Source: an uncultured archaeon
Lineage (GTDB): Archaea > Asgardarchaeota > Thorarchaeia > Thorarchaeales > Thorarchaeaceae
Assembly: GCA_964631415.1 (NCBI GenBank)
Contig: CAZVZC010000018.1
Coordinates: 1-36,533, forward strand
Reading direction: 5' to 3'
Length of the DNA stretch: 36,533 nucleotides
Shown here: piece by piece, positions 1 to 36,533 of the stretch
Layout: each line of letters opens with the position of its first letter
How positions within the stretch are numbered: the first letter of the stretch is position 1
Notes under the pieces: generated by a model
Told to the model about the DNA's origin: nothing
The model's database searches: none
Seen by the model: the letters and a program-made list of their open reading frames with translations, nothing else
Made by a program: the position numbers and the translations under genes

Positions 1-231
1 ACTATCGAAAGGACGGTCAGGCATCAGCATACTAGCATATCCGTTTCAATCGTCTTGGCCAGTTCAGTAGTGGATGCTCTCTCGTGTGTTGGGCAATACT
101 TGCCAGAATGACGCCTCTTTTTCCACACTAGGTCACAATAGGCTTGTCTTGCTCACACGTCCTCGACAATAGGCTCATAATGGGAACACATCAACGAACC
201 ACTGAGTCAATCATACCGAGTTGATCGTAGC

Positions 232-1683
232 ATGTCTGGCGAGAGAATCGAGTATCGAGAAGAGAGTGACCTGCTCGGGCCCAAGAGGATACCGCGGACA
301 GCGTACTGGGGCGTTCAGACACTGAGGGCGCACGAGAACTTTGCGGTGTCTCTTGTTCCCCTCTCCAACTATCCCTTGCTCATCTCAGCCATGGCGATGG
401 TGAAGAAGGCATGTACTCTGGCCAACATGAAGCTGGGAGACCTGAAGAAAGAATACGGTGAGGCGATTGTCCAAGCTTGTGACGAAGTGATAGAGGGCAA
501 GCTCCGCGACGAATTCATCGTGGACATGCTTCAAGGGGGAGCGGGTACATCGACCAACATGAACGTGAACGAGGTCATAGCATCCCGGGCAAATGAGATT
601 CTCGGCCACCCCCGAAGCTCGTTGGCACCAATCAGTGCGAACGACCACGTCAACATGAGTCAGTCGACCAACGACGTCTATCCAACCGCCATCAAGATCG
701 CGGCGATATTCGGCATGAGTGACTTGGTGAGCAGTCTTGAGAGGCTTGTAATGGCGCTTGACGACAAGGCCGAGGAGTACAAGGGACTGCTGAAGCTCGG
801 CCGCACTGAGATGCAGGACGCGGTGCCAATCACTCTCGGGCAGGAGTTCTCCGCGTGGTCATCCTGTCTCAAGAGAGACATCCTCAGGATAGGTTTGGCA
901 ATCGATGTGCTAGACACTCACAACATCGGCGCGACAGCTATTGGAACGGGACTGAATGCTGACCCGGAGTACATCAGGCTCTCTGAGCAGTACCTGCGCG
1001 AAGTCACTGGTCAGACCGGCTTGAAGACAGCTGAGAATCTGGTCGATGAGACACAGAACGCTGACGAATTCGTTCACGCGTCTGGTCTGCTTCGAGTTCT
1101 TGCGACCAGTCTGTGCAAGATATGCGGGGATCTGTTGCTTCTCTCATCTGGTCCCATAGGGGGCTTCCATGAGATTACTCTCCCTGCAATGCAGCCTGGC
1201 TCGTCGATCATGCCCGGCAAGGTCAACCCGGTGATAGTTGAGATGACGATGCAATGTGCATTTCAGGTCTTGGGCCATGACTTCACAGTATCACATGCTG
1301 CTGAGGCAGGCATGCTTGAGCTCAATGCGTATGGTCCTCTTATTGCATACAATCTCTTCCAAGCGCTCAAGTTGCTGCGCAACGCGATTCCCATCTTCAC
1401 CGAGAAGTGCATCAAGGGCATCAAGCCCAACAAGTCTGGCCTCGACATAGTCTACGACAGTGTAGGGCTGGTCACGGCTCTTGTGCCTATCATTGGCTAT
1501 AGTGCGTCGAGCCGCATCGCGAAGAAGGCGCTGGAAACAGGCAGGTCCGTTCGCGATTTGGTGCTCGAAGAAGGTCTCATGACCGCAGAGGAGCTTGATG
1601 AGGCGCTGTCGCCTGAGAGAATGACCCGGCCGGGGATAGCTGGGCATAGACGTTCTGATCGGACAAAGGCAGGGAAGACTTGA
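232..1683 (+). CDS. aspA: Aspartate ammonia-lyase (fumarase/aspartase superfamily)
   Basis: Signature GSSIMPGKVNP. GGAGTSTNMNVNE and SQSTNDVYPTA match the aspartase type rather than FumC (GSGTQ / GQSSND). Also YWGVQTLRA and KLGRTEMQDA. Confidence 0.9.
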   Translation: MSGERIEYREESDLLGPKRIPRTAYWGVQTLRAHENFAVSLVPLSNYPLLISAMAMVKKACTLANMKLGDLKKEYGEAIVQACDEVIEGKLRDEFIVDMLQGGAGTSTNMNVNEVIASRANEILGHPRSSLAPISANDHVNMSQSTNDVYPTAIKIAAIFGMSDLVSSLERLVMALDDKAEEYKGLLKLGRTEMQDAVPITLGQEFSAWSSCLKRDILRIGLAIDVLDTHNIGATAIGTGLNADPEYIRLSEQYLREVTGQTGLKTAENLVDETQNADEFVHASGLLRVLATSLCKICGDLLLLSSGPIGGFHEITLPAMQPGSSIMPGKVNPVIVEMTMQCAFQVLGHDFTVSHAAEAGMLELNAYGPLIAYNLFQALKLLRNAIPIFTEKCIKGIKPNKSGLDIVYDSVGLVTALVPIIGYSASSRIAKKALETGRSVRDLVLEEGLMTAEELDEALSPERMTRPGIAGHRRSDRTKAGKT

Positions 1684-1825
1684 GCCCAAGCTGAGGGTTG
1701 GCAAAGAGGGAGCGGGCTGCTTGGAATTCGAGGCGCTTGCCGGATAGTGGGAAGGCTTTTGTGCCGGGTGCGCATCTCTGTTCGGAGTCCCAATGCCGCG
1801 GCCGCCCAAGGAGGGTTTCTCTGTT

Positions 1826-3775
1826 ATGCATCGCGGAGCTGCCGTGGTTTCAATCCTGCTTGCATTATTGGCACTAGGATTTCCAGGACCGCTAGCAGCG
1901 GGGGCTAGCAACCTACCGTCCACATTGGATGCTTTCAATGCGGCCAGTGAAGCGATCGCATACCCCTCAAAGGTCGAGGACGAATTGGGCCCACTCATAG
2001 TGGGTGATTATTTCAACACAATGCCTGTAGGGTTCAACAGCACTCTCTGGGACCTGTCCACTTCCGGCAACCCCAGCTTGGCTTGGGAGGACGCAGAGCG
2101 ATTTGTGCTGTACACGTACATGTGGCAGTACTCAATCCTGAAGACCAAGGTCATGACGGGTCCCGAAGTGATTGCAGACTTCAACATCACATTCTCTGGC
2201 GGCCTCTGCTATTTTGGCATTGGCTGGTCTGACAGTTTGTGGGAGCCGGGCAGCGAGTGGATAACCAATCTGCGCCTGTCTGATAATGGCGTTTTCATTG
2301 ACTACTGGGACAACGAGCTATACTTGGTCAGTTACTGCAATGGGGAGAGAGCAGTGGCGCACATCCCCTCGGTTGACGTGACCCGGTGGAACCACTTTCG
2401 ACTTTGCTGGTCTGAGTCACTTGTCCGCTTGGAAGTAGATGACGTAATCTACTCCTTTGTGTCATGCAACATACCTCCGGGTCCGCTTCCCTTCGTTGTC
2501 ACTACGTCAGGCCATCACTATCTGTGCCAAAGAGACCAGCTGCGTCTTGAGGATGTGCAGTTGTTCTCCCGAGTAAGGGAGCCGATGGCTGACGACCCCC
2601 AGATAGTAATGCTCTGGCCAGGCAACAAATCTACTGTGTACACCACTGATTTAGTTGACCTTCAGGTTGACGGCTCTGATGGTGCCCTTGTATGCTCATG
2701 GGACGATGATGCGAACTCTAGCATCACCTCGCCGTGGGACATTCCTGTTCCCAGTGTTCCAGGGATCCATGATTTGACACTCTCTTCAAGGACTGAAGGG
2801 GGTCTTTGGCGAACGAGAAGCCTTCGGATTGAAGTGGAAGAGCTGATAACGGGCCTCGAGATTCCAGTCACTGAAGCTAGCTTCATAATAGACGGATTGG
2901 TCGAAGGCGCCGAGAAGGGTTGGACAAGGGAGTTCAAGGCACTGTTCCGAAACGAGGCACGTGAGGAGGTTACGATATCGCTTTACGTGGGTTCGACTTC
3001 GGAAGCACTGTATGTCGGACTTGGGTCGCATCTGCCGGATAGGTGGAACACACGGATCGCACTTCTTGTTGATGGTGAGGGCGACGGGTTCTGGAAGACA
3101 TTGTTCGTGAGTCCTCCTCGGGATTTTGCAGTGTGTGTGGGAGCACCTGCTGCTGATCCCCGCTTTGAGAAGGAATCACTGACTACTCCGTCGGGAGTGG
3201 TCTTCTCTAGGTCTCTTTTGCCGGGACTGACATATGACTCAGATGTGAAAGACGGGGTAGTGAGTGCTGAGTTTCTGATTCCTCTTGCGGCAATCGGCGC
3301 TAACTCTTCTAGCGCGTTGGGGCTTGGCATGAAGCTGTCTGAGGGCGGCCAAGACTGGTACTTCCCGTCCTGGTATTCATCAACAAACCCGCCTCATCTG
3401 CCACTTGTTCTCCTAGGTCCACCTGAGGCAAAAGTACCCGTTCTATTGTGGGCCGTGACCGCACTAGGAATAGCAGGTCTTTCGGTTCTGGGTGTCTACA
3501 CATGGATGCGGAGCCGCTCTTCGCCAAGTGGCCGCGGGGGTGTTCCACCTATCAATGAGAGGCAGGAGCGCGTTCTAGTCCTCCTTGAGTCGCATCCTAT
3601 CCTGTCAATCGAACGCTTGGGAGAACTGGCCGGACTTGACCTGCCGTCGACGAGGCACACATTGCAGGAGCTATACAAGCTCGGTTTGGGGAATGGGCAT
3701 ATCGAGGTCTCAGGTGATAAGGTGATTCGCCGACTGCTGCCAGCTGGAAAAACAGAAAAGGAGGACAGCCTCTGA
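1826..3775 (+). CDS. Single-pass membrane protein: signal peptide, ConA/LamG(GH16-like) domain, Ig-like domain, CBM9/DOMON-like domain, TM helix, cytoplasmic PCI-like winged helix
   Basis: The ORF is open from 1793, but ATG 1826 directly precedes the hydrophobic signal (AAVVSILLALLALGF). Motifs: WNHFRLCWSESLVRLEVDD..IPPGPL (LamG/GH16-like, no ExDxE), IIDG...LYVG...LLVDG...AEFLIPL (CBM9-like), TM LLWAVTALGIAGLSVLGVYTW, tail LSIERLGELAGL...LQELYKLG. Confidence 0.8.
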   Translation: MHRGAAVVSILLALLALGFPGPLAAGASNLPSTLDAFNAASEAIAYPSKVEDELGPLIVGDYFNTMPVGFNSTLWDLSTSGNPSLAWEDAERFVLYTYMWQYSILKTKVMTGPEVIADFNITFSGGLCYFGIGWSDSLWEPGSEWITNLRLSDNGVFIDYWDNELYLVSYCNGERAVAHIPSVDVTRWNHFRLCWSESLVRLEVDDVIYSFVSCNIPPGPLPFVVTTSGHHYLCQRDQLRLEDVQLFSRVREPMADDPQIVMLWPGNKSTVYTTDLVDLQVDGSDGALVCSWDDDANSSITSPWDIPVPSVPGIHDLTLSSRTEGGLWRTRSLRIEVEELITGLEIPVTEASFIIDGLVEGAEKGWTREFKALFRNEAREEVTISLYVGSTSEALYVGLGSHLPDRWNTRIALLVDGEGDGFWKTLFVSPPRDFAVCVGAPAADPRFEKESLTTPSGVVFSRSLLPGLTYDSDVKDGVVSAEFLIPLAAIGANSSSALGLGMKLSEGGQDWYFPSWYSSTNPPHLPLVLLGPPEAKVPVLLWAVTALGIAGLSVLGVYTWMRSRSSPSGRGGVPPINERQERVLVLLESHPILSIERLGELAGLDLPSTRHTLQELYKLGLGNGHIEVSGDKVIRRLLPAGKTEKEDSL

Positions 3776-3798
3776 CAGTCTTCTAACGAGGGGATACA

Positions 3799-5706
3799 AT
3801 GGGTAATCTGAAGATCACATTTGCGCTGGTGATTATGTTGTCACTTGGACAATGTGCGCCGTGCCTTCCTTCGGATGGCTCTGGCAATACAACTGATGAC
3901 TGGATCGGGTCCCTTGACGCAAGGTCCGATAAGACGCGGTGCGCCAGCACATTTGCCGATGAACCGCCCGTGCTCTACGACGAATTCAACTCGTCGTTCA
4001 CAGGCTATGACCAGTCGCTGTGGAATCTGGAAACATATGGGAATGGCAGTGTGAGCTGGGTTGGAGGGGAGCAGTTCAACATGTCAGCCGAGCGTCACTC
4101 GTACAGAGCCCTCTCCTCAAAGATGGTGTTCTCGGTTGGACATGTGGTCAACCTCAGGCTTCGAAGTCTTGAGAAGGAGGCAGTGGTCTTCATAGGCTGG
4201 ACAAACAAGACGGCAGAGGGTTGGAACTACAATTTCTGGGGCGATTCTGTCTACTTCCAGATAGCACTGTCCACAGGTCTGCTTGATGTTGTGAACGGCA
4301 GTGCTTCCCCCCAGAGAGTCTTGCTCGCCGGTTTGAACCCCTCCGAGTATCACGATTACAGAATCGTCTGGAACAACACAGCAGTTGTGGCGTACATAGA
4401 CGGTACAAGGTTGGGTGCAATTGCCACCCCGATACCTGATACCTCCCTGCACTTCAAGATCGCAATAACGGAATTCAGGAATATGACAACAGAGGGCTGG
4501 CTATGTTTAGACAGGATCAGCATTTCCCCTCACACATCCATGTCCACTGAGAACCCGCCCTTCATAGCTCTCAACAGTCCCGGGAATGGAACGACTAATC
4601 TGGGTGGGGATTCGATTGACGCAGTTGTAGTGGGATCGGACGGGTTTATGCAGTACCGCTGGGACGATGACCCGGCTGTAGAGGTTCCTGTTTCATTTGA
4701 CATGAAGCTCCCGCTTTCAGCAGGTACACATATGCTCAATCTGAGTTGTCGGGACGGCTATGGATTGGGCATTACTGCCTCAGCCCGCTTCGTCTTTCTG
4801 ACGCAGGGAGCCAAACCCAGACTATACGTACCGATGTGCAAGACTCCACCGGCGATTGATGGTCTCATACGCGAATGGAGCTCGGAAACCCGTTTCAGCC
4901 TGCCGATGACTAGGTACACAGGGGAGCAACTTGAGGTCAATGCATACATGACGTATGACCAGGAGTTTTTGTATCTGGGAATCGACTCACCTGTCGCATT
5001 AGGACATGACTCACGCGCCACGCTGATTATTGATGGCGTGTGTGATGGTCACTACCACGGATCAAACCGGACGCCAATGCTGTCCCTGTACTATCACAAG
5101 GGTTCACCAAAGGCATGGGAAGGCTACACTGAACTCCAGTTTCTCAACGAATCCGAAGCTGCAGGAGTCAGATCGTTCAGGATTTCGCCGTTTCCCAGCG
5201 GCGCAGTATCTGCATCCAATGAGGTGGGCTCTCACGTACAATATGAATTCAGATTGCCGCTGGACGAGCTGCTGGCTGGCCCAGGGTCCACTCTGGGAGT
5301 GGCCTTCATTCTTCTGCCTTCGGGAATGGGCGTGGACACCTGGTTCTTTCCTATGGTGAATCCATGGCAGAATGCTTCGAGGCTGGCACTGGCAGACCTC
5401 CTAATCCCGCCTGTTGACCCGTTGTTTCTGATAGCGGCCATCGTGGGTTGTGGTGCTGTTGCTGCCGTTGCGTATGTAGGATGGTTGCGATGGAAGCTCA
5501 GCAAGCTGCCCGCCATCCTTCAGACTGAGCAAGCAGAGCGGATTCGGGTGTTGGCTCAGTCGCACGACTCCATTACCATTGAGCGCCTATCCCAACTCGC
5601 TGGTGTGTCTCCAGAGGAAACGACTGCTGTCGTGCGAGCCTTAGTCGAGCATGGACGGCTGAAAGCAACTCTCGATGCAAGTGCAGGTGTCATAAGACGG
5701 AGGTAG
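3799..5706 (+). CDS. Paralog of the preceding gene: secreted lectin-like ectodomain, TM helix, cytoplasmic PCI-like winged helix
   Basis: Same domain order: YHDYRIVWNNTAVVAYIDG; PPAIDG...YMTYDQEFLYLGID...YEFRLPLDEL (CBM9/DOMON-like); TM FLIAAIVGCGAVAAVAYVGWL; tail ITIERLSQLAGV...LVEHGRLKATLD...GVI. About 13 NxS/T sequons, all N-terminal of the TM. Confidence 0.85.
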   Translation: MGNLKITFALVIMLSLGQCAPCLPSDGSGNTTDDWIGSLDARSDKTRCASTFADEPPVLYDEFNSSFTGYDQSLWNLETYGNGSVSWVGGEQFNMSAERHSYRALSSKMVFSVGHVVNLRLRSLEKEAVVFIGWTNKTAEGWNYNFWGDSVYFQIALSTGLLDVVNGSASPQRVLLAGLNPSEYHDYRIVWNNTAVVAYIDGTRLGAIATPIPDTSLHFKIAITEFRNMTTEGWLCLDRISISPHTSMSTENPPFIALNSPGNGTTNLGGDSIDAVVVGSDGFMQYRWDDDPAVEVPVSFDMKLPLSAGTHMLNLSCRDGYGLGITASARFVFLTQGAKPRLYVPMCKTPPAIDGLIREWSSETRFSLPMTRYTGEQLEVNAYMTYDQEFLYLGIDSPVALGHDSRATLIIDGVCDGHYHGSNRTPMLSLYYHKGSPKAWEGYTELQFLNESEAAGVRSFRISPFPSGAVSASNEVGSHVQYEFRLPLDELLAGPGSTLGVAFILLPSGMGVDTWFFPMVNPWQNASRLALADLLIPPVDPLFLIAAIVGCGAVAAVAYVGWLRWKLSKLPAILQTEQAERIRVLAQSHDSITIERLSQLAGVSPEETTAVVRALVEHGRLKATLDASAGVIRRR

Positions 5707-7231
5707 GCCTACCAGCGACATGGGTCGGCGAGAACCTACAGTGTGTGCACACAACTCTCTCGGGTTGGCGCACGAACTGGTCAAACAGCTCCGGAAGAGG
5801 CATCATTGGAACCACCCGAAGCGGCGGTCTTCCCGGCCTTCTTGCCTTCTTCGTCGCTGAGAGCTTTACCGGTTTCGGAGTGAAGTCTTCAGCAGAATTG
5901 ACAATCTGTGATAGATGATCTCTCCAAGTCCTTGCGCTTCCCATTCCTGCAGGATCCGTATTGCCACCCACAACCATATCCAAGTACCCTGAGAGCCCTC
6001 TTGGGGGTTCGAAGCATATGACGAGACCTGACAGCAGGCTAGCTCTGGCACAGTGATCCGACAATCGCTCATTTGCACATCCATGAATGGAGCGCTCAAG
6101 GCAGAACTCTGTGAAGATCCTCCTTGCTGTGTCATGGCCGGTCGATGGCGCAAGGTGAAGAGACCGACCCAGGTCTTCAAAGCCTGAGAACCGCCTATTT
6201 GAACCCAGACGCGTTTCCACTTGTTGCCTTATTGCGTCGCGCCAGGTGAACACGCGTGTTCGTGACTTCTCGAGGTCTTTCCAGTAAGCATCTGATATAA
6301 ACACCTTCAGAAAGGTCTCATCGAGTGTTCCGTGCCAGGAGGTAGTGACATCTGCAATATCGATTGGGATTGTCAATCGTTGCATACCCCTTGGCATACC
6401 GGCTTCTAGTTCCTCTGACAGGACTTCGTGGAAGTCAACGGTGAGATACAGTGGGTCCGGTGTGTCAAGTGCCGCGGTCGTGGATACCGTGATGAGTAGG
6501 CAGGGCGGACTCGACGTGTCTGTCAGCAGCTGCCATGAAACATCGATATCATCCATTTCTGGGCTTGTTCTGCCGAGTTCTGTCTTGGCGATGGCTCCGA
6601 GAATGAAATCAGCGATGTGCGACATATCGCTCCACGCGTCCAGCGACAGCCTGTCCCTGTTCTTCATTCTCACGGCATCAAGCACGATGAGTACCCTCTT
6701 GTCGAGCAATGACCCTGAGAGCCACGATGTCTTGGACCAAGAGGTCTGCCTGTCTAAAACAACAGCCGTTCTCAATGCACTCATCACTTCGGCCAACGCA
6801 TCTTCGTAGCTGCAGCCAATCGGAGAGAGATTGATGACAGTGGTATGTTCGAGCTCGGTCTGGGCCTGCTGGAATTGAACCTGACTGAGGGGTTTCCCCC
6901 GCAGGCAATCAGCCAGATTCAGGACAAGATCAACCCCACGTCTTAATCCTACGGCGTGAACCGAAACTGCCAGCATGGCGGATTCTGCTCTAAGAATCCG
7001 GAAGAGGGCTTCAGAGCCGGTGTCCGTGACCAACAGCGCCTCTTCTTGGTCGCTTGCGGGATTCTCTCCTGCAGTGGTCAGCGGCACTATAGTGAAGGTC
7101 TTCCTATCATACGAGAGCTCGTAGGCTTTCTCACCTGTATTCGCTGCCGCCTTACGTGGCGTAATCCTCAGGATGGGCTTCGAGTCTAGTAGCCCAATAA
7201 AGACCGTGAAGGGCAAGTCTGATGTGGACAT
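5690..7231 (-). CDS. Hypothetical protein, possibly a degenerate STAND/NB-ARC-like P-loop NTPase
   Basis: Long 513-aa ORF that fills the gap and overlaps the convergent gene by 17 nt. Walker-B-like LLDKRVLIVLDAV is present; there is no intact GxxxxGK[ST]. Confidence 0.6.
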   Translation of the reverse strand: MSTSDLPFTVFIGLLDSKPILRITPRKAAANTGEKAYELSYDRKTFTIVPLTTAGENPASDQEEALLVTDTGSEALFRILRAESAMLAVSVHAVGLRRGVDLVLNLADCLRGKPLSQVQFQQAQTELEHTTVINLSPIGCSYEDALAEVMSALRTAVVLDRQTSWSKTSWLSGSLLDKRVLIVLDAVRMKNRDRLSLDAWSDMSHIADFILGAIAKTELGRTSPEMDDIDVSWQLLTDTSSPPCLLITVSTTAALDTPDPLYLTVDFHEVLSEELEAGMPRGMQRLTIPIDIADVTTSWHGTLDETFLKVFISDAYWKDLEKSRTRVFTWRDAIRQQVETRLGSNRRFSGFEDLGRSLHLAPSTGHDTARRIFTEFCLERSIHGCANERLSDHCARASLLSGLVICFEPPRGLSGYLDMVVGGNTDPAGMGSARTWRDHLSQIVNSAEDFTPKPVKLSATKKARRPGRPPLRVVPMMPLPELFDQFVRQPERVVCTHCRFSPTHVAGRPTSVL

Positions 7232-7339
7232 AGGAATCCCTTCTTGCCCCGAGTGACGAGCTCAGCGCGAACCTATTGGTCTACTGCTTATCCCATATCT
7301 AAAGGCTTCCCCATGGGACACCCACAACACGCATCAGGC

Positions 7340-7361
7340 TGTCCGGTGGTTGTTCCGGACA
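7340..7361. promoter_or_regulatory. Palindromic operator candidate TGTCCGG-N8-CCGGACA in a divergent intergenic region
   Basis: Perfect 7-bp inverted repeat. A second copy with the same spacing lies at 8081-8100. Confidence 0.45.
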
Positions 7362-7568
7362 AGCTCCGGTTTTTGTCATTGGGCCCTCGGCCAACCGCGA
7401 AAAATGCTTATGACTAACTGAACGAACACATAGGGTTGTGCAAAGGAGTCCGCGACAAGTTTGATGCTGGCCAGTCAGGTCTTCTTCTGCACGGGGGTAG
7501 TGTGAACGACAGAGCCTGACTTCTCATTTGGGGAGAAGGATGAGCGCGTTCTCTCAGTCAGTGATCTT

Positions 7569-7949
7569 GTGAACCAGGCTCTGTCCCCTACCGAGATTGC
7601 CATTCTGTCAGCGGCGTCAGAACTAAGGAGTTCCAAGGGGCGGCCGCCAACAGCGTCTGAGATCAGGTCTGCGCTCTCAAGACGTCTGGGTCTGAAGAAA
7701 ACGCAGTTGTACGACTTACTGCGGAGGCTCACTCAGTTTGGCTTCATTACAGTCAAGACTCTACCACGACCTAGAAGGTATATCGTCAATCAGGTCACTC
7801 TGATGTCTGGGATCACAAACTGGATTGAAGCCCAGAAAAGGTCAGTTCTCGGGATGAATGAAGAGATTGACGTTCTTGGGCGGGCTCTGCAGAAACCGAA
7901 GACGAGGATACGTGACTGGTTTCCAGTGGAAGGTTCAGCCCGGGAGTAA
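7569..7949 (+). CDS. Winged-helix transcriptional regulator (TrmB/LexA-N-like) with C-terminal coiled helix
   Basis: GRPPTASEI...LGLKKTQLYDLLRRLTQFGFI...RPRRY is a typical wHTH with wing. GTG start. Confidence 0.75.
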   Translation: MNQALSPTEIAILSAASELRSSKGRPPTASEIRSALSRRLGLKKTQLYDLLRRLTQFGFITVKTLPRPRRYIVNQVTLMSGITNWIEAQKRSVLGMNEEIDVLGRALQKPKTRIRDWFPVEGSARE

Positions 7950-8080
7950 GAAGCGAACACATCGAAACGAGAAAGAACGCAGAACGAGCCGGTGGTAAGG
8001 AAGAAACCTCTATTCAAGAGTGCACACTGCTTCACTTGTCAACCACATGGACGAAGCGCTCTAGCTAAAAGGTGTAGGAT

Positions 8081-8100
8081 TGTCCGGTTCAAGAGCCGGA
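8081..8100. promoter_or_regulatory. Second copy of the TGTCCGG-N8-CCGGA palindrome, upstream of the 8159 ORF
   Basis: Sequence tgtccgg-ttcaagag-ccgga: same left arm and spacer length as 7340-7361. Confidence 0.4.
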
Positions 8101-8158
8101 ACTCAGTCTAAACGACGGCTAGATTCGAAAGAAAACAGCAAAAACCAGCTGAGCGTCA

Positions 8159-8461
8159 ATGGACCGTTCGATGCTTTCACCTTTGGAATTGCTTACTATC
8201 ATGGCCGCGGTTTCGCCGGTAGCCGCATGCCTATCGTTGCCGGGAATGAGGCGGAAACGACTTCCGTGGTTCTTGGAAACGAAAGAAGCTGAACGCGTCC
8301 TAGCAGTGGTTTCATCATATGCAATCATTACAATCGATCGGCTCTCTGAGCTCACGAGCCTAGCCGACTCGTCAACAGTCATGATCGTTGAGGCCCTGAT
8401 TGAACATGGACGACTCAAGGCGACATTCGATCGGGACGCAGGACTGATCCGTAGTGTGTAG
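8159..8461 (+). CDS. Small PCI-like winged-helix protein with a weak N-terminal hydrophobic anchor; minimal paralog or remnant of the 3799-5706 C-terminus
   Basis: AERVLAVVSSYAIITIDRLSEL...LIEHGRLKATFDRDAGLIR aligns without gaps to AERIRVLAQSHDSITIERLSQL...LVEHGRLKATLDASAGVIR. Confidence 0.65.
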   Translation: MDRSMLSPLELLTIMAAVSPVAACLSLPGMRRKRLPWFLETKEAERVLAVVSSYAIITIDRLSELTSLADSSTVMIVEALIEHGRLKATFDRDAGLIRSV

Positions 8462-8487
8462 GCTAATCTGAGGTTCAAGCAGCGTTG

Positions 8488-9735
8488 TTAGCGAAAATCA
8501 AAGGCCACCTTAATTGCATTGGCCCTAGCCTTTTGTTCACTGCACTTGAAAGCGGCTTTGAAGTCTTCTATTCTGAACTTATGTGTGAGCAGACCTCTGT
8601 ATAGATCCGCCGTCTTCTCTAATGCTCCTAATGCAAGGAACATGGTGTCAATCCTACTCTCATCGATTGTTTCCACGCCATGCATCATTGACCCAGTAAT
8701 GGTAAGCTGCTTGTACAGCTGCAGAGCCCAGTCAGTTGCCTTCGTCTTTCCGAAGCCCATTCCGACGATGACAACCCTGCCATTGCTTCTCACGAGGTGC
8801 AGGGCATCGTCTATCGTCGAGTCAGTGCCCACCGCGTCGAAGACGACATCTGGACCAGAGTCACCATAGAGGATGCGTTTGCCGATCTTGGGTTTGAACA
8901 GCACGCCATCTGTCATCTCAGCCACTCTTTCATAGAGGCGGTCATGTGGTCCTTCGGAAATCACTTCATCTGAGCCCAGTTTCTTTGCGGCCTCGGCTTG
9001 GAAGTCATACCTCGCCATCGTAATGATCCTACACTTGGAACCGAGTGCGCGCAGAGCGGCCACGATCATGAGCCCAATGATTCCTCCTCCAATCACCAGG
9101 ACCTTGTCATTATTGCCTGGACGGTTTCTGGCGACCGCATGCAGACTGACGGCAAAGGGCTCCGACAGAACCGCTATCTCGTCAGGGAGCGATGAGGGCA
9201 CTCTCGTGAATTGCCTCGCGAATCCAACGAAGTACTCGCTGAAGCCTCCTCCACTGAAACCACCGAAGCCTCCCCTGCCACCATACCGATTCTCAAGGTC
9301 TGTTCCGTCGCCGCGCCCAACAAGGGCATAGCAGGTTTCATAGTTGCCGTTTCTGCAGCTTGGGCACGGGGCAAAGCCAAATGACTCACAGGCCGCAAGA
9401 GGAGAGTGCACAACTCTGTCGCCGACGCTGAAATCACCCGCTTGGTCCCCGACTTCCACTACCTCCCCCACAAGCTCGTGCCCCATTGGGAATGGGTTTT
9501 CTCTTCTTGCAAGGATACTCGCTGAATAGGGCAGATTCACGTTAATCTGATGAATGTCGGATGTGCAGATGCCTGCGATGCGTGTCTTTACTTTGATCTG
9601 TCTTGGGTGTTTGACCTCCGGCACAGGCCAATCCTCTCGATACTTAACCATGGAGTACTTGCCCGCAAGGCCTGCCTTTTTCAGAATGACCTTCCACACC
9701 TTCAGGTCGTACATTATACCCTTCGTGTCAAGCAC
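8488..9735 (-). CDS. Zinc-dependent medium-chain dehydrogenase/reductase (alcohol/polyol/threonine dehydrogenase-like)
   Basis: Catalytic Zn motifs GICTSDIH and MGHELVGEV; structural Zn C..CPSC..C; NAD-binding VIGGGIIG; C-terminal IKVAF. Confidence 0.92.
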   Translation of the reverse strand: MLDTKGIMYDLKVWKVILKKAGLAGKYSMVKYREDWPVPEVKHPRQIKVKTRIAGICTSDIHQINVNLPYSASILARRENPFPMGHELVGEVVEVGDQAGDFSVGDRVVHSPLAACESFGFAPCPSCRNGNYETCYALVGRGDGTDLENRYGGRGGFGGFSGGGFSEYFVGFARQFTRVPSSLPDEIAVLSEPFAVSLHAVARNRPGNNDKVLVIGGGIIGLMIVAALRALGSKCRIITMARYDFQAEAAKKLGSDEVISEGPHDRLYERVAEMTDGVLFKPKIGKRILYGDSGPDVVFDAVGTDSTIDDALHLVRSNGRVVIVGMGFGKTKATDWALQLYKQLTITGSMMHGVETIDESRIDTMFLALGALEKTADLYRGLLTHKFRIEDFKAAFKCSEQKARANAIKVAFDFR

Positions 9736-9831
9736 CCCATTGCATGCCTGCGTTTAACTGGATCTTTCCACTCGTCCTTTCAGATACTATGACCGAACGG
9801 ATCTAGATTCTATCAGTAGAAGCCGGAAACC

Positions 9832-9846
9832 AGAGAGAGATATAAG
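9832..9846 (+). promoter_or_regulatory. Putative BRE/TATA promoter of the surface-protein operon
   Basis: Purine run AGAGAGAGA followed by TATAAG, about 180 nt upstream of the proposed TTG start. Confidence 0.35.
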
Positions 9847-10024
9847 TCGGATTGTTCTCTGTGGAAAACCCGAGGCCGCTGCCCGCTCGCGCCTAAGGAG
9901 AAGACAATGCACGCTAGGACCTCGTTTTCCGAAACCTATGCGAGAGTCATCATCCCGGAACGGCCCATTGTTGCTTGCACTTGCACCAACCGCCGGCTCG
10001 TCTTTTCATGGAGGTGAATCTAGG

Positions 10025-13000
10025 TTGTCACTGAATGCCACACTGCATCAGATACTCGTGATTGTCATGTTGTCAATGCTCATGCTCAGTTCGGCGACTG
10101 TAGTCACGGCTGTAGCATCTGAAATTCCCGCTCTGCCAAAATCTCGAGTCAATGACGGCCTCGAAACACAAGTTACTGTGTACTTCGACTCGTCGGCCAA
10201 TGACATCATGTCGACTGTAGCGATGGTCAGTGGTTGCATCCAGCGGTGTGGGATTCCTGTTGTCCAATCTGGTGTGCAGTCGATCCTCTCTCTGGACTAT
10301 TCACTGGAAAGAAGCGACCCGGGGATTGCAGTGTACATCTTCGAGAGCAGCCTGAGTGGTATTATGATACAGAGTGAAGTTGTTTCATGGACGGAAGTTG
10401 CTGTTCTCACGACAACGCACAATCTGATGCACCATGTATTCGGCATTGGCAATGCAAAGTGCCTCCTTCAGTATGTTCCTGATTCAGAGAAACTGCACAT
10501 TGACCAGACAGACATGATAGACCTGAGAATCACGACCGTGTACTCCCTATGGACGACCGCAGAGATACTGATTCAGAGCGATAGCACTATAGACAGCACC
10601 AGGGGCGAACAGCTCAGAACACTGGTTCTCAAGGACTTCTGTAAGAACATAAACGAGATCATCTCCAAGGCTCTCTTTCCGAAGACCTACACTGGCGAAC
10701 GAGTCCCTCAGCCAATCACAAACCCAAGACTCACACAATCATGGGTTGTGGAGGAACCCCAGCTGGATGCTGCCGGGGTCGAGTTGAAGCCAATCATGAA
10801 GATGTCCACGCAAGACAACGCTAGTGAGTACGTACCCCTGAGAGAGGTCTGCCCTGAGAGCGGCGTCGGAGGTCCTATCGGTTGGCTGGTTGACGTTGTT
10901 CTGGCACTCCTTACGGCTAATGGATTTGAGGAGCTTCAATTGAACGTCGAGGCTGCTGAGGAGATCAACGATTACGTCGACGGACTTGTGAAGGACGCCA
11001 AAGACGACGTTGTTGACTGGTTCAGCGACGAGGGATTCAACATAACAGGCTATGACTTCGCCTCTGCCATGCCATCGCTGCTCCAGCGGCAGATGTTTGA
11101 GCTGTGGGCCCTGGGCGACGACTTGATAGCTGACGCATTTACGGAAGCGGACGACTGGCTGACATCATGGGTCGAGCAGGTAGTTGAGACTCCAGTGCAG
11201 ACGGACCTCATCGGACTCACACCGGTCTTCCTTCTTCGCGTGGGAACGCCAATCAACCTTGGTTCAGACTTCGCCAGCTTCGGAGCAGTGATACGGATCA
11301 AGTTGCTGCCCACCTTCGAAGCTGACGAAACAGCCTTTGAAACCTTCATGAACAACGCCATTTTCGGAAGTCTGAATCTAACGAGTATGACGAACGTGAC
11401 AGAGGCCTTCACGGAGGTCAGGAAGTTCATAGATGTCATACCTGTCCTTGACATGGATCTGGCAGTCTGTGCGTTCCTGCCCAGCAAGAGCGCGTGGCTT
11501 CAGACCATCATGAGCCCCTTGGAGTTCAACTTCTTCGGAGCCGCTAGCATGCAGCTGGCGTTCCCGCCAATCGATGCATCGAACACCGAAAGGTCATTCA
11601 TTGAGGTCCGGTCCTGGTCACTCAAGTTCGATGTCGATGCTTCATTCACTATCACAATCTCAGCACTCCTTTCGGTACCCGGAGTGAGCGGAGTTGTAGA
11701 TACGATTATGGACACACTCTCTGAACTCCTCAGTGCCACTATCACTTTGACAGTTTCGGTCACATTTGAGATAAGCAAGCAGTATGTCGGCCAAGGGAGC
11801 CCCGCACGATCGAGTGTTGTTATTGACATTGTTGTTGGTGCCAGCATCCAAGTCCGAATACTCGTGGTCATATTCAGAGGAACATTCCAAGTAGGACTCA
11901 GGTTCCAACAGACTTCGGGAGGGTCCAGCAACTCCTCGACTCTGCTAGCTGATCAGGAGTCGCCTTTCACAACTAGTTCTCTTGCAGCAACCACACTGTC
12001 GGTTTCTCTAACGCTATACTGCTCGCTCTATTTGGGCGTTGACGTAGTCGGCGTAGGAACTGGTGCAGAGCTCGGTCCTTGGACAGATACCTATTCGCTT
12101 TCAACGTCTTGGGGTAGCAGTGACTACCTGACGAGCTCTGCGGACTTGACTGACACGGATCAGGATGGTCTTCCTGATGCCTTTGAGAGCCGAATGAACA
12201 CTGTGATGGGCACGACCTATCTGAGCACCAGCTCATCTGACACAGACTCAGATGGACTCAATGACAAGCTGGAACTCGAGCTCAATACTGCACCGAACGT
12301 CGCCGACACAGATGTAGACGGACTTCGTGATGGTCTAGAAGTGAAGACGTACTTGACAAACCCGCTGCTCAACGACACTGACAGGGACAACATCACGGAC
12401 GGTCAGGAAGTACTGGTGTACAAGACGAACCCGCTCGTGGTGGACACTGATGCAGATGGCCTAAGCGACTACTACGAAATCAACCGGGAATACGATGTTA
12501 CAAATACGAAAGGCACCTACGGTGCTGTCAACTCTGTCAAGATTGGCAACACGTACTATGACGACCGAACAGACCCTGTGAACTCTGACACGGACAATGA
12601 CGGCTTGCTGGACGGTGAGGAGGCCGAGAACGGGGTTGAGTATGCAAATGATACGGTAATCGCTGCTTGCTACTATGTCAAGAACAAGTACACAAGTCCC
12701 TTAGACGCTGACACCGACGATGATTCCGTATTCTGGGAGTGGCAGGATATTCCTCAGCAATTCGAGCCTGGCACATCGTACCTGAGAAACATGATAGACG
12801 GTGTCGAGGTGCTGGGTCAGTATATCACATTCATCGATAGCGAAGGGTATCCTGACGTGCAGTTCGTGAAGACGAACCCTGTCAACCCGGATACAGACAA
12901 TGACACTGGGGGCACCATCCTCTTCAACTCAGATGGTTACGAACTCACTTTGAGCCCACCAACTGACCCCACAAACGGCGACACTGACCATGATGGTCTG

Positions 13001-14722
13001 CTGGATGGCCGAGAAAAGATTGGTCCGTATGGGACCGGAACCGATCCAAACAGAGCTGACACGGACAATGACATGCTGCCAGACTATGAGGAGGTCACGC
13101 TGGCGACCAATGCAAGGGACCCTGACACTGATTCCGACGGTGTGATGGACGGCGAGGAGTACTACAAGTACGGGACCAGTCCCTTCCTCAACGACACTGA
13201 CATGGATGGCCTCACTGACTCGGAGGAGCTGTTCGAGTTCTATTCGAATCCACTTGTTCGGGACTCGGACGCAGATGGCTTGGATGACGGTGAGGAGGTC
13301 TTGTCCTATCTTACTGACCCCGTCAATGCGGACTCAGACTACGATGTGCTACTCGACGGCTATGAGGTACTTGTGTCTATGACAGACCCCATGCTGTTTG
13401 ACACAGACGTCGACGGGCTCGGGGACGGTGATGAACTGCTGATATATCATACAAACCCGCTTGATTGGGACACCGATGACGATTCCATCACGTTGACAAA
13501 TGAGTTTGGCAGAATCAGTTTCGCTTGGGGTGACGGAGCCGAGGTGGCATTCGGCACAAACCCCACATCTTCAGATTCCGACAACGATGGTCTGACTGAT
13601 GGAGAGGAGCTCTATCTGGGTCTGGGTTCTGCTGTCTTGGATCCCGTGCCGCTCAACCCTTTGTCAAACGACACCGACGGTGACGGTCTTTCCGATGGTG
13701 AAGAGATGATCATCGAGAATGTGTCGCTGAATACCTACCCATACTGGGGCTTAGTGGTAAGCCTCCGCTATGGCTCATGTCCTGCGAAGTTCGACAGTGA
13801 CGGTGACGGACTCAATGACACTGCTGAGGTGACCTATCTGTGTGATCCCACAAAGCCCGACACTGACGGAGACACAATGAGTGACGCCGTCGAAGTATAT
13901 GTGACCCATACAAACCCCACAAACAACGACACGGATTATGACGACATTCCAGACAACATGGAGTCAACAAACACGACCGAGTTTGCATTGGCTGCTGAGA
14001 TGTCTGGATGGGACTATGTGCCAAGTCAGTGGCCCATGTATCCGACATCTGCAACGGACAGTGACACAGATGACGACCTGCTGCCCGATGGCATTGAGCT
14101 GATTTACCACACTGGTCAGCTCAACCCAGATTCAAATGGAAATGGGGTGCTGGATGGAATGGAGTTCGATGCCGATGGTGACGGTCTGAAAGATGGAGAA
14201 GAGTTCTACATTTACAGAACGAACATGGGACCGCTTCCGATCGAGAACGGTACATGGATAGGAGAACCTGGCGGGTTCAATAATCCGGACAGTGATGGAG
14301 ATGGTCTCTCAGACGGCGTTGAAGTGCACACCTATGGCACTGACCCGACAGCGGCAGATTCAGACGAGGACGGTCTATCAGACGGCGAAGAGGCATCGCT
14401 TGGACTGAATCCACTTGTGCCGATTGTTCAAAGCGGTCCGACCTGGTATCTCATTGCAGTTGGGGCTGTCATTGGACTGGCCGCCGGCATTGGTGGTGAA
14501 ACGCTTATCTTGCTCATCAGGCAACGCGGCCTGAGATTCTGGAGATCGGGGAAGGCTTCAGGAAAGACTCCAGACCAGGAAACTAAGACCCCTGCCGCTG
14601 CCAAGACTGAGGTTGCGGCCGAGTCATCCCGGGAAGAGCCTAAGGAGCAAGAACCTGCCGCAGGTGAGAAGAGGACAAGGAAACGCACGACAAGAACAAC
14701 AAAGGAGAGTGGTAAGGCATGA
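10025..14722 (+). CDS. Large membrane-anchored surface protein/adhesin with ~26 thrombospondin type-3-like (DxDxDG) Ca-binding repeats
   Basis: The ORF is open from 9938, but TTG 10025 has a perfect GGAGGTGA SD (10010-10017) and is followed by a signal peptide. It contains repeats D[TS]DxDGLxDGxE...TNP, a C-terminal TM (WYLIAVGAVIGLAAGIGGETLILLI) and a K/E/T-rich cytoplasmic tail. Confidence 0.88.
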   Translation: MSLNATLHQILVIVMLSMLMLSSATVVTAVASEIPALPKSRVNDGLETQVTVYFDSSANDIMSTVAMVSGCIQRCGIPVVQSGVQSILSLDYSLERSDPGIAVYIFESSLSGIMIQSEVVSWTEVAVLTTTHNLMHHVFGIGNAKCLLQYVPDSEKLHIDQTDMIDLRITTVYSLWTTAEILIQSDSTIDSTRGEQLRTLVLKDFCKNINEIISKALFPKTYTGERVPQPITNPRLTQSWVVEEPQLDAAGVELKPIMKMSTQDNASEYVPLREVCPESGVGGPIGWLVDVVLALLTANGFEELQLNVEAAEEINDYVDGLVKDAKDDVVDWFSDEGFNITGYDFASAMPSLLQRQMFELWALGDDLIADAFTEADDWLTSWVEQVVETPVQTDLIGLTPVFLLRVGTPINLGSDFASFGAVIRIKLLPTFEADETAFETFMNNAIFGSLNLTSMTNVTEAFTEVRKFIDVIPVLDMDLAVCAFLPSKSAWLQTIMSPLEFNFFGAASMQLAFPPIDASNTERSFIEVRSWSLKFDVDASFTITISALLSVPGVSGVVDTIMDTLSELLSATITLTVSVTFEISKQYVGQGSPARSSVVIDIVVGASIQVRILVVIFRGTFQVGLRFQQTSGGSSNSSTLLADQESPFTTSSLAATTLSVSLTLYCSLYLGVDVVGVGTGAELGPWTDTYSLSTSWGSSDYLTSSADLTDTDQDGLPDAFESRMNTVMGTTYLSTSSSDTDSDGLNDKLELELNTAPNVADTDVDGLRDGLEVKTYLTNPLLNDTDRDNITDGQEVLVYKTNPLVVDTDADGLSDYYEINREYDVTNTKGTYGAVNSVKIGNTYYDDRTDPVNSDTDNDGLLDGEEAENGVEYANDTVIAACYYVKNKYTSPLDADTDDDSVFWEWQDIPQQFEPGTSYLRNMIDGVEVLGQYITFIDSEGYPDVQFVKTNPVNPDTDNDTGGTILFNSDGYELTLSPPTDPTNGDTDHDGLLDGREKIGPYGTGTDPNRADTDNDMLPDYEEVTLATNARDPDTDSDGVMDGEEYYKYGTSPFLNDTDMDGLTDSEELFEFYSNPLVRDSDADGLDDGEEVLSYLTDPVNADSDYDVLLDGYEVLVSMTDPMLFDTDVDGLGDGDELLIYHTNPLDWDTDDDSITLTNEFGRISFAWGDGAEVAFGTNPTSSDSDNDGLTDGEELYLGLGSAVLDPVPLNPLSNDTDGDGLSDGEEMIIENVSLNTYPYWGLVVSLRYGSCPAKFDSDGDGLNDTAEVTYLCDPTKPDTDGDTMSDAVEVYVTHTNPTNNDTDYDDIPDNMESTNTTEFALAAEMSGWDYVPSQWPMYPTSATDSDTDDDLLPDGIELIYHTGQLNPDSNGNGVLDGMEFDADGDGLKDGEEFYIYRTNMGPLPIENGTWIGEPGGFNNPDSDGDGLSDGVEVHTYGTDPTAADSDEDGLSDGEEASLGLNPLVPIVQSGPTWYLIAVGAVIGLAAGIGGETLILLIRQRGLRFWRSGKASGKTPDQETKTPAAAKTEVAAESSREEPKEQEPAAGEKRTRKRTTRTTKESGKA
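12152..14410 (+). repeat. Intragenic TSP3-like Ca-binding repeat array (protein-level repeats)
   Basis: About 26 DxDxD(G) units, mostly ~23-24 aa apart, with several longer inserts. The DNA copies are diverged. Confidence 0.9.
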
Positions 14723-17700
14723 GTGATGCGAGACGGACCCTGATAGCGGCGTCCATCATCTTGATGATGGCTTTGATTGTCGTTCCAACATCGCCTCCGG
14801 GATTCCTACCCACATTACTGCCTGATGAGAATGTTTCTCCAGACCAACAGAGGGACTCTCCGAATCTCATGCTGGACGGTGAGTTCAACCTCACGAATGA
14901 CTACCAGCTCATCTGGGAGCCCAACAACATACAGGGTTCGTCACATGCGGTAGCCACCTCTCCGAACAAGAACCTCATTGCAGTTGCTGGCGGATACCTC
15001 TCTGACAGCGAGGTGCATGTCTACAGATGGGATAACGCGTCAAAAGACTACATCCATGTGTGGGACGCTGGCAATGACTTAATCCGGAGTGATGTGCAGG
15101 ACGTCGCCATTGCGGACGCTGATAACAATGGTTTGCTTGAGGTCTACGCGGCCAGTGCAGACGGCAGGATATATGTATTCGAGGCGAGGGGTTTCGAGGA
15201 AGGCTTTGTCTACCTAGACAACGCGAACAACGTCTTTGAGCTTGTCTGGGACAGCCAACTTGCCATACGTCGCCAAGTCTGGTCTGTCAAGGTCGAGGAC
15301 GTCGACCATGACAATCAGGGCGAGATTGTAGCTGGTTGTTGGGACAACCGCGTCCATGTGTTCGACTACGTCGATCATTCTAACTACCCATACTGCCCAA
15401 GTCATTCGATGAGTTTCATACATGTGTGGGACAGCGGAAACCAGATTGGAGGACGGGTATACGATGTCGCTGTCGGCGACACTGATTGCGATGGTCGGAC
15501 CGACATTCTTGCGGCAAGTTATGACTGCCGGGTCTACGTGTTTGAAGAGATCCCATGCTTCAAGCACACATACCAGAAGAAGTGGGACAGTGGCGACGCG
15601 ATGTCCAAACCTGTCATTTCTATGGCGGTCAGCAACAATCTGGATGAAGACCAATACGGCGAGATTGTCGCATCAGCATACGGCGACGGAGTCTATGTCT
15701 TCGAGTACAATTCCACCAGTGCCAGTTACGATGTATTGAGAATCAATCGACAACTGGAGAGCTGGGAGGAGGGCACTGTATACACAGCAGGTGTGTGGAC
15801 AGGCTACGAGGCAGATCCATACGTGGACAAGAAGGTCTATGGATGGGAAGAACAAGGAGTCTACGAACTCGACCCACGACCGTACCCCTGGAAGACTATT
15901 GCGATTGGCGGCAATTCCTGCTTAGGCGGCCCCCGCGATTTGAACTGCACCACTTTTCAGCTGCCTGAGGTCTACAGCTATCTCTCAACATGGGGTGCGA
16001 ATGGCTCCCTCGCAGGTCAGTTCTATCTTCCAGATGACATCGCTTTCGATTCTTACTCGAATGCGTACGTACTTGACACTTCGAACAGCCGTGTCCAGAA
16101 GCTGACTGGGGCTGGTCAGTTTGTCGACGCTTGGGGAGAGCTTGGAAGCGGCGTAGGGCAGTTCAAGTGGCCCCAAGGCATATGTGTTGACGCGCAGTCC
16201 TATGTCTACGTTTCTGATACGTGGAATCACAGAATCGTGAAGCTGAACCCGGATGGAGTATGGCTGGCTTCTTGGGGAAACGAAGGAACCGGCCTTGGTC
16301 AGTTTGAATATCCAATGGGTATCGCGGCGGACTCCTCTGGGCGTCTGTATGTCTGTGACTCTCTCAACATGCGAATACAGGTGCTGGACACGGAAAGCGG
16401 TGCCGTAGTCAATTCCTGGGGCGCCAACGGTTCGGGTCCAGGTCAGTTCTACTATCCTTTGGCAATTGCCGTTAGCGAACTGGGTATCTATGTGGCCGAC
16501 ACCTACAACAACAGAGTCCAGATGTTCACCTCAGAGGGCGACTTCGTACTGCAGTGGGGCAAGCTAGGCGAAGACGCAGGTGACTTTGGCTATCCTGACG
16601 GGATTGCATGTGACCTCGAAGGCAACGTGTATGTCAGTGATACAGGCTACGACCACATTGAGAAGTTCACTGCTTCAGGCCGCTTGATAACAAACTTTGG
16701 CTCAACTGGTACCGGTTTCGGCGAGCTTACGGGTCCACGTGGACTGGAAGTTGCTCCCAATGGGGCAGTCTATGTTGTTGACTCCTCGAACAGCCGTGTA
16801 GAAGGCTTCGCCATTCAGAAGTACTCTCTGGACAAGACAATCGGTAGTTTGGGGACAAAGGTCGGTCAGTTCTACTTCCCGAGTGACGCAGCTATCGACG
16901 ATCAAGGGTACATCTTCGTATCTGATTCCAGCAACAACCGAATCCAGAAACTGGCCGGTGATGGCACCTGCATCACGTTGTGGGGAGAGCTGGGTGCAGG
17001 GGAAGGCCAGTTTAACTTCACATCGGGGATTGCAGTGGGCAATGGGAATAGCGTCTATGTCGTCGATCGAAACAACAATCGCATCCAGCGTTTCGACAGC
17101 GAGGGCAACTTCCTGAGGGCATGGGGTGTCAAGGGTTCGGGTGATGGGGAATTGCTCAGTCCCACTGACATAGATATTGGCCCAGATGGTACGCTGTACG
17201 TTACCGACACGGGCAACGACCGCATATCGCTGTTCACTTCAGAGGGTGATTTCATCAGGACCTTCGGTTCACACGGTGACCAGCCCAACCAAGTGGACAC
17301 CCCGTACGGTATTGCCGTTAATGAGCAAGGCACCATATTCGTCACTGAGAGGGGCAACAACAGAATCCATCTCTTCGACAGCGAGGGAACGTCCGTTGCC
17401 TACTGGACAGGCGAGTTCTCCGAGCCCTTGAGGATTGAACATGATGGATACGGGAATCTGTATTTGACCGTAATCAAGGGCACTGCCATTGCATTGATGA
17501 AGTTCACGATGGAGGGCATGCCACTTGGAAGCCTGCCGACCACAATCTCGAACTATCGGACATCTGTAGACTTGCAGATGCCTCTAGGGATTACGTTCGA
17601 CCGTGCAGGGGATCTCTTGATTGTGGATACGTGGGCAGGTGTTGTTGTAAGAACGTACACGGATTTCGTGCTCAATTCTGTGGCAGAGGCAATCGTAGAC

Positions 17701-20667
17701 TTTGGGCAGTATGAAGAGCTTGGCGGATCCGCGTCCTCAAGAGCAGATCTCTGGCTGTACTTCCCAGACGACGATCCCGAACTAGAGGACCTAGAGTTTG
17801 CTATATCACAGGACCAGCAGACGTTCGTCGACATATCCGCTACGAGTATCACCAAGAGCTACATCTTCATCATGTCCTACGGCCTTGTGCGCTTGATAGG
17901 CATCAATGTCGACCAGGTACTGCGGCAGAATGGATGGGAGAACTACCGATACCTGAAGATAGGTGTCAAGAACGGTGCCTCATACAACATTGACTCCGCA
18001 TATGGGACTCTATCTAGACCTATTGATAACGCCCTAGTTGTGACCACAGGCCAAATTGATCACACTGACGAAGGTGACACCACCGAGTACATCATCATGG
18101 GGACAGTGGACGGAGCAATCTCGGCGTATACATCCAGCGGTGCTGCGATATGGCAGAGCACGGAAGAGTCACCCCGTTTCGACCTGAACGTCAGCATTCG
18201 TGACATAGTTGAATTGGATCGTCGCGGCAGAATGCCGACTTGGCATTACACTGGCAATCTTGTCACCGGCTCATACCTTGGGACCTTGGGATTGGGTACA
18301 TTCTCGAGGATAGAGGGCTACACTATGGGTGACATAGATGACGATGGCGACCTTGACATGATGCTCTCGATGAATGTCGGGACCTATTCTGCCTTGGTCT
18401 ATCTATCAAACACCGGTACCAACTCAAATCCGAACTACGTGTACCACACAGACTACTTCGAAGACCACACATCTCTGGGCGGGAACACCATCTTCGGATT
18501 CTCAGTGCCGTACCTAGCAGACCTTGACTCAGACGGGGACTTGGACCTCATCATCAGTGAGTTTGAAACCGACATCGAGGGTGTCGTCCATCTCTGGTAC
18601 CTAAGATACTTTGAGAGGACCGCGGCTGACTACTTCACGGAGGTATCCTCCGTGTTCACCACCCCGAACACAGTCATTCAGTCCGAGGCTATTCTCGCCT
18701 ATCCGTCTTTCAAGGACATGGACGGTGACGGAGACTTGGACCTTACGCTGGGTTGCGATTCTCTCTACTACTTCAAGCGTTCAGGAACAGGGTCGTCTTT
18801 CTTCTGGACTGAGGATGACGAGTTCTATGACGCAATCAACAAGACCATGAGACCGACCGAGGTCGTGGGTAGAGTGGCGTTCTGTGATTTCGATCGTGAT
18901 GGAGACTGGGACCTGACGATTGCGCACGCATATGAGAACTACACCCACGATGGCCTCAAACCCGCCACCAGTAGGCTGACATACTGGGAGAACACGGGAT
19001 ACCTGACTAGACCGGAGTGGGTAAAGCGCAGGCCTTTCTATGACCCTGACTTCCGTGGATCAGCATTGACTGAGGACCGCGGTTACTGTGAGCCATACGT
19101 GTACGACATGAGTGGTGACGGGGTGCTTGATCTAATGGCGATGCAGAATTCCAGCATCGACTGTTACTACGGATCACTTAAGCATAACAGCTACGTGCTC
19201 GCAACGTATCCTCTTGTCCACATGATAGAGATAGACCAGAGGTCGGAATCTGACTACTACTACGGTTACAGTGCGTACGACTCGTGGGATAACCATCCCG
19301 CATTGGACAACTGGACCTGTTCCATAGCGTATGACGACACCGATGACGATGGCAAAGGAGATGTTGTGGTCGGGTCGTTTGACAACAACATCTACACCTT
19401 CGAATGGTGTGCGAACAACACGTATCGTAGGGCCTGGAGATCGAGCGATCTTACACACGGTGTCTTGGAGTATCTCAGCTACCACACAGCATGGGATGAT
19501 GTCAGAGACATCACAATCGAAGACACTGACAATGACAACAAGAAGGAGATTGTTGCTGTATCTGGCTACAGTGTCTTCGTTTTCGAGAATGTAGTAAACG
19601 ATGTCTATCAGCTAGTGTGGGGCAGCGGTGATACCATTCCCGCAATGATGGGAGTCGACTACCCGGTAGTATCGACTGTCACAGTCGACAAGGACCTTGA
19701 TGGAGACGATCGGCCCGATATCATCGTGACCTCGCAGGCCTGGGTGTTCGTCTACGAGTGGATTGGCGATGATCAGTACTCGCTCGTGTACAGCGACATG
19801 GTCGCTCTCACAGGCAAGATATACGATATCCTCACTGCTGACACGGACGGGGATGGCTTCAGAGAGATCATCTTAGGAGGTGCCAGCGAGTGGTATGATG
19901 TATGTGGGCTGGCAAAAGACAGGGAAGGCTGGGTGATTGTCTACGAGAACATGAAGGACGATGACCGCCATGTCGACAATGGCTATGAGTATGAAACGTT
20001 CGTAGGCAGCTACGGATTGTACGGTGTGTATTCCTTGGCTGTCGCTGACAACGACCAAGACGGCTGGCCTGAGCTCTTTGTCGGCTATGAACAAACTAGC
20101 ACTCTGGATTCGGGGATAGACATCTGGGAGGCGAATGGCGAGAACAGCTACATCATGTGGAGACGCTACTCCACGCCAAAAGCTGTCACTTCGATGCTTA
20201 TCGCAAACACTGATGGTGATAGCTGGATGGAGATAATCGCTGGTAGTGGAAAGAGGGTGATGGTGCTGGAGCAGAACTGGACGTACACCGGAGGTGACAT
20301 GAGTCTGAAGTACTACACATATGTATGGAACAGCTCCTCCTTGGCAGAGAACATCACAGATCTGGCCATAGGCGACAGCAATGGCAACGGGCGTCTCGAG
20401 ATATTCGTGTCTGCCGCCAAGGGCAATGTCTATGGATTCGAGTGGGTACAGAACGCTACTTCAACACAGAATCCTGCCGTGGCTCTGGCAGCAAGTGAAT
20501 CTGAATGGTCTGATGCCGCGAGCAGATGCAGCGGAAACCCGATATGCTGCACTGACGCTTCGCCAACGAAAGCAGGCAACTCGCTTTCCTCCGGAAACGT
20601 AGACATTAGCACAAGATCCGCGAAGACACACACCGGATGTGTATTGGATAGGAGGTTAGAGAAATGA
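14719..20667 (+). CDS. 1982-aa secreted beta-propeller protein with FG-GAP/VCBS-like repeats and 12 NHL repeats
   Basis: N-terminal hydrophobic signal. DxDxDG.xE/D repeats (DADNNGLLE, DVDHDNQGE, DIDDDGDLD, DLDSDGDLD, DTDGDGFRE). NHL consensus WG..G...GQF..P.GIA.D..G.VYV.D..N.RIQ.F. ATGA overlap with the upstream gene. Confidence 0.9.
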   Translation: MSDARRTLIAASIILMMALIVVPTSPPGFLPTLLPDENVSPDQQRDSPNLMLDGEFNLTNDYQLIWEPNNIQGSSHAVATSPNKNLIAVAGGYLSDSEVHVYRWDNASKDYIHVWDAGNDLIRSDVQDVAIADADNNGLLEVYAASADGRIYVFEARGFEEGFVYLDNANNVFELVWDSQLAIRRQVWSVKVEDVDHDNQGEIVAGCWDNRVHVFDYVDHSNYPYCPSHSMSFIHVWDSGNQIGGRVYDVAVGDTDCDGRTDILAASYDCRVYVFEEIPCFKHTYQKKWDSGDAMSKPVISMAVSNNLDEDQYGEIVASAYGDGVYVFEYNSTSASYDVLRINRQLESWEEGTVYTAGVWTGYEADPYVDKKVYGWEEQGVYELDPRPYPWKTIAIGGNSCLGGPRDLNCTTFQLPEVYSYLSTWGANGSLAGQFYLPDDIAFDSYSNAYVLDTSNSRVQKLTGAGQFVDAWGELGSGVGQFKWPQGICVDAQSYVYVSDTWNHRIVKLNPDGVWLASWGNEGTGLGQFEYPMGIAADSSGRLYVCDSLNMRIQVLDTESGAVVNSWGANGSGPGQFYYPLAIAVSELGIYVADTYNNRVQMFTSEGDFVLQWGKLGEDAGDFGYPDGIACDLEGNVYVSDTGYDHIEKFTASGRLITNFGSTGTGFGELTGPRGLEVAPNGAVYVVDSSNSRVEGFAIQKYSLDKTIGSLGTKVGQFYFPSDAAIDDQGYIFVSDSSNNRIQKLAGDGTCITLWGELGAGEGQFNFTSGIAVGNGNSVYVVDRNNNRIQRFDSEGNFLRAWGVKGSGDGELLSPTDIDIGPDGTLYVTDTGNDRISLFTSEGDFIRTFGSHGDQPNQVDTPYGIAVNEQGTIFVTERGNNRIHLFDSEGTSVAYWTGEFSEPLRIEHDGYGNLYLTVIKGTAIALMKFTMEGMPLGSLPTTISNYRTSVDLQMPLGITFDRAGDLLIVDTWAGVVVRTYTDFVLNSVAEAIVDFGQYEELGGSASSRADLWLYFPDDDPELEDLEFAISQDQQTFVDISATSITKSYIFIMSYGLVRLIGINVDQVLRQNGWENYRYLKIGVKNGASYNIDSAYGTLSRPIDNALVVTTGQIDHTDEGDTTEYIIMGTVDGAISAYTSSGAAIWQSTEESPRFDLNVSIRDIVELDRRGRMPTWHYTGNLVTGSYLGTLGLGTFSRIEGYTMGDIDDDGDLDMMLSMNVGTYSALVYLSNTGTNSNPNYVYHTDYFEDHTSLGGNTIFGFSVPYLADLDSDGDLDLIISEFETDIEGVVHLWYLRYFERTAADYFTEVSSVFTTPNTVIQSEAILAYPSFKDMDGDGDLDLTLGCDSLYYFKRSGTGSSFFWTEDDEFYDAINKTMRPTEVVGRVAFCDFDRDGDWDLTIAHAYENYTHDGLKPATSRLTYWENTGYLTRPEWVKRRPFYDPDFRGSALTEDRGYCEPYVYDMSGDGVLDLMAMQNSSIDCYYGSLKHNSYVLATYPLVHMIEIDQRSESDYYYGYSAYDSWDNHPALDNWTCSIAYDDTDDDGKGDVVVGSFDNNIYTFEWCANNTYRRAWRSSDLTHGVLEYLSYHTAWDDVRDITIEDTDNDNKKEIVAVSGYSVFVFENVVNDVYQLVWGSGDTIPAMMGVDYPVVSTVTVDKDLDGDDRPDIIVTSQAWVFVYEWIGDDQYSLVYSDMVALTGKIYDILTADTDGDGFREIILGGASEWYDVCGLAKDREGWVIVYENMKDDDRHVDNGYEYETFVGSYGLYGVYSLAVADNDQDGWPELFVGYEQTSTLDSGIDIWEANGENSYIMWRRYSTPKAVTSMLIANTDGDSWMEIIAGSGKRVMVLEQNWTYTGGDMSLKYYTYVWNSSSLAENITDLAIGDSNGNGRLEIFVSAAKGNVYGFEWVQNATSTQNPAVALAASESEWSDAASRCSGNPICCTDASPTKAGNSLSSGNVDISTRSAKTHTGCVLDRRLEK
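15973..17655 (+). repeat. Twelve NHL repeats (two 6-bladed propellers)
   Basis: Twelve ~45-47-aa units counted; the last two are divergent. Confidence 0.85.
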
Positions 20668-22460
20668 AGAATACAGCGACACGTTCCCTAGCATTAGCAG
20701 TCTTGATTGGGGTCCTTTCCCTTGCTATGCTTTCTCCAATAGCACCCATGGAAGTTGCGCAGACTAATGCTTCTGTATTGAGTCCTCGCCTAACTCGTAT
20801 GATAGACAAGTGGCCCCTGAATCTTGACGAGTCTACTTCAAACATGGCAAGCGTTCTGGCATCAATTGATGAGCCTCCATCCATATCCTCTTTCGTGCAT
20901 CCTAACTGGGAGTATAGGGACTGTTTCAACTTCACCAATAGCGAATACACCTTCGGGCCCGAAGTGATGACAGAGGAGGAAGTTGAGGAGAACCTTAGGA
21001 ACTACATCTTCCAGCTTCTATATGGAGACATAGAAGCAGCCTGTCGTGTCAGCATTCTGGACATCATGTTGTTTCGGGTTTTTGATTCTCTGATAGTGGA
21101 TTGGATAGGCATAGACTTCATGGGCTTCTGCAATGGCATGTCGATGGCCTCGAGAGACTACTTCATGGACTCGTCGAAAATCCCTCTCGGCAAACACTAC
21201 GCTTACGATCTGCCCTCACCTGACCCTAACTCTACGATTGCCGAGCAGACTCAAGGCGACGTCACAGAGTCCGCAATCAAGGAGTACGTGCTTTGGAAGG
21301 GGTCTGCAGCGTTCTTCAATCCGAATCACCTGCTGAACTGGGTCAAACTGTACCTAGGTCTCTCTCTACAGTCAGGCGGGACGAACAATGCACTGGAGTT
21401 CCAGAAGCTAACGCAACTCATGATGAAAGGCTCACCACAGTATCAGCCTGTAGTGATACTCATGACGGCCGCCGTCTGGGAGAACTCGGACCCCGGGAAG
21501 AGCCACTTCGTAGTCGCCTATGACTATGAAACCAACTCGAACGGAACGAAGACAATATACATCTATGACAACCGTATTCACTTCAACTCGAGCTGTTTCT
21601 GGCACGAGGACTGGATCTTATTGGGTAGTGACGGGACCTTCTCAGGTACTCACCTCTCTCCTGAGAAGGCGGATGTATGGAGGCGGATGTGTGTGTACCC
21701 TGCGTCATGCGAGTACAATAGCATACTTACGACATTGGCGGCTTTGCTACCGAATGCTCTTCAGTTCCTCGCTTTCTGCCCCGTAGACCTGATAATCACA
21801 GACCCACTCGGAAGGAAGGTTGGCCCCGGACCCGACGGCCAACTAAGGGCTGAGTTCCCTGCCATCTATGTGGAGGATGGAGACCAGGATATTGTGTTCA
21901 TGCCCTATGCTCCTGGTCTGCCGTACACTCTGAATGTGACCGGAACAGGTCAAGGTAACTACACGCTGGAGATCAACAGAGTCGTGGACGGGCAGATTGT
22001 AACTCAGTCGTTGAATGGACAGACTGAGGAAGGCAAATCGGATGTCTTCTCTGTTGCCGCAGCCGGGGGAAGTCTGAACTTCGCAAGACAAGGGGTAGTC
22101 CTGAGCGTGCCAACGATTACGTCTGCATCATCTGTCAACCTTCAGTGGAGCCGCTATGATGGTCTTGACTTCAACAGGTACGAAGTTCTACAGTCGACAT
22201 CTCTAGGAGAACTAGGACAGGTCGTGGCGACAGTTGGCAACCAGGACACTACATCGTGCAGTGTTTCGAATCTCCAACCCGGGGCAACGTACTTCTTCAC
22301 AGTAAGAGTTGACAGTTCAGACTATGGGGCTCTTGGCTCGAACCAAGTAGGTGCGGCAATGCCAGAGTCAGCATTTCCTTGGACGTGGGTTGCAGTCGGA
22401 ACAGTGGGTGCTGCAGCAGTCATAGTCGTGCTTGCTCTGAGCTGTAAGAGCAGGAAGTAG
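20664..22460 (+). CDS. Membrane-anchored papain-like (Cys-His-Asp) peptidase/transglutaminase-like protein with Ig-like and fibronectin type III domains
   Basis: Signal peptide; GFCNGMS (C156); KSHFVVAY (H281); IYIYDN (D302); CPVDLIITDPLGRKVG Ig-like module; FN3 (VNLQWS...YEV...VSNLQPGATYFFTVRV); C-terminal TM followed by KSRK. ATGA overlap with the upstream gene. Confidence 0.75.
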   Translation: MKNTATRSLALAVLIGVLSLAMLSPIAPMEVAQTNASVLSPRLTRMIDKWPLNLDESTSNMASVLASIDEPPSISSFVHPNWEYRDCFNFTNSEYTFGPEVMTEEEVEENLRNYIFQLLYGDIEAACRVSILDIMLFRVFDSLIVDWIGIDFMGFCNGMSMASRDYFMDSSKIPLGKHYAYDLPSPDPNSTIAEQTQGDVTESAIKEYVLWKGSAAFFNPNHLLNWVKLYLGLSLQSGGTNNALEFQKLTQLMMKGSPQYQPVVILMTAAVWENSDPGKSHFVVAYDYETNSNGTKTIYIYDNRIHFNSSCFWHEDWILLGSDGTFSGTHLSPEKADVWRRMCVYPASCEYNSILTTLAALLPNALQFLAFCPVDLIITDPLGRKVGPGPDGQLRAEFPAIYVEDGDQDIVFMPYAPGLPYTLNVTGTGQGNYTLEINRVVDGQIVTQSLNGQTEEGKSDVFSVAAAGGSLNFARQGVVLSVPTITSASSVNLQWSRYDGLDFNRYEVLQSTSLGELGQVVATVGNQDTTSCSVSNLQPGATYFFTVRVDSSDYGALGSNQVGAAMPESAFPWTWVAVGTVGAAAVIVVLALSCKSRK

Positions 22461-22644
22461 TCGCTTAGCCAAGTCTGGACACATCTGCTGAACATGATCC
22501 TGCTCTGCGTCTGGGCAGTTGTATCGATGTGTCGCTGGACGGCAGAGAGCGCCGGGGGTGGATTTCGGGTTAGTGGACAAGTGTGTTCGAATGTGAGGCC
22601 ATACTTGGACCGATGAATAGCTCAATCCATCGGTCAGTACCGAG

Positions 22645-24237
22645 CTAACTCCATGTCACAGTGTAGACGGCCATGTTACTGGTCCCGCATACGACATTCG
22701 GTTCTATATGAGCCGAAACAACCTTGTGGACACTGCCTCCAATATGAGAGATCTCGTCCCACAAGTACACAAACCACTCTTCGTAGAACATTATGTAGTC
22801 ACAATGGATGTCCTTGAGGAACTGGGCCTGCTCCGGCACGGTCGTGTGGTTATGCAGTACTTCAGGGGTGACTAGCCCATAGACATCGATGACTGTGCAT
22901 CTGCTGAAGTAACCGAGTGCGCCCACATCGTATGTGGCAATCACTGCGTCCTCAGGCACATTGTCTCTTACCCATTCTGACAACGTGACCTGCATCTGAT
23001 TGATGTTCATGATCTGATTGGCATGAATGTCTACGTGAAGTATGTACGAGCTTAGCGATGGAGTGAAGAGTAGTAGAACCACCATACTGGCCACGAAAGC
23101 CCTATCTGTCGTCGTGAACCCGGGGAGCTTCACTCTGTTCAGTAGTTTCTCGAACGCTACGAATCCGCCAGCGACGAAAGAGATGGCAAGAAGGTCGAAG
23201 AGCGGCACCAGGTATCTAGCAGCGAACAGCAATGACATGCCTGGCATTGTCAGTCTGTAAAGGACGAACAGAGAGGTACTCATCACCAATTCGAAGGGTC
23301 GACGCTTGAGGAGGAGCGCCATGCCACCAACGAAGCCCAGCGCCAAGTAGGGTTCAGTAGGGAACCATACCTTATACCAGAAGAAGTCCCAGTAGCTGAT
23401 GTCGGTTTGGGTAACCCCCCATCTCAGCTTGGAATAGTAGGAATCGGGCAGCGGCAGTCCCGTAGTGTTGAGACAGTGCAGAACCCACGGGGCTACCACA
23501 AGAGCCGCGATCGCAAACATCCCTCCTATTGAGATCAGTCTTCTTATGGCCAACCTGTCCTTGGCAAGCAGCCAGATGGCACGAAGAGGCAGACAGACTG
23601 CAGCTATCAGCACGAATTCCGGACGGCACAGGTAGGAGAAACCTGCGACTAGGCCCAGGAGTAGATCGTATTTGGTGTCCTTCCTCGGCAGCAGTATGAG
23701 CGTCAGAAGGAGCATCATCATTGCTAGTGGAGTTTCCATTCCTGAGAGCATCAAGCCTGCGTTTCGCGGCACAAGAACGAAGACGGCTTGTGCCAGAATC
23801 CCGACCTGCCATCGGCCTGTGTGTTCCTTGACTAGATATCCGACCAAGGATGTGTCAACAGCATACAAGAACACGCTGATCAGTAGTACCGAAGCAACAA
23901 CCGTGTCCCGAGCATAGCCAAGAACAAAGATGGGCGCTAGGAGGACTGACCAAAGGGGTGCTGAGCTTCCGGTGCTGGGAATACCCTGAGCATACTCCCA
24001 GGGGTGACCGTCGAATATCGTGCGAGCGTACTGCAGGTGTATCCATGCATCGTCAAAGGGAAAGCCGAACACACCCCAGACAGCGGCCACTGCCAAGATG
24101 TGGGCAACAGACAGGAGGGTGATGACTGCTCCAGTGACGAACATGGAAGGCCAACCATTGCGTGCCAGCAAACGTTCAGCTGCCTGCTTGAACACCATGG
24201 ATGCTTTCTGCACTTCAGTAGATGATGATTCGGACAC
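22645..24237 (-). CDS. Polytopic membrane glycosyltransferase (GT-C superfamily)
   Basis: FDDAWIHLQYAR after TM1, then STGSSAPLW, SGMET and RPE, many TM helices and a C-terminal extracellular domain (DVGALGYF...IDVYGL). The ORF is open to 24306; GTG 24237 follows a GGAGG SD. Confidence 0.8.
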   Translation of the reverse strand: MSESSSTEVQKASMVFKQAAERLLARNGWPSMFVTGAVITLLSVAHILAVAAVWGVFGFPFDDAWIHLQYARTIFDGHPWEYAQGIPSTGSSAPLWSVLLAPIFVLGYARDTVVASVLLISVFLYAVDTSLVGYLVKEHTGRWQVGILAQAVFVLVPRNAGLMLSGMETPLAMMMLLLTLILLPRKDTKYDLLLGLVAGFSYLCRPEFVLIAAVCLPLRAIWLLAKDRLAIRRLISIGGMFAIAALVVAPWVLHCLNTTGLPLPDSYYSKLRWGVTQTDISYWDFFWYKVWFPTEPYLALGFVGGMALLLKRRPFELVMSTSLFVLYRLTMPGMSLLFAARYLVPLFDLLAISFVAGGFVAFEKLLNRVKLPGFTTTDRAFVASMVVLLLFTPSLSSYILHVDIHANQIMNINQMQVTLSEWVRDNVPEDAVIATYDVGALGYFSRCTVIDVYGLVTPEVLHNHTTVPEQAQFLKDIHCDYIMFYEEWFVYLWDEISHIGGSVHKVVSAHIEPNVVCGTSNMAVYTVTWS

Positions 24238-24451
24238 GATGACAGTGTCCTCCCTGCTGCTTCTATGAACTCTGGATGCGGTGCCCAACTGACTTCTAAG
24301 CAACATGGCGCCCCGATAAATGTGTCCTTCTGCGGTTGGGTTATTAGCCTGTTAATGGGGCGTTCCAGTCATCTTCGTGAGTCGACAGCAAGATTCATTC
24401 ACTGCGGCGTCACACACAAGAACATCTTGAGCGGCAGTGGCGGCGGGCCAT

Positions 24452-24895
24452 ATGGAGGAAAACCAACTTCGGCGCAAGGTCAGACGTGTGTTGAGTTCTC
24501 AGCTCTTTGCTGTCTTGGCCACCTCGAAGGATGACGACCCTTACTGTTGCTTGGTGAGCTACGCAGTGACTGATGACCTGAAGGGCCTTGTCTTCGCTAC
24601 AATGCGCAACAGAACGAAGTATCGTAACATGGCGTCGAACCCGCGAGTGTCACTACTGGTTGACACCCGGAAGAATGTGCGCGAAGACATCAGGAGAGCA
24701 ACCACTGTGGCAGTCGTAGGCATTGCTGACGAAACAGTTGGCGAGGAAAAGCGCAGTTGTGCGAGTATTCTCCTAAGAAAGCACCCGGGCCTCAAGGAGT
24801 TCATCAACTCCAGTGACTGTGCAGTGATGAAAGTTCGAGTGGACAAGATGCTCGTTGTTTCGAACTTCGAGTCGGTCGCCGTCTTGGATTTATGA
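24452..24895 (+). CDS. Pyridoxamine 5'-phosphate oxidase-like FMN-binding split-barrel protein
   Basis: FAVLAT...PY..LVSYA...LVFAT...T.KYRNM..NPRVSLLVD pattern. ATG 24452 is preferred over GTG 24437. Confidence 0.88.
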   Translation: MEENQLRRKVRRVLSSQLFAVLATSKDDDPYCCLVSYAVTDDLKGLVFATMRNRTKYRNMASNPRVSLLVDTRKNVREDIRRATTVAVVGIADETVGEEKRSCASILLRKHPGLKEFINSSDCAVMKVRVDKMLVVSNFESVAVLDL

Positions 24896-24905
24896 GGGAT
24901 CTTTC

Positions 24906-25240
24906 ACAGCGAAGAGGCTGTCTTCCGAAGTTAGGCTCGACCCCATGTCACAAACGACATGGTCGTTGACCAGCATGCAGTCAATGACCGCGTAAGTTGG
25001 TGCTCACGCACTTGCTCCGCGACGAGCAGCAGGCTTTGCCCTTTGGACCATGCAAGACCTGCTGGGAAGCCGCTACTCCAGCAGTAGCAGCTCCCCACAC
25101 TGACCCGTCAGGCTCCTCCTTCCTGACCTTGAATGATCAGTGTTGCTTGCGTCACTCGAATTCCTTCGAGCGACATGTAGGTATCAGCTAGCCTAGAAAT
25201 GAACATCCTTGTGTTGCATGGCACACCAGGAATGCTTGAT
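24906..25240 (-). ncRNA. Candidate multi-hairpin structured RNA (unknown family)
   Basis: About 8 nearly abutting hairpins enclosed by a terminal 6-bp stem (24932-37 with 25190-95), plus flanking hairpins. Most stem mismatches are A-C on + (G-U on -). One loop is a GGAA tetraloop on the minus strand. Confidence 0.5.
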
Positions 25241-25336
25241 TGCCGCCGATGTCTTGGGCTGGTTTCCTGTCTGCCTACAATAGAATCATAAAGAGGCACT
25301 GCTCAATACGATGTCAGCGCAAAGCGAGGCTTCACA

Positions 25337-26194
25337 ATGTCAGGCAAGGAACTGAAACGCGGTGGAAACATCATATACAGGTTGCTCTCACAGGATCTTT
25401 ATGCCACTGGAATGCACGGCGACAAGGTGGGTTTCAGGCAAGACGAGCAGTGGCGTCTGAAGAGTCGCCAATTCACCCAAGACTCGGATATAGTAGGTAA
25501 GATTGAGGAGTCGAAGCTCAAGAAGGGGACCAAAGACCTCACGCCTAGAGAGAAGATTGGATTCATAACAATCCGCAATGCTCTATGGCGCGACGAAAAG
25601 GAGGAGCTGTCTCGGCGCTTAGTCATCAAGCTGTTCTCTAACAATGGGAACTGGCTTGCTTCGCTCGAGGAGATGGTTGCTGAGGAATACGCTCTCAGCT
25701 TTGTTTCTGAGGCTCCCTTGATGGTGTTCTCTGTTCTGACAAAGGAAACCGATGTAGTCACCTACATACGTCAAGGGAAGCGTGGCGCGCTTGCGACTGA
25801 GAGCTATTCGTTCTACGTCATTGGACCCCAAGGAAACTTCGAAGTGTTCAGGATTGAAGGGGCGCGTGTTTCTGCAGGAGACGACTTTAGTGTGCGTCTA
25901 CTGACCTACGATACTCCTGTCGCGAAAGTCGATAGCAAGTTCGGCGACATAGGGGGAGATTTCACCGTTTCGGTCAACGACGCAGTGCTCGCTGAGAACG
26001 AATGGTTCTGCAGGGTCTTGCAGTGTTTCGCCGTAGCCATCAAGTACAGAGATGAAATAAGAGCGCGGCTGGACAAAGGACTGAAGGCATGGGCTGCAGG
26101 GAAGGCTCATCCGACCCAGCACAGGCACGAGCTCAGTCTGTTAGCTAACCCTCGTAGACTGACATTAAAGGCGGATGAATTCGACGAGGTCTGA
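25337..26194 (+). CDS. LURP-one/tubby-C/scramblase-like beta-barrel protein
   Basis: Repeated beta-hairpin units FRIEGARVSAGDDFSV and VAKVDSKFGDIGGDFTVSV, followed by a hydrophobic helix FCRVLQCFAVAI. Confidence 0.55.
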   Translation: MSGKELKRGGNIIYRLLSQDLYATGMHGDKVGFRQDEQWRLKSRQFTQDSDIVGKIEESKLKKGTKDLTPREKIGFITIRNALWRDEKEELSRRLVIKLFSNNGNWLASLEEMVAEEYALSFVSEAPLMVFSVLTKETDVVTYIRQGKRGALATESYSFYVIGPQGNFEVFRIEGARVSAGDDFSVRLLTYDTPVAKVDSKFGDIGGDFTVSVNDAVLAENEWFCRVLQCFAVAIKYRDEIRARLDKGLKAWAAGKAHPTQHRHELSLLANPRRLTLKADEFDEV

Positions 26195-26374
26195 TCAAAG
26201 GGCTGAATTGGCGTCTATTCGACTGGGCCGTTGGCAGCCGAGTTGGTCAACTGCGGCTACCGACTGTTCCCCACATGGAATCAGAATCTCTCTTCGGAAT
26301 TATCGGGATTGCCGCTGCCCGCCTAAAAGGTTTTTACCTGATGCGTTGTGTTGAAACCAATGGAGGCTGCCTAA

Positions 26375-27766
26375 ATGCCAATACCATTGTTCGATGGTCT
26401 GAAAGTCTTCTTCAAAACCCGAAGGTATGTCGCATACCTAACAGTGTTTGTGGCAACGACATTCCTGGCGCTTTTTGTTTCATACATAATCACCAAATCT
26501 GTCGGTTCTCCCCTTGAGGAACCACTCGTGAACTTCTTTGTCTATGTAGGTGCAACTGGTGCCATCTACTTTGGAGTGGGAACTCTGCTAGCGCTTTTGA
26601 AACTCGACAGACTGTGGATAACGAGCAGAGGCCGAGGTCGGATCACCGAAATGAAAGGTCTCTCTTGGATGGCCGTATCCTTTGCTATTGCGGTCTTCAT
26701 ATCGATAGGCCTTGGCCGTACGGCATTGTACTTTTTCGCGGTCTTCGGTTGGCTGGGTTGGATAGCATTTCAAGCATATCTCTCTGCCAGGACCAGTCTG
26801 AGATTAGCAACAATCGCTGAGCCCAAGAAAGGTGGTGTGGTCATTGGGCTTGGCAGTTTCATCATTCTCTTGATTGGGATTGGACTGATTGCAGGCGAAG
26901 CTCTGGCGGCGTTGTGGTTGATACCAAGTGATTTCATGGGGATTGGCACGACTATCGTTGGTATCTTCCCGAATGCCCTGACCAATTTGGCTAACAACTT
27001 TCAGGGTCTGATTGTGGCATACCTCATGATGGGGCTGTTTGCGTTGGTGTCATTGCTCACGTTCTTCCGCTATGCCGCAAGAGGTGCGGCGCTGAACGTG
27101 GCACTACTGACCGCTTTCATCTCGCTCTACGCGGGCTATTTTCTAGTGAATGTGATGCGGAGGGAGGGTCCGCCGCAGATGAATGTGGTAGATATAGTGA
27201 TTTCAATATTCTTCCTTGCCTACGCAATGAGCGGTATCGGGAGAACAGTCACTGAGTCGGTCGAGGAATCACGTGCCAGACTCCGAGACTTAGGTCCACT
27301 TCTGACGTTCTTCTTGGCGAGCGGTTTCTTCTTCGTTGACAGCATCATTGTCATCTCGGCCACACCCGGCTCTATCATTGGACAATGGTTCAACAACGAT
27401 TGGGTATCAAATGCTGCGGGGACATACCTCTTCAAGGACATCGCAAAGCTTACCGCATTCCCACTAGGAGCGATCTTCGCGTCAATGTTCTATCTGAGGA
27501 GGCAAAGGGTAGAGAGGATTGTCGAGAAAGTCAAGGAATCTGGAGAAACCGTAGAGCCCGGAAAGGTAGACAAAGAGATAGCCGAACGCATGCCGGCGCC
27601 CGGTGAGGCGTGGCCCAGCGAGAGGGCAGAGGGCATAAAGAAGGGCAAGCCCGGATATGACCTGTCGACTCCTCCGCCGGGCAGGCTCTCCGTTGACAGC
27701 TCAAAGAGGCTCAAGCCTGGCAAGCGGCTTGGCGAGGAAGAAGAGGAAGAAGAGAAGAAGAAGTAG
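26375..27766 (+). CDS. Multi-pass membrane protein (~10-11 TM) with a charged cytoplasmic tail; function unknown
   Basis: GGAGG SD upstream; successive hydrophobic segments; tail ends EEEEEEEKKK. Confidence 0.85.
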   Translation: MPIPLFDGLKVFFKTRRYVAYLTVFVATTFLALFVSYIITKSVGSPLEEPLVNFFVYVGATGAIYFGVGTLLALLKLDRLWITSRGRGRITEMKGLSWMAVSFAIAVFISIGLGRTALYFFAVFGWLGWIAFQAYLSARTSLRLATIAEPKKGGVVIGLGSFIILLIGIGLIAGEALAALWLIPSDFMGIGTTIVGIFPNALTNLANNFQGLIVAYLMMGLFALVSLLTFFRYAARGAALNVALLTAFISLYAGYFLVNVMRREGPPQMNVVDIVISIFFLAYAMSGIGRTVTESVEESRARLRDLGPLLTFFLASGFFFVDSIIVISATPGSIIGQWFNNDWVSNAAGTYLFKDIAKLTAFPLGAIFASMFYLRRQRVERIVEKVKESGETVEPGKVDKEIAERMPAPGEAWPSERAEGIKKGKPGYDLSTPPPGRLSVDSSKRLKPGKRLGEEEEEEEKKK

Positions 27767-28019
27767 GAGACGCCTTGATCGCTGCATGGAATCCCTCGCC
27801 CCAAACCTCGCGTTGCGGGCAGTGGTCCATGCGGCGCTCCGCACGGGTTTCTTGAATCGCAATCATTATCAGACAGTGCAAGGCGTGAATGCGAAGCCGT
27901 ATTCGGACTGGGATCTAGCAAGGCTCCCGTGACAAGAGATCATAGGTCCCTGATGCAGCAATACGCAGACGACTGGCCAACGCCGGACAGGTGCAGTGAA
28001 GAGGCTCAGAAGGACATTG

Positions 28020-30770
28020 ATGGCATCCGATAGGCACAATCTCCCGAAGTATCGGCGCATGGGCAAGACCGCCATCTGTTTCCTGTTGGTGTCATCGCTT
28101 AGTGCGGGTTTTTCAATCTACGTCGACTCGATGTCCATAGCTGAATGGAATAGCCAAACGCAAGTCGGACCTGTAGCCATGATCGTCCAAGGGCACGTTG
28201 ACAATGGAACAGCAGATGAGATGCGTGGTCTTTCTTACGTGACGAGGGCCGCACGCTTGGATACTTCGTATGCTATCATTCGAAGGGACTTCCTTCCCGG
28301 TTGGGATCCTGAATGGGAAGACGAGATGTGGCATCTCAAGGGGACTGTGTTAGGCCTTGCTGTGGACTACGAAGATGTGTTCCCTGACGTATTCCAGATA
28401 TTAGAAGGCGTTCTTCCGTCAAACAGCAGCCAGATTGCCTTGCCACTGGATGTGGCTGACCCAGCCCTGATAAGTATCGGGCAGAAAATCACATATGGTC
28501 CCAGTCTGAGTGAGGAGCGGCTGACTTTGGACGTTGTGGGGATCTACAACACAACAACTCCGGCCGCCCTCGACTACTTCTTCGATGGTATTGCGATAGT
28601 CGTACCCGAGTTGCTGCCAGATGATAAGAGGAGCGCACGGGTTGACGTAGACGTAGACAGGAGTCATCTCACGGTCAGTGACCCCTCCGGCACACTGAGC
28701 TACCTTGTGAACATCGAGGGCAACGTACTTGCATTTCAATCGGAACAGGGAGGGCAGGAGCCAGAGCGGAAGTACGTAGTCAGCAATTTCCTGGCCGCAA
28801 GGATTCGGAACTACATGAGCTCACTAAGTGAAACAAGGATTCTGCAGCTGACGAGGGCACAAGGTATCATTGTCGTTGCGGTGCTCATTGTCTACATTGG
28901 GGTCAGACATAACCTGTCTGAATGGAGAACAGAAGTCGTGATGCTGTCCGTGAGGGGTGCATCGCGATTGCGCTTGGACAAATACGTTCTCACAGAGCTC
29001 TTAGGGCTCTCTCTGCTCCTTGCTCCGGTTGGACTCTGTTTGGGAATTCTCGCCAGCAGGATACCGATGAGCTCTATTGGCTTCCTTGAGTTTGATGCCA
29101 ATCTACTTTACACGCAACCTGTTCTTCTGACTGTGGACACTGCCAAGTTCGTCCTAATCACTCAAATGCTTCTGCCTTTCCTTGCATACCTTTTGGCCCG
29201 CAAGACCCTGGAACCGCCAAAGGAACCTGAAGAGCAGGTGAAAGGCGGGATTGCGAAAGCCACTAGGGCGCTTGGTCATGTGCGCTGGGACATGTCCGTG
29301 TTGGTTCTTTGTCTGGTACTTCTCTCAGCATACTATCTTGGAGGTACAGCGGCTCGAGATGATCCTCTCATCTCTCTTGTTCCTATCTTCGTTCCAGTTC
29401 CTCTTCTTGCAGGTATCGCTAGCTTGGCAGCGAGATCTCTGAGCCTAGCAGCGACACCGATATCGAGGGCGATGTCTGCTGCTGGTGGCTTCGCTGCTTC
29501 TATTGGCGTGAGACGGATTGGCAGAAATGGCGGACTGTCAGGTCCGGCAATGCTGGTCTTGGTGCTGGCTGTTTGTGTGTCCTTAAGCAGCGGATTCGTA
29601 GCAGCGAGTGTGCCGCAGACAGAGCTAAATGATATGAGATTCCTCATTGGCGGTGACATAGCATTTCATCTATCTGAAGATTACACTACTCAGTGGTCTG
29701 CATTTATCGAGAGCATCGACAACCACAGTAGTGTGCTCGTTGGCTGCTATGCGTTGGTTGGCAGTTCGTATCTTATGGAGGGCAGCCAAGGCAAGGTGAA
29801 GTTCATCGCGATAGACCCAGAGGAGTACCGTGGGGTTGGATATGATTATCTTGGCGTTGAGTTGACGAGTTCATTCATGGGTAGCCTGATGGATGCACTC
29901 GAGTCGAGCCCTGGGGGGGCAATTGTGACCAATGACATTGCACAGGAATACGAACTCACACTAGGTGATAAGTTCCGCTTGTCTTCTCTTGCTGGCGATG
30001 AGGCTGTTGAGTTCAACGTGCTCGGAGTGTCAACAGCTTTGTCTGAACCCACGACATCCTTGAGTGCTGTATCGCGGGCTGAGATCGTTGGCAGCCGGAA
30101 GGTCTGGCTTAATCTCGACTATCTAAGAAGCGAGCTGAACGTCACTGCTTCCACTGAGACCTTCTACTGCGTGAGGACTGCAATTGGCTGTAACGGTGAG
30201 AAACTAGTAGGAGAGATTCTCGGTGTATGGGGAAATGAGATACTCAGCAAGGGAGAATGGGCTGCAGTCAGCAGAGAACTCGGAATTGTAACTAGCCGAG
30301 AAGACTATCAAATGGACCGAGCAGCCGACAACTTGGCTGTAGTGGCTCTTGCATTCGCTGTCCCATTGGCCTTCTCAATCTCTGCGCTTGAGGAAGCCGG
30401 CATTTCTAGGAGAGAGAATGCACTACTGAGGTCTCTGGGCGCGAACCGTTCTGACACATTCAAGACACAAGTGGCTCACACATTGGGCCTCCTTGTCTTC
30501 AGCGTTGCGATGATTCTCGTGTATGATCCACTGTTCAGTCTCGTTTCGCTTGAAACCTCCCTTCGTCAGTATGGGCTTCAGGCTTTGATGTACCCAGTAG
30601 CTGTCTTTCCAGCGTTTCCCTTCATCCTTCTACTCCCTCTCTTTGGTCTGTTCCTGCTTCTTGCATTGTCCTCCTGTTTCTTGACTGTAGGATTGTCATA
30701 CGAAACTGGTGTGGCCGGAGCCCTCGAGGCATCAAGGACGAAATCCAATCATTCTGAGGTGATGCCCTGA
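28020..30770 (+). CDS. FtsX/MacB-like ABC transporter permease (duplicated extracellular domain + TM block)
   Basis: EVVMLSVRGAS and RRENALLRSLGA are FtsX-type motifs; GGDIAF; two large extracellular domains. The start is uncertain (27996, 28020 or 28059). Confidence 0.85.
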   Translation: MASDRHNLPKYRRMGKTAICFLLVSSLSAGFSIYVDSMSIAEWNSQTQVGPVAMIVQGHVDNGTADEMRGLSYVTRAARLDTSYAIIRRDFLPGWDPEWEDEMWHLKGTVLGLAVDYEDVFPDVFQILEGVLPSNSSQIALPLDVADPALISIGQKITYGPSLSEERLTLDVVGIYNTTTPAALDYFFDGIAIVVPELLPDDKRSARVDVDVDRSHLTVSDPSGTLSYLVNIEGNVLAFQSEQGGQEPERKYVVSNFLAARIRNYMSSLSETRILQLTRAQGIIVVAVLIVYIGVRHNLSEWRTEVVMLSVRGASRLRLDKYVLTELLGLSLLLAPVGLCLGILASRIPMSSIGFLEFDANLLYTQPVLLTVDTAKFVLITQMLLPFLAYLLARKTLEPPKEPEEQVKGGIAKATRALGHVRWDMSVLVLCLVLLSAYYLGGTAARDDPLISLVPIFVPVPLLAGIASLAARSLSLAATPISRAMSAAGGFAASIGVRRIGRNGGLSGPAMLVLVLAVCVSLSSGFVAASVPQTELNDMRFLIGGDIAFHLSEDYTTQWSAFIESIDNHSSVLVGCYALVGSSYLMEGSQGKVKFIAIDPEEYRGVGYDYLGVELTSSFMGSLMDALESSPGGAIVTNDIAQEYELTLGDKFRLSSLAGDEAVEFNVLGVSTALSEPTTSLSAVSRAEIVGSRKVWLNLDYLRSELNVTASTETFYCVRTAIGCNGEKLVGEILGVWGNEILSKGEWAAVSRELGIVTSREDYQMDRAADNLAVVALAFAVPLAFSISALEEAGISRRENALLRSLGANRSDTFKTQVAHTLGLLVFSVAMILVYDPLFSLVSLETSLRQYGLQALMYPVAVFPAFPFILLLPLFGLFLLLALSSCFLTVGLSYETGVAGALEASRTKSNHSEVMP

Positions 30771-33599
30771 ATGTTCCTGTCGAGCCGCGTGGTTTCACAG
30801 GCGCCCGAGGTTCTTGTGACCCTGTTGGTCTTCTCACTGGCCTCTGGAGTGTTTGGCGGCGTGTTGTTCTACGTCGACAGTGCGGCACCAGATGTCATGC
30901 GGGAGATGTCACTCAAGGCGAAGATCGACATGGAGGTTCAGTTTCATCAGAGCTTCTATACTCAGAGTCAGCTGCTTATGGACGAAGTCAACGATCTTGT
31001 AAGGACTCAAGACGGGGTTCTGGCATCGGAGTCTGTGGCGCTGATTCTGGCCTATGATTGGGGAATCTCCAACCCCAGGTACAGATCAAGTATGTGCCTT
31101 GGAGTGAATGAGGATTTCTTCACGGTATTCTATGACGCTGTGCATGTATCAGGGGGCAGTCTCCCCCTTAGCACTGGGGGCTGCTATGTCGAAGAGAAGA
31201 GGTTTCTCGCCGAGGAACTGAATATTGGTGACAACTACACGTTCAGCGTGCCGATCTACAGAGTCTACACACCCTCCGTTCATCGTGTCAATTACACGTT
31301 CGAGATTCTAGGCTCCTTTGGATCCGAGATATGGAGTTCGAGTTCGTCCGATGATGTTTCTGCATTCCCGCTTCCGTCCGTGATTACTACCGAGCAAGGA
31401 GTCAAGAACAAGAGCGCAGAGGTGGGCTACGTAGGGGAGAACTCGATAGAAGAGCGCATATGGGTCAAGTTCGATATCGAGAGTTTCGTGGGACAGGAGC
31501 CCAACGAAGTACTTTCATCACTTATGGCCGTCGAGCGGCGGATAGAGCAGGAAACTCTGCCATATGTCGCTGTTAGTGAATTCAGACTGCTGAGTTCCAT
31601 GAGTGACTACTCGGCTTGGTTGTCAAGCATCAGAGTGATCACCCTTGCCTTCTCTGTCCCCAGTATTGTCATGGGAATCATGCTGATACAGTACAACTCA
31701 AGCTTGCTTGCTTCGCAATGGCGAGGTGAGGTGGGCACGCTGAAGACCAGAGGTGCTTCAGGTCGTCAAGCCTTCAACTGGATCATGAGCTTCTCTGCCC
31801 TAATCGGAGTAATCGGCAGTCTGGGAGCAATCGCCACCGGGGGCCTAGCCGCTCTCGTATCAGGGGCATCAGAGGACATAATGGTCTTCAACTTGACCTT
31901 GCTTAATGACTTTGAGCTTGTTCTGTGGCCGCGTTCAGTCGCAGCACTATTCCTGTTCTCGTTCGCTATAGGCTTGGCTGTGGCGGTCCCGACAGCTGTT
32001 CGGGCTTTTCTTCTGCTTCCTGTCGATGCGCACAGTGTTGTTGAGAGAGAGTCAAAGAAGGAAGATCATGCAGGAAACCCAGTTGCTCAAGCTGGAGGTG
32101 CGGCGCTGTCTGGAGTTCTCGTGATTCCGCTACTTGGAATCTTGGGGTCGCGGATTCTTGACCCAACAGGTTTGATGCTCTACACCGTGATGGTGGTCGG
32201 GGTTCTTGCTACGTTCATTGTGGGATTCACTCTTCTTCTGTGCCGTCCCGCCGCCTCATTGAAAGCTAGGATTCTGTTGCGTGCCCGGCGCTCCAATCCG
32301 GGGGTTGGGATTCTTCTGATGGCGAGAACCGCCTTGGCTTCGAAACGCAGTGAGGCGCTAGGTGTGATGTTTATTGCATTGGTATTCACGTCAAGCGTGT
32401 TCTCTTCGGTCGCGGCAACGACAGCGACCAATCACGTCAAAGAGCTGTTCCTTTTCAGATATGGTGCAGACGTCGTGGTTGACATCAAGCCCTCATCAAG
32501 TGAGGTTGGTCTGAGTTTCGTTGATGAAATCATGCATGTCCCGGGCGTGGCTAAAGCAAGTGGAATGCTCGAAGTATACGCGACAGTCGGCTTCTGGAAG
32601 GAGTGGGCAGGCATCAAGGCTCTCTCGAGCATTTCCATGACACTGTACGGCATTCAACCCCGGGAATGGCTCGAGTCTGCCTTTGTGCTGCCCTACTTCA
32701 CTCTCTACCATCCCCCAGCCGATTCAATAGGCCGGCTGTCTGAGGATAACAGTAGCGTTGTTGCGAGCTTCATGCCGGTCTTGCGCGATGATGTTGATGC
32801 TTTAGGCAATCCGGCTCCCGTGTATTCTGATCAGATAACTCTGGAGGTTTATGGGCAGACCGGTCCAATCAGGTCCAATCGCACAATCATCGACGTAATG
32901 GCTGACGGCCCAGAGGGAGCTGGCAGAGCACAGACCTACTACCCTGGCGAATCAGGTGCCAGCGATTTCGTAGTGATTGACCTTAGCTATCTACACTCAT
33001 GCCTGAACTCCACAAGGCTCAGCAGGATCTATGTTCGGCTGCAACCGGGGGCAGACTACTCTGCGGTCATGCAGGGTATCTACTCGATTAGTCCTGACAA
33101 TATCGGGCGCATTCAGTCCCCATATAGCGATGTACAAGAAGTACTACAGTCACGGACTGGCCAGTCGGTGAATGGGACATACGCGCTCAATCTGGTGTTC
33201 TCCTTCCTGTATCTGGCTGCTGGGACTTGTCTTGTTGTCACTGCAAAGGCAAGGAACATGCGAAGATACTTCTCGCTTCTTAGAGCTCTCGGCACAAATC
33301 AGAAGGCAATCGAAATCTCCGTGCTTGCGGATACTTTGACAGGCATGGCCATGGGACTTGCTGTCGGCTGTATCTTTGGGCTTGTTGTTGCAGTGCTCAT
33401 GCTGAATGTGCCGCTGAGCTATCTCGGTGCAGTAACCTCCGTCTCATGGAAAGGGCTTCCGATGACCATAGTGCTTCCCTTCCAGCTTCTTGCAGGAATA
33501 GTAGCCGTTGCTTTTCTGTTCTCTTTGTTGTCAGCGTACTTGGTCACTCAGAGAAGCTTGACATACAACATTGCTGACGACCTGAAACTCAGGGAGTAG
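30771..33599 (+). CDS. FtsX/MacB-like ABC transporter permease, paralog of the preceding gene
   Basis: EVGTLKTRGAS and FSLLRALGT; YGADVVV. ATG abuts the upstream TGA and has a GAGGTGA SD. Confidence 0.88.
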   Translation: MFLSSRVVSQAPEVLVTLLVFSLASGVFGGVLFYVDSAAPDVMREMSLKAKIDMEVQFHQSFYTQSQLLMDEVNDLVRTQDGVLASESVALILAYDWGISNPRYRSSMCLGVNEDFFTVFYDAVHVSGGSLPLSTGGCYVEEKRFLAEELNIGDNYTFSVPIYRVYTPSVHRVNYTFEILGSFGSEIWSSSSSDDVSAFPLPSVITTEQGVKNKSAEVGYVGENSIEERIWVKFDIESFVGQEPNEVLSSLMAVERRIEQETLPYVAVSEFRLLSSMSDYSAWLSSIRVITLAFSVPSIVMGIMLIQYNSSLLASQWRGEVGTLKTRGASGRQAFNWIMSFSALIGVIGSLGAIATGGLAALVSGASEDIMVFNLTLLNDFELVLWPRSVAALFLFSFAIGLAVAVPTAVRAFLLLPVDAHSVVERESKKEDHAGNPVAQAGGAALSGVLVIPLLGILGSRILDPTGLMLYTVMVVGVLATFIVGFTLLLCRPAASLKARILLRARRSNPGVGILLMARTALASKRSEALGVMFIALVFTSSVFSSVAATTATNHVKELFLFRYGADVVVDIKPSSSEVGLSFVDEIMHVPGVAKASGMLEVYATVGFWKEWAGIKALSSISMTLYGIQPREWLESAFVLPYFTLYHPPADSIGRLSEDNSSVVASFMPVLRDDVDALGNPAPVYSDQITLEVYGQTGPIRSNRTIIDVMADGPEGAGRAQTYYPGESGASDFVVIDLSYLHSCLNSTRLSRIYVRLQPGADYSAVMQGIYSISPDNIGRIQSPYSDVQEVLQSRTGQSVNGTYALNLVFSFLYLAAGTCLVVTAKARNMRRYFSLLRALGTNQKAIEISVLADTLTGMAMGLAVGCIFGLVVAVLMLNVPLSYLGAVTSVSWKGLPMTIVLPFQLLAGIVAVAFLFSLLSAYLVTQRSLTYNIADDLKLRE

Positions 33600-33669
33600 G
33601 TAGGTGAAGCCAAATAGACGTCTCTACAGGGCGCCTGAAAAACAGTAGCCGTCGAACATGCGACCCTGT

Positions 33670-33816
33670 TCAGAGAAGCATCGCAGTCATCACGGCAACA
33701 ACGATCAGGAAGGTTGCCACTGAGCAATTTACACAGGCACCCTCTTGAATCTCCTTCTTGTCTCTCGGGGTGAGCTTCTGAGACTCGGATACTTCCTCCT
33801 TCTTCTTGCGTGGCAT
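33670..33816 (-). CDS. 48-aa tail-anchored microprotein with CxxC (not in the ORF track)
   Basis: MPRKKKEEVSESQKLTPRDKKEIQEGACVNCSVATFLIVVAVMTAMLL*. GGAGG SD 7 nt upstream (33824-33828); TTTAATATA TATA box at 33855-33863 (minus strand). Confidence 0.75.
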   Translation of the reverse strand: MPRKKKEEVSESQKLTPRDKKEIQEGACVNCSVATFLIVVAVMTAMLL

Positions 33817-33884
33817 GCTGTGTCCTCCGGACTAATCCCAATGAGCGCACAGAGTATATTAAAGTAACCTGCTAGTGTTGAGCA

Positions 33885-34400
33885 CTACTGAGGGCTGCGT
33901 GTTCGATGGCTTCCTAGGGCCTTTTCCAGTTCAATCTCGTCAAGGATTGGGATATCGGCGAATCCCTTCATGGGTATCTCAGGTTTGAGTCTTCTCGACT
34001 TCCGGATTGCTCCTAGGTGCAGGGCTGCAATCCTGAAGCCCCTCTTTTGGTAGAAACGTAACGCGTCAGTGTTGTCATTCGTTGTTATCAACCATAGCCT
34101 TCTGCACCCCATGGAGGAAGCCTCACGTTCCACCGCAGAAAGAAGAGCTTTGCCGATGCCTTCGTTCTCGACCAGACTATTCAGGCTCACTATCTGGCAT
34201 TCTCTCTTCTCTGCTCTGTAGGTCACAAGACCAGCTCTGCTACCGTCGACGACTGCCAAGAACGCGGGGAGCTTAGTGGCGTCATGGCTCTTGCCACGCG
34301 TAACAATCTGTACAGATGCCCACTTGGTCCTGAGGAGCTCGGATATCCAGTCGTTGTCCGCATATTCCTTCGTACGTATCAGGATTTCAGCCATCTTCAT
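33885..34400 (-). CDS. GNAT family N-acetyltransferase
   Basis: Motif A NSLVENEGIGKALL and WLITTNDNTDALRFYQKRGF. The start may be 34421, 34400 or 34394. Confidence 0.9.
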   Translation of the reverse strand: MKMAEILIRTKEYADNDWISELLRTKWASVQIVTRGKSHDATKLPAFLAVVDGSRAGLVTYRAEKRECQIVSLNSLVENEGIGKALLSAVEREASSMGCRRLWLITTNDNTDALRFYQKRGFRIAALHLGAIRKSRRLKPEIPMKGFADIPILDEIELEKALGSHRTRSPQ

Positions 34401-34563
34401 CCGCGCCTTTGTCCTGTTCATAGGTGAAGCTCGACAGGTGCATCTGTCGACTGTGTTATGTTGTTCCTTTCCAGCTCAAAGGCCTACAAAGGCAGTTTAA
34501 CATTTCCATGTCCAAATACTTTATGTCTGATTGGGCTATCTGTTTGTTAACGTCGCGTGAGCG

Positions 34564-35082
34564 GTGGTCCGTGTGGTATACAACTATGCTGAAATTTCGA
34601 TTCGTCGTGCAGATCTCTGCGAAACCGCAATTGTAAGGTCCATTGTGCAAGAAGCTTACGGGGGCGTGAAGAAGCAGCTGGGAGGAGACCCCCCTGTGCT
34701 TCAAGAGGGCTTGGACAAGATATCACGACACATTCAGATGGGGAATGTGTATGTTGCTCTGATTGGCGATGCTATCGTGGGCACGATGAGAGTTCAGCTC
34801 CAGGGTCAGGTGGGGACGATAAGCCGAGTTGCGGTTCGTGAGAAGTTCAGGAACCGCCGCATAGGCACGTTTCTGGTTGAGTACGGCGAGAACCTGTTGA
34901 CACATATGGGCGCAAAGAGTGTCCAGCTTGAGGTGTCAGGCACAACAGACACACAGGCGAAGTTCTATGAAGGCATTGGTTACAAGCAGACGAAGCGAGT
35001 CCGACACGCAGGTGAGGACATCATTTTCATGCAGAAGGATCTCTGCGAAGCCCCCGAATCAGAGGAAGAGGAAGACCTCTAG
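34564..35082 (+). CDS. GNAT family N-acetyltransferase
   Basis: ISRVAVREKFRNRRIGTFL (motif A) and AKFYEGIGY; acidic tail. Confidence 0.88.
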   Translation: MVRVVYNYAEISIRRADLCETAIVRSIVQEAYGGVKKQLGGDPPVLQEGLDKISRHIQMGNVYVALIGDAIVGTMRVQLQGQVGTISRVAVREKFRNRRIGTFLVEYGENLLTHMGAKSVQLEVSGTTDTQAKFYEGIGYKQTKRVRHAGEDIIFMQKDLCEAPESEEEEDL

Positions 35083-36161
35083 GGGACGATTTCACAGCCA
35101 TTGTTGAACTGGGGGTAGTCAAAGTCTTCGAAGGATATGACCCCATTTTCAATCAGTTCCATTATCCGTGGTAACGCTGCACGAAGGCAGCCAATCAAGT
35201 GTTTGACAGTGCCACAGATCTTCTGAAATCCTTCTTCCCCCCAGAGCCTCTCTTTGTTTGCAAACAGACACCTCCCGCCGCAGAGAGCGAAGTTCGTGCA
35301 TGATGGACATGGTTCATCGACGCTCATGACGTCCGCAAGCAACCTCGGGTCTGTTGTCCGTATGTCACCGACTATCGAGAATGGCCAGTCGGGTGATATT
35401 GGGCAGACACCAATTGAGCCATCAACGTGAATCACGAATGTGTCAATCCCAGATCCACACCTGAGCCGCGACGGTCTTCCGGTCAGAAGAGTGTGCGTTA
35501 TTGGCAGAAAGGGTACGATTCCCTCAACGGTTCCATCTTCCATCACCCGCACCCAACCGTTCACGAGTCTGGCTATTCCGGGGTTGTACGAGTCTCTCAC
35601 CCAGCCATCGAAATCCGTCCAGTTGCCTTCTGCATCCCATACAACATTCAGTTGCCAATGAACATGGTCGAACTTTGGATTCTTCATCCCAAGCAGATGG
35701 CGTACGTCTCGGTAGATGTCACTCTGCTCCGAAACCGCCATGCGGGCCACGATGTCTCCCGGGAAGTGGACTCTTCTTAGCCAGCGTACATTGGCCACAA
35801 CACGGTCGTACACTCCGCGCGATCTATAAGTGTCGGTTGTATGTCTTGGGCCATCTATCGAAACCAGTATTGAGTGAAACCGCTTGATGTACTCTTCGGG
35901 AATCCCGTTGAGGAGAAGGGCGTTTGTCTGAAGCATGAATCGAGCATGAGGGAACCGGTCCATGATCTGTATCATCAGCGGCACACGTAGGGTCGGCTCA
36001 CCTCCATAGAACATCAGCTGGACGTCAGGATCCAGATCTAGAAACGCGGCAAGGTCATTCAAGGAATAGCTGACCTCTGCGGAAGGCCCATGTTCCTCTC
36101 CTCCATGACAGTAGACGCAGTCGAGGTTGCATTGCCTTGTGAGGACCAAATGATAGTTCAA
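35079..36161 (-). CDS. Radical SAM protein with SPASM-like C-terminus (resembles the archaeal TIGR04084/AF_0577 family)
   Basis: CNLDCVYC, FYGGEP, QTNA, VSIDG; auxiliary cysteines CGSG...CP...CPSC.....CGGRC...C; ends GCEIVP. TTG start. Confidence 0.9.
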   Translation of the reverse strand: MNYHLVLTRQCNLDCVYCHGGEEHGPSAEVSYSLNDLAAFLDLDPDVQLMFYGGEPTLRVPLMIQIMDRFPHARFMLQTNALLLNGIPEEYIKRFHSILVSIDGPRHTTDTYRSRGVYDRVVANVRWLRRVHFPGDIVARMAVSEQSDIYRDVRHLLGMKNPKFDHVHWQLNVVWDAEGNWTDFDGWVRDSYNPGIARLVNGWVRVMEDGTVEGIVPFLPITHTLLTGRPSRLRCGSGIDTFVIHVDGSIGVCPISPDWPFSIVGDIRTTDPRLLADVMSVDEPCPSCTNFALCGGRCLFANKERLWGEEGFQKICGTVKHLIGCLRAALPRIMELIENGVISFEDFDYPQFNNGCEIVP

Positions 36162-36267
36162 CTTAGATAGACCCCGCGTGCAATGTGGTCTTCAGAAAGG
36201 GCAGCCGGATAAGGGTTATCAAATGGAGTAGGTTTTGCTGTCCATCTTTTCACTCGGGTATTGTCGT

Positions 36268-36533
36268 TCAAAGACTGCTCGAGAAGTCTGACGTAGCCCG
36301 TTTGGCTGCAGCGAGAGTAACGACGAATACAGTACCCTTGGTATAGTTTCCTTTGATCCGCTCTTCAACGGACGCAGTGCCCCCGAAAGCGTCCACAAGG
36401 GCCTTGACCACCCAGAGTCCTAGACCCGTGCCGTGAGCACCATCCATGTATCTCTCGAAGAGCCTGACCCTACGTCTGGGCTCTATTCCAGGACTGTGGT
36501 CAGCCACCCGAATCTCCCAATAATCGCGACCGT
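36268..36533 (-). CDS. Sensor histidine kinase, C-terminal HATPase_c domain (5' part lies outside the window)
   Basis: The frame is open to the window edge: WEIRVADHSPGI (G1 box), LFERY (F box), GTGLGL (G2 box), GTVFVVTL. Confidence 0.88.
   Translation of the reverse strand, partial: GRDYWEIRVADHSPGIEPRRRVRLFERYMDGAHGTGLGLWVVKALVDAFGGTASVEERIKGNYTKGTVFVVTLAAAKRATSDFSSSL

Follow-up and report, generated by a model that had tools for sequence, protein, structure and literature searches.

What kind of module stands at the inner face of the membrane behind the lectin-like ectodomains encoded by two adjacent genes of an uncultured archaeon, and what does it contact? The genes lie in a 36,533-nucleotide stretch of DNA (GCA_964631415.1, CAZVZC010000018.1:1-36533), referred to below as the window. 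Receptor genes A and B and a short gene with a related tail (the mini gene) are all three open reading frames. The span 1826-8461 also includes two more genes of the system, at 5690-7231 (minus strand) and 7569-7949 (plus strand). The features of the locus are as follows:

1793..3775, plus strand: receptor paralog A (P0001, 660 aa), with an ortholog in locus L011 of CP070658 (35% identity, E 4e-118)
3799..5706, plus strand: receptor paralog B (P0002, 635 aa), with 32 homologs
3961..4536, plus strand: ectodomain 1 of B, a GH16/L-type-lectin-like jelly roll (residues 55-246; 3d6e, Z 19.9, rmsd 2.4, 169 residues aligned)
4561..4803, plus strand: ectodomain 2 of B, an Ig-like beta-sandwich (residues 255-335; AF2 secondary structure)
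4816..5406, plus strand: ectodomain 3 of B, a CBM9-like beta-sandwich (residues 340-536; 1i82, Z 18.8; 7nwn, Z 18.7)
5422..5478, plus strand: transmembrane (TM) core of B (residues 542-560; AF2 model and charge count), followed by the basic stretch WLRWKLSK
5527..5700, plus strand: cytoplasmic PCI-type winged helix (WH) of B (residues 577-634, in the order H1-S1-H2-H3-S2-S3; Pfam, PDB profiles, Foldseek and AF2)
5690..7231, minus strand: invariant partner gene C (P0004, 513 aa), a cytoplasmic orphan whose homologs lie beside receptors in all loci found
7340..7361, no strand: perfect palindrome TGTCCGG-N8-CCGGACA in the divergent intergenic region of C and D, upstream of a BRE/TATA-like box
7569..7949, plus strand: gene D (P0039, 126 aa), a soluble TrmB-like wHTH present in two-receptor loci only
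8081..8102, no strand: second, imperfect copy of the palindrome, seen in the sequence upstream of the mini gene and also forming the right edge of a 6.4-kb indel
8159..8461, plus strand: mini paralog (P0003, 100 aa), with a hydrophobic segment, RRKR and a B-type PCI-like WH (nt 8270-8452), as aligned to B

Both receptors share one architecture. P0001, which likely starts at 1826 (Met12 of the 1793 frame), from where its signal peptide is better, consists in order of a signal peptide, jelly roll, Ig-like domain, CBM9-like domain, TM core (550-568) and cytoplasmic WH tail (nt 3551-3733). It aligns with P0002 over the full length (25% identity, E 1e-44), and the AF2 model of P0002 has a pLDDT of 81. 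Alignment and model thus bear out the tandem paralogs of the preliminary description, each with signal peptide, ConA/LamG-like, Ig-like and CBM9-like domains, TM segment and tail; unusual as it is, this layout is real. The ConA/LamG-like and CBM9-like calls proved right, since in VIA-align B matched GH16 lichenases over residues 57-245 (Z 19.9) and CBM9 over residues 340-536 (Z 18.8). The third gene, at 8159, was likewise correctly said to share the tail: the TM segment and tail of P0002 (residues 539-633) align with P0003 at 42% identity (E 1e-20), and the tail of P0001 does so at E 8e-6. The ortholog of the mini gene in congener G155, which is without receptors and P0004, is under purifying selection (dN/dS 0.22), so that one or more clients of the tail must lie outside the cassette. 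The receptors are type-I membrane glycoproteins with the tail inside the cell, as had been proposed: in 24 family members, the ten residues beside the TM segment hold on average 2.9 Lys and Arg on the C-terminal side vs. 0.4 on the N-terminal side. The density of N-x-S/T sequons per 100 aa is 2.1 for the ectodomain vs. 0.6 for the tail.

The ectodomains share their folds (Z 17-20 for ectodomains 1 and 3) with GH16 hydrolases, pseudo-GH16 proteins such as Rv0315, L-type lectins such as ERGIC-53, and CBM9. Yet, while the GH16 jelly-roll fold is present in ectodomain 1 of B, the receptors differ from the hydrolases in that a regular-expression search found the catalytic ExDx(x)E motif in none of 24 family members; the putative catalytic-strand stretch, placed by eye in the alignment, reads D/N-S-V-Y-I/F-E/Q. 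Pfam CBM9 did not match P0002 either, although the CBM9 fold did. Judged from the fold alone, the receptors may bind a carbohydrate or another surface ligand. The Ig-like segment of B matches on its own the Ig repeats in giant surface proteins of other Asgard genomes.

As for the tails, the sequence evidence points to the PCI family. P0002 scored 26.8 bits against PF01399 as a whole protein and 32.1 bits (E 1.3e-7) as the tail alone, with a Pfam cut-off of 22 bits; the match spans only model positions 30-80 of 84. P0003, at 19.8 bits, stayed under the cut-off. DNA-binding Pfam families reached only E 0.01-0.17 with the tails. In a profile search of the PDB, Rpn5 came out best (6.8e-5), followed by eIF3c, DDRGK1-UFL1 (7.6e-4), eIF3e and CSN4, with MarR at 0.09. 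The tail retrieved just 46 matches at E<=1e-3 by hmmsearch among 1.84 billion protein representatives. Among those scanned against Pfam, two (P0066 and P0076) are eukaryotic-type PCI proteins, about eight further matches show the same tail signature as judged by eye, and eukaryotic Rpn5-type proteins were retrieved reciprocally. The signature common to PCI domains and tails can be written as Y/H-x-x-I-S/T-I-x-R-L-S ... E-x-E ... L-I ... G-x-L-x-A-x-hydrophobic-D. Of the motif claimed earlier for all tails, the P0001 tail matches the first half only; it has no match to PF01399, its best Pfam family being MarR (E 0.011).

Structural comparison places PCI subunits at the head of the list as well: the top 47 or so Foldseek matches in the PDB are all of this kind, the best being PSMD12 (31% identity, TM 0.79, rmsd 1.5 over 58 residues). 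By geometry only, the winged helices of SelB, Z-alpha, IclR and BirA are level with CSN subunits (Z 8.9-9.8), and DDRGK1-UFL1 follows at Z 8.4. As geometry alone does not separate PCI from DNA-binding winged helices, the PCI assignment rests on the sequence signal of a 55-60-residue domain. The modelled tail contains a sheet of three strands, in which the edges S1 and S2 are free. The helical-repeat (TPR-like) half of PCI domains is absent, as the TM helix modelled by AF2 stops at residue 568, WH helix 1 begins at 577 and everything upstream is beta-rich ectodomain; the C-terminal bundle helix is absent too, P0002 ending one residue past S3. The tail is only the WH half of a PCI domain, of PCI type as far as sequence tells.

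The gene most tightly linked to those of the receptors is that of P0004, whose 3' end overlaps that of B by 17 nt. Seven Cys residues of the protein are invariant, as is a GRPP motif within a basic stretch, and a CxxC is located C-terminally. Pfam, PDB and Atlas searches found no match for P0004; by Atlas features it leaned weakly to zf-IS66 (score 0.80, under any useful threshold), and its profile is not similar to that of the tail (hhalign probability 0.4%). In 81 genomes of the family, every P0004 homolog lies beside a receptor gene with convergent 3' ends, at 30-47% protein identity, as one copy per receptor locus, never solitary and never with other cargo. Being convergent, the receptor and P0004 genes are not co-transcribed. 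This sole invariant partner gene in the loci found is the strongest clue to the system, overlooked at first, when it was regarded as a separate curiosity, and the receptor-P0004 linkage is kept in every locus that the synteny comparison of Asgard genomes brought up. Within one Thorarchaeota family, some 10 out of 76-80 genomes carry the cassette, which was found nowhere else among 301 Asgard genomes searched, and those of the 32 P0002 homologs with a source name are labelled Thor-, Sif- or Promethearchaeota. Six loci possess two receptors (the window, L011, L012, L015, L016 and L017) and four possess one (L013, L014, L018 and L019). Genes A-D differ between congeners as a unit of 6.4 kb, either wholly there or wholly missing, in a clean indel with GCCGGA at both edges. 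A palindrome and box similar to those between C and D are found at the same position in L011, and are degenerate in L012 and L015.

We tentatively favour, at somewhat short of even confidence, a kinase-less receptor system whose PCI-type WH tail docks P0004, forming an accessory cassette of some Thorarchaeota. On the cell surface, one or two paralogous type-I glycoproteins would expose three modules, namely a GH16/lectin-like jelly roll without catalytic activity, a spacer of Ig type and a CBM9-like domain, joined by a single TM helix to one cytoplasmic PCI-type WH. Because its "recognition" helix is acidic, the tail would dock proteins instead of reading DNA, a docking role for which PCI-like wH domains on archaeal membrane proteins offer a precedent (PMC10936438). 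The Cys-rich P0004 is the most likely docked client; such contact is suggested above all by the strict tail-to-tail linkage of the two genes. In two-receptor loci, P0039, whose recognition helix is basic, together with the putative palindromic operator, probably provides a transcriptional output. It is doubtful, in our estimate, that the PCI-type WH is moreover the signalling end of a new kinase-independent pathway, in which an outside ligand would alter the hold of the tail on P0004 and on tail-only proteins, and an antecedent of eukaryotic PCI/DDRGK1-type scaffolds.

The tails could alternatively read DNA themselves, as membrane-tethered one-component transcription factors. ToxR/CadC/TcpP-type regulators and Sulfolobus ArnR do combine a sensor outside with a winged helix inside through one or more TM segments, without a kinase, and the tails would be their counterparts in inverted topology. 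The canonical wHTH fold, the many DNA-binding winged helices that rank equally by geometry, a basic last strand and C-terminus (S3 net charge +1.6 on average), the label "predicted transcriptional regulator" given to one homolog by JGI and the palindromes within the cassette speak for such a role. However, the known regulators carry an N-terminal OmpR-type or other basic wHTH, whereas the tails are C-terminal, PCI-type and acidic in helix 3, the putative recognition helix, in nearly all cases (mean net charge -2.0, range -4 to +2; whole WH mean -2.3; 25 tails), which makes direct DNA binding unlikely. Sequence profiles prefer PCI over MarR, IclR and OmpR types by at least three orders of magnitude, beside the palindromes lies the gene of a distinct soluble wHTH whose recognition helix is basic, and the linker from membrane to WH has just 10-17 residues or so; this alternative of the preliminary description is consequently disfavoured, and we find it quite improbable. 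More improbable still is that the cassette represents a mobile island, with P0004 an unrecognised recombinase/transposase-like protein, the receptors its cargo and the linkage a product of mobility instead of function. The clean 6.4-kb presence/absence with GCCGGA at both edges, the patchy distribution, the basic GRPP motif and CxxC of P0004 and its sub-threshold lean to zf-IS66 would fit, but a six-base microhomology is weak evidence, terminal inverted repeats were not seen, gene order and convergent overlap are kept across 30-47% identity, and P0004 stays single in each receptor locus, neither alone nor with other cargo.

Two further explanations, each of which we rate as rather unlikely, concern what the tails hold on to. 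In the manner of PCI subunits, the beta-sheets in the tails of A, of B and of the mini protein might join at their edges, building a membrane-tethered oligomeric platform whose clustering is the signal; this is compatible with docking and not exclusive of it. The PCI-type sequence, the free S1 and S2 edges, the adjacency and co-conservation of A and B in six loci and the purifying selection on a tail-only paralog are consistent with pairing, yet the tails have neither the helical-repeat half nor the C-terminal helices by which genuine PCI horseshoes are stabilised, the sole JAB/MPN gene found in the genome is unlinked, on another contig (C40), and, as four loci have one receptor, A/B hetero-pairing is not obligatory. 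In turn, the receptors might be surface adhesins, polysaccharide-binding or envelope proteins without a signalling role, anchored through the WH to an internal scaffold in a DDRGK1-like manner. Their ectodomain is more conserved than the tail (62/58/53% vs. 39% mean pairwise identity) and rich in N-x-S/T sequons, giant FG-GAP/Ig surface proteins adjoin the cassette in the window, L011 and L012, and DDRGK1-UFL1 ranks among the best solved relatives of the tail. Other membrane-tethered PCI-type WH proteins exist in the genome, as does a 654-aa TM protein with apparently about eight tandem WH repeats (by eye), and scaffold candidates are a membrane-bound tandem-WH protein on contig C12 and ESCRT-type wH proteins. 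Such anchoring would leave the strict P0004 linkage unexplained, likewise the wHTH gene and operator; Pfam DDRGK (PF09756) gives no match to the tails up to E 10, and UFC1 and Ufm1 were not found in this genome (85% complete; controls uninformative), where one weak UFL1-like match lies on contig C12.

The docking reading finds partial parallels among known systems. PCI subunits of the 26S proteasome lid, COP9 signalosome and eIF3 (Rpn5/PSMD12, CSN4, eIF3c) share the WH sequence signature; unlike them, the receptors possess neither helical-repeat half nor C-terminal bundle helix, were found with no linked MPN partner, and carry one WH directly behind the TM segment of an extracytoplasmic host protein confined to part of one Thorarchaeota family. 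DDRGK1/UFBP1-UFL1, the ER-anchored scaffold of the UFM1 E3 ligase (8b9x, 8c0d), also presents a PCI-like WH at the cytoplasmic face on a single TM segment and uses that of DDRGK1 for protein docking; DDRGK1, however, is anchored at its N-terminus and has no ectodomain. Archaea themselves have membrane-associated Ser/Thr kinases, encoded in ESCRT loci, that end in a C-terminal PCI-like wH proposed to serve oligomerisation or wH-protein binding, and ESCRT-linked proteins that bear HTH/PCI domains are described from Asgard archaea (Makarova et al., 2024, PMC10936438). These are likewise archaeal membrane proteins with a small PCI-like wH, but the receptors lack a kinase and an ESCRT neighbourhood, are of type I, carry a lectin-like ectodomain and have the P0004 family as their invariant neighbour.

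The reach of the finding is limited to a few Thorarchaeota genera, to tails without the PCI helical half and to a function that we infer. Three hallmark eukaryotic complexes are held together by PCI winged helices, whose prokaryotic roots are to our knowledge poorly mapped. The receptor family places the WH half alone at the inner membrane face behind lectin-like ectodomains, in the archaeal group nearest to eukaryotes, and the strictly linked orphan P0004 yields a concrete binding hypothesis. Together with the cases of Makarova et al. (2024), this suggests that PCI/UFL1-type winged helices are in wide use among archaea for docking next to the membrane.

The window consists of Thorarchaeota-type Asgard DNA, with homologs of named source coming from Thor-, Sif- or Promethearchaeota, and belongs to an assembly of 2.16 Mb that is 85% complete. 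We found here a stretch of five genes with a fumarase and an alcohol dehydrogenase (ADH) gene at its flanks:

232-1683, fumarase gene, left flank
1793-3775, plus strand, gene A (P0001, 660 aa), receptor paralog
3799-5706, plus strand, gene B (P0002, 635 aa), receptor paralog
5690-7231, minus strand, gene C (P0004, 513 aa), orphan family
7569-7949, plus strand, gene D (P0039, 126 aa), weak TrmB/IclR-type wHTH
8159-8461, plus strand, mini gene (P0003, 100 aa), TM segment and tail
8488-9735, minus strand, ADH gene, right flank

A and B are paralogs over their full length (25% identity, E 1e-44). The build proposed for them in the preliminary description (signal peptide, ConA/LamG-like, Ig-like and CBM9/DOMON-like domains, TM helix and tail) is borne out by VIA-align superpositions and by an AF2 model of B made from 24 family sequences (mean pLDDT 81). 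In this model a signal-peptide helix is followed by a jelly roll (residues 55-246), an Ig-like sandwich (255-335), a second sandwich (340-536), the TM helix and a C-terminal winged helix (577-634) with the order H1-S1-H2-H3-S2-S3. Residues 57-245 superpose on GH16 lichenases (Z 19.9, rmsd 2.4), with the L-type lectin ERGIC-53 and the pseudo-glucanase Rv0315 also among the matches, and residues 340-536 on CBM9 modules (Z 18.8); the Foldseek list is consistent with these fold calls. Since the GH16 ExDx(x)E motif occurs in none of the 24 family members, the modeled domain 1 looks like a binding module, not an enzyme. The intracellular position claimed for the tail is supported by the N-terminal signal peptide, by a K+R count of 2.9 in the ten residues past the TM core versus 0.4 ahead of it, and by the N-glycosylation sequons, of which all 13 in B sit in the ectodomain; across the family, there are 2.1 sequons per 100 aa in the ectodomain versus 0.6 in the tail.

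The tails had been read as PCI winged helices, and at the sequence level this stands for B. Pfam PCI (PF01399, cut-off 22 bits) matches B with 26.8 bits and its isolated tail with 32.1 bits (E 1.3e-7). When a profile of 25 tails was searched against all PDB sequences, Rpn5 came first (6.8e-5), ahead of a plant PCI protein, eIF3c, a DDRGK1-UFL1 fusion (7.6e-4), eIF3e and CSN4, with the first MarR entry at 0.09. Against 1.84 billion cluster representatives the same profile retrieved just 46 proteins at E<=1e-3. Besides the Thor receptors and fragments of them, these were a few archaeal proteins with multiple WH domains or with a WH plus a zinc ribbon, and a group of PCI-type proteins. In this last group, Pfam confirmed PSMD12/CSN4_N, PCI and RPN5_C in P0066 and PCI in P0076, and about eight further PCI-type proteins bear the tail signature as judged by eye. 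The AF2 model of the tail alone (pLDDT 91.8) gave PCI subunits as all of its top ~47 Foldseek matches, the best being PSMD12 (31% identity, TM 0.79, rmsd 1.5, 58 columns). The reading is less secure elsewhere: the tail of A is more divergent and has MarR as its best Pfam match (E 0.011), while the mini protein reaches 19.8 bits with PF01399, below the cut-off. In a geometry-only search, the winged helices of SelB, Z-alpha, CSN3, CSN4, IclR, BirA, DDRGK1 and MarR all scored within a span of ~1.5 Z units; this search did not single out PCI and was dropped as support. Because geometry ranks DNA-binding and PCI winged helices alike, the PCI assignment is a sequence-level statement on a short domain. 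While the sequence signature is like that of PF01399, the receptor tail has no helical-repeat subdomain, with the TM helix lying 9 residues upstream of the WH, and the B protein stops after S3 without a C-terminal helix; thus, the tail corresponds to half a PCI domain. Taken together, the receptor anatomy, its topology and the PCI-type affinity of the tail are well supported.

The tail profile matches proteins in 61 of 301 Asgard genomes from many families, mostly ORFs of ~130-290 aa, and by this distribution the WH module predates the receptor family and is more widespread; presumably the receptors captured it. In the genome of the window, the only other PF01399-like matches are two paralogs of ~180 aa, each combining a PCI-type WH with 2-3 TM segments and with a CxxC...CxxC zinc ribbon at the C-terminus. 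One weak UFL1-like match is a 654-aa protein in which an N-terminal TM anchor precedes what appear by eye to be ~8 tandem WH repeats:

L002:1303-1989, minus strand, paralog on contig C15, PF01399 22.0 bits
L008:1174-1848, plus strand, paralog on contig C4, PF01399 15.0 bits
L023:1111-3075, plus strand, UFL1-like TM protein on contig C12, weak Pfam E3_UFM1_ligase match of 17.7 bits

Neither UFC1 nor Ufm1 turned up in this 85% complete genome (controls uninformative), and its one JAB gene is unlinked to the cassette of genes A-D. The metagenomic protein P0065 (479 aa) carries four tail-like winged helices and matches Pfam PCI with 44.8 bits and E3_UFM1_ligase with 36.8 bits. A UFL1-type partner of this kind was considered and rejected, as the genome of the window has no homolog. 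Our search of the literature on PCI with Asgard, Thorarchaeota, archaea or transmembrane returned a sole relevant paper (PMC10936438). In it, Makarova et al. describe membrane-associated kinases from euryarchaeal ESCRT loci that bear PCI-like wH domains, as well as ESCRT-linked proteins of Asgard archaea that bear HTH/PCI domains, and they propose oligomerisation or wH-wH docking.

As previously suggested, the third gene at 8159 bears the same tail: P0003 aligns with the TM segment and tail of B (42% identity, E 1e-20). A congeneric genome, G155, encodes an ortholog with 82% identity and a dN/dS of 0.22, which argues that the mini gene is maintained rather than debris. The fumarase gene of G155 lies almost directly before the mini and ADH genes, and the region corresponding to ~1720-8100 of the window (genes A, B, C and D) is absent as one block, a clean 6.4-kb presence/absence difference. 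The cassette is thus accessory and gained or lost as a unit, and the tail-only protein evidently has a role even where the cassette is lacking. GCCGGA occurs at both cassette edges (at about 1740 and about 8095, with the right-hand copy falling within the second of two palindromes described below); no tRNA and no obvious integrase were found at these edges in the window.

For B, 32 homologs are known at 43-90% identity, and those with a source name come from Thor-type MAGs; one bears the automatic name 'PCI domain-containing protein', another is called 'predicted transcriptional regulator'. The suggested check of synteny across Asgard genomes gave conserved layouts in the window's own family: among the 301 genomes searched, full-length A/B-type genes are confined to it (~10 of 76 genomes; genera g1, g9, g12 and g16), and other Asgard matches are Ig-domain matches in giant surface proteins. 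ORF-level BLAST of 12 loci gave two layouts. A> B> <C D> is found in the window and five related loci (L011, L012, L015, L016, L017); C> <A-like alone is found in four (L013, L014, L018, L019), with D absent nearby and PQQ-like propeller genes as neighbors. At each of the ten complete loci, C and a receptor gene meet or overlap at their 3' ends; therefore, C is the invariant partner, and B and D are optional. Of 80 family genomes, 10 gave P0004 homologs, and each of these carries a receptor as well; at least one receptor-bearing genome, G200 (87% complete, receptor at a contig end), has no P0004 match. Giant FG-GAP/Ig/NHL-type surface protein genes adjoin the cassette in three genomes with differing orientations (window 9938-22460; L011:14261-21896; L012:13908-21902), which may be a pointer to its regulated or cooperating function.

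The P0004 family has long and short forms differing by a ~100-aa N-terminal extension. Its alignment shows invariant cysteines (140, 377, 385, 394, 406, 495 and 498), a C-terminal CxxC within V-C-x-x-C-R/K-F, and an invariant G-R-P-P in a basic stretch that in our reading resembles an AT-hook. No database match emerged for it: searches returned nothing for the single sequence against Pfam and NCBIfam or for 20 members against Pfam; the family profile reached E 0.39 at best against PDB and an hhalign probability of 0.4% against the tail profile, and two Atlas look-ups gave no model (best feature score 0.80).

Direct DNA binding by the tails, the alternative raised earlier, is unlikely judging from 25 sequences: net charge averages -2.0 for helix 3 (range -4 to +2) and -2.3 for the whole WH, the final strand alone being basic. 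D would be the better candidate for any DNA-binding output of the system. It has a helix rich in K/R/Q/T (KKTQLYDLLRRL) and adjoins a perfect palindrome, TGTCCGG-N8-CCGGACA (7340-7361), with an imperfect second copy at 8081-8102. The window holds only these two copies, and with two mismatches allowed there is no enrichment (5 matches versus 3.0 expected from shuffles). The orthologous C/D intergenic regions share a layout of palindrome (CCGG-N8-CCGG), CCGGAATTTTGGCA-like box and A-rich/CTTATSA BRE/TATA-like element, all ahead of the wHTH gene (window 7340-7420; L011:13520-13610; L012:13250-13340; L015:9140-9225). The palindrome resembles that of the window in L011 and is degenerate in L012 and L015; the BRE/TATA-like box holds its position in all three. 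Such a layout would fit autoregulation by P0039.

The most economical reading of these data would be a kinase-less receptor whose acidic WH tail docks the strictly linked P0004 protein; in loci that have D, this gene would supply the transcriptional arm. Tail-tail oligomerisation, the scaffold originally favored, may come in addition and cannot be obligatory. A serious rival to the docking receptor is that these proteins are purely structural or adhesive and are anchored to a scaffold through the tail. The receptor family itself is real, lineage-restricted and previously undescribed beyond an automatic 'PCI domain-containing' label, and it adds a new variation to a theme now emerging in archaea, that of PCI/UFL1-type winged helices in juxtamembrane position.

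What the first reader, a model, noticed from the sequence alone, without database searches (positions are those of the whole stretch)
10025..22460. Translationally coupled adhesin / propeller / cysteine-protease operon: candidate regulated adhesion-and-release system
Seen: three secreted proteins are joined by two ATGA stop-start overlaps (14719-14722, 20664-20667). They are a TM-anchored Ca-repeat stalk protein with a cytoplasmic tail, a 1982-aa FG-GAP/NHL multi-propeller protein without a C-terminal anchor, and a TM-anchored Cys-His-Asp enzyme with FN3. Established: TSP3, FG-GAP and FN3 are the modules of thrombospondin, integrin-alpha and fibronectin. In Pseudomonas, the transglutaminase-like cysteine protease LapG releases the Ca-binding adhesin LapA. 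Inference: a stoichiometric Ca-dependent cell-surface complex with a dedicated sheddase, maturase or cross-linker, possibly used for partner attachment.
Basis: partly seen in the sequence, partly recalled or inferred. Interest (0 to 1): 0.72.

Follow-up and report, generated by a model that had tools for sequence, protein, structure and literature searches.

The report
Thorarchaeal surface trio with tethered protease
One family of Asgard (Thor-type) archaea carries a tightly coupled three-gene cassette for a calcium-repeat stalk protein, a giant multi-propeller protein and a membrane-tethered enzyme of a previously undescribed papain-like family; the layout and co-inheritance are real, but what the enzyme cuts is still only inferred.

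Summary
Three + strand genes (10025-14722, 14719-20667, 20664-22460) are joined by two ATGA overlaps, each preceded by a GGAGG ribosome-binding site. They encode a TM-anchored TSP3-repeat protein (A), a 1982-aa FG-GAP/NHL propeller protein with no C-terminal anchor (B), and a TM-anchored FN3 protein (C).

C has invariant Cys156 and His281, and Asn or Asp at 302. Its modelled fold (pLDDT 84) matches clan-CA cysteine peptidases. No Pfam or NCBIfam model matches the domain. Its only detectable relatives are stand-alone haloarchaeal proteins.

B-C adjacency was found in all 13 other genomes examined, and full A-B-C order in all 10 whose contigs reach far enough. No flanking gene is shared. The enzyme was found in 15 of 85 genomes of the window's own family and 0 of 314 from other Asgard families.

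New here: the trio derives from a much wider Asgard two-gene pair (A'/B'). There both proteins carry C-terminal anchors, and some genomes have them in one open frame. In the trio lineage B lacks that anchor, has an NHL block, and is followed by C.

C is not a LapG-family member. No regulator, cleavage or complex has been shown. My reading is a surface complex with a dedicated tethered peptidase, but the substrate is inferred. This scan had already noted C's triad on this same window.

The parts
10010..10017 (+). SD-like GGAGGTGA, 7 nt before the TTG start of gene A
   Evidence: Read directly.
10025..14722 (+). Gene A: type I membrane protein with head region, TSP3 stalk, TM and cytoplasmic tail. 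The longest ORF starts at ATG 9938; TTG 10025 is the preferred start.
   Evidence: The start matches the 92%-identical relative P0086.
10025..10117 (+). A: signal-peptide-like N-terminus (hydrophobic core, AVA|SE)
   Evidence: Hydropathy scan and sequence. Orthologues end VSA|S/A.
10118..12142 (+). A: about 675-aa head region with no Pfam match; defines the A-type family
   Evidence: No Pfam match. Matches in 97 of 400 Asgard genomes.
12152..14422 (+). A: array of 22 Ca-binding-type TSP3 repeats (DxDxDGxxDxxE)
   Evidence: PF18884 E 3.7e-44. Motif positions.
14441..14518 (+). A: transmembrane helix, preceded by the conserved juxtamembrane motif NPxVPIxxGxPxW
14519..14719 (+). A: 67-aa Lys/Thr/Glu-rich cytoplasmic tail. 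Its last codons carry the SD for gene B.
14719..14722 (+). ATGA stop/start overlap between A and B
   Evidence: Conserved in L008, L009, L010 and L012.
14719..20667 (+). Gene B: 1982-aa multi-propeller protein with an N-terminal hydrophobic segment only and no C-terminal TM
14893..15960 (+). B: N-terminal FG-GAP-type blades with Ca-loop motifs (residues about 59-414)
   Evidence: Itfg2 and FG-GAP matches. Motifs at 133-315. Aligns to paralogues.
15961..17682 (+). B: NHL-repeat block (residues about 415-988), absent at this position from the paralogous B' and B_G035
   Evidence: NHL E 3.9e-57. Eight strict NHL motifs. Alignment gap in paralogues.
17683..20508 (+). B: C-terminal FG-GAP-like blades (Ca-loop motifs at 1205-1470 and 1540-1890)
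   Evidence: FG-GAP_3 E 3e-33. Motif map.
20509..20664 (+). B: variable C-terminal tail without a TM. Its Arg-Arg codons are the SD (AGGAGG) for gene C.
20664..20667 (+). ATGA stop/start overlap between B and C
   Evidence: Overlap also in L010 and L011; gaps of 7-13 nt with an SD in L009, L012 and L013.
20664..22460 (+). Gene C: 598-aa membrane-tethered papain-like enzyme
20916..21713 (+). C: papain-like (clan CA-type) domain, residues about 85-350
   Evidence: AF2 model pLDDT 83.7. VIA-align top hits are Cys peptidases.
21129..21131 (+). Codon of Cys156, the putative nucleophile in GFCNG at a helix N-terminus
   Evidence: Invariant in 43 of 43 Thor sequences and conserved in the halo family. 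Helix position.
21504..21506 (+). Codon of His281 (SHFVVAYDY, strand start)
   Evidence: Invariant in 45 of 45 and across both families.
21567..21569 (+). Codon of Asp302, the third triad residue (Asn in 31 of 45 orthologues)
21756..22088 (+). C: beta-sandwich domain (residues about 365-475), shared with the haloarchaeal relatives
   Evidence: TerD and Ig-like matches.
22101..22358 (+). C: FN3 domain, present only in the Thor family
   Evidence: PF00041 E 4.2e-6. PDB FN3 hits.
22389..22445 (+). C: C-terminal TM helix followed by a short basic end

Best explanation
This is a self-contained three-gene cassette found in one family of Thorarchaeota (Asgard archaea). It encodes a cell-surface assembly. 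A is a type I membrane protein: a Sec-type signal, a 675-aa head, a stalk of 22 Ca-binding TSP3 repeats, a TM helix and a Lys-rich cytoplasmic tail. B is a 1982-aa array of FG-GAP-type and NHL propellers with Ca-loop motifs and no C-terminal anchor. C is a membrane-tethered clan-CA (papain-like) cysteine hydrolase with an intact Cys156-His281-Asp/Asn302 set, held above the membrane by a beta-sandwich and an FN3 domain.

The cassette is a specialised offshoot of a two-gene A'/B' module that is widespread in Asgard archaea. In that module both partners carry C-terminal anchors. In the trio lineage B lacks its membrane-proximal stalk and TM, carries an NHL block, and the enzyme gene sits behind it.

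Shown: the anatomy, the coupling, the co-inheritance, the fold and the conservation of the catalytic residues. Inferred: A and B associate on the surface, and C acts in cis as their dedicated processing peptidase, either maturing the complex or releasing the B ectodomain. The substrate, the Ca dependence and any regulation are untested.
For: The overlaps and SD sites are real, and GGAGG is conserved before B and C in every orthologous locus. B-C adjacency was found in all 13 other genomes examined and full A-B-C order in all 10 whose contigs reach far enough. No window flank gene is shared with 11 other loci.

Among 41 genomes, the seven that have C are exactly the seven with strong A and B orthologues.

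For C, Cys156 and His281 are invariant, and position 302 is Asn or Asp in 45 sequences. The same residues are kept in a distant haloarchaeal family (hhalign probability 97.4%, E 1.6e-11, 329 columns). The AF2 model has pLDDT 83.7 and pTM 0.82. It places Cys at a helix N-terminus, His at a strand start and Asp302/Asn303 just after the next strand. About 35 of the top 50 VIA-align matches over model residues 1-271 are papain-like cysteine peptidases: a T6SS effector CTD at Z 8.6, SpeB 7.3, interpain 7.1, staphopain C 7.0, IdeS 6.4, C39-like 6.0.

The A'/B' pair was adjacent in all 12 loci checked. B' has a C-terminal TM in 11 of those 12, whereas no trio B has one. A' and B' lie in a single 4901-aa open frame with a consistent membrane topology in one genome, and similarly long frames occur in four more.
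Against: There is no biochemical, expression or interaction evidence; no RNA run holds the locus. The fold matches are middling (Z at most 8.6) and rest on one AF2 model.

The haloarchaeal relatives of C stand alone, with no A- or B-like neighbours. The enzyme family is therefore not intrinsically tied to such partners.

Co-inheritance of operon genes among related genomes is not independent evidence of physical interaction. The catalytic domain sits two Ig-like domains above the membrane, which does not favour juxtamembrane cleavage of A. B's N-terminal segment may be an uncleaved anchor, which would weaken the 'lost its anchor' argument.
Confidence: 0.5

Rival explanations
1. A LapG-type regulated sheddase. 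C releases the Ca-binding adhesin A or the A-B complex from the cell in response to a signal, giving switchable attachment, for example to partner cells.
For: The logic is the same as in the Lap system: a large Ca-binding repeat adhesin plus a dedicated Cys-His-Asp enzyme in one operon (PMC3032545, PMC4359373). C's catalytic set is intact. A has a conserved juxtamembrane motif and a cytoplasmic tail.
Against: No PF06035 match to C or anywhere in the genome. No LapD-like sensor or any conserved regulator lies beside the cassette. A's tail is low-complexity with no recognisable domain. C is itself membrane-tethered, with its active site far from the membrane.
Confidence: 0.15
2. A surface capture-and-digest platform. 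A and B bind external polymers, proteins or other cells, and C degrades captured external proteins for nutrition or attack rather than processing A or B.
For: The closest structural neighbours of C are secreted broad-specificity endopeptidases and toxin domains: SpeB, interpain, staphopain, IdeS and T6SS/CDI toxin domains. The haloarchaeal relatives work without A/B partners. NHL and FG-GAP propellers are generic ligand-binding scaffolds.
Against: The strict 1:1:1 translational coupling and the exact co-occurrence with one specific A/B subfamily are more than a general protease would need. The commoner A'/B' pairs manage without any such enzyme.
Confidence: 0.2
3. A cross-linker or transpeptidase. 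C uses its Cys-His-Asx centre as a transglutaminase-type or transpeptidase-type enzyme to attach anchor-less B covalently to A or to the envelope.
For: B lacks the C-terminal TM that paralogous B' proteins have. The papain-like fold also houses transglutaminases and isopeptidases, and PeiR appears in the list at Z 5.5.
Against: B's C-terminal tail is not conserved apart from the SD-encoded Arg-Arg, so no sorting signal is visible. Transglutaminase-type structures rank below the endopeptidases. No Transglut_core match was found in 45 members.
Confidence: 0.1
4. C is merely co-transcribed: a general surface protease with no functional relation to A or B.
For: Operon membership alone does not prove joint function. 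The relatives of C in haloarchaea are independent genes.
Against: The adjacency, the SD coupling and the identical phyletic pattern persist across at least 8 genera at 45-60% protein identity, while all flanks changed.
Confidence: 0.05

Closest known systems
Lap system of Pseudomonas fluorescens (LapA adhesin, LapG Peptidase_C93 protease, LapD receptor; PMC3032545, PMC4359373)
   Same: A giant Ca-binding repeat surface protein is encoded together with a dedicated Cys-His-Asp enzyme of the wider papain/transglutaminase-like kind. The idea is post-translational control of an adhesin by proteolysis.
   Different: There is no sequence membership: PF06035 was not matched. There is no c-di-GMP receptor. 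A is Sec-signal and TM anchored rather than a T1SS/outer-membrane-retained RTX adhesin. C is membrane-tethered with FN3 rather than a soluble periplasmic protein. A second giant propeller protein is part of the unit.
Clan CA secreted cysteine peptidases (streptopain/interpain C10, staphopain C47, IdeS C66, C39-like domains)
   Same: The predicted fold is shared. The Cys sits at a helix N-terminus, His on a strand, and Asn/Asp about 20 residues later. All are extracytoplasmic.
   Different: No detectable sequence similarity to any Pfam, NCBIfam or PDB entry. Structural Z scores are only 5.5-8.6. C has a large helical region before the nucleophile and a C-terminal beta-sandwich-FN3-TM tether.
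Integrin alpha subunits and integrin-repeat proteins already listed as Asgard eukaryotic signature proteins (Liu et al. 2021, as cited in PMC9258230)
   Same: FG-GAP blades with DxDxDG Ca loops. In the ancestral A'/B' module, two co-encoded type I membrane proteins are presumed to pair.
   Different: There is no beta-subunit-like VWA/betaI domain; the partner is a TSP3-repeat protein. Trio B has no TM, thigh/calf legs or GFFKR motif. NHL propellers are inserted.
Bacterial TSP3-repeat adhesion proteins (Myxococcus CglD, MtsC/MtsD; NCBIfam NF033765, NF047639, NF047638)
   Same: Long arrays of thrombospondin type 3 Ca-binding repeats in cell-surface adhesion or cohesion proteins. There are partial HMM matches.
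   Different: Scores are far below the family cut-offs (179.6 versus 400 bits for CglD) and are driven by the repeats alone. The head domain, TM and tail, and the gene partners all differ.
Haloarchaeal hypothetical proteins (for example in Halorubrum, Halobellus, Haloarcula, Halorussus, Natronomonas; P0045 family)
   Same: These are true distant homologues of C's catalytic and beta-sandwich domains, with the same invariant Cys, His and Asp and a C-terminal TM.
   Different: They have a twin-arginine-type N-terminus and no FN3. They are stand-alone genes without TSP3 or propeller neighbours.

Membership tests
LapG / Peptidase_C93 (bacterial transglutaminase-like cysteine proteinase, PF06035) | Sequence match to PF06035 | tested here: not met
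   No match to C at E<=0.01. No match in any of 45 family members at E<=10. No match anywhere in the genome at E<=1; the genome is 85% complete.
LapG / Peptidase_C93 (bacterial transglutaminase-like cysteine proteinase, PF06035) | Cys-His-Asp catalytic triad in that order | tested here: met
   C156, H281 and D302 in the window. Cys and His are invariant; position 302 is Asn or Asp in orthologues.
LapG / Peptidase_C93 (bacterial transglutaminase-like cysteine proteinase, PF06035) | Partner LapD-type c-di-GMP receptor that sequesters the protease | tested here: not met
   No HAMP, GGDEF or EAL protein among the window's ORFs. No conserved flanking gene in 11 loci.
LapG / Peptidase_C93 (bacterial transglutaminase-like cysteine proteinase, PF06035) | Substrate is a T1SS-exported adhesin with an N-terminal retention module and a di-alanine site | tested here: not met
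   A has a Sec-type signal, a C-terminal TM and a cytoplasmic tail. No cleavage site was tested.
Clan CA (papain-like) cysteine peptidase fold | Nucleophile Cys at the N-terminus of a helix packed against a beta-sheet bearing His | tested here: met
   In the AF2 model (pLDDT 83.7), Cys is model residue 77 in helix 75-89 and His is residue 202 at the start of strand 202-211. Most of the top 50 VIA matches are clan CA peptidases, Z 5.0-8.6. Triad distances could not be measured because no coordinates were available.
Clan CA (papain-like) cysteine peptidase fold | Conserved Cys and His, with Asn/Asp 16-21 residues after His | tested here: met
   for the Thor family. for conservation across the Thor and haloarchaeal families.
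Clan CA (papain-like) cysteine peptidase fold | Oxyanion-hole Gln/Asn a few residues before the Cys | tested here: inconclusive
   No Gln or Asn is conserved at -5 to -8 in both families. An invariant Asn92 lies far upstream.
Clan CA (papain-like) cysteine peptidase fold | Thiol-dependent hydrolase activity | not testable with these tools
   Needs enzyme assays.
Specific families C10, C47, C39 and C39-like | Sequence match to the family model | tested here: inconclusive
   No Pfam hit in 45 members and no PDB sequence hit. Structural Z scores of 5.5-7.3 to their members show a shared fold only.
Thrombospondin type 3 repeats (PF18884 TSP3_bac) | Repeated DxDxDGxxDxxE Ca-binding motif matching the Pfam model | tested here: met
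   E 3.7e-44, 148.6 bits against a cut-off of 25. 22 motifs.
Integrin alpha-type FG-GAP propeller proteins | FG-GAP repeats with Ca-binding loops | tested here: met
   FG-GAP_3 E 3e-33 and Itfg2 E 6.7e-9. 16 Ca-loop motifs.
Integrin alpha-type FG-GAP propeller proteins | C-terminal TM anchor, and pairing with a beta subunit carrying a VWA/betaI domain | tested here: not met
   Trio B has no C-terminal TM. A has no VWA domain. Paralogous B' proteins do have a C-terminal TM.

The most novel reading that the evidence does not exclude
The A'/B' pair is an Asgard-wide, Ca-dependent, two-subunit surface receptor analogous to integrins. The trio is a protease-gated derivative in which a tethered, previously undescribed clan-CA peptidase sheds or activates the propeller subunit. 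That would give these archaea switchable attachment to surfaces or syntrophic partners, a prokaryotic counterpart of ectodomain shedding of eukaryotic adhesion receptors.
Probability: 0.15. Interest if true: 0.8.

Novelty: new variant of a known kind. Interest (0 to 1): 0.55.

Why it matters
How Asgard archaea touch surfaces and partner cells is central to models of eukaryote origins, yet almost nothing is known about their surface proteins. This work defines three things. First, a widely distributed Asgard two-gene module of giant Ca-binding surface proteins (TSP3 stalk plus FG-GAP propellers). Second, a lineage-specific derivative with its own tethered cysteine peptidase. Third, a peptidase-like family with no database model, whose only other members are in culturable, genetically tractable haloarchaea. 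That last point makes the enzyme's specificity testable now. If the enzyme processes its operon partners, this would be an archaeal case of proteolytic control of an adhesion complex, evolved independently of the bacterial Lap system.

Tried and rejected
- ESM Atlas: the window's sequence is not held. The homologue P0007 gave only FN3-driven hits, plus a weak structural match to a 457-aa archaeal hypothetical protein that may belong to the haloarchaeal family. The A orthologue P0093 has no model and gave no hit.
Context was obtained through the genome search, the fetch from genomes and the search for related loci instead.
- The first AF2 run of full-length C, with 18 close orthologues, was poor in the catalytic part (pLDDT 61). 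It was superseded by the 45-sequence run.
- Foldseek against the PDB returned only Ig-like noise from the beta-sandwich.
- Profile searches against PDB sequences found FN3 only or nothing meaningful.
- An exhaustive HMM search of 1.84 billion representatives found only orthologues, one haloarchaeal protein at E 7e-4, and a repeat protein (P0044, E 1.3e-4) that I regard as spurious. No form fused to a larger protein was found.
- I considered that C's beta-sandwich-FN3-TM part is the detached C-terminus of an ancestral B. BLASTP finds no similarity between C and B', B_G035 or B, so this is unsupported.
- I considered that A's head is an internal duplication. This is rejected: the two matched blocks are different regions, separated by an insert in A'.
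- I looked for a sorting signal in B's C-terminal tail. The only conserved feature is Arg-Arg, which is explained by the embedded SD AGGAGG.
- NCBIfam reports no archaeosortase-type C-terminal sorting domain for A or C.
- The haloarchaeal loci show no TSP3-rich or propeller giants consistently beside the C homologue.

Full report
**1. Observation**

The window is contig C18 of an 85%-complete Thorarchaeota-type Asgard MAG. The organism names come from source labels on orthologues.

Three + strand ORFs lie at 9938/10025-14722, 14719-20667 and 20664-22460. The ATGA overlaps at 14719-14722 and 20664-20667 were read directly. Each start has an SD-like motif upstream: GGAGGTGA at 10010-10017, AAGGAGAG at 14702-14709 and AGGAGGT at 20650-20656.

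**2. The three proteins**

*Protein A* has a signal-like N-terminus (AVA|SE) and a head of about 675 aa with no Pfam match. Then come 22 TSP3-type DxDxDGxxDxxE motifs (PF18884, E 3.7e-44). A conserved juxtamembrane motif, a TM helix and a 67-aa Lys/Thr/Glu-rich tail follow.

*Protein B* (1982 aa) contains:
- four FG-GAP-type Ca-loop blades at residues 133-315;
- an NHL block at about 415-988 (NHL E 3.9e-57, eight strict motifs);
- twelve more Ca-loop blades at 1205-1890 (FG-GAP_3 E 3e-33).

Its only hydrophobic segment is at residues 7-25.

*Protein C* (598 aa) has an N-terminal hydrophobic segment and a 270-aa region with no Pfam or NCBIfam match. A beta-sandwich, an FN3 domain (E 4.2e-6), a TM helix and a short basic end follow.

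**3. What C is**

In 45 Thor-type sequences Cys156 (G-F-C-x-G) and His281 (S-H-F-V) are invariant wherever the position is covered. Position 302 is Asn in 31 and Asp in 14; Asn303 is present in 44 of 45.

A profile of residues 80-352 was scored against 1.84 billion representative proteins. It found only orthologues plus one 461-aa protein at E 7e-4. That protein belongs to a haloarchaeal family found in Natronomonas, Halorubrum, Halobellus, Haloarcula, Halorussus and others. Profile-profile comparison of the two families gives 97.4% probability, E 1.6e-11, over 329 columns. It aligns GxCxGM, H-x-V-x-A-Y-D-Y and Y-D across both families. Nine columns are invariant across both families, including the Cys and the His.

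With the combined 45-sequence alignment, AlphaFold2 gives pLDDT 83.7 and pTM 0.82 for residues 80-480. The Cys sits at the N-terminus of a helix, the His at the first residue of a strand, and Asp302/Asn303 just after the next strand.

An exhaustive structural comparison against 48,161 PDB representatives puts papain-like cysteine peptidases in most of the top 50 places for model residues 1-271:
- a T6SS effector CTD, Z 8.6;
- SpeB 7.3, interpain 7.1, staphopain C 7.0, IdeS 6.4;
- ZUFSP and UfSP, a C39-like peptidase (6.0), PCAT1 and ComA, PeiR, and cathepsins.

The C-terminal part of the model matches TerD and Ig-like sandwiches. The Z values are middling, so the fold call rests on the consistency of the list together with the motif positions.

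There is no sequence-level membership of any described family. None of 45 members matched a Pfam model at E<=10, no PDB sequence matched, and PF06035 (the LapG family) is absent from C and from the whole genome at E<=1.

I conclude that C is a member of an undescribed papain-like family with an intact catalytic set. It is most likely a peptidase or amidase.

**4. Is the trio a unit?**

Six other genomes from different genera of the same family have C at 46-51% identity, and all have B immediately upstream. Four of the six also have A on the same contig; in a fifth (L013) the contig starts inside A. Seven further genomes add five complete A-B-C loci and two B-C loci cut by contig ends. NCBI locus tags of two further MAGs place exactly one gene between A and C.

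The A-B ATGA overlap recurs in four loci. The B-C junction is either an overlap or a gap of 7-13 nt. GGAGG sits about 6-9 nt before the B and C starts in every locus. This explains the otherwise odd conservation of K-E-G at the end of A and R-R at the end of B.

None of eight flanking genes of the window recurs beside the trio in 11 other loci.

Among 41 genomes, those with C, with a strong A orthologue and with a strong B orthologue are the same seven. In a 400-genome sample of the phylum, C was found in 15 of 85 genomes of the window's family and in 0 of 314 others. It was not found in three congeners of the window's genome. The genomes are related, so these counts are descriptive rather than a statistical test.

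**5. Where the trio comes from**

The A head region matches 97 of 400 Asgard genomes in at least 13 families. These matches lie in longer A' proteins of about 2100-2250 aa with about 23 TSP3 motifs. Each A' was adjacent to a B' propeller protein of 2600-2900 aa in all 10 loci fetched, once in the reverse order. The same pairing occurs in the window's own genome (contig C17, 2180 and 2646 aa). A shorter pair (1545 and 1829 aa) is found in another family. None of these pairs is followed by a C-like gene.

B' carries a C-terminal TM plus a basic end in 11 of these 12 loci. No trio B carries one: 7 by reading the C-termini and 7 more by hydropathy scan. The NHL block of trio B is absent at the corresponding position of B' and B_G035.

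In one genome A' and B' form a single 4901-aa open frame. Its hydrophobic segments give a consistent topology: signal, A ectodomain, TM, tail, B signal-anchor, B ectodomain, TM. Frames of 4271-4885 aa occur in four more genomes of that genus. This points to the A-type and B-type proteins working together.

Trio-bearing genomes keep an A'/B' pair as well. The trio is therefore an added specialised paralogue, not a replacement.

**6. Mechanism**

Shown: the anatomy, the coupling, the co-inheritance, the fold, the conservation of the catalytic residues, and the correlated differences from the ancestral pair.

Inferred: A and B associate at the surface, and C is their dedicated tethered peptidase. 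Whether it matures, releases or cross-links them cannot be decided here.

Against a strict LapG analogy: there is no homology, no regulator, a low-complexity tail on A, and a catalytic domain held two Ig-like domains above the membrane. A capture-and-digest role on external proteins is a serious rival, because the haloarchaeal relatives are stand-alone and the nearest folds are broad-specificity secreted proteases.

**7. Comparison and novelty**

Integrin-repeat proteins have been listed among Asgard eukaryotic signature proteins (Liu et al. 2021, as cited in PMC9258230). I found no paper in the held library that describes TSP3/FG-GAP gene pairs or an associated peptidase in Asgard archaea.

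The kind of system, a Ca-binding adhesin with a dedicated Cys-His-Asp enzyme, is known from the bacterial Lap system (PMC3032545, PMC4359373). Here the enzyme family, the partner proteins, the anchoring and the host domain all differ. I therefore class it as a new variant of a known kind.

**8. Limits**

- No expression data: no RNA holder is listed for the locus.
- No access to model coordinates.
- The ESM Atlas gave nothing usable.

Noticed in passing
G000 contig C17:18646-33130 (locus L044:47-14531): The same genome holds a paralogous pair. A' is 2180 aa with TSP3 repeats, a TM and a tail. B' is 2646 aa with FG-GAP, carrageenase-like and PQQ-like propellers and a C-terminal TM. They are adjacent and no third enzyme gene follows. 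The same pair is adjacent in 10 other Asgard loci.
   Followed up: yes
L062 (G023:C28:9500-27500), minus strand: A' and B' lie in one 4901-aa open frame. The A' TM and tail are followed directly by B's signal-like segment, giving a topology-consistent three-TM fusion. Open frames of 4271-4885 aa are listed for four more genomes of that genus. Whether this is a true fusion or a lost stop codon with an internal start is open.
   Followed up: partly
L014-L039 (haloarchaeal loci); proteins P0045-P0085: A family of about 460-aa haloarchaeal hypothetical proteins with a twin-arginine-type N-terminus, the same Cys/His/Asp motifs, the same beta-sandwich and a C-terminal TM. It has no Pfam model and occurs in culturable genera (Halorubrum, Halobellus, Haloarcula, Halorussus, Halogranum).
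   Followed up: partly
window 14700-14722 and 20645-20667; junctions in L008-L013: The conserved last residues of A (K-E-G...) and of B (R-R) are encoded by the GGAGG ribosome-binding sites of the next gene. This is protein-level 'conservation' caused by a nucleotide signal.
   Followed up: yes
window 14390-14440 (A residues about 1485-1501): A juxtamembrane motif G-x-N/D-P-x-V/I-P-I-x-x-G-x-P-x-W, directly before the TM, is conserved in all trio-type A orthologues read. It is not in A' or in the G035 protein. No function is known; it could be a recognition or cleavage site.
   Followed up: no
window 9840-9846: ATATAAG lies about 180 nt upstream of the TTG start of A, in the 289-nt gap after the divergent dehydrogenase gene. 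It is a possible archaeal TATA box and was not tested.
   Followed up: no
window 27996-33599: Two adjacent large genes (924 and 942 aa) with FtsX/MacB-type permease domains abut head to tail at 30770/30771. They are probably a paired ABC-type efflux or lipoprotein-release-like permease.
   Followed up: no
window 22645-24306 (-), 25337-26194 (+), 26375-27766 (+), 1793-3775 (+), 5690-7231 (-): Several sizeable ORFs around the cassette have no Pfam match at E<=0.001.
   Followed up: no
L052 (G039:C23) and L063 (G399:C7): In two genomes of other Asgard families the B-type gene lies upstream of the A-type gene, so the pair order is not fixed outside the window's family.
   Followed up: partly

Follow-up and report, generated by a model that had tools for sequence, protein, structure and literature searches.

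CsrB/RsmZ-type sponges carry GGA motifs in their hairpin loops and have CsrA as their partner. The trans-encoded small RNAs of archaea are represented by sRNA162 of Methanosarcina and sRNA257 of Sulfolobus (PMC4152357, PMC3510493), prokaryotic small RNAs being typically restricted to one group (PMC4152357). In Alphaproteobacteria, the cuckoo/ar14 small RNAs (RF02344) are defined by a CCUCCUCCC motif that is present in every hairpin loop (PMC4615179).

Asgard archaea are the closest prokaryotic relatives of eukaryotes, and their non-coding RNAs are barely catalogued. The window analyzed here is a stretch of 36,533 nucleotides from contig C18, which belongs to a 2.16-Mb Thorarchaeota genome (G000) that is 85% complete. 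A previous reading of the sequence alone, hereafter called the sequence-only reading, had proposed in this window a free-standing, ~330-nt multi-hairpin RNA on the minus strand, belonging to no catalogued family. The comparison with homologs indicates that there is most likely a non-coding RNA of ~120 bases with three hairpins and its own promoter, real but far smaller than ~330 nt; it is probably a previously unlisted small structured RNA gene, of one third of the proposed size. The minus-strand and free-standing nature of the RNA and its lack of a catalogued family are thus retained, whereas the size, the many-hairpin architecture and the promoter that had been assigned to it are not. No such RNA turned up in the literature searched, and the present result contributes a probable new small RNA gene, the ends of which can be tested.

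The element shares with the archaeal trans-encoded small RNAs its intergenic location, an own promoter (here predicted), stem-loops and a narrow taxonomic range. It differs from sRNA162 and sRNA257 in that it shows no match to them by sequence or model, no target was found for it, and nearly its full length is contained in very stable, sequence-invariant helices. The mode of action of the predicted RNA would most plausibly be that of a small archaeal RNA specific to its lineage (PMC4152357).

The locus and its conserved core

The RNA element sits in a gap of 441 nt between a gene of the pyridoxamine 5'-phosphate oxidase family, hereafter PNPOx-like (24437-24895, plus strand; Pfam PF01243, E 5.6e-12), and the gene of a conserved hypothetical protein of 285 residues (25337-26194, plus strand), which is present in 58 of the 86 family genomes and whose homologs carry the label Candidatus Thorarchaeota. 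The PNPOx-like gene is convergent with the predicted RNA and is found at every RNA-bearing locus, and the 285-aa gene is divergent from the RNA. A Pfam search with the 285-aa protein gave no match; its tubby/LOR likeness in the atlas, at only 0.87, is a lead. The minus strand at 22645-24237 encodes a 530-aa protein that travels with the PNPOx-like gene and is without Pfam match; it is possibly a membrane glycosyltransferase, its nearest atlas clusters being bacterial, mostly from Chloroflexota, with one cluster bearing PMT_2. Elsewhere in the window, three successive large surface-type proteins (9938-22460, plus strand; TSP3 repeats; NHL and FG-GAP repeats; fn3) are absent between the same flanks in the Thorarchaeota isolate OWC3 (L061), the spacer between convergent genes at 22461-22644 has 96% identity to L044 with a weak folding signal and is possibly a constrained element, and a 635-aa protein (3799-5706, plus strand) shows a C-terminal match to the PCI domain (E 6e-6), a domain of eukaryotic-signature type.

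Homologs of the element were gathered by DNA search and from contigs encoding the flanking proteins. They comprise OWC3 (G002), which is the nearest relative carrying the element, the lake-sediment sequences L043, L071 and L077, plus L076, so that the six compared sequences represent about four close lineages. All the hairpins listed in the sequence-only reading are present in the sequence, and a stretch of 346 nt folds better than its shuffles (z of -4.57 on the minus and -4.15 on the plus strand), but this signal comes only from 25064-25176. On the minus strand, z lies between -5.9 and -7.3 for 25060-25180 in all six homologous sequences, as compared with -0.5 to +1.0 for 24900-25060 and -0.8 to +0.8 for 25180-25260. 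Each of the six hairpins placed on the 3' side (24906-21, 24943-62, 24961-89, 24990-25009, 25013-28 and 25028-63) has two to five pairs fewer in the most distant homolog and they are mostly broken in the remaining ones, and the helix that was thought to close the whole structure (24932-37 with 25190-95) is broken in four of the five homologs. The 3' flank (24900-25055), with minus-strand z around zero and its pairs broken in the homologs, lies outside the conserved element.

What stands out is a core of ~121 nt on the minus strand (25056-25176) that forms three adjacent helices, with a predicted 5' end at 25176 or 25174 and a 3' end that is uncertain, conservation stopping at ~25056. By folding, this core ranks second among 10,062 intergenic windows of 120 nt genome-wide, ahead of tRNA-Sec. 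(The tRNA-Sec gene of this genome, as expected for Thorarchaeota, is located at C16:14846-14936 on the minus strand.) Helix 1 (25149-25176), of 10-11 bp with a loop of 4-8 nt, has the predicted transcription start at its foot; 96.9% of its cells are paired, and the one-sided variation seen at three of its pairs keeps the pairing. A linker of 5 nt separates it from helix 2 (25097-25143), which has a 9-bp outer stem (96.3% paired), an asymmetric internal loop and a short inner stem. Four inner base pairs (25129-25126 with 25113-25110) are invariant; the 6-bp inner stem that had been drawn earlier loses its register in L043, L071, L076 and L077, and one helix-2 pair is broken in L071 and L077. 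The apical loop of helix 2 (25114-25125), with 12 purine-rich nucleotides including a Shine-Dalgarno (SD)-like AGGAGG, is the only long conserved unpaired part and a candidate binding site. Helix 3 (25064-25096) has 13-14 bp, two G-U pairs and a variable loop of 5-7 nt to which its variation is confined, 13 of 13 pairs being invariant in the six homologs, and is followed on its 3' side by a conserved tail of 8 nt.

Across the six sequences, from which the structure was itself derived, 98.2% of the cells pair, against 35-42% for slid partners. In the preferred structure, the six sequences show one-sided changes that keep pairing at six pairs and changes on both sides at none; the three-helix fold is consistent with the homologs, not proven by covariation. 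We consider the minus strand to be the functional one because ten stem states form G-U pairs on this strand as opposed to two on the plus strand (G-U versus A-C when read on the minus), a wobble bias that had been noticed for the longer structure and is borne out for the core. The homologs share no conserved reading frame, their six-frame translations differing in both stops and residues; a small protein gene, which should show an open frame kept across homologs and changed mainly at silent positions, was ruled out.

The putative promoter

A likely promoter lies on the minus strand at 25196-25215, where a purine-rich, BRE-like stretch precedes the TATA-like box GTTCATTTC (25204-25196). This box is invariant in the six homologs, and the 20-nt block that contains it (25215-25196) is identical at 18-20 of its 20 positions. 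Letter for letter it equals the one that precedes the RNase P RNA gene of G001, a genus mate, and the RNase P boxes of G000, G002 and G003 are one-letter variants of it. From box to first G, the distance in RNase P RNA is 30-31 nt; from the present box to hairpin 1 it is 28-30 nt, as for RNase P. The RNase P spacing lands on 25174 and a spacing of 28 nt on 25176, each of these being a pyrimidine-purine step where helix 1 has its foot. Genome-wide, a fold below -45 kcal/mol after such a box occurs only here and at RNase P RNA. The assignment is likely rather than certain, since a matrix trained on tRNA promoters scores the box weakly, only near the 99th percentile, and detects within the 20-nt block a site on the plus strand as well; a promoter matrix trained on genes was uninformative. 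Because the promoter is assigned to 25215-25196, the closing helix of the sequence-only reading would have its 5' arm in promoter DNA and not in RNA, and the same would hold for the additional hairpin at 25202-36.

The TATA-like element at 25286-92, which had been taken for the upstream element of the RNA, is part of a promoter-like motif on the plus strand (25278-25293) that scores better on this strand with most matrices. It probably serves the 285-aa gene, since it is kept before that gene in relatives without the RNA (L053 and L059).

The RNase P RNA genes of the genus have a non-canonical TATA-like box with a TTCATT or TTAATT core ~30 nt upstream, as seen in G000 (contig C33, upstream of 4353 on the minus strand) and in L129, L130 and L132. 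Such an RNase-P-type box may mark other stable RNA genes in the genus, for the finding of which it would be useful.

Conservation and distribution

The core is identical to that of OWC3, its most distant homolog, at 111 of 121 positions (92%), compared with 85 of 156 (54%) in the 3' flank and with 57% at the four-fold degenerate sites of the flanking genes. This conservation is far above neutral (binomial p about 1e-17) and above that of the 3' flank (Fisher p 3e-12). Other intergenic spacers nearby are likewise conserved (66-96%), and conservation alone is therefore no proof of function.

The RNA was found only in G000 and G002 by a DNA search of 101 relatives, by pattern matching and covariance models applied to 86 genomes of the family and 151 of the phylum, and with laxer filters on 40 relatives, the searched genomes being incomplete and the models built from few sequences. 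Exact-pattern searches of collections of metagenomes, genomes and viruses retrieved only OWC3-type sequence or chance matches, viral contigs did not contain the RNA, and among the regions preceding 30 orthologs of the 285-aa gene it is absent outside the clade. In G001 and G003, which belong to the genus, neither the RNA nor the PNPOx-like gene is present. As far as found, the RNA is confined to one sub-clade of one genus, a restriction that makes a core cellular role unlikely and limits the weight of the finding. A match of 32 out of 38 positions between the 3' boundary of the element and a gene on contig C6 (E 8e-4) was treated as chance, as it is absent from G002.

Some related loci deserve mention. 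The syntenic place in L026 (G016) is a gap of 466 nt that contains, on the opposite strand, a similar purine run and then a 13-bp hairpin, located ~100-200 nt ahead of the 285-aa ortholog; with an alignment p of 0.06 and weak folding, this is a possible, very diverged homolog of the RNA. In L017 (G034) and L020 (G010), the 285-aa ortholog is preceded by a gap of 300 nt that is moderately structured (z about -3) and has a similar G/C-rich hairpin base, and in L017 a PNPOx-like gene (40% identity) occupies the same position as in the window.

Known RNA families and possible function

No family of Rfam 15 matches the window at the gathering cut-off, and the best E values in permissive scans are 0.16-1.2. 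As the sequence-only reading had maintained, the hallmarks of RNase P, SRP helix 8, the T-loop and box C are absent. Archaeal RNase P RNA (RF00373) has a genus-level variant of the promoter box and its spacing in common with the element but neither structural nor sequence likeness, and it was ruled out by the absence of the P4 pseudoknot signature and by the presence of the real gene on contig C33 (161 bits). The resemblance to helix 8 of archaeal SRP RNA (RF01857) extends to a GGUCAGG stretch, an asymmetric loop and a hairpin preceded by another hairpin; by contrast, helix 5, the Alu domain, the apical stem and the tetraloop are lacking here and AGGA replaces AGCA. SRP RNA was ruled out as well: the CAGG/AGCA pattern of helix 8 is absent, the profile and model of Thorarchaeota SRP RNA do not score the element, and SRP RNA has ~300 nt and one gene per genome, whereas the conserved part here has ~120 nt and the SRP RNA gene of G000 lies on another contig (C1:7150-7458, equal to L012:1501-1809). 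A C/D or H/ACA guide was rejected, given that there is no box C and no terminal ACA and that two CUGA motifs lie inside stems.

The multi-site GGA sponge entertained in the sequence-only reading fares poorly. GGA in a hairpin loop is indeed shared with the CsrB/RsmZ sponges, but it is conserved here in one loop only, neither the GGAA tetraloop nor the GGA of loops 1 and 3 being invariant among homologs, and CsrA/RsmA (PF02599) was not found in four genomes of the genus (83-93% complete); a sponge of this type is not supported. The cuckoo/ar14 RNAs have, like the present one, ~120 nt and three adjacent hairpins, and the reverse complement of our RNA has a C/U-rich middle loop. However, the opposite strand is favoured here, which makes the loop SD-like instead of anti-SD, and the stems are invariant, not variable. 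This family was excluded because the C-rich loop is only one and on the disfavoured strand, with a score far below the cut-off.

The core as such is very probably functional, and there is good reason to regard it as an independent minus-strand RNA. The best explanation overall, which we advance tentatively, is a gene for a small non-coding RNA that is transcribed independently and acts as decoy or scaffold. As judged from the sequence, the RNase-P-type box at 25204-25196 would be bound by TBP and TFB, with transcription starting at position 25176 or 25174, where helix 1 has its foot, and producing a stable RNA of ~120 nt in which helices 1 and 3 would shield the ends and make a rigid frame. 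Helix 2 would display its purine-rich, SD-like loop, resembling mRNA, to a protein or to the anti-SD of the small ribosomal subunit, and the RNA would work as a decoy, or as the scaffold of a ribonucleoprotein, instead of pairing with one mRNA; this mechanism, too, we hold as provisional. Pairing of the loop with an archaeal anti-SD can extend over 6 bp, or over 5 bp for the loop of L071; the general archaeal sequence served as the anti-SD, the 3' end of 16S rRNA being masked in G000. SD motifs are used in this genome, with 111 occurrences of GGAGG against 47 in a control window. The complement of the helix 2 loop is found in none of 11 cases on the coding strand, its occurrences being almost only antisense to genes or intergenic; this near absence from coding strands suggests that the loop resembles mRNA rather than complementing it. 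Protein or ribosome binding is favoured by this mRNA-like loop together with the invariant stems and the fixed G-U pairs. A narrower proposal, that a stable Asgard RNA with a housekeeping-type promoter sequesters small ribosomal subunits or an SD-binding protein as an SD mimic, is a long shot; if true, it would make the element a type of translation-decoy RNA that has not been described in archaea.

The main rival, which we consider unlikely, is a base-pairing small RNA with an unseen target, modelled on archaeal sRNA162 or sRNA257: the same minus-strand RNA would act in trans, its helix-2 loop or 3' tail pairing with C/U-rich untranslated regions of mRNAs. Its size, narrow distribution and own predicted promoter fit prokaryotic small RNAs, and three of three loop changes are transitions tolerable to a U- or G-containing partner. 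Against it, the best duplexes with 1,680 start regions have -29 to -32 kcal/mol when shuffled loops give -28 to -34, and the near absence of the loop complement from coding strands also counts here. That the RNA would instead be cis-antisense, pairing with plus-strand read-through or the 3' UTR of the PNPOx-like gene and uncoupling the latter from the 285-aa gene, appears improbable. The joint presence of RNA and PNPOx-like gene at all loci seen, and their joint absence from G001 and G003, would agree with it, but such co-occurrence among kin amounts to plain synteny; antisense action needs neither invariant stems nor fixed sequence, the RNA is nearly fully paired, and its end lies ~160 nt away from the PNPOx stop. 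The plus strand could alternatively carry the function, as a three-hairpin RNA or UTR element whose C/U-rich anti-SD loop blocks ribosome-binding sites in the manner of cuckoo/ar14 or RsaE. It does fold (z -2.9 to -5.4), it has a weak likeness to Rfam ar14 (E 0.16 and 1.1) and an anti-SD loop would find many SD targets; yet the ten-to-two excess of stem states that pair on the minus strand only, the absence of a conserved plus-strand promoter before 25058, and ar14 scores of 13.9-19.6 bits against a cut-off of 58.8, with a single C-rich loop, make this quite improbable.

A DNA-level structure or mobile-element remnant (a hairpinned transposon end, an orphan TnpB guide scaffold or a MITE), either without function or working as single-stranded DNA, would account for the narrow and patchy distribution, G-T wobble suits single-stranded DNA too, and the genus has TnpB-like genes. 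We nevertheless judge it distinctly unlikely, for the element occurs as one copy each in G000 and G002, unlike a MITE, terminal or target-site repeats of at least 8 nt were not found, the RNA model has no match at TnpB loci, and the constraint far exceeds neutral; a MITE, IS remnant or TnpB guide RNA proper was discarded for want of multiple copies, terminal repeats or a tnpB link. The element might also be a degenerate copy of the SRP RNA S-domain serving as SRP54 decoy, with helix 2 corresponding to a helix 8 that lacks the apical stem and helix 1 at the site of helix 6. By eye, the apex of helix 2 looks like the symmetric loop of helix 8, and the motif occurs only nine times in the genome on both strands. 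The idea is highly improbable, however, as the element aligns to the SRP RNA of the same genome no better than shuffled sequence does (p 0.58), nothing in it is recognized by a profile built from 29 Thorarchaeota SRP RNAs, a covariance model of 20 SRP RNAs gives E 1.1 with helix 3 only, and the AGCA strand and the apical stem are missing.

Several side observations may be added. Thorarchaeota SRP RNAs often score below the Rfam cut-off (27 of 77 are above it) and have unusual apical loops in helix 8, many with AACA replacing AGCA; those of genus g1 score lowest (67-76 bits). G003 contains ~35 TnpB-like zinc-ribbon matches, versus 1-3 in its genus mates. In G000, further intergenic windows of 120 nt with z below -5, candidates for additional structured RNAs, are located at C30:17177 (-), C5:34417 (+), C28:18657 (-), C6:9817 (+), C40:12857 (+), C5:75977 (+) and C1:110377 (-).
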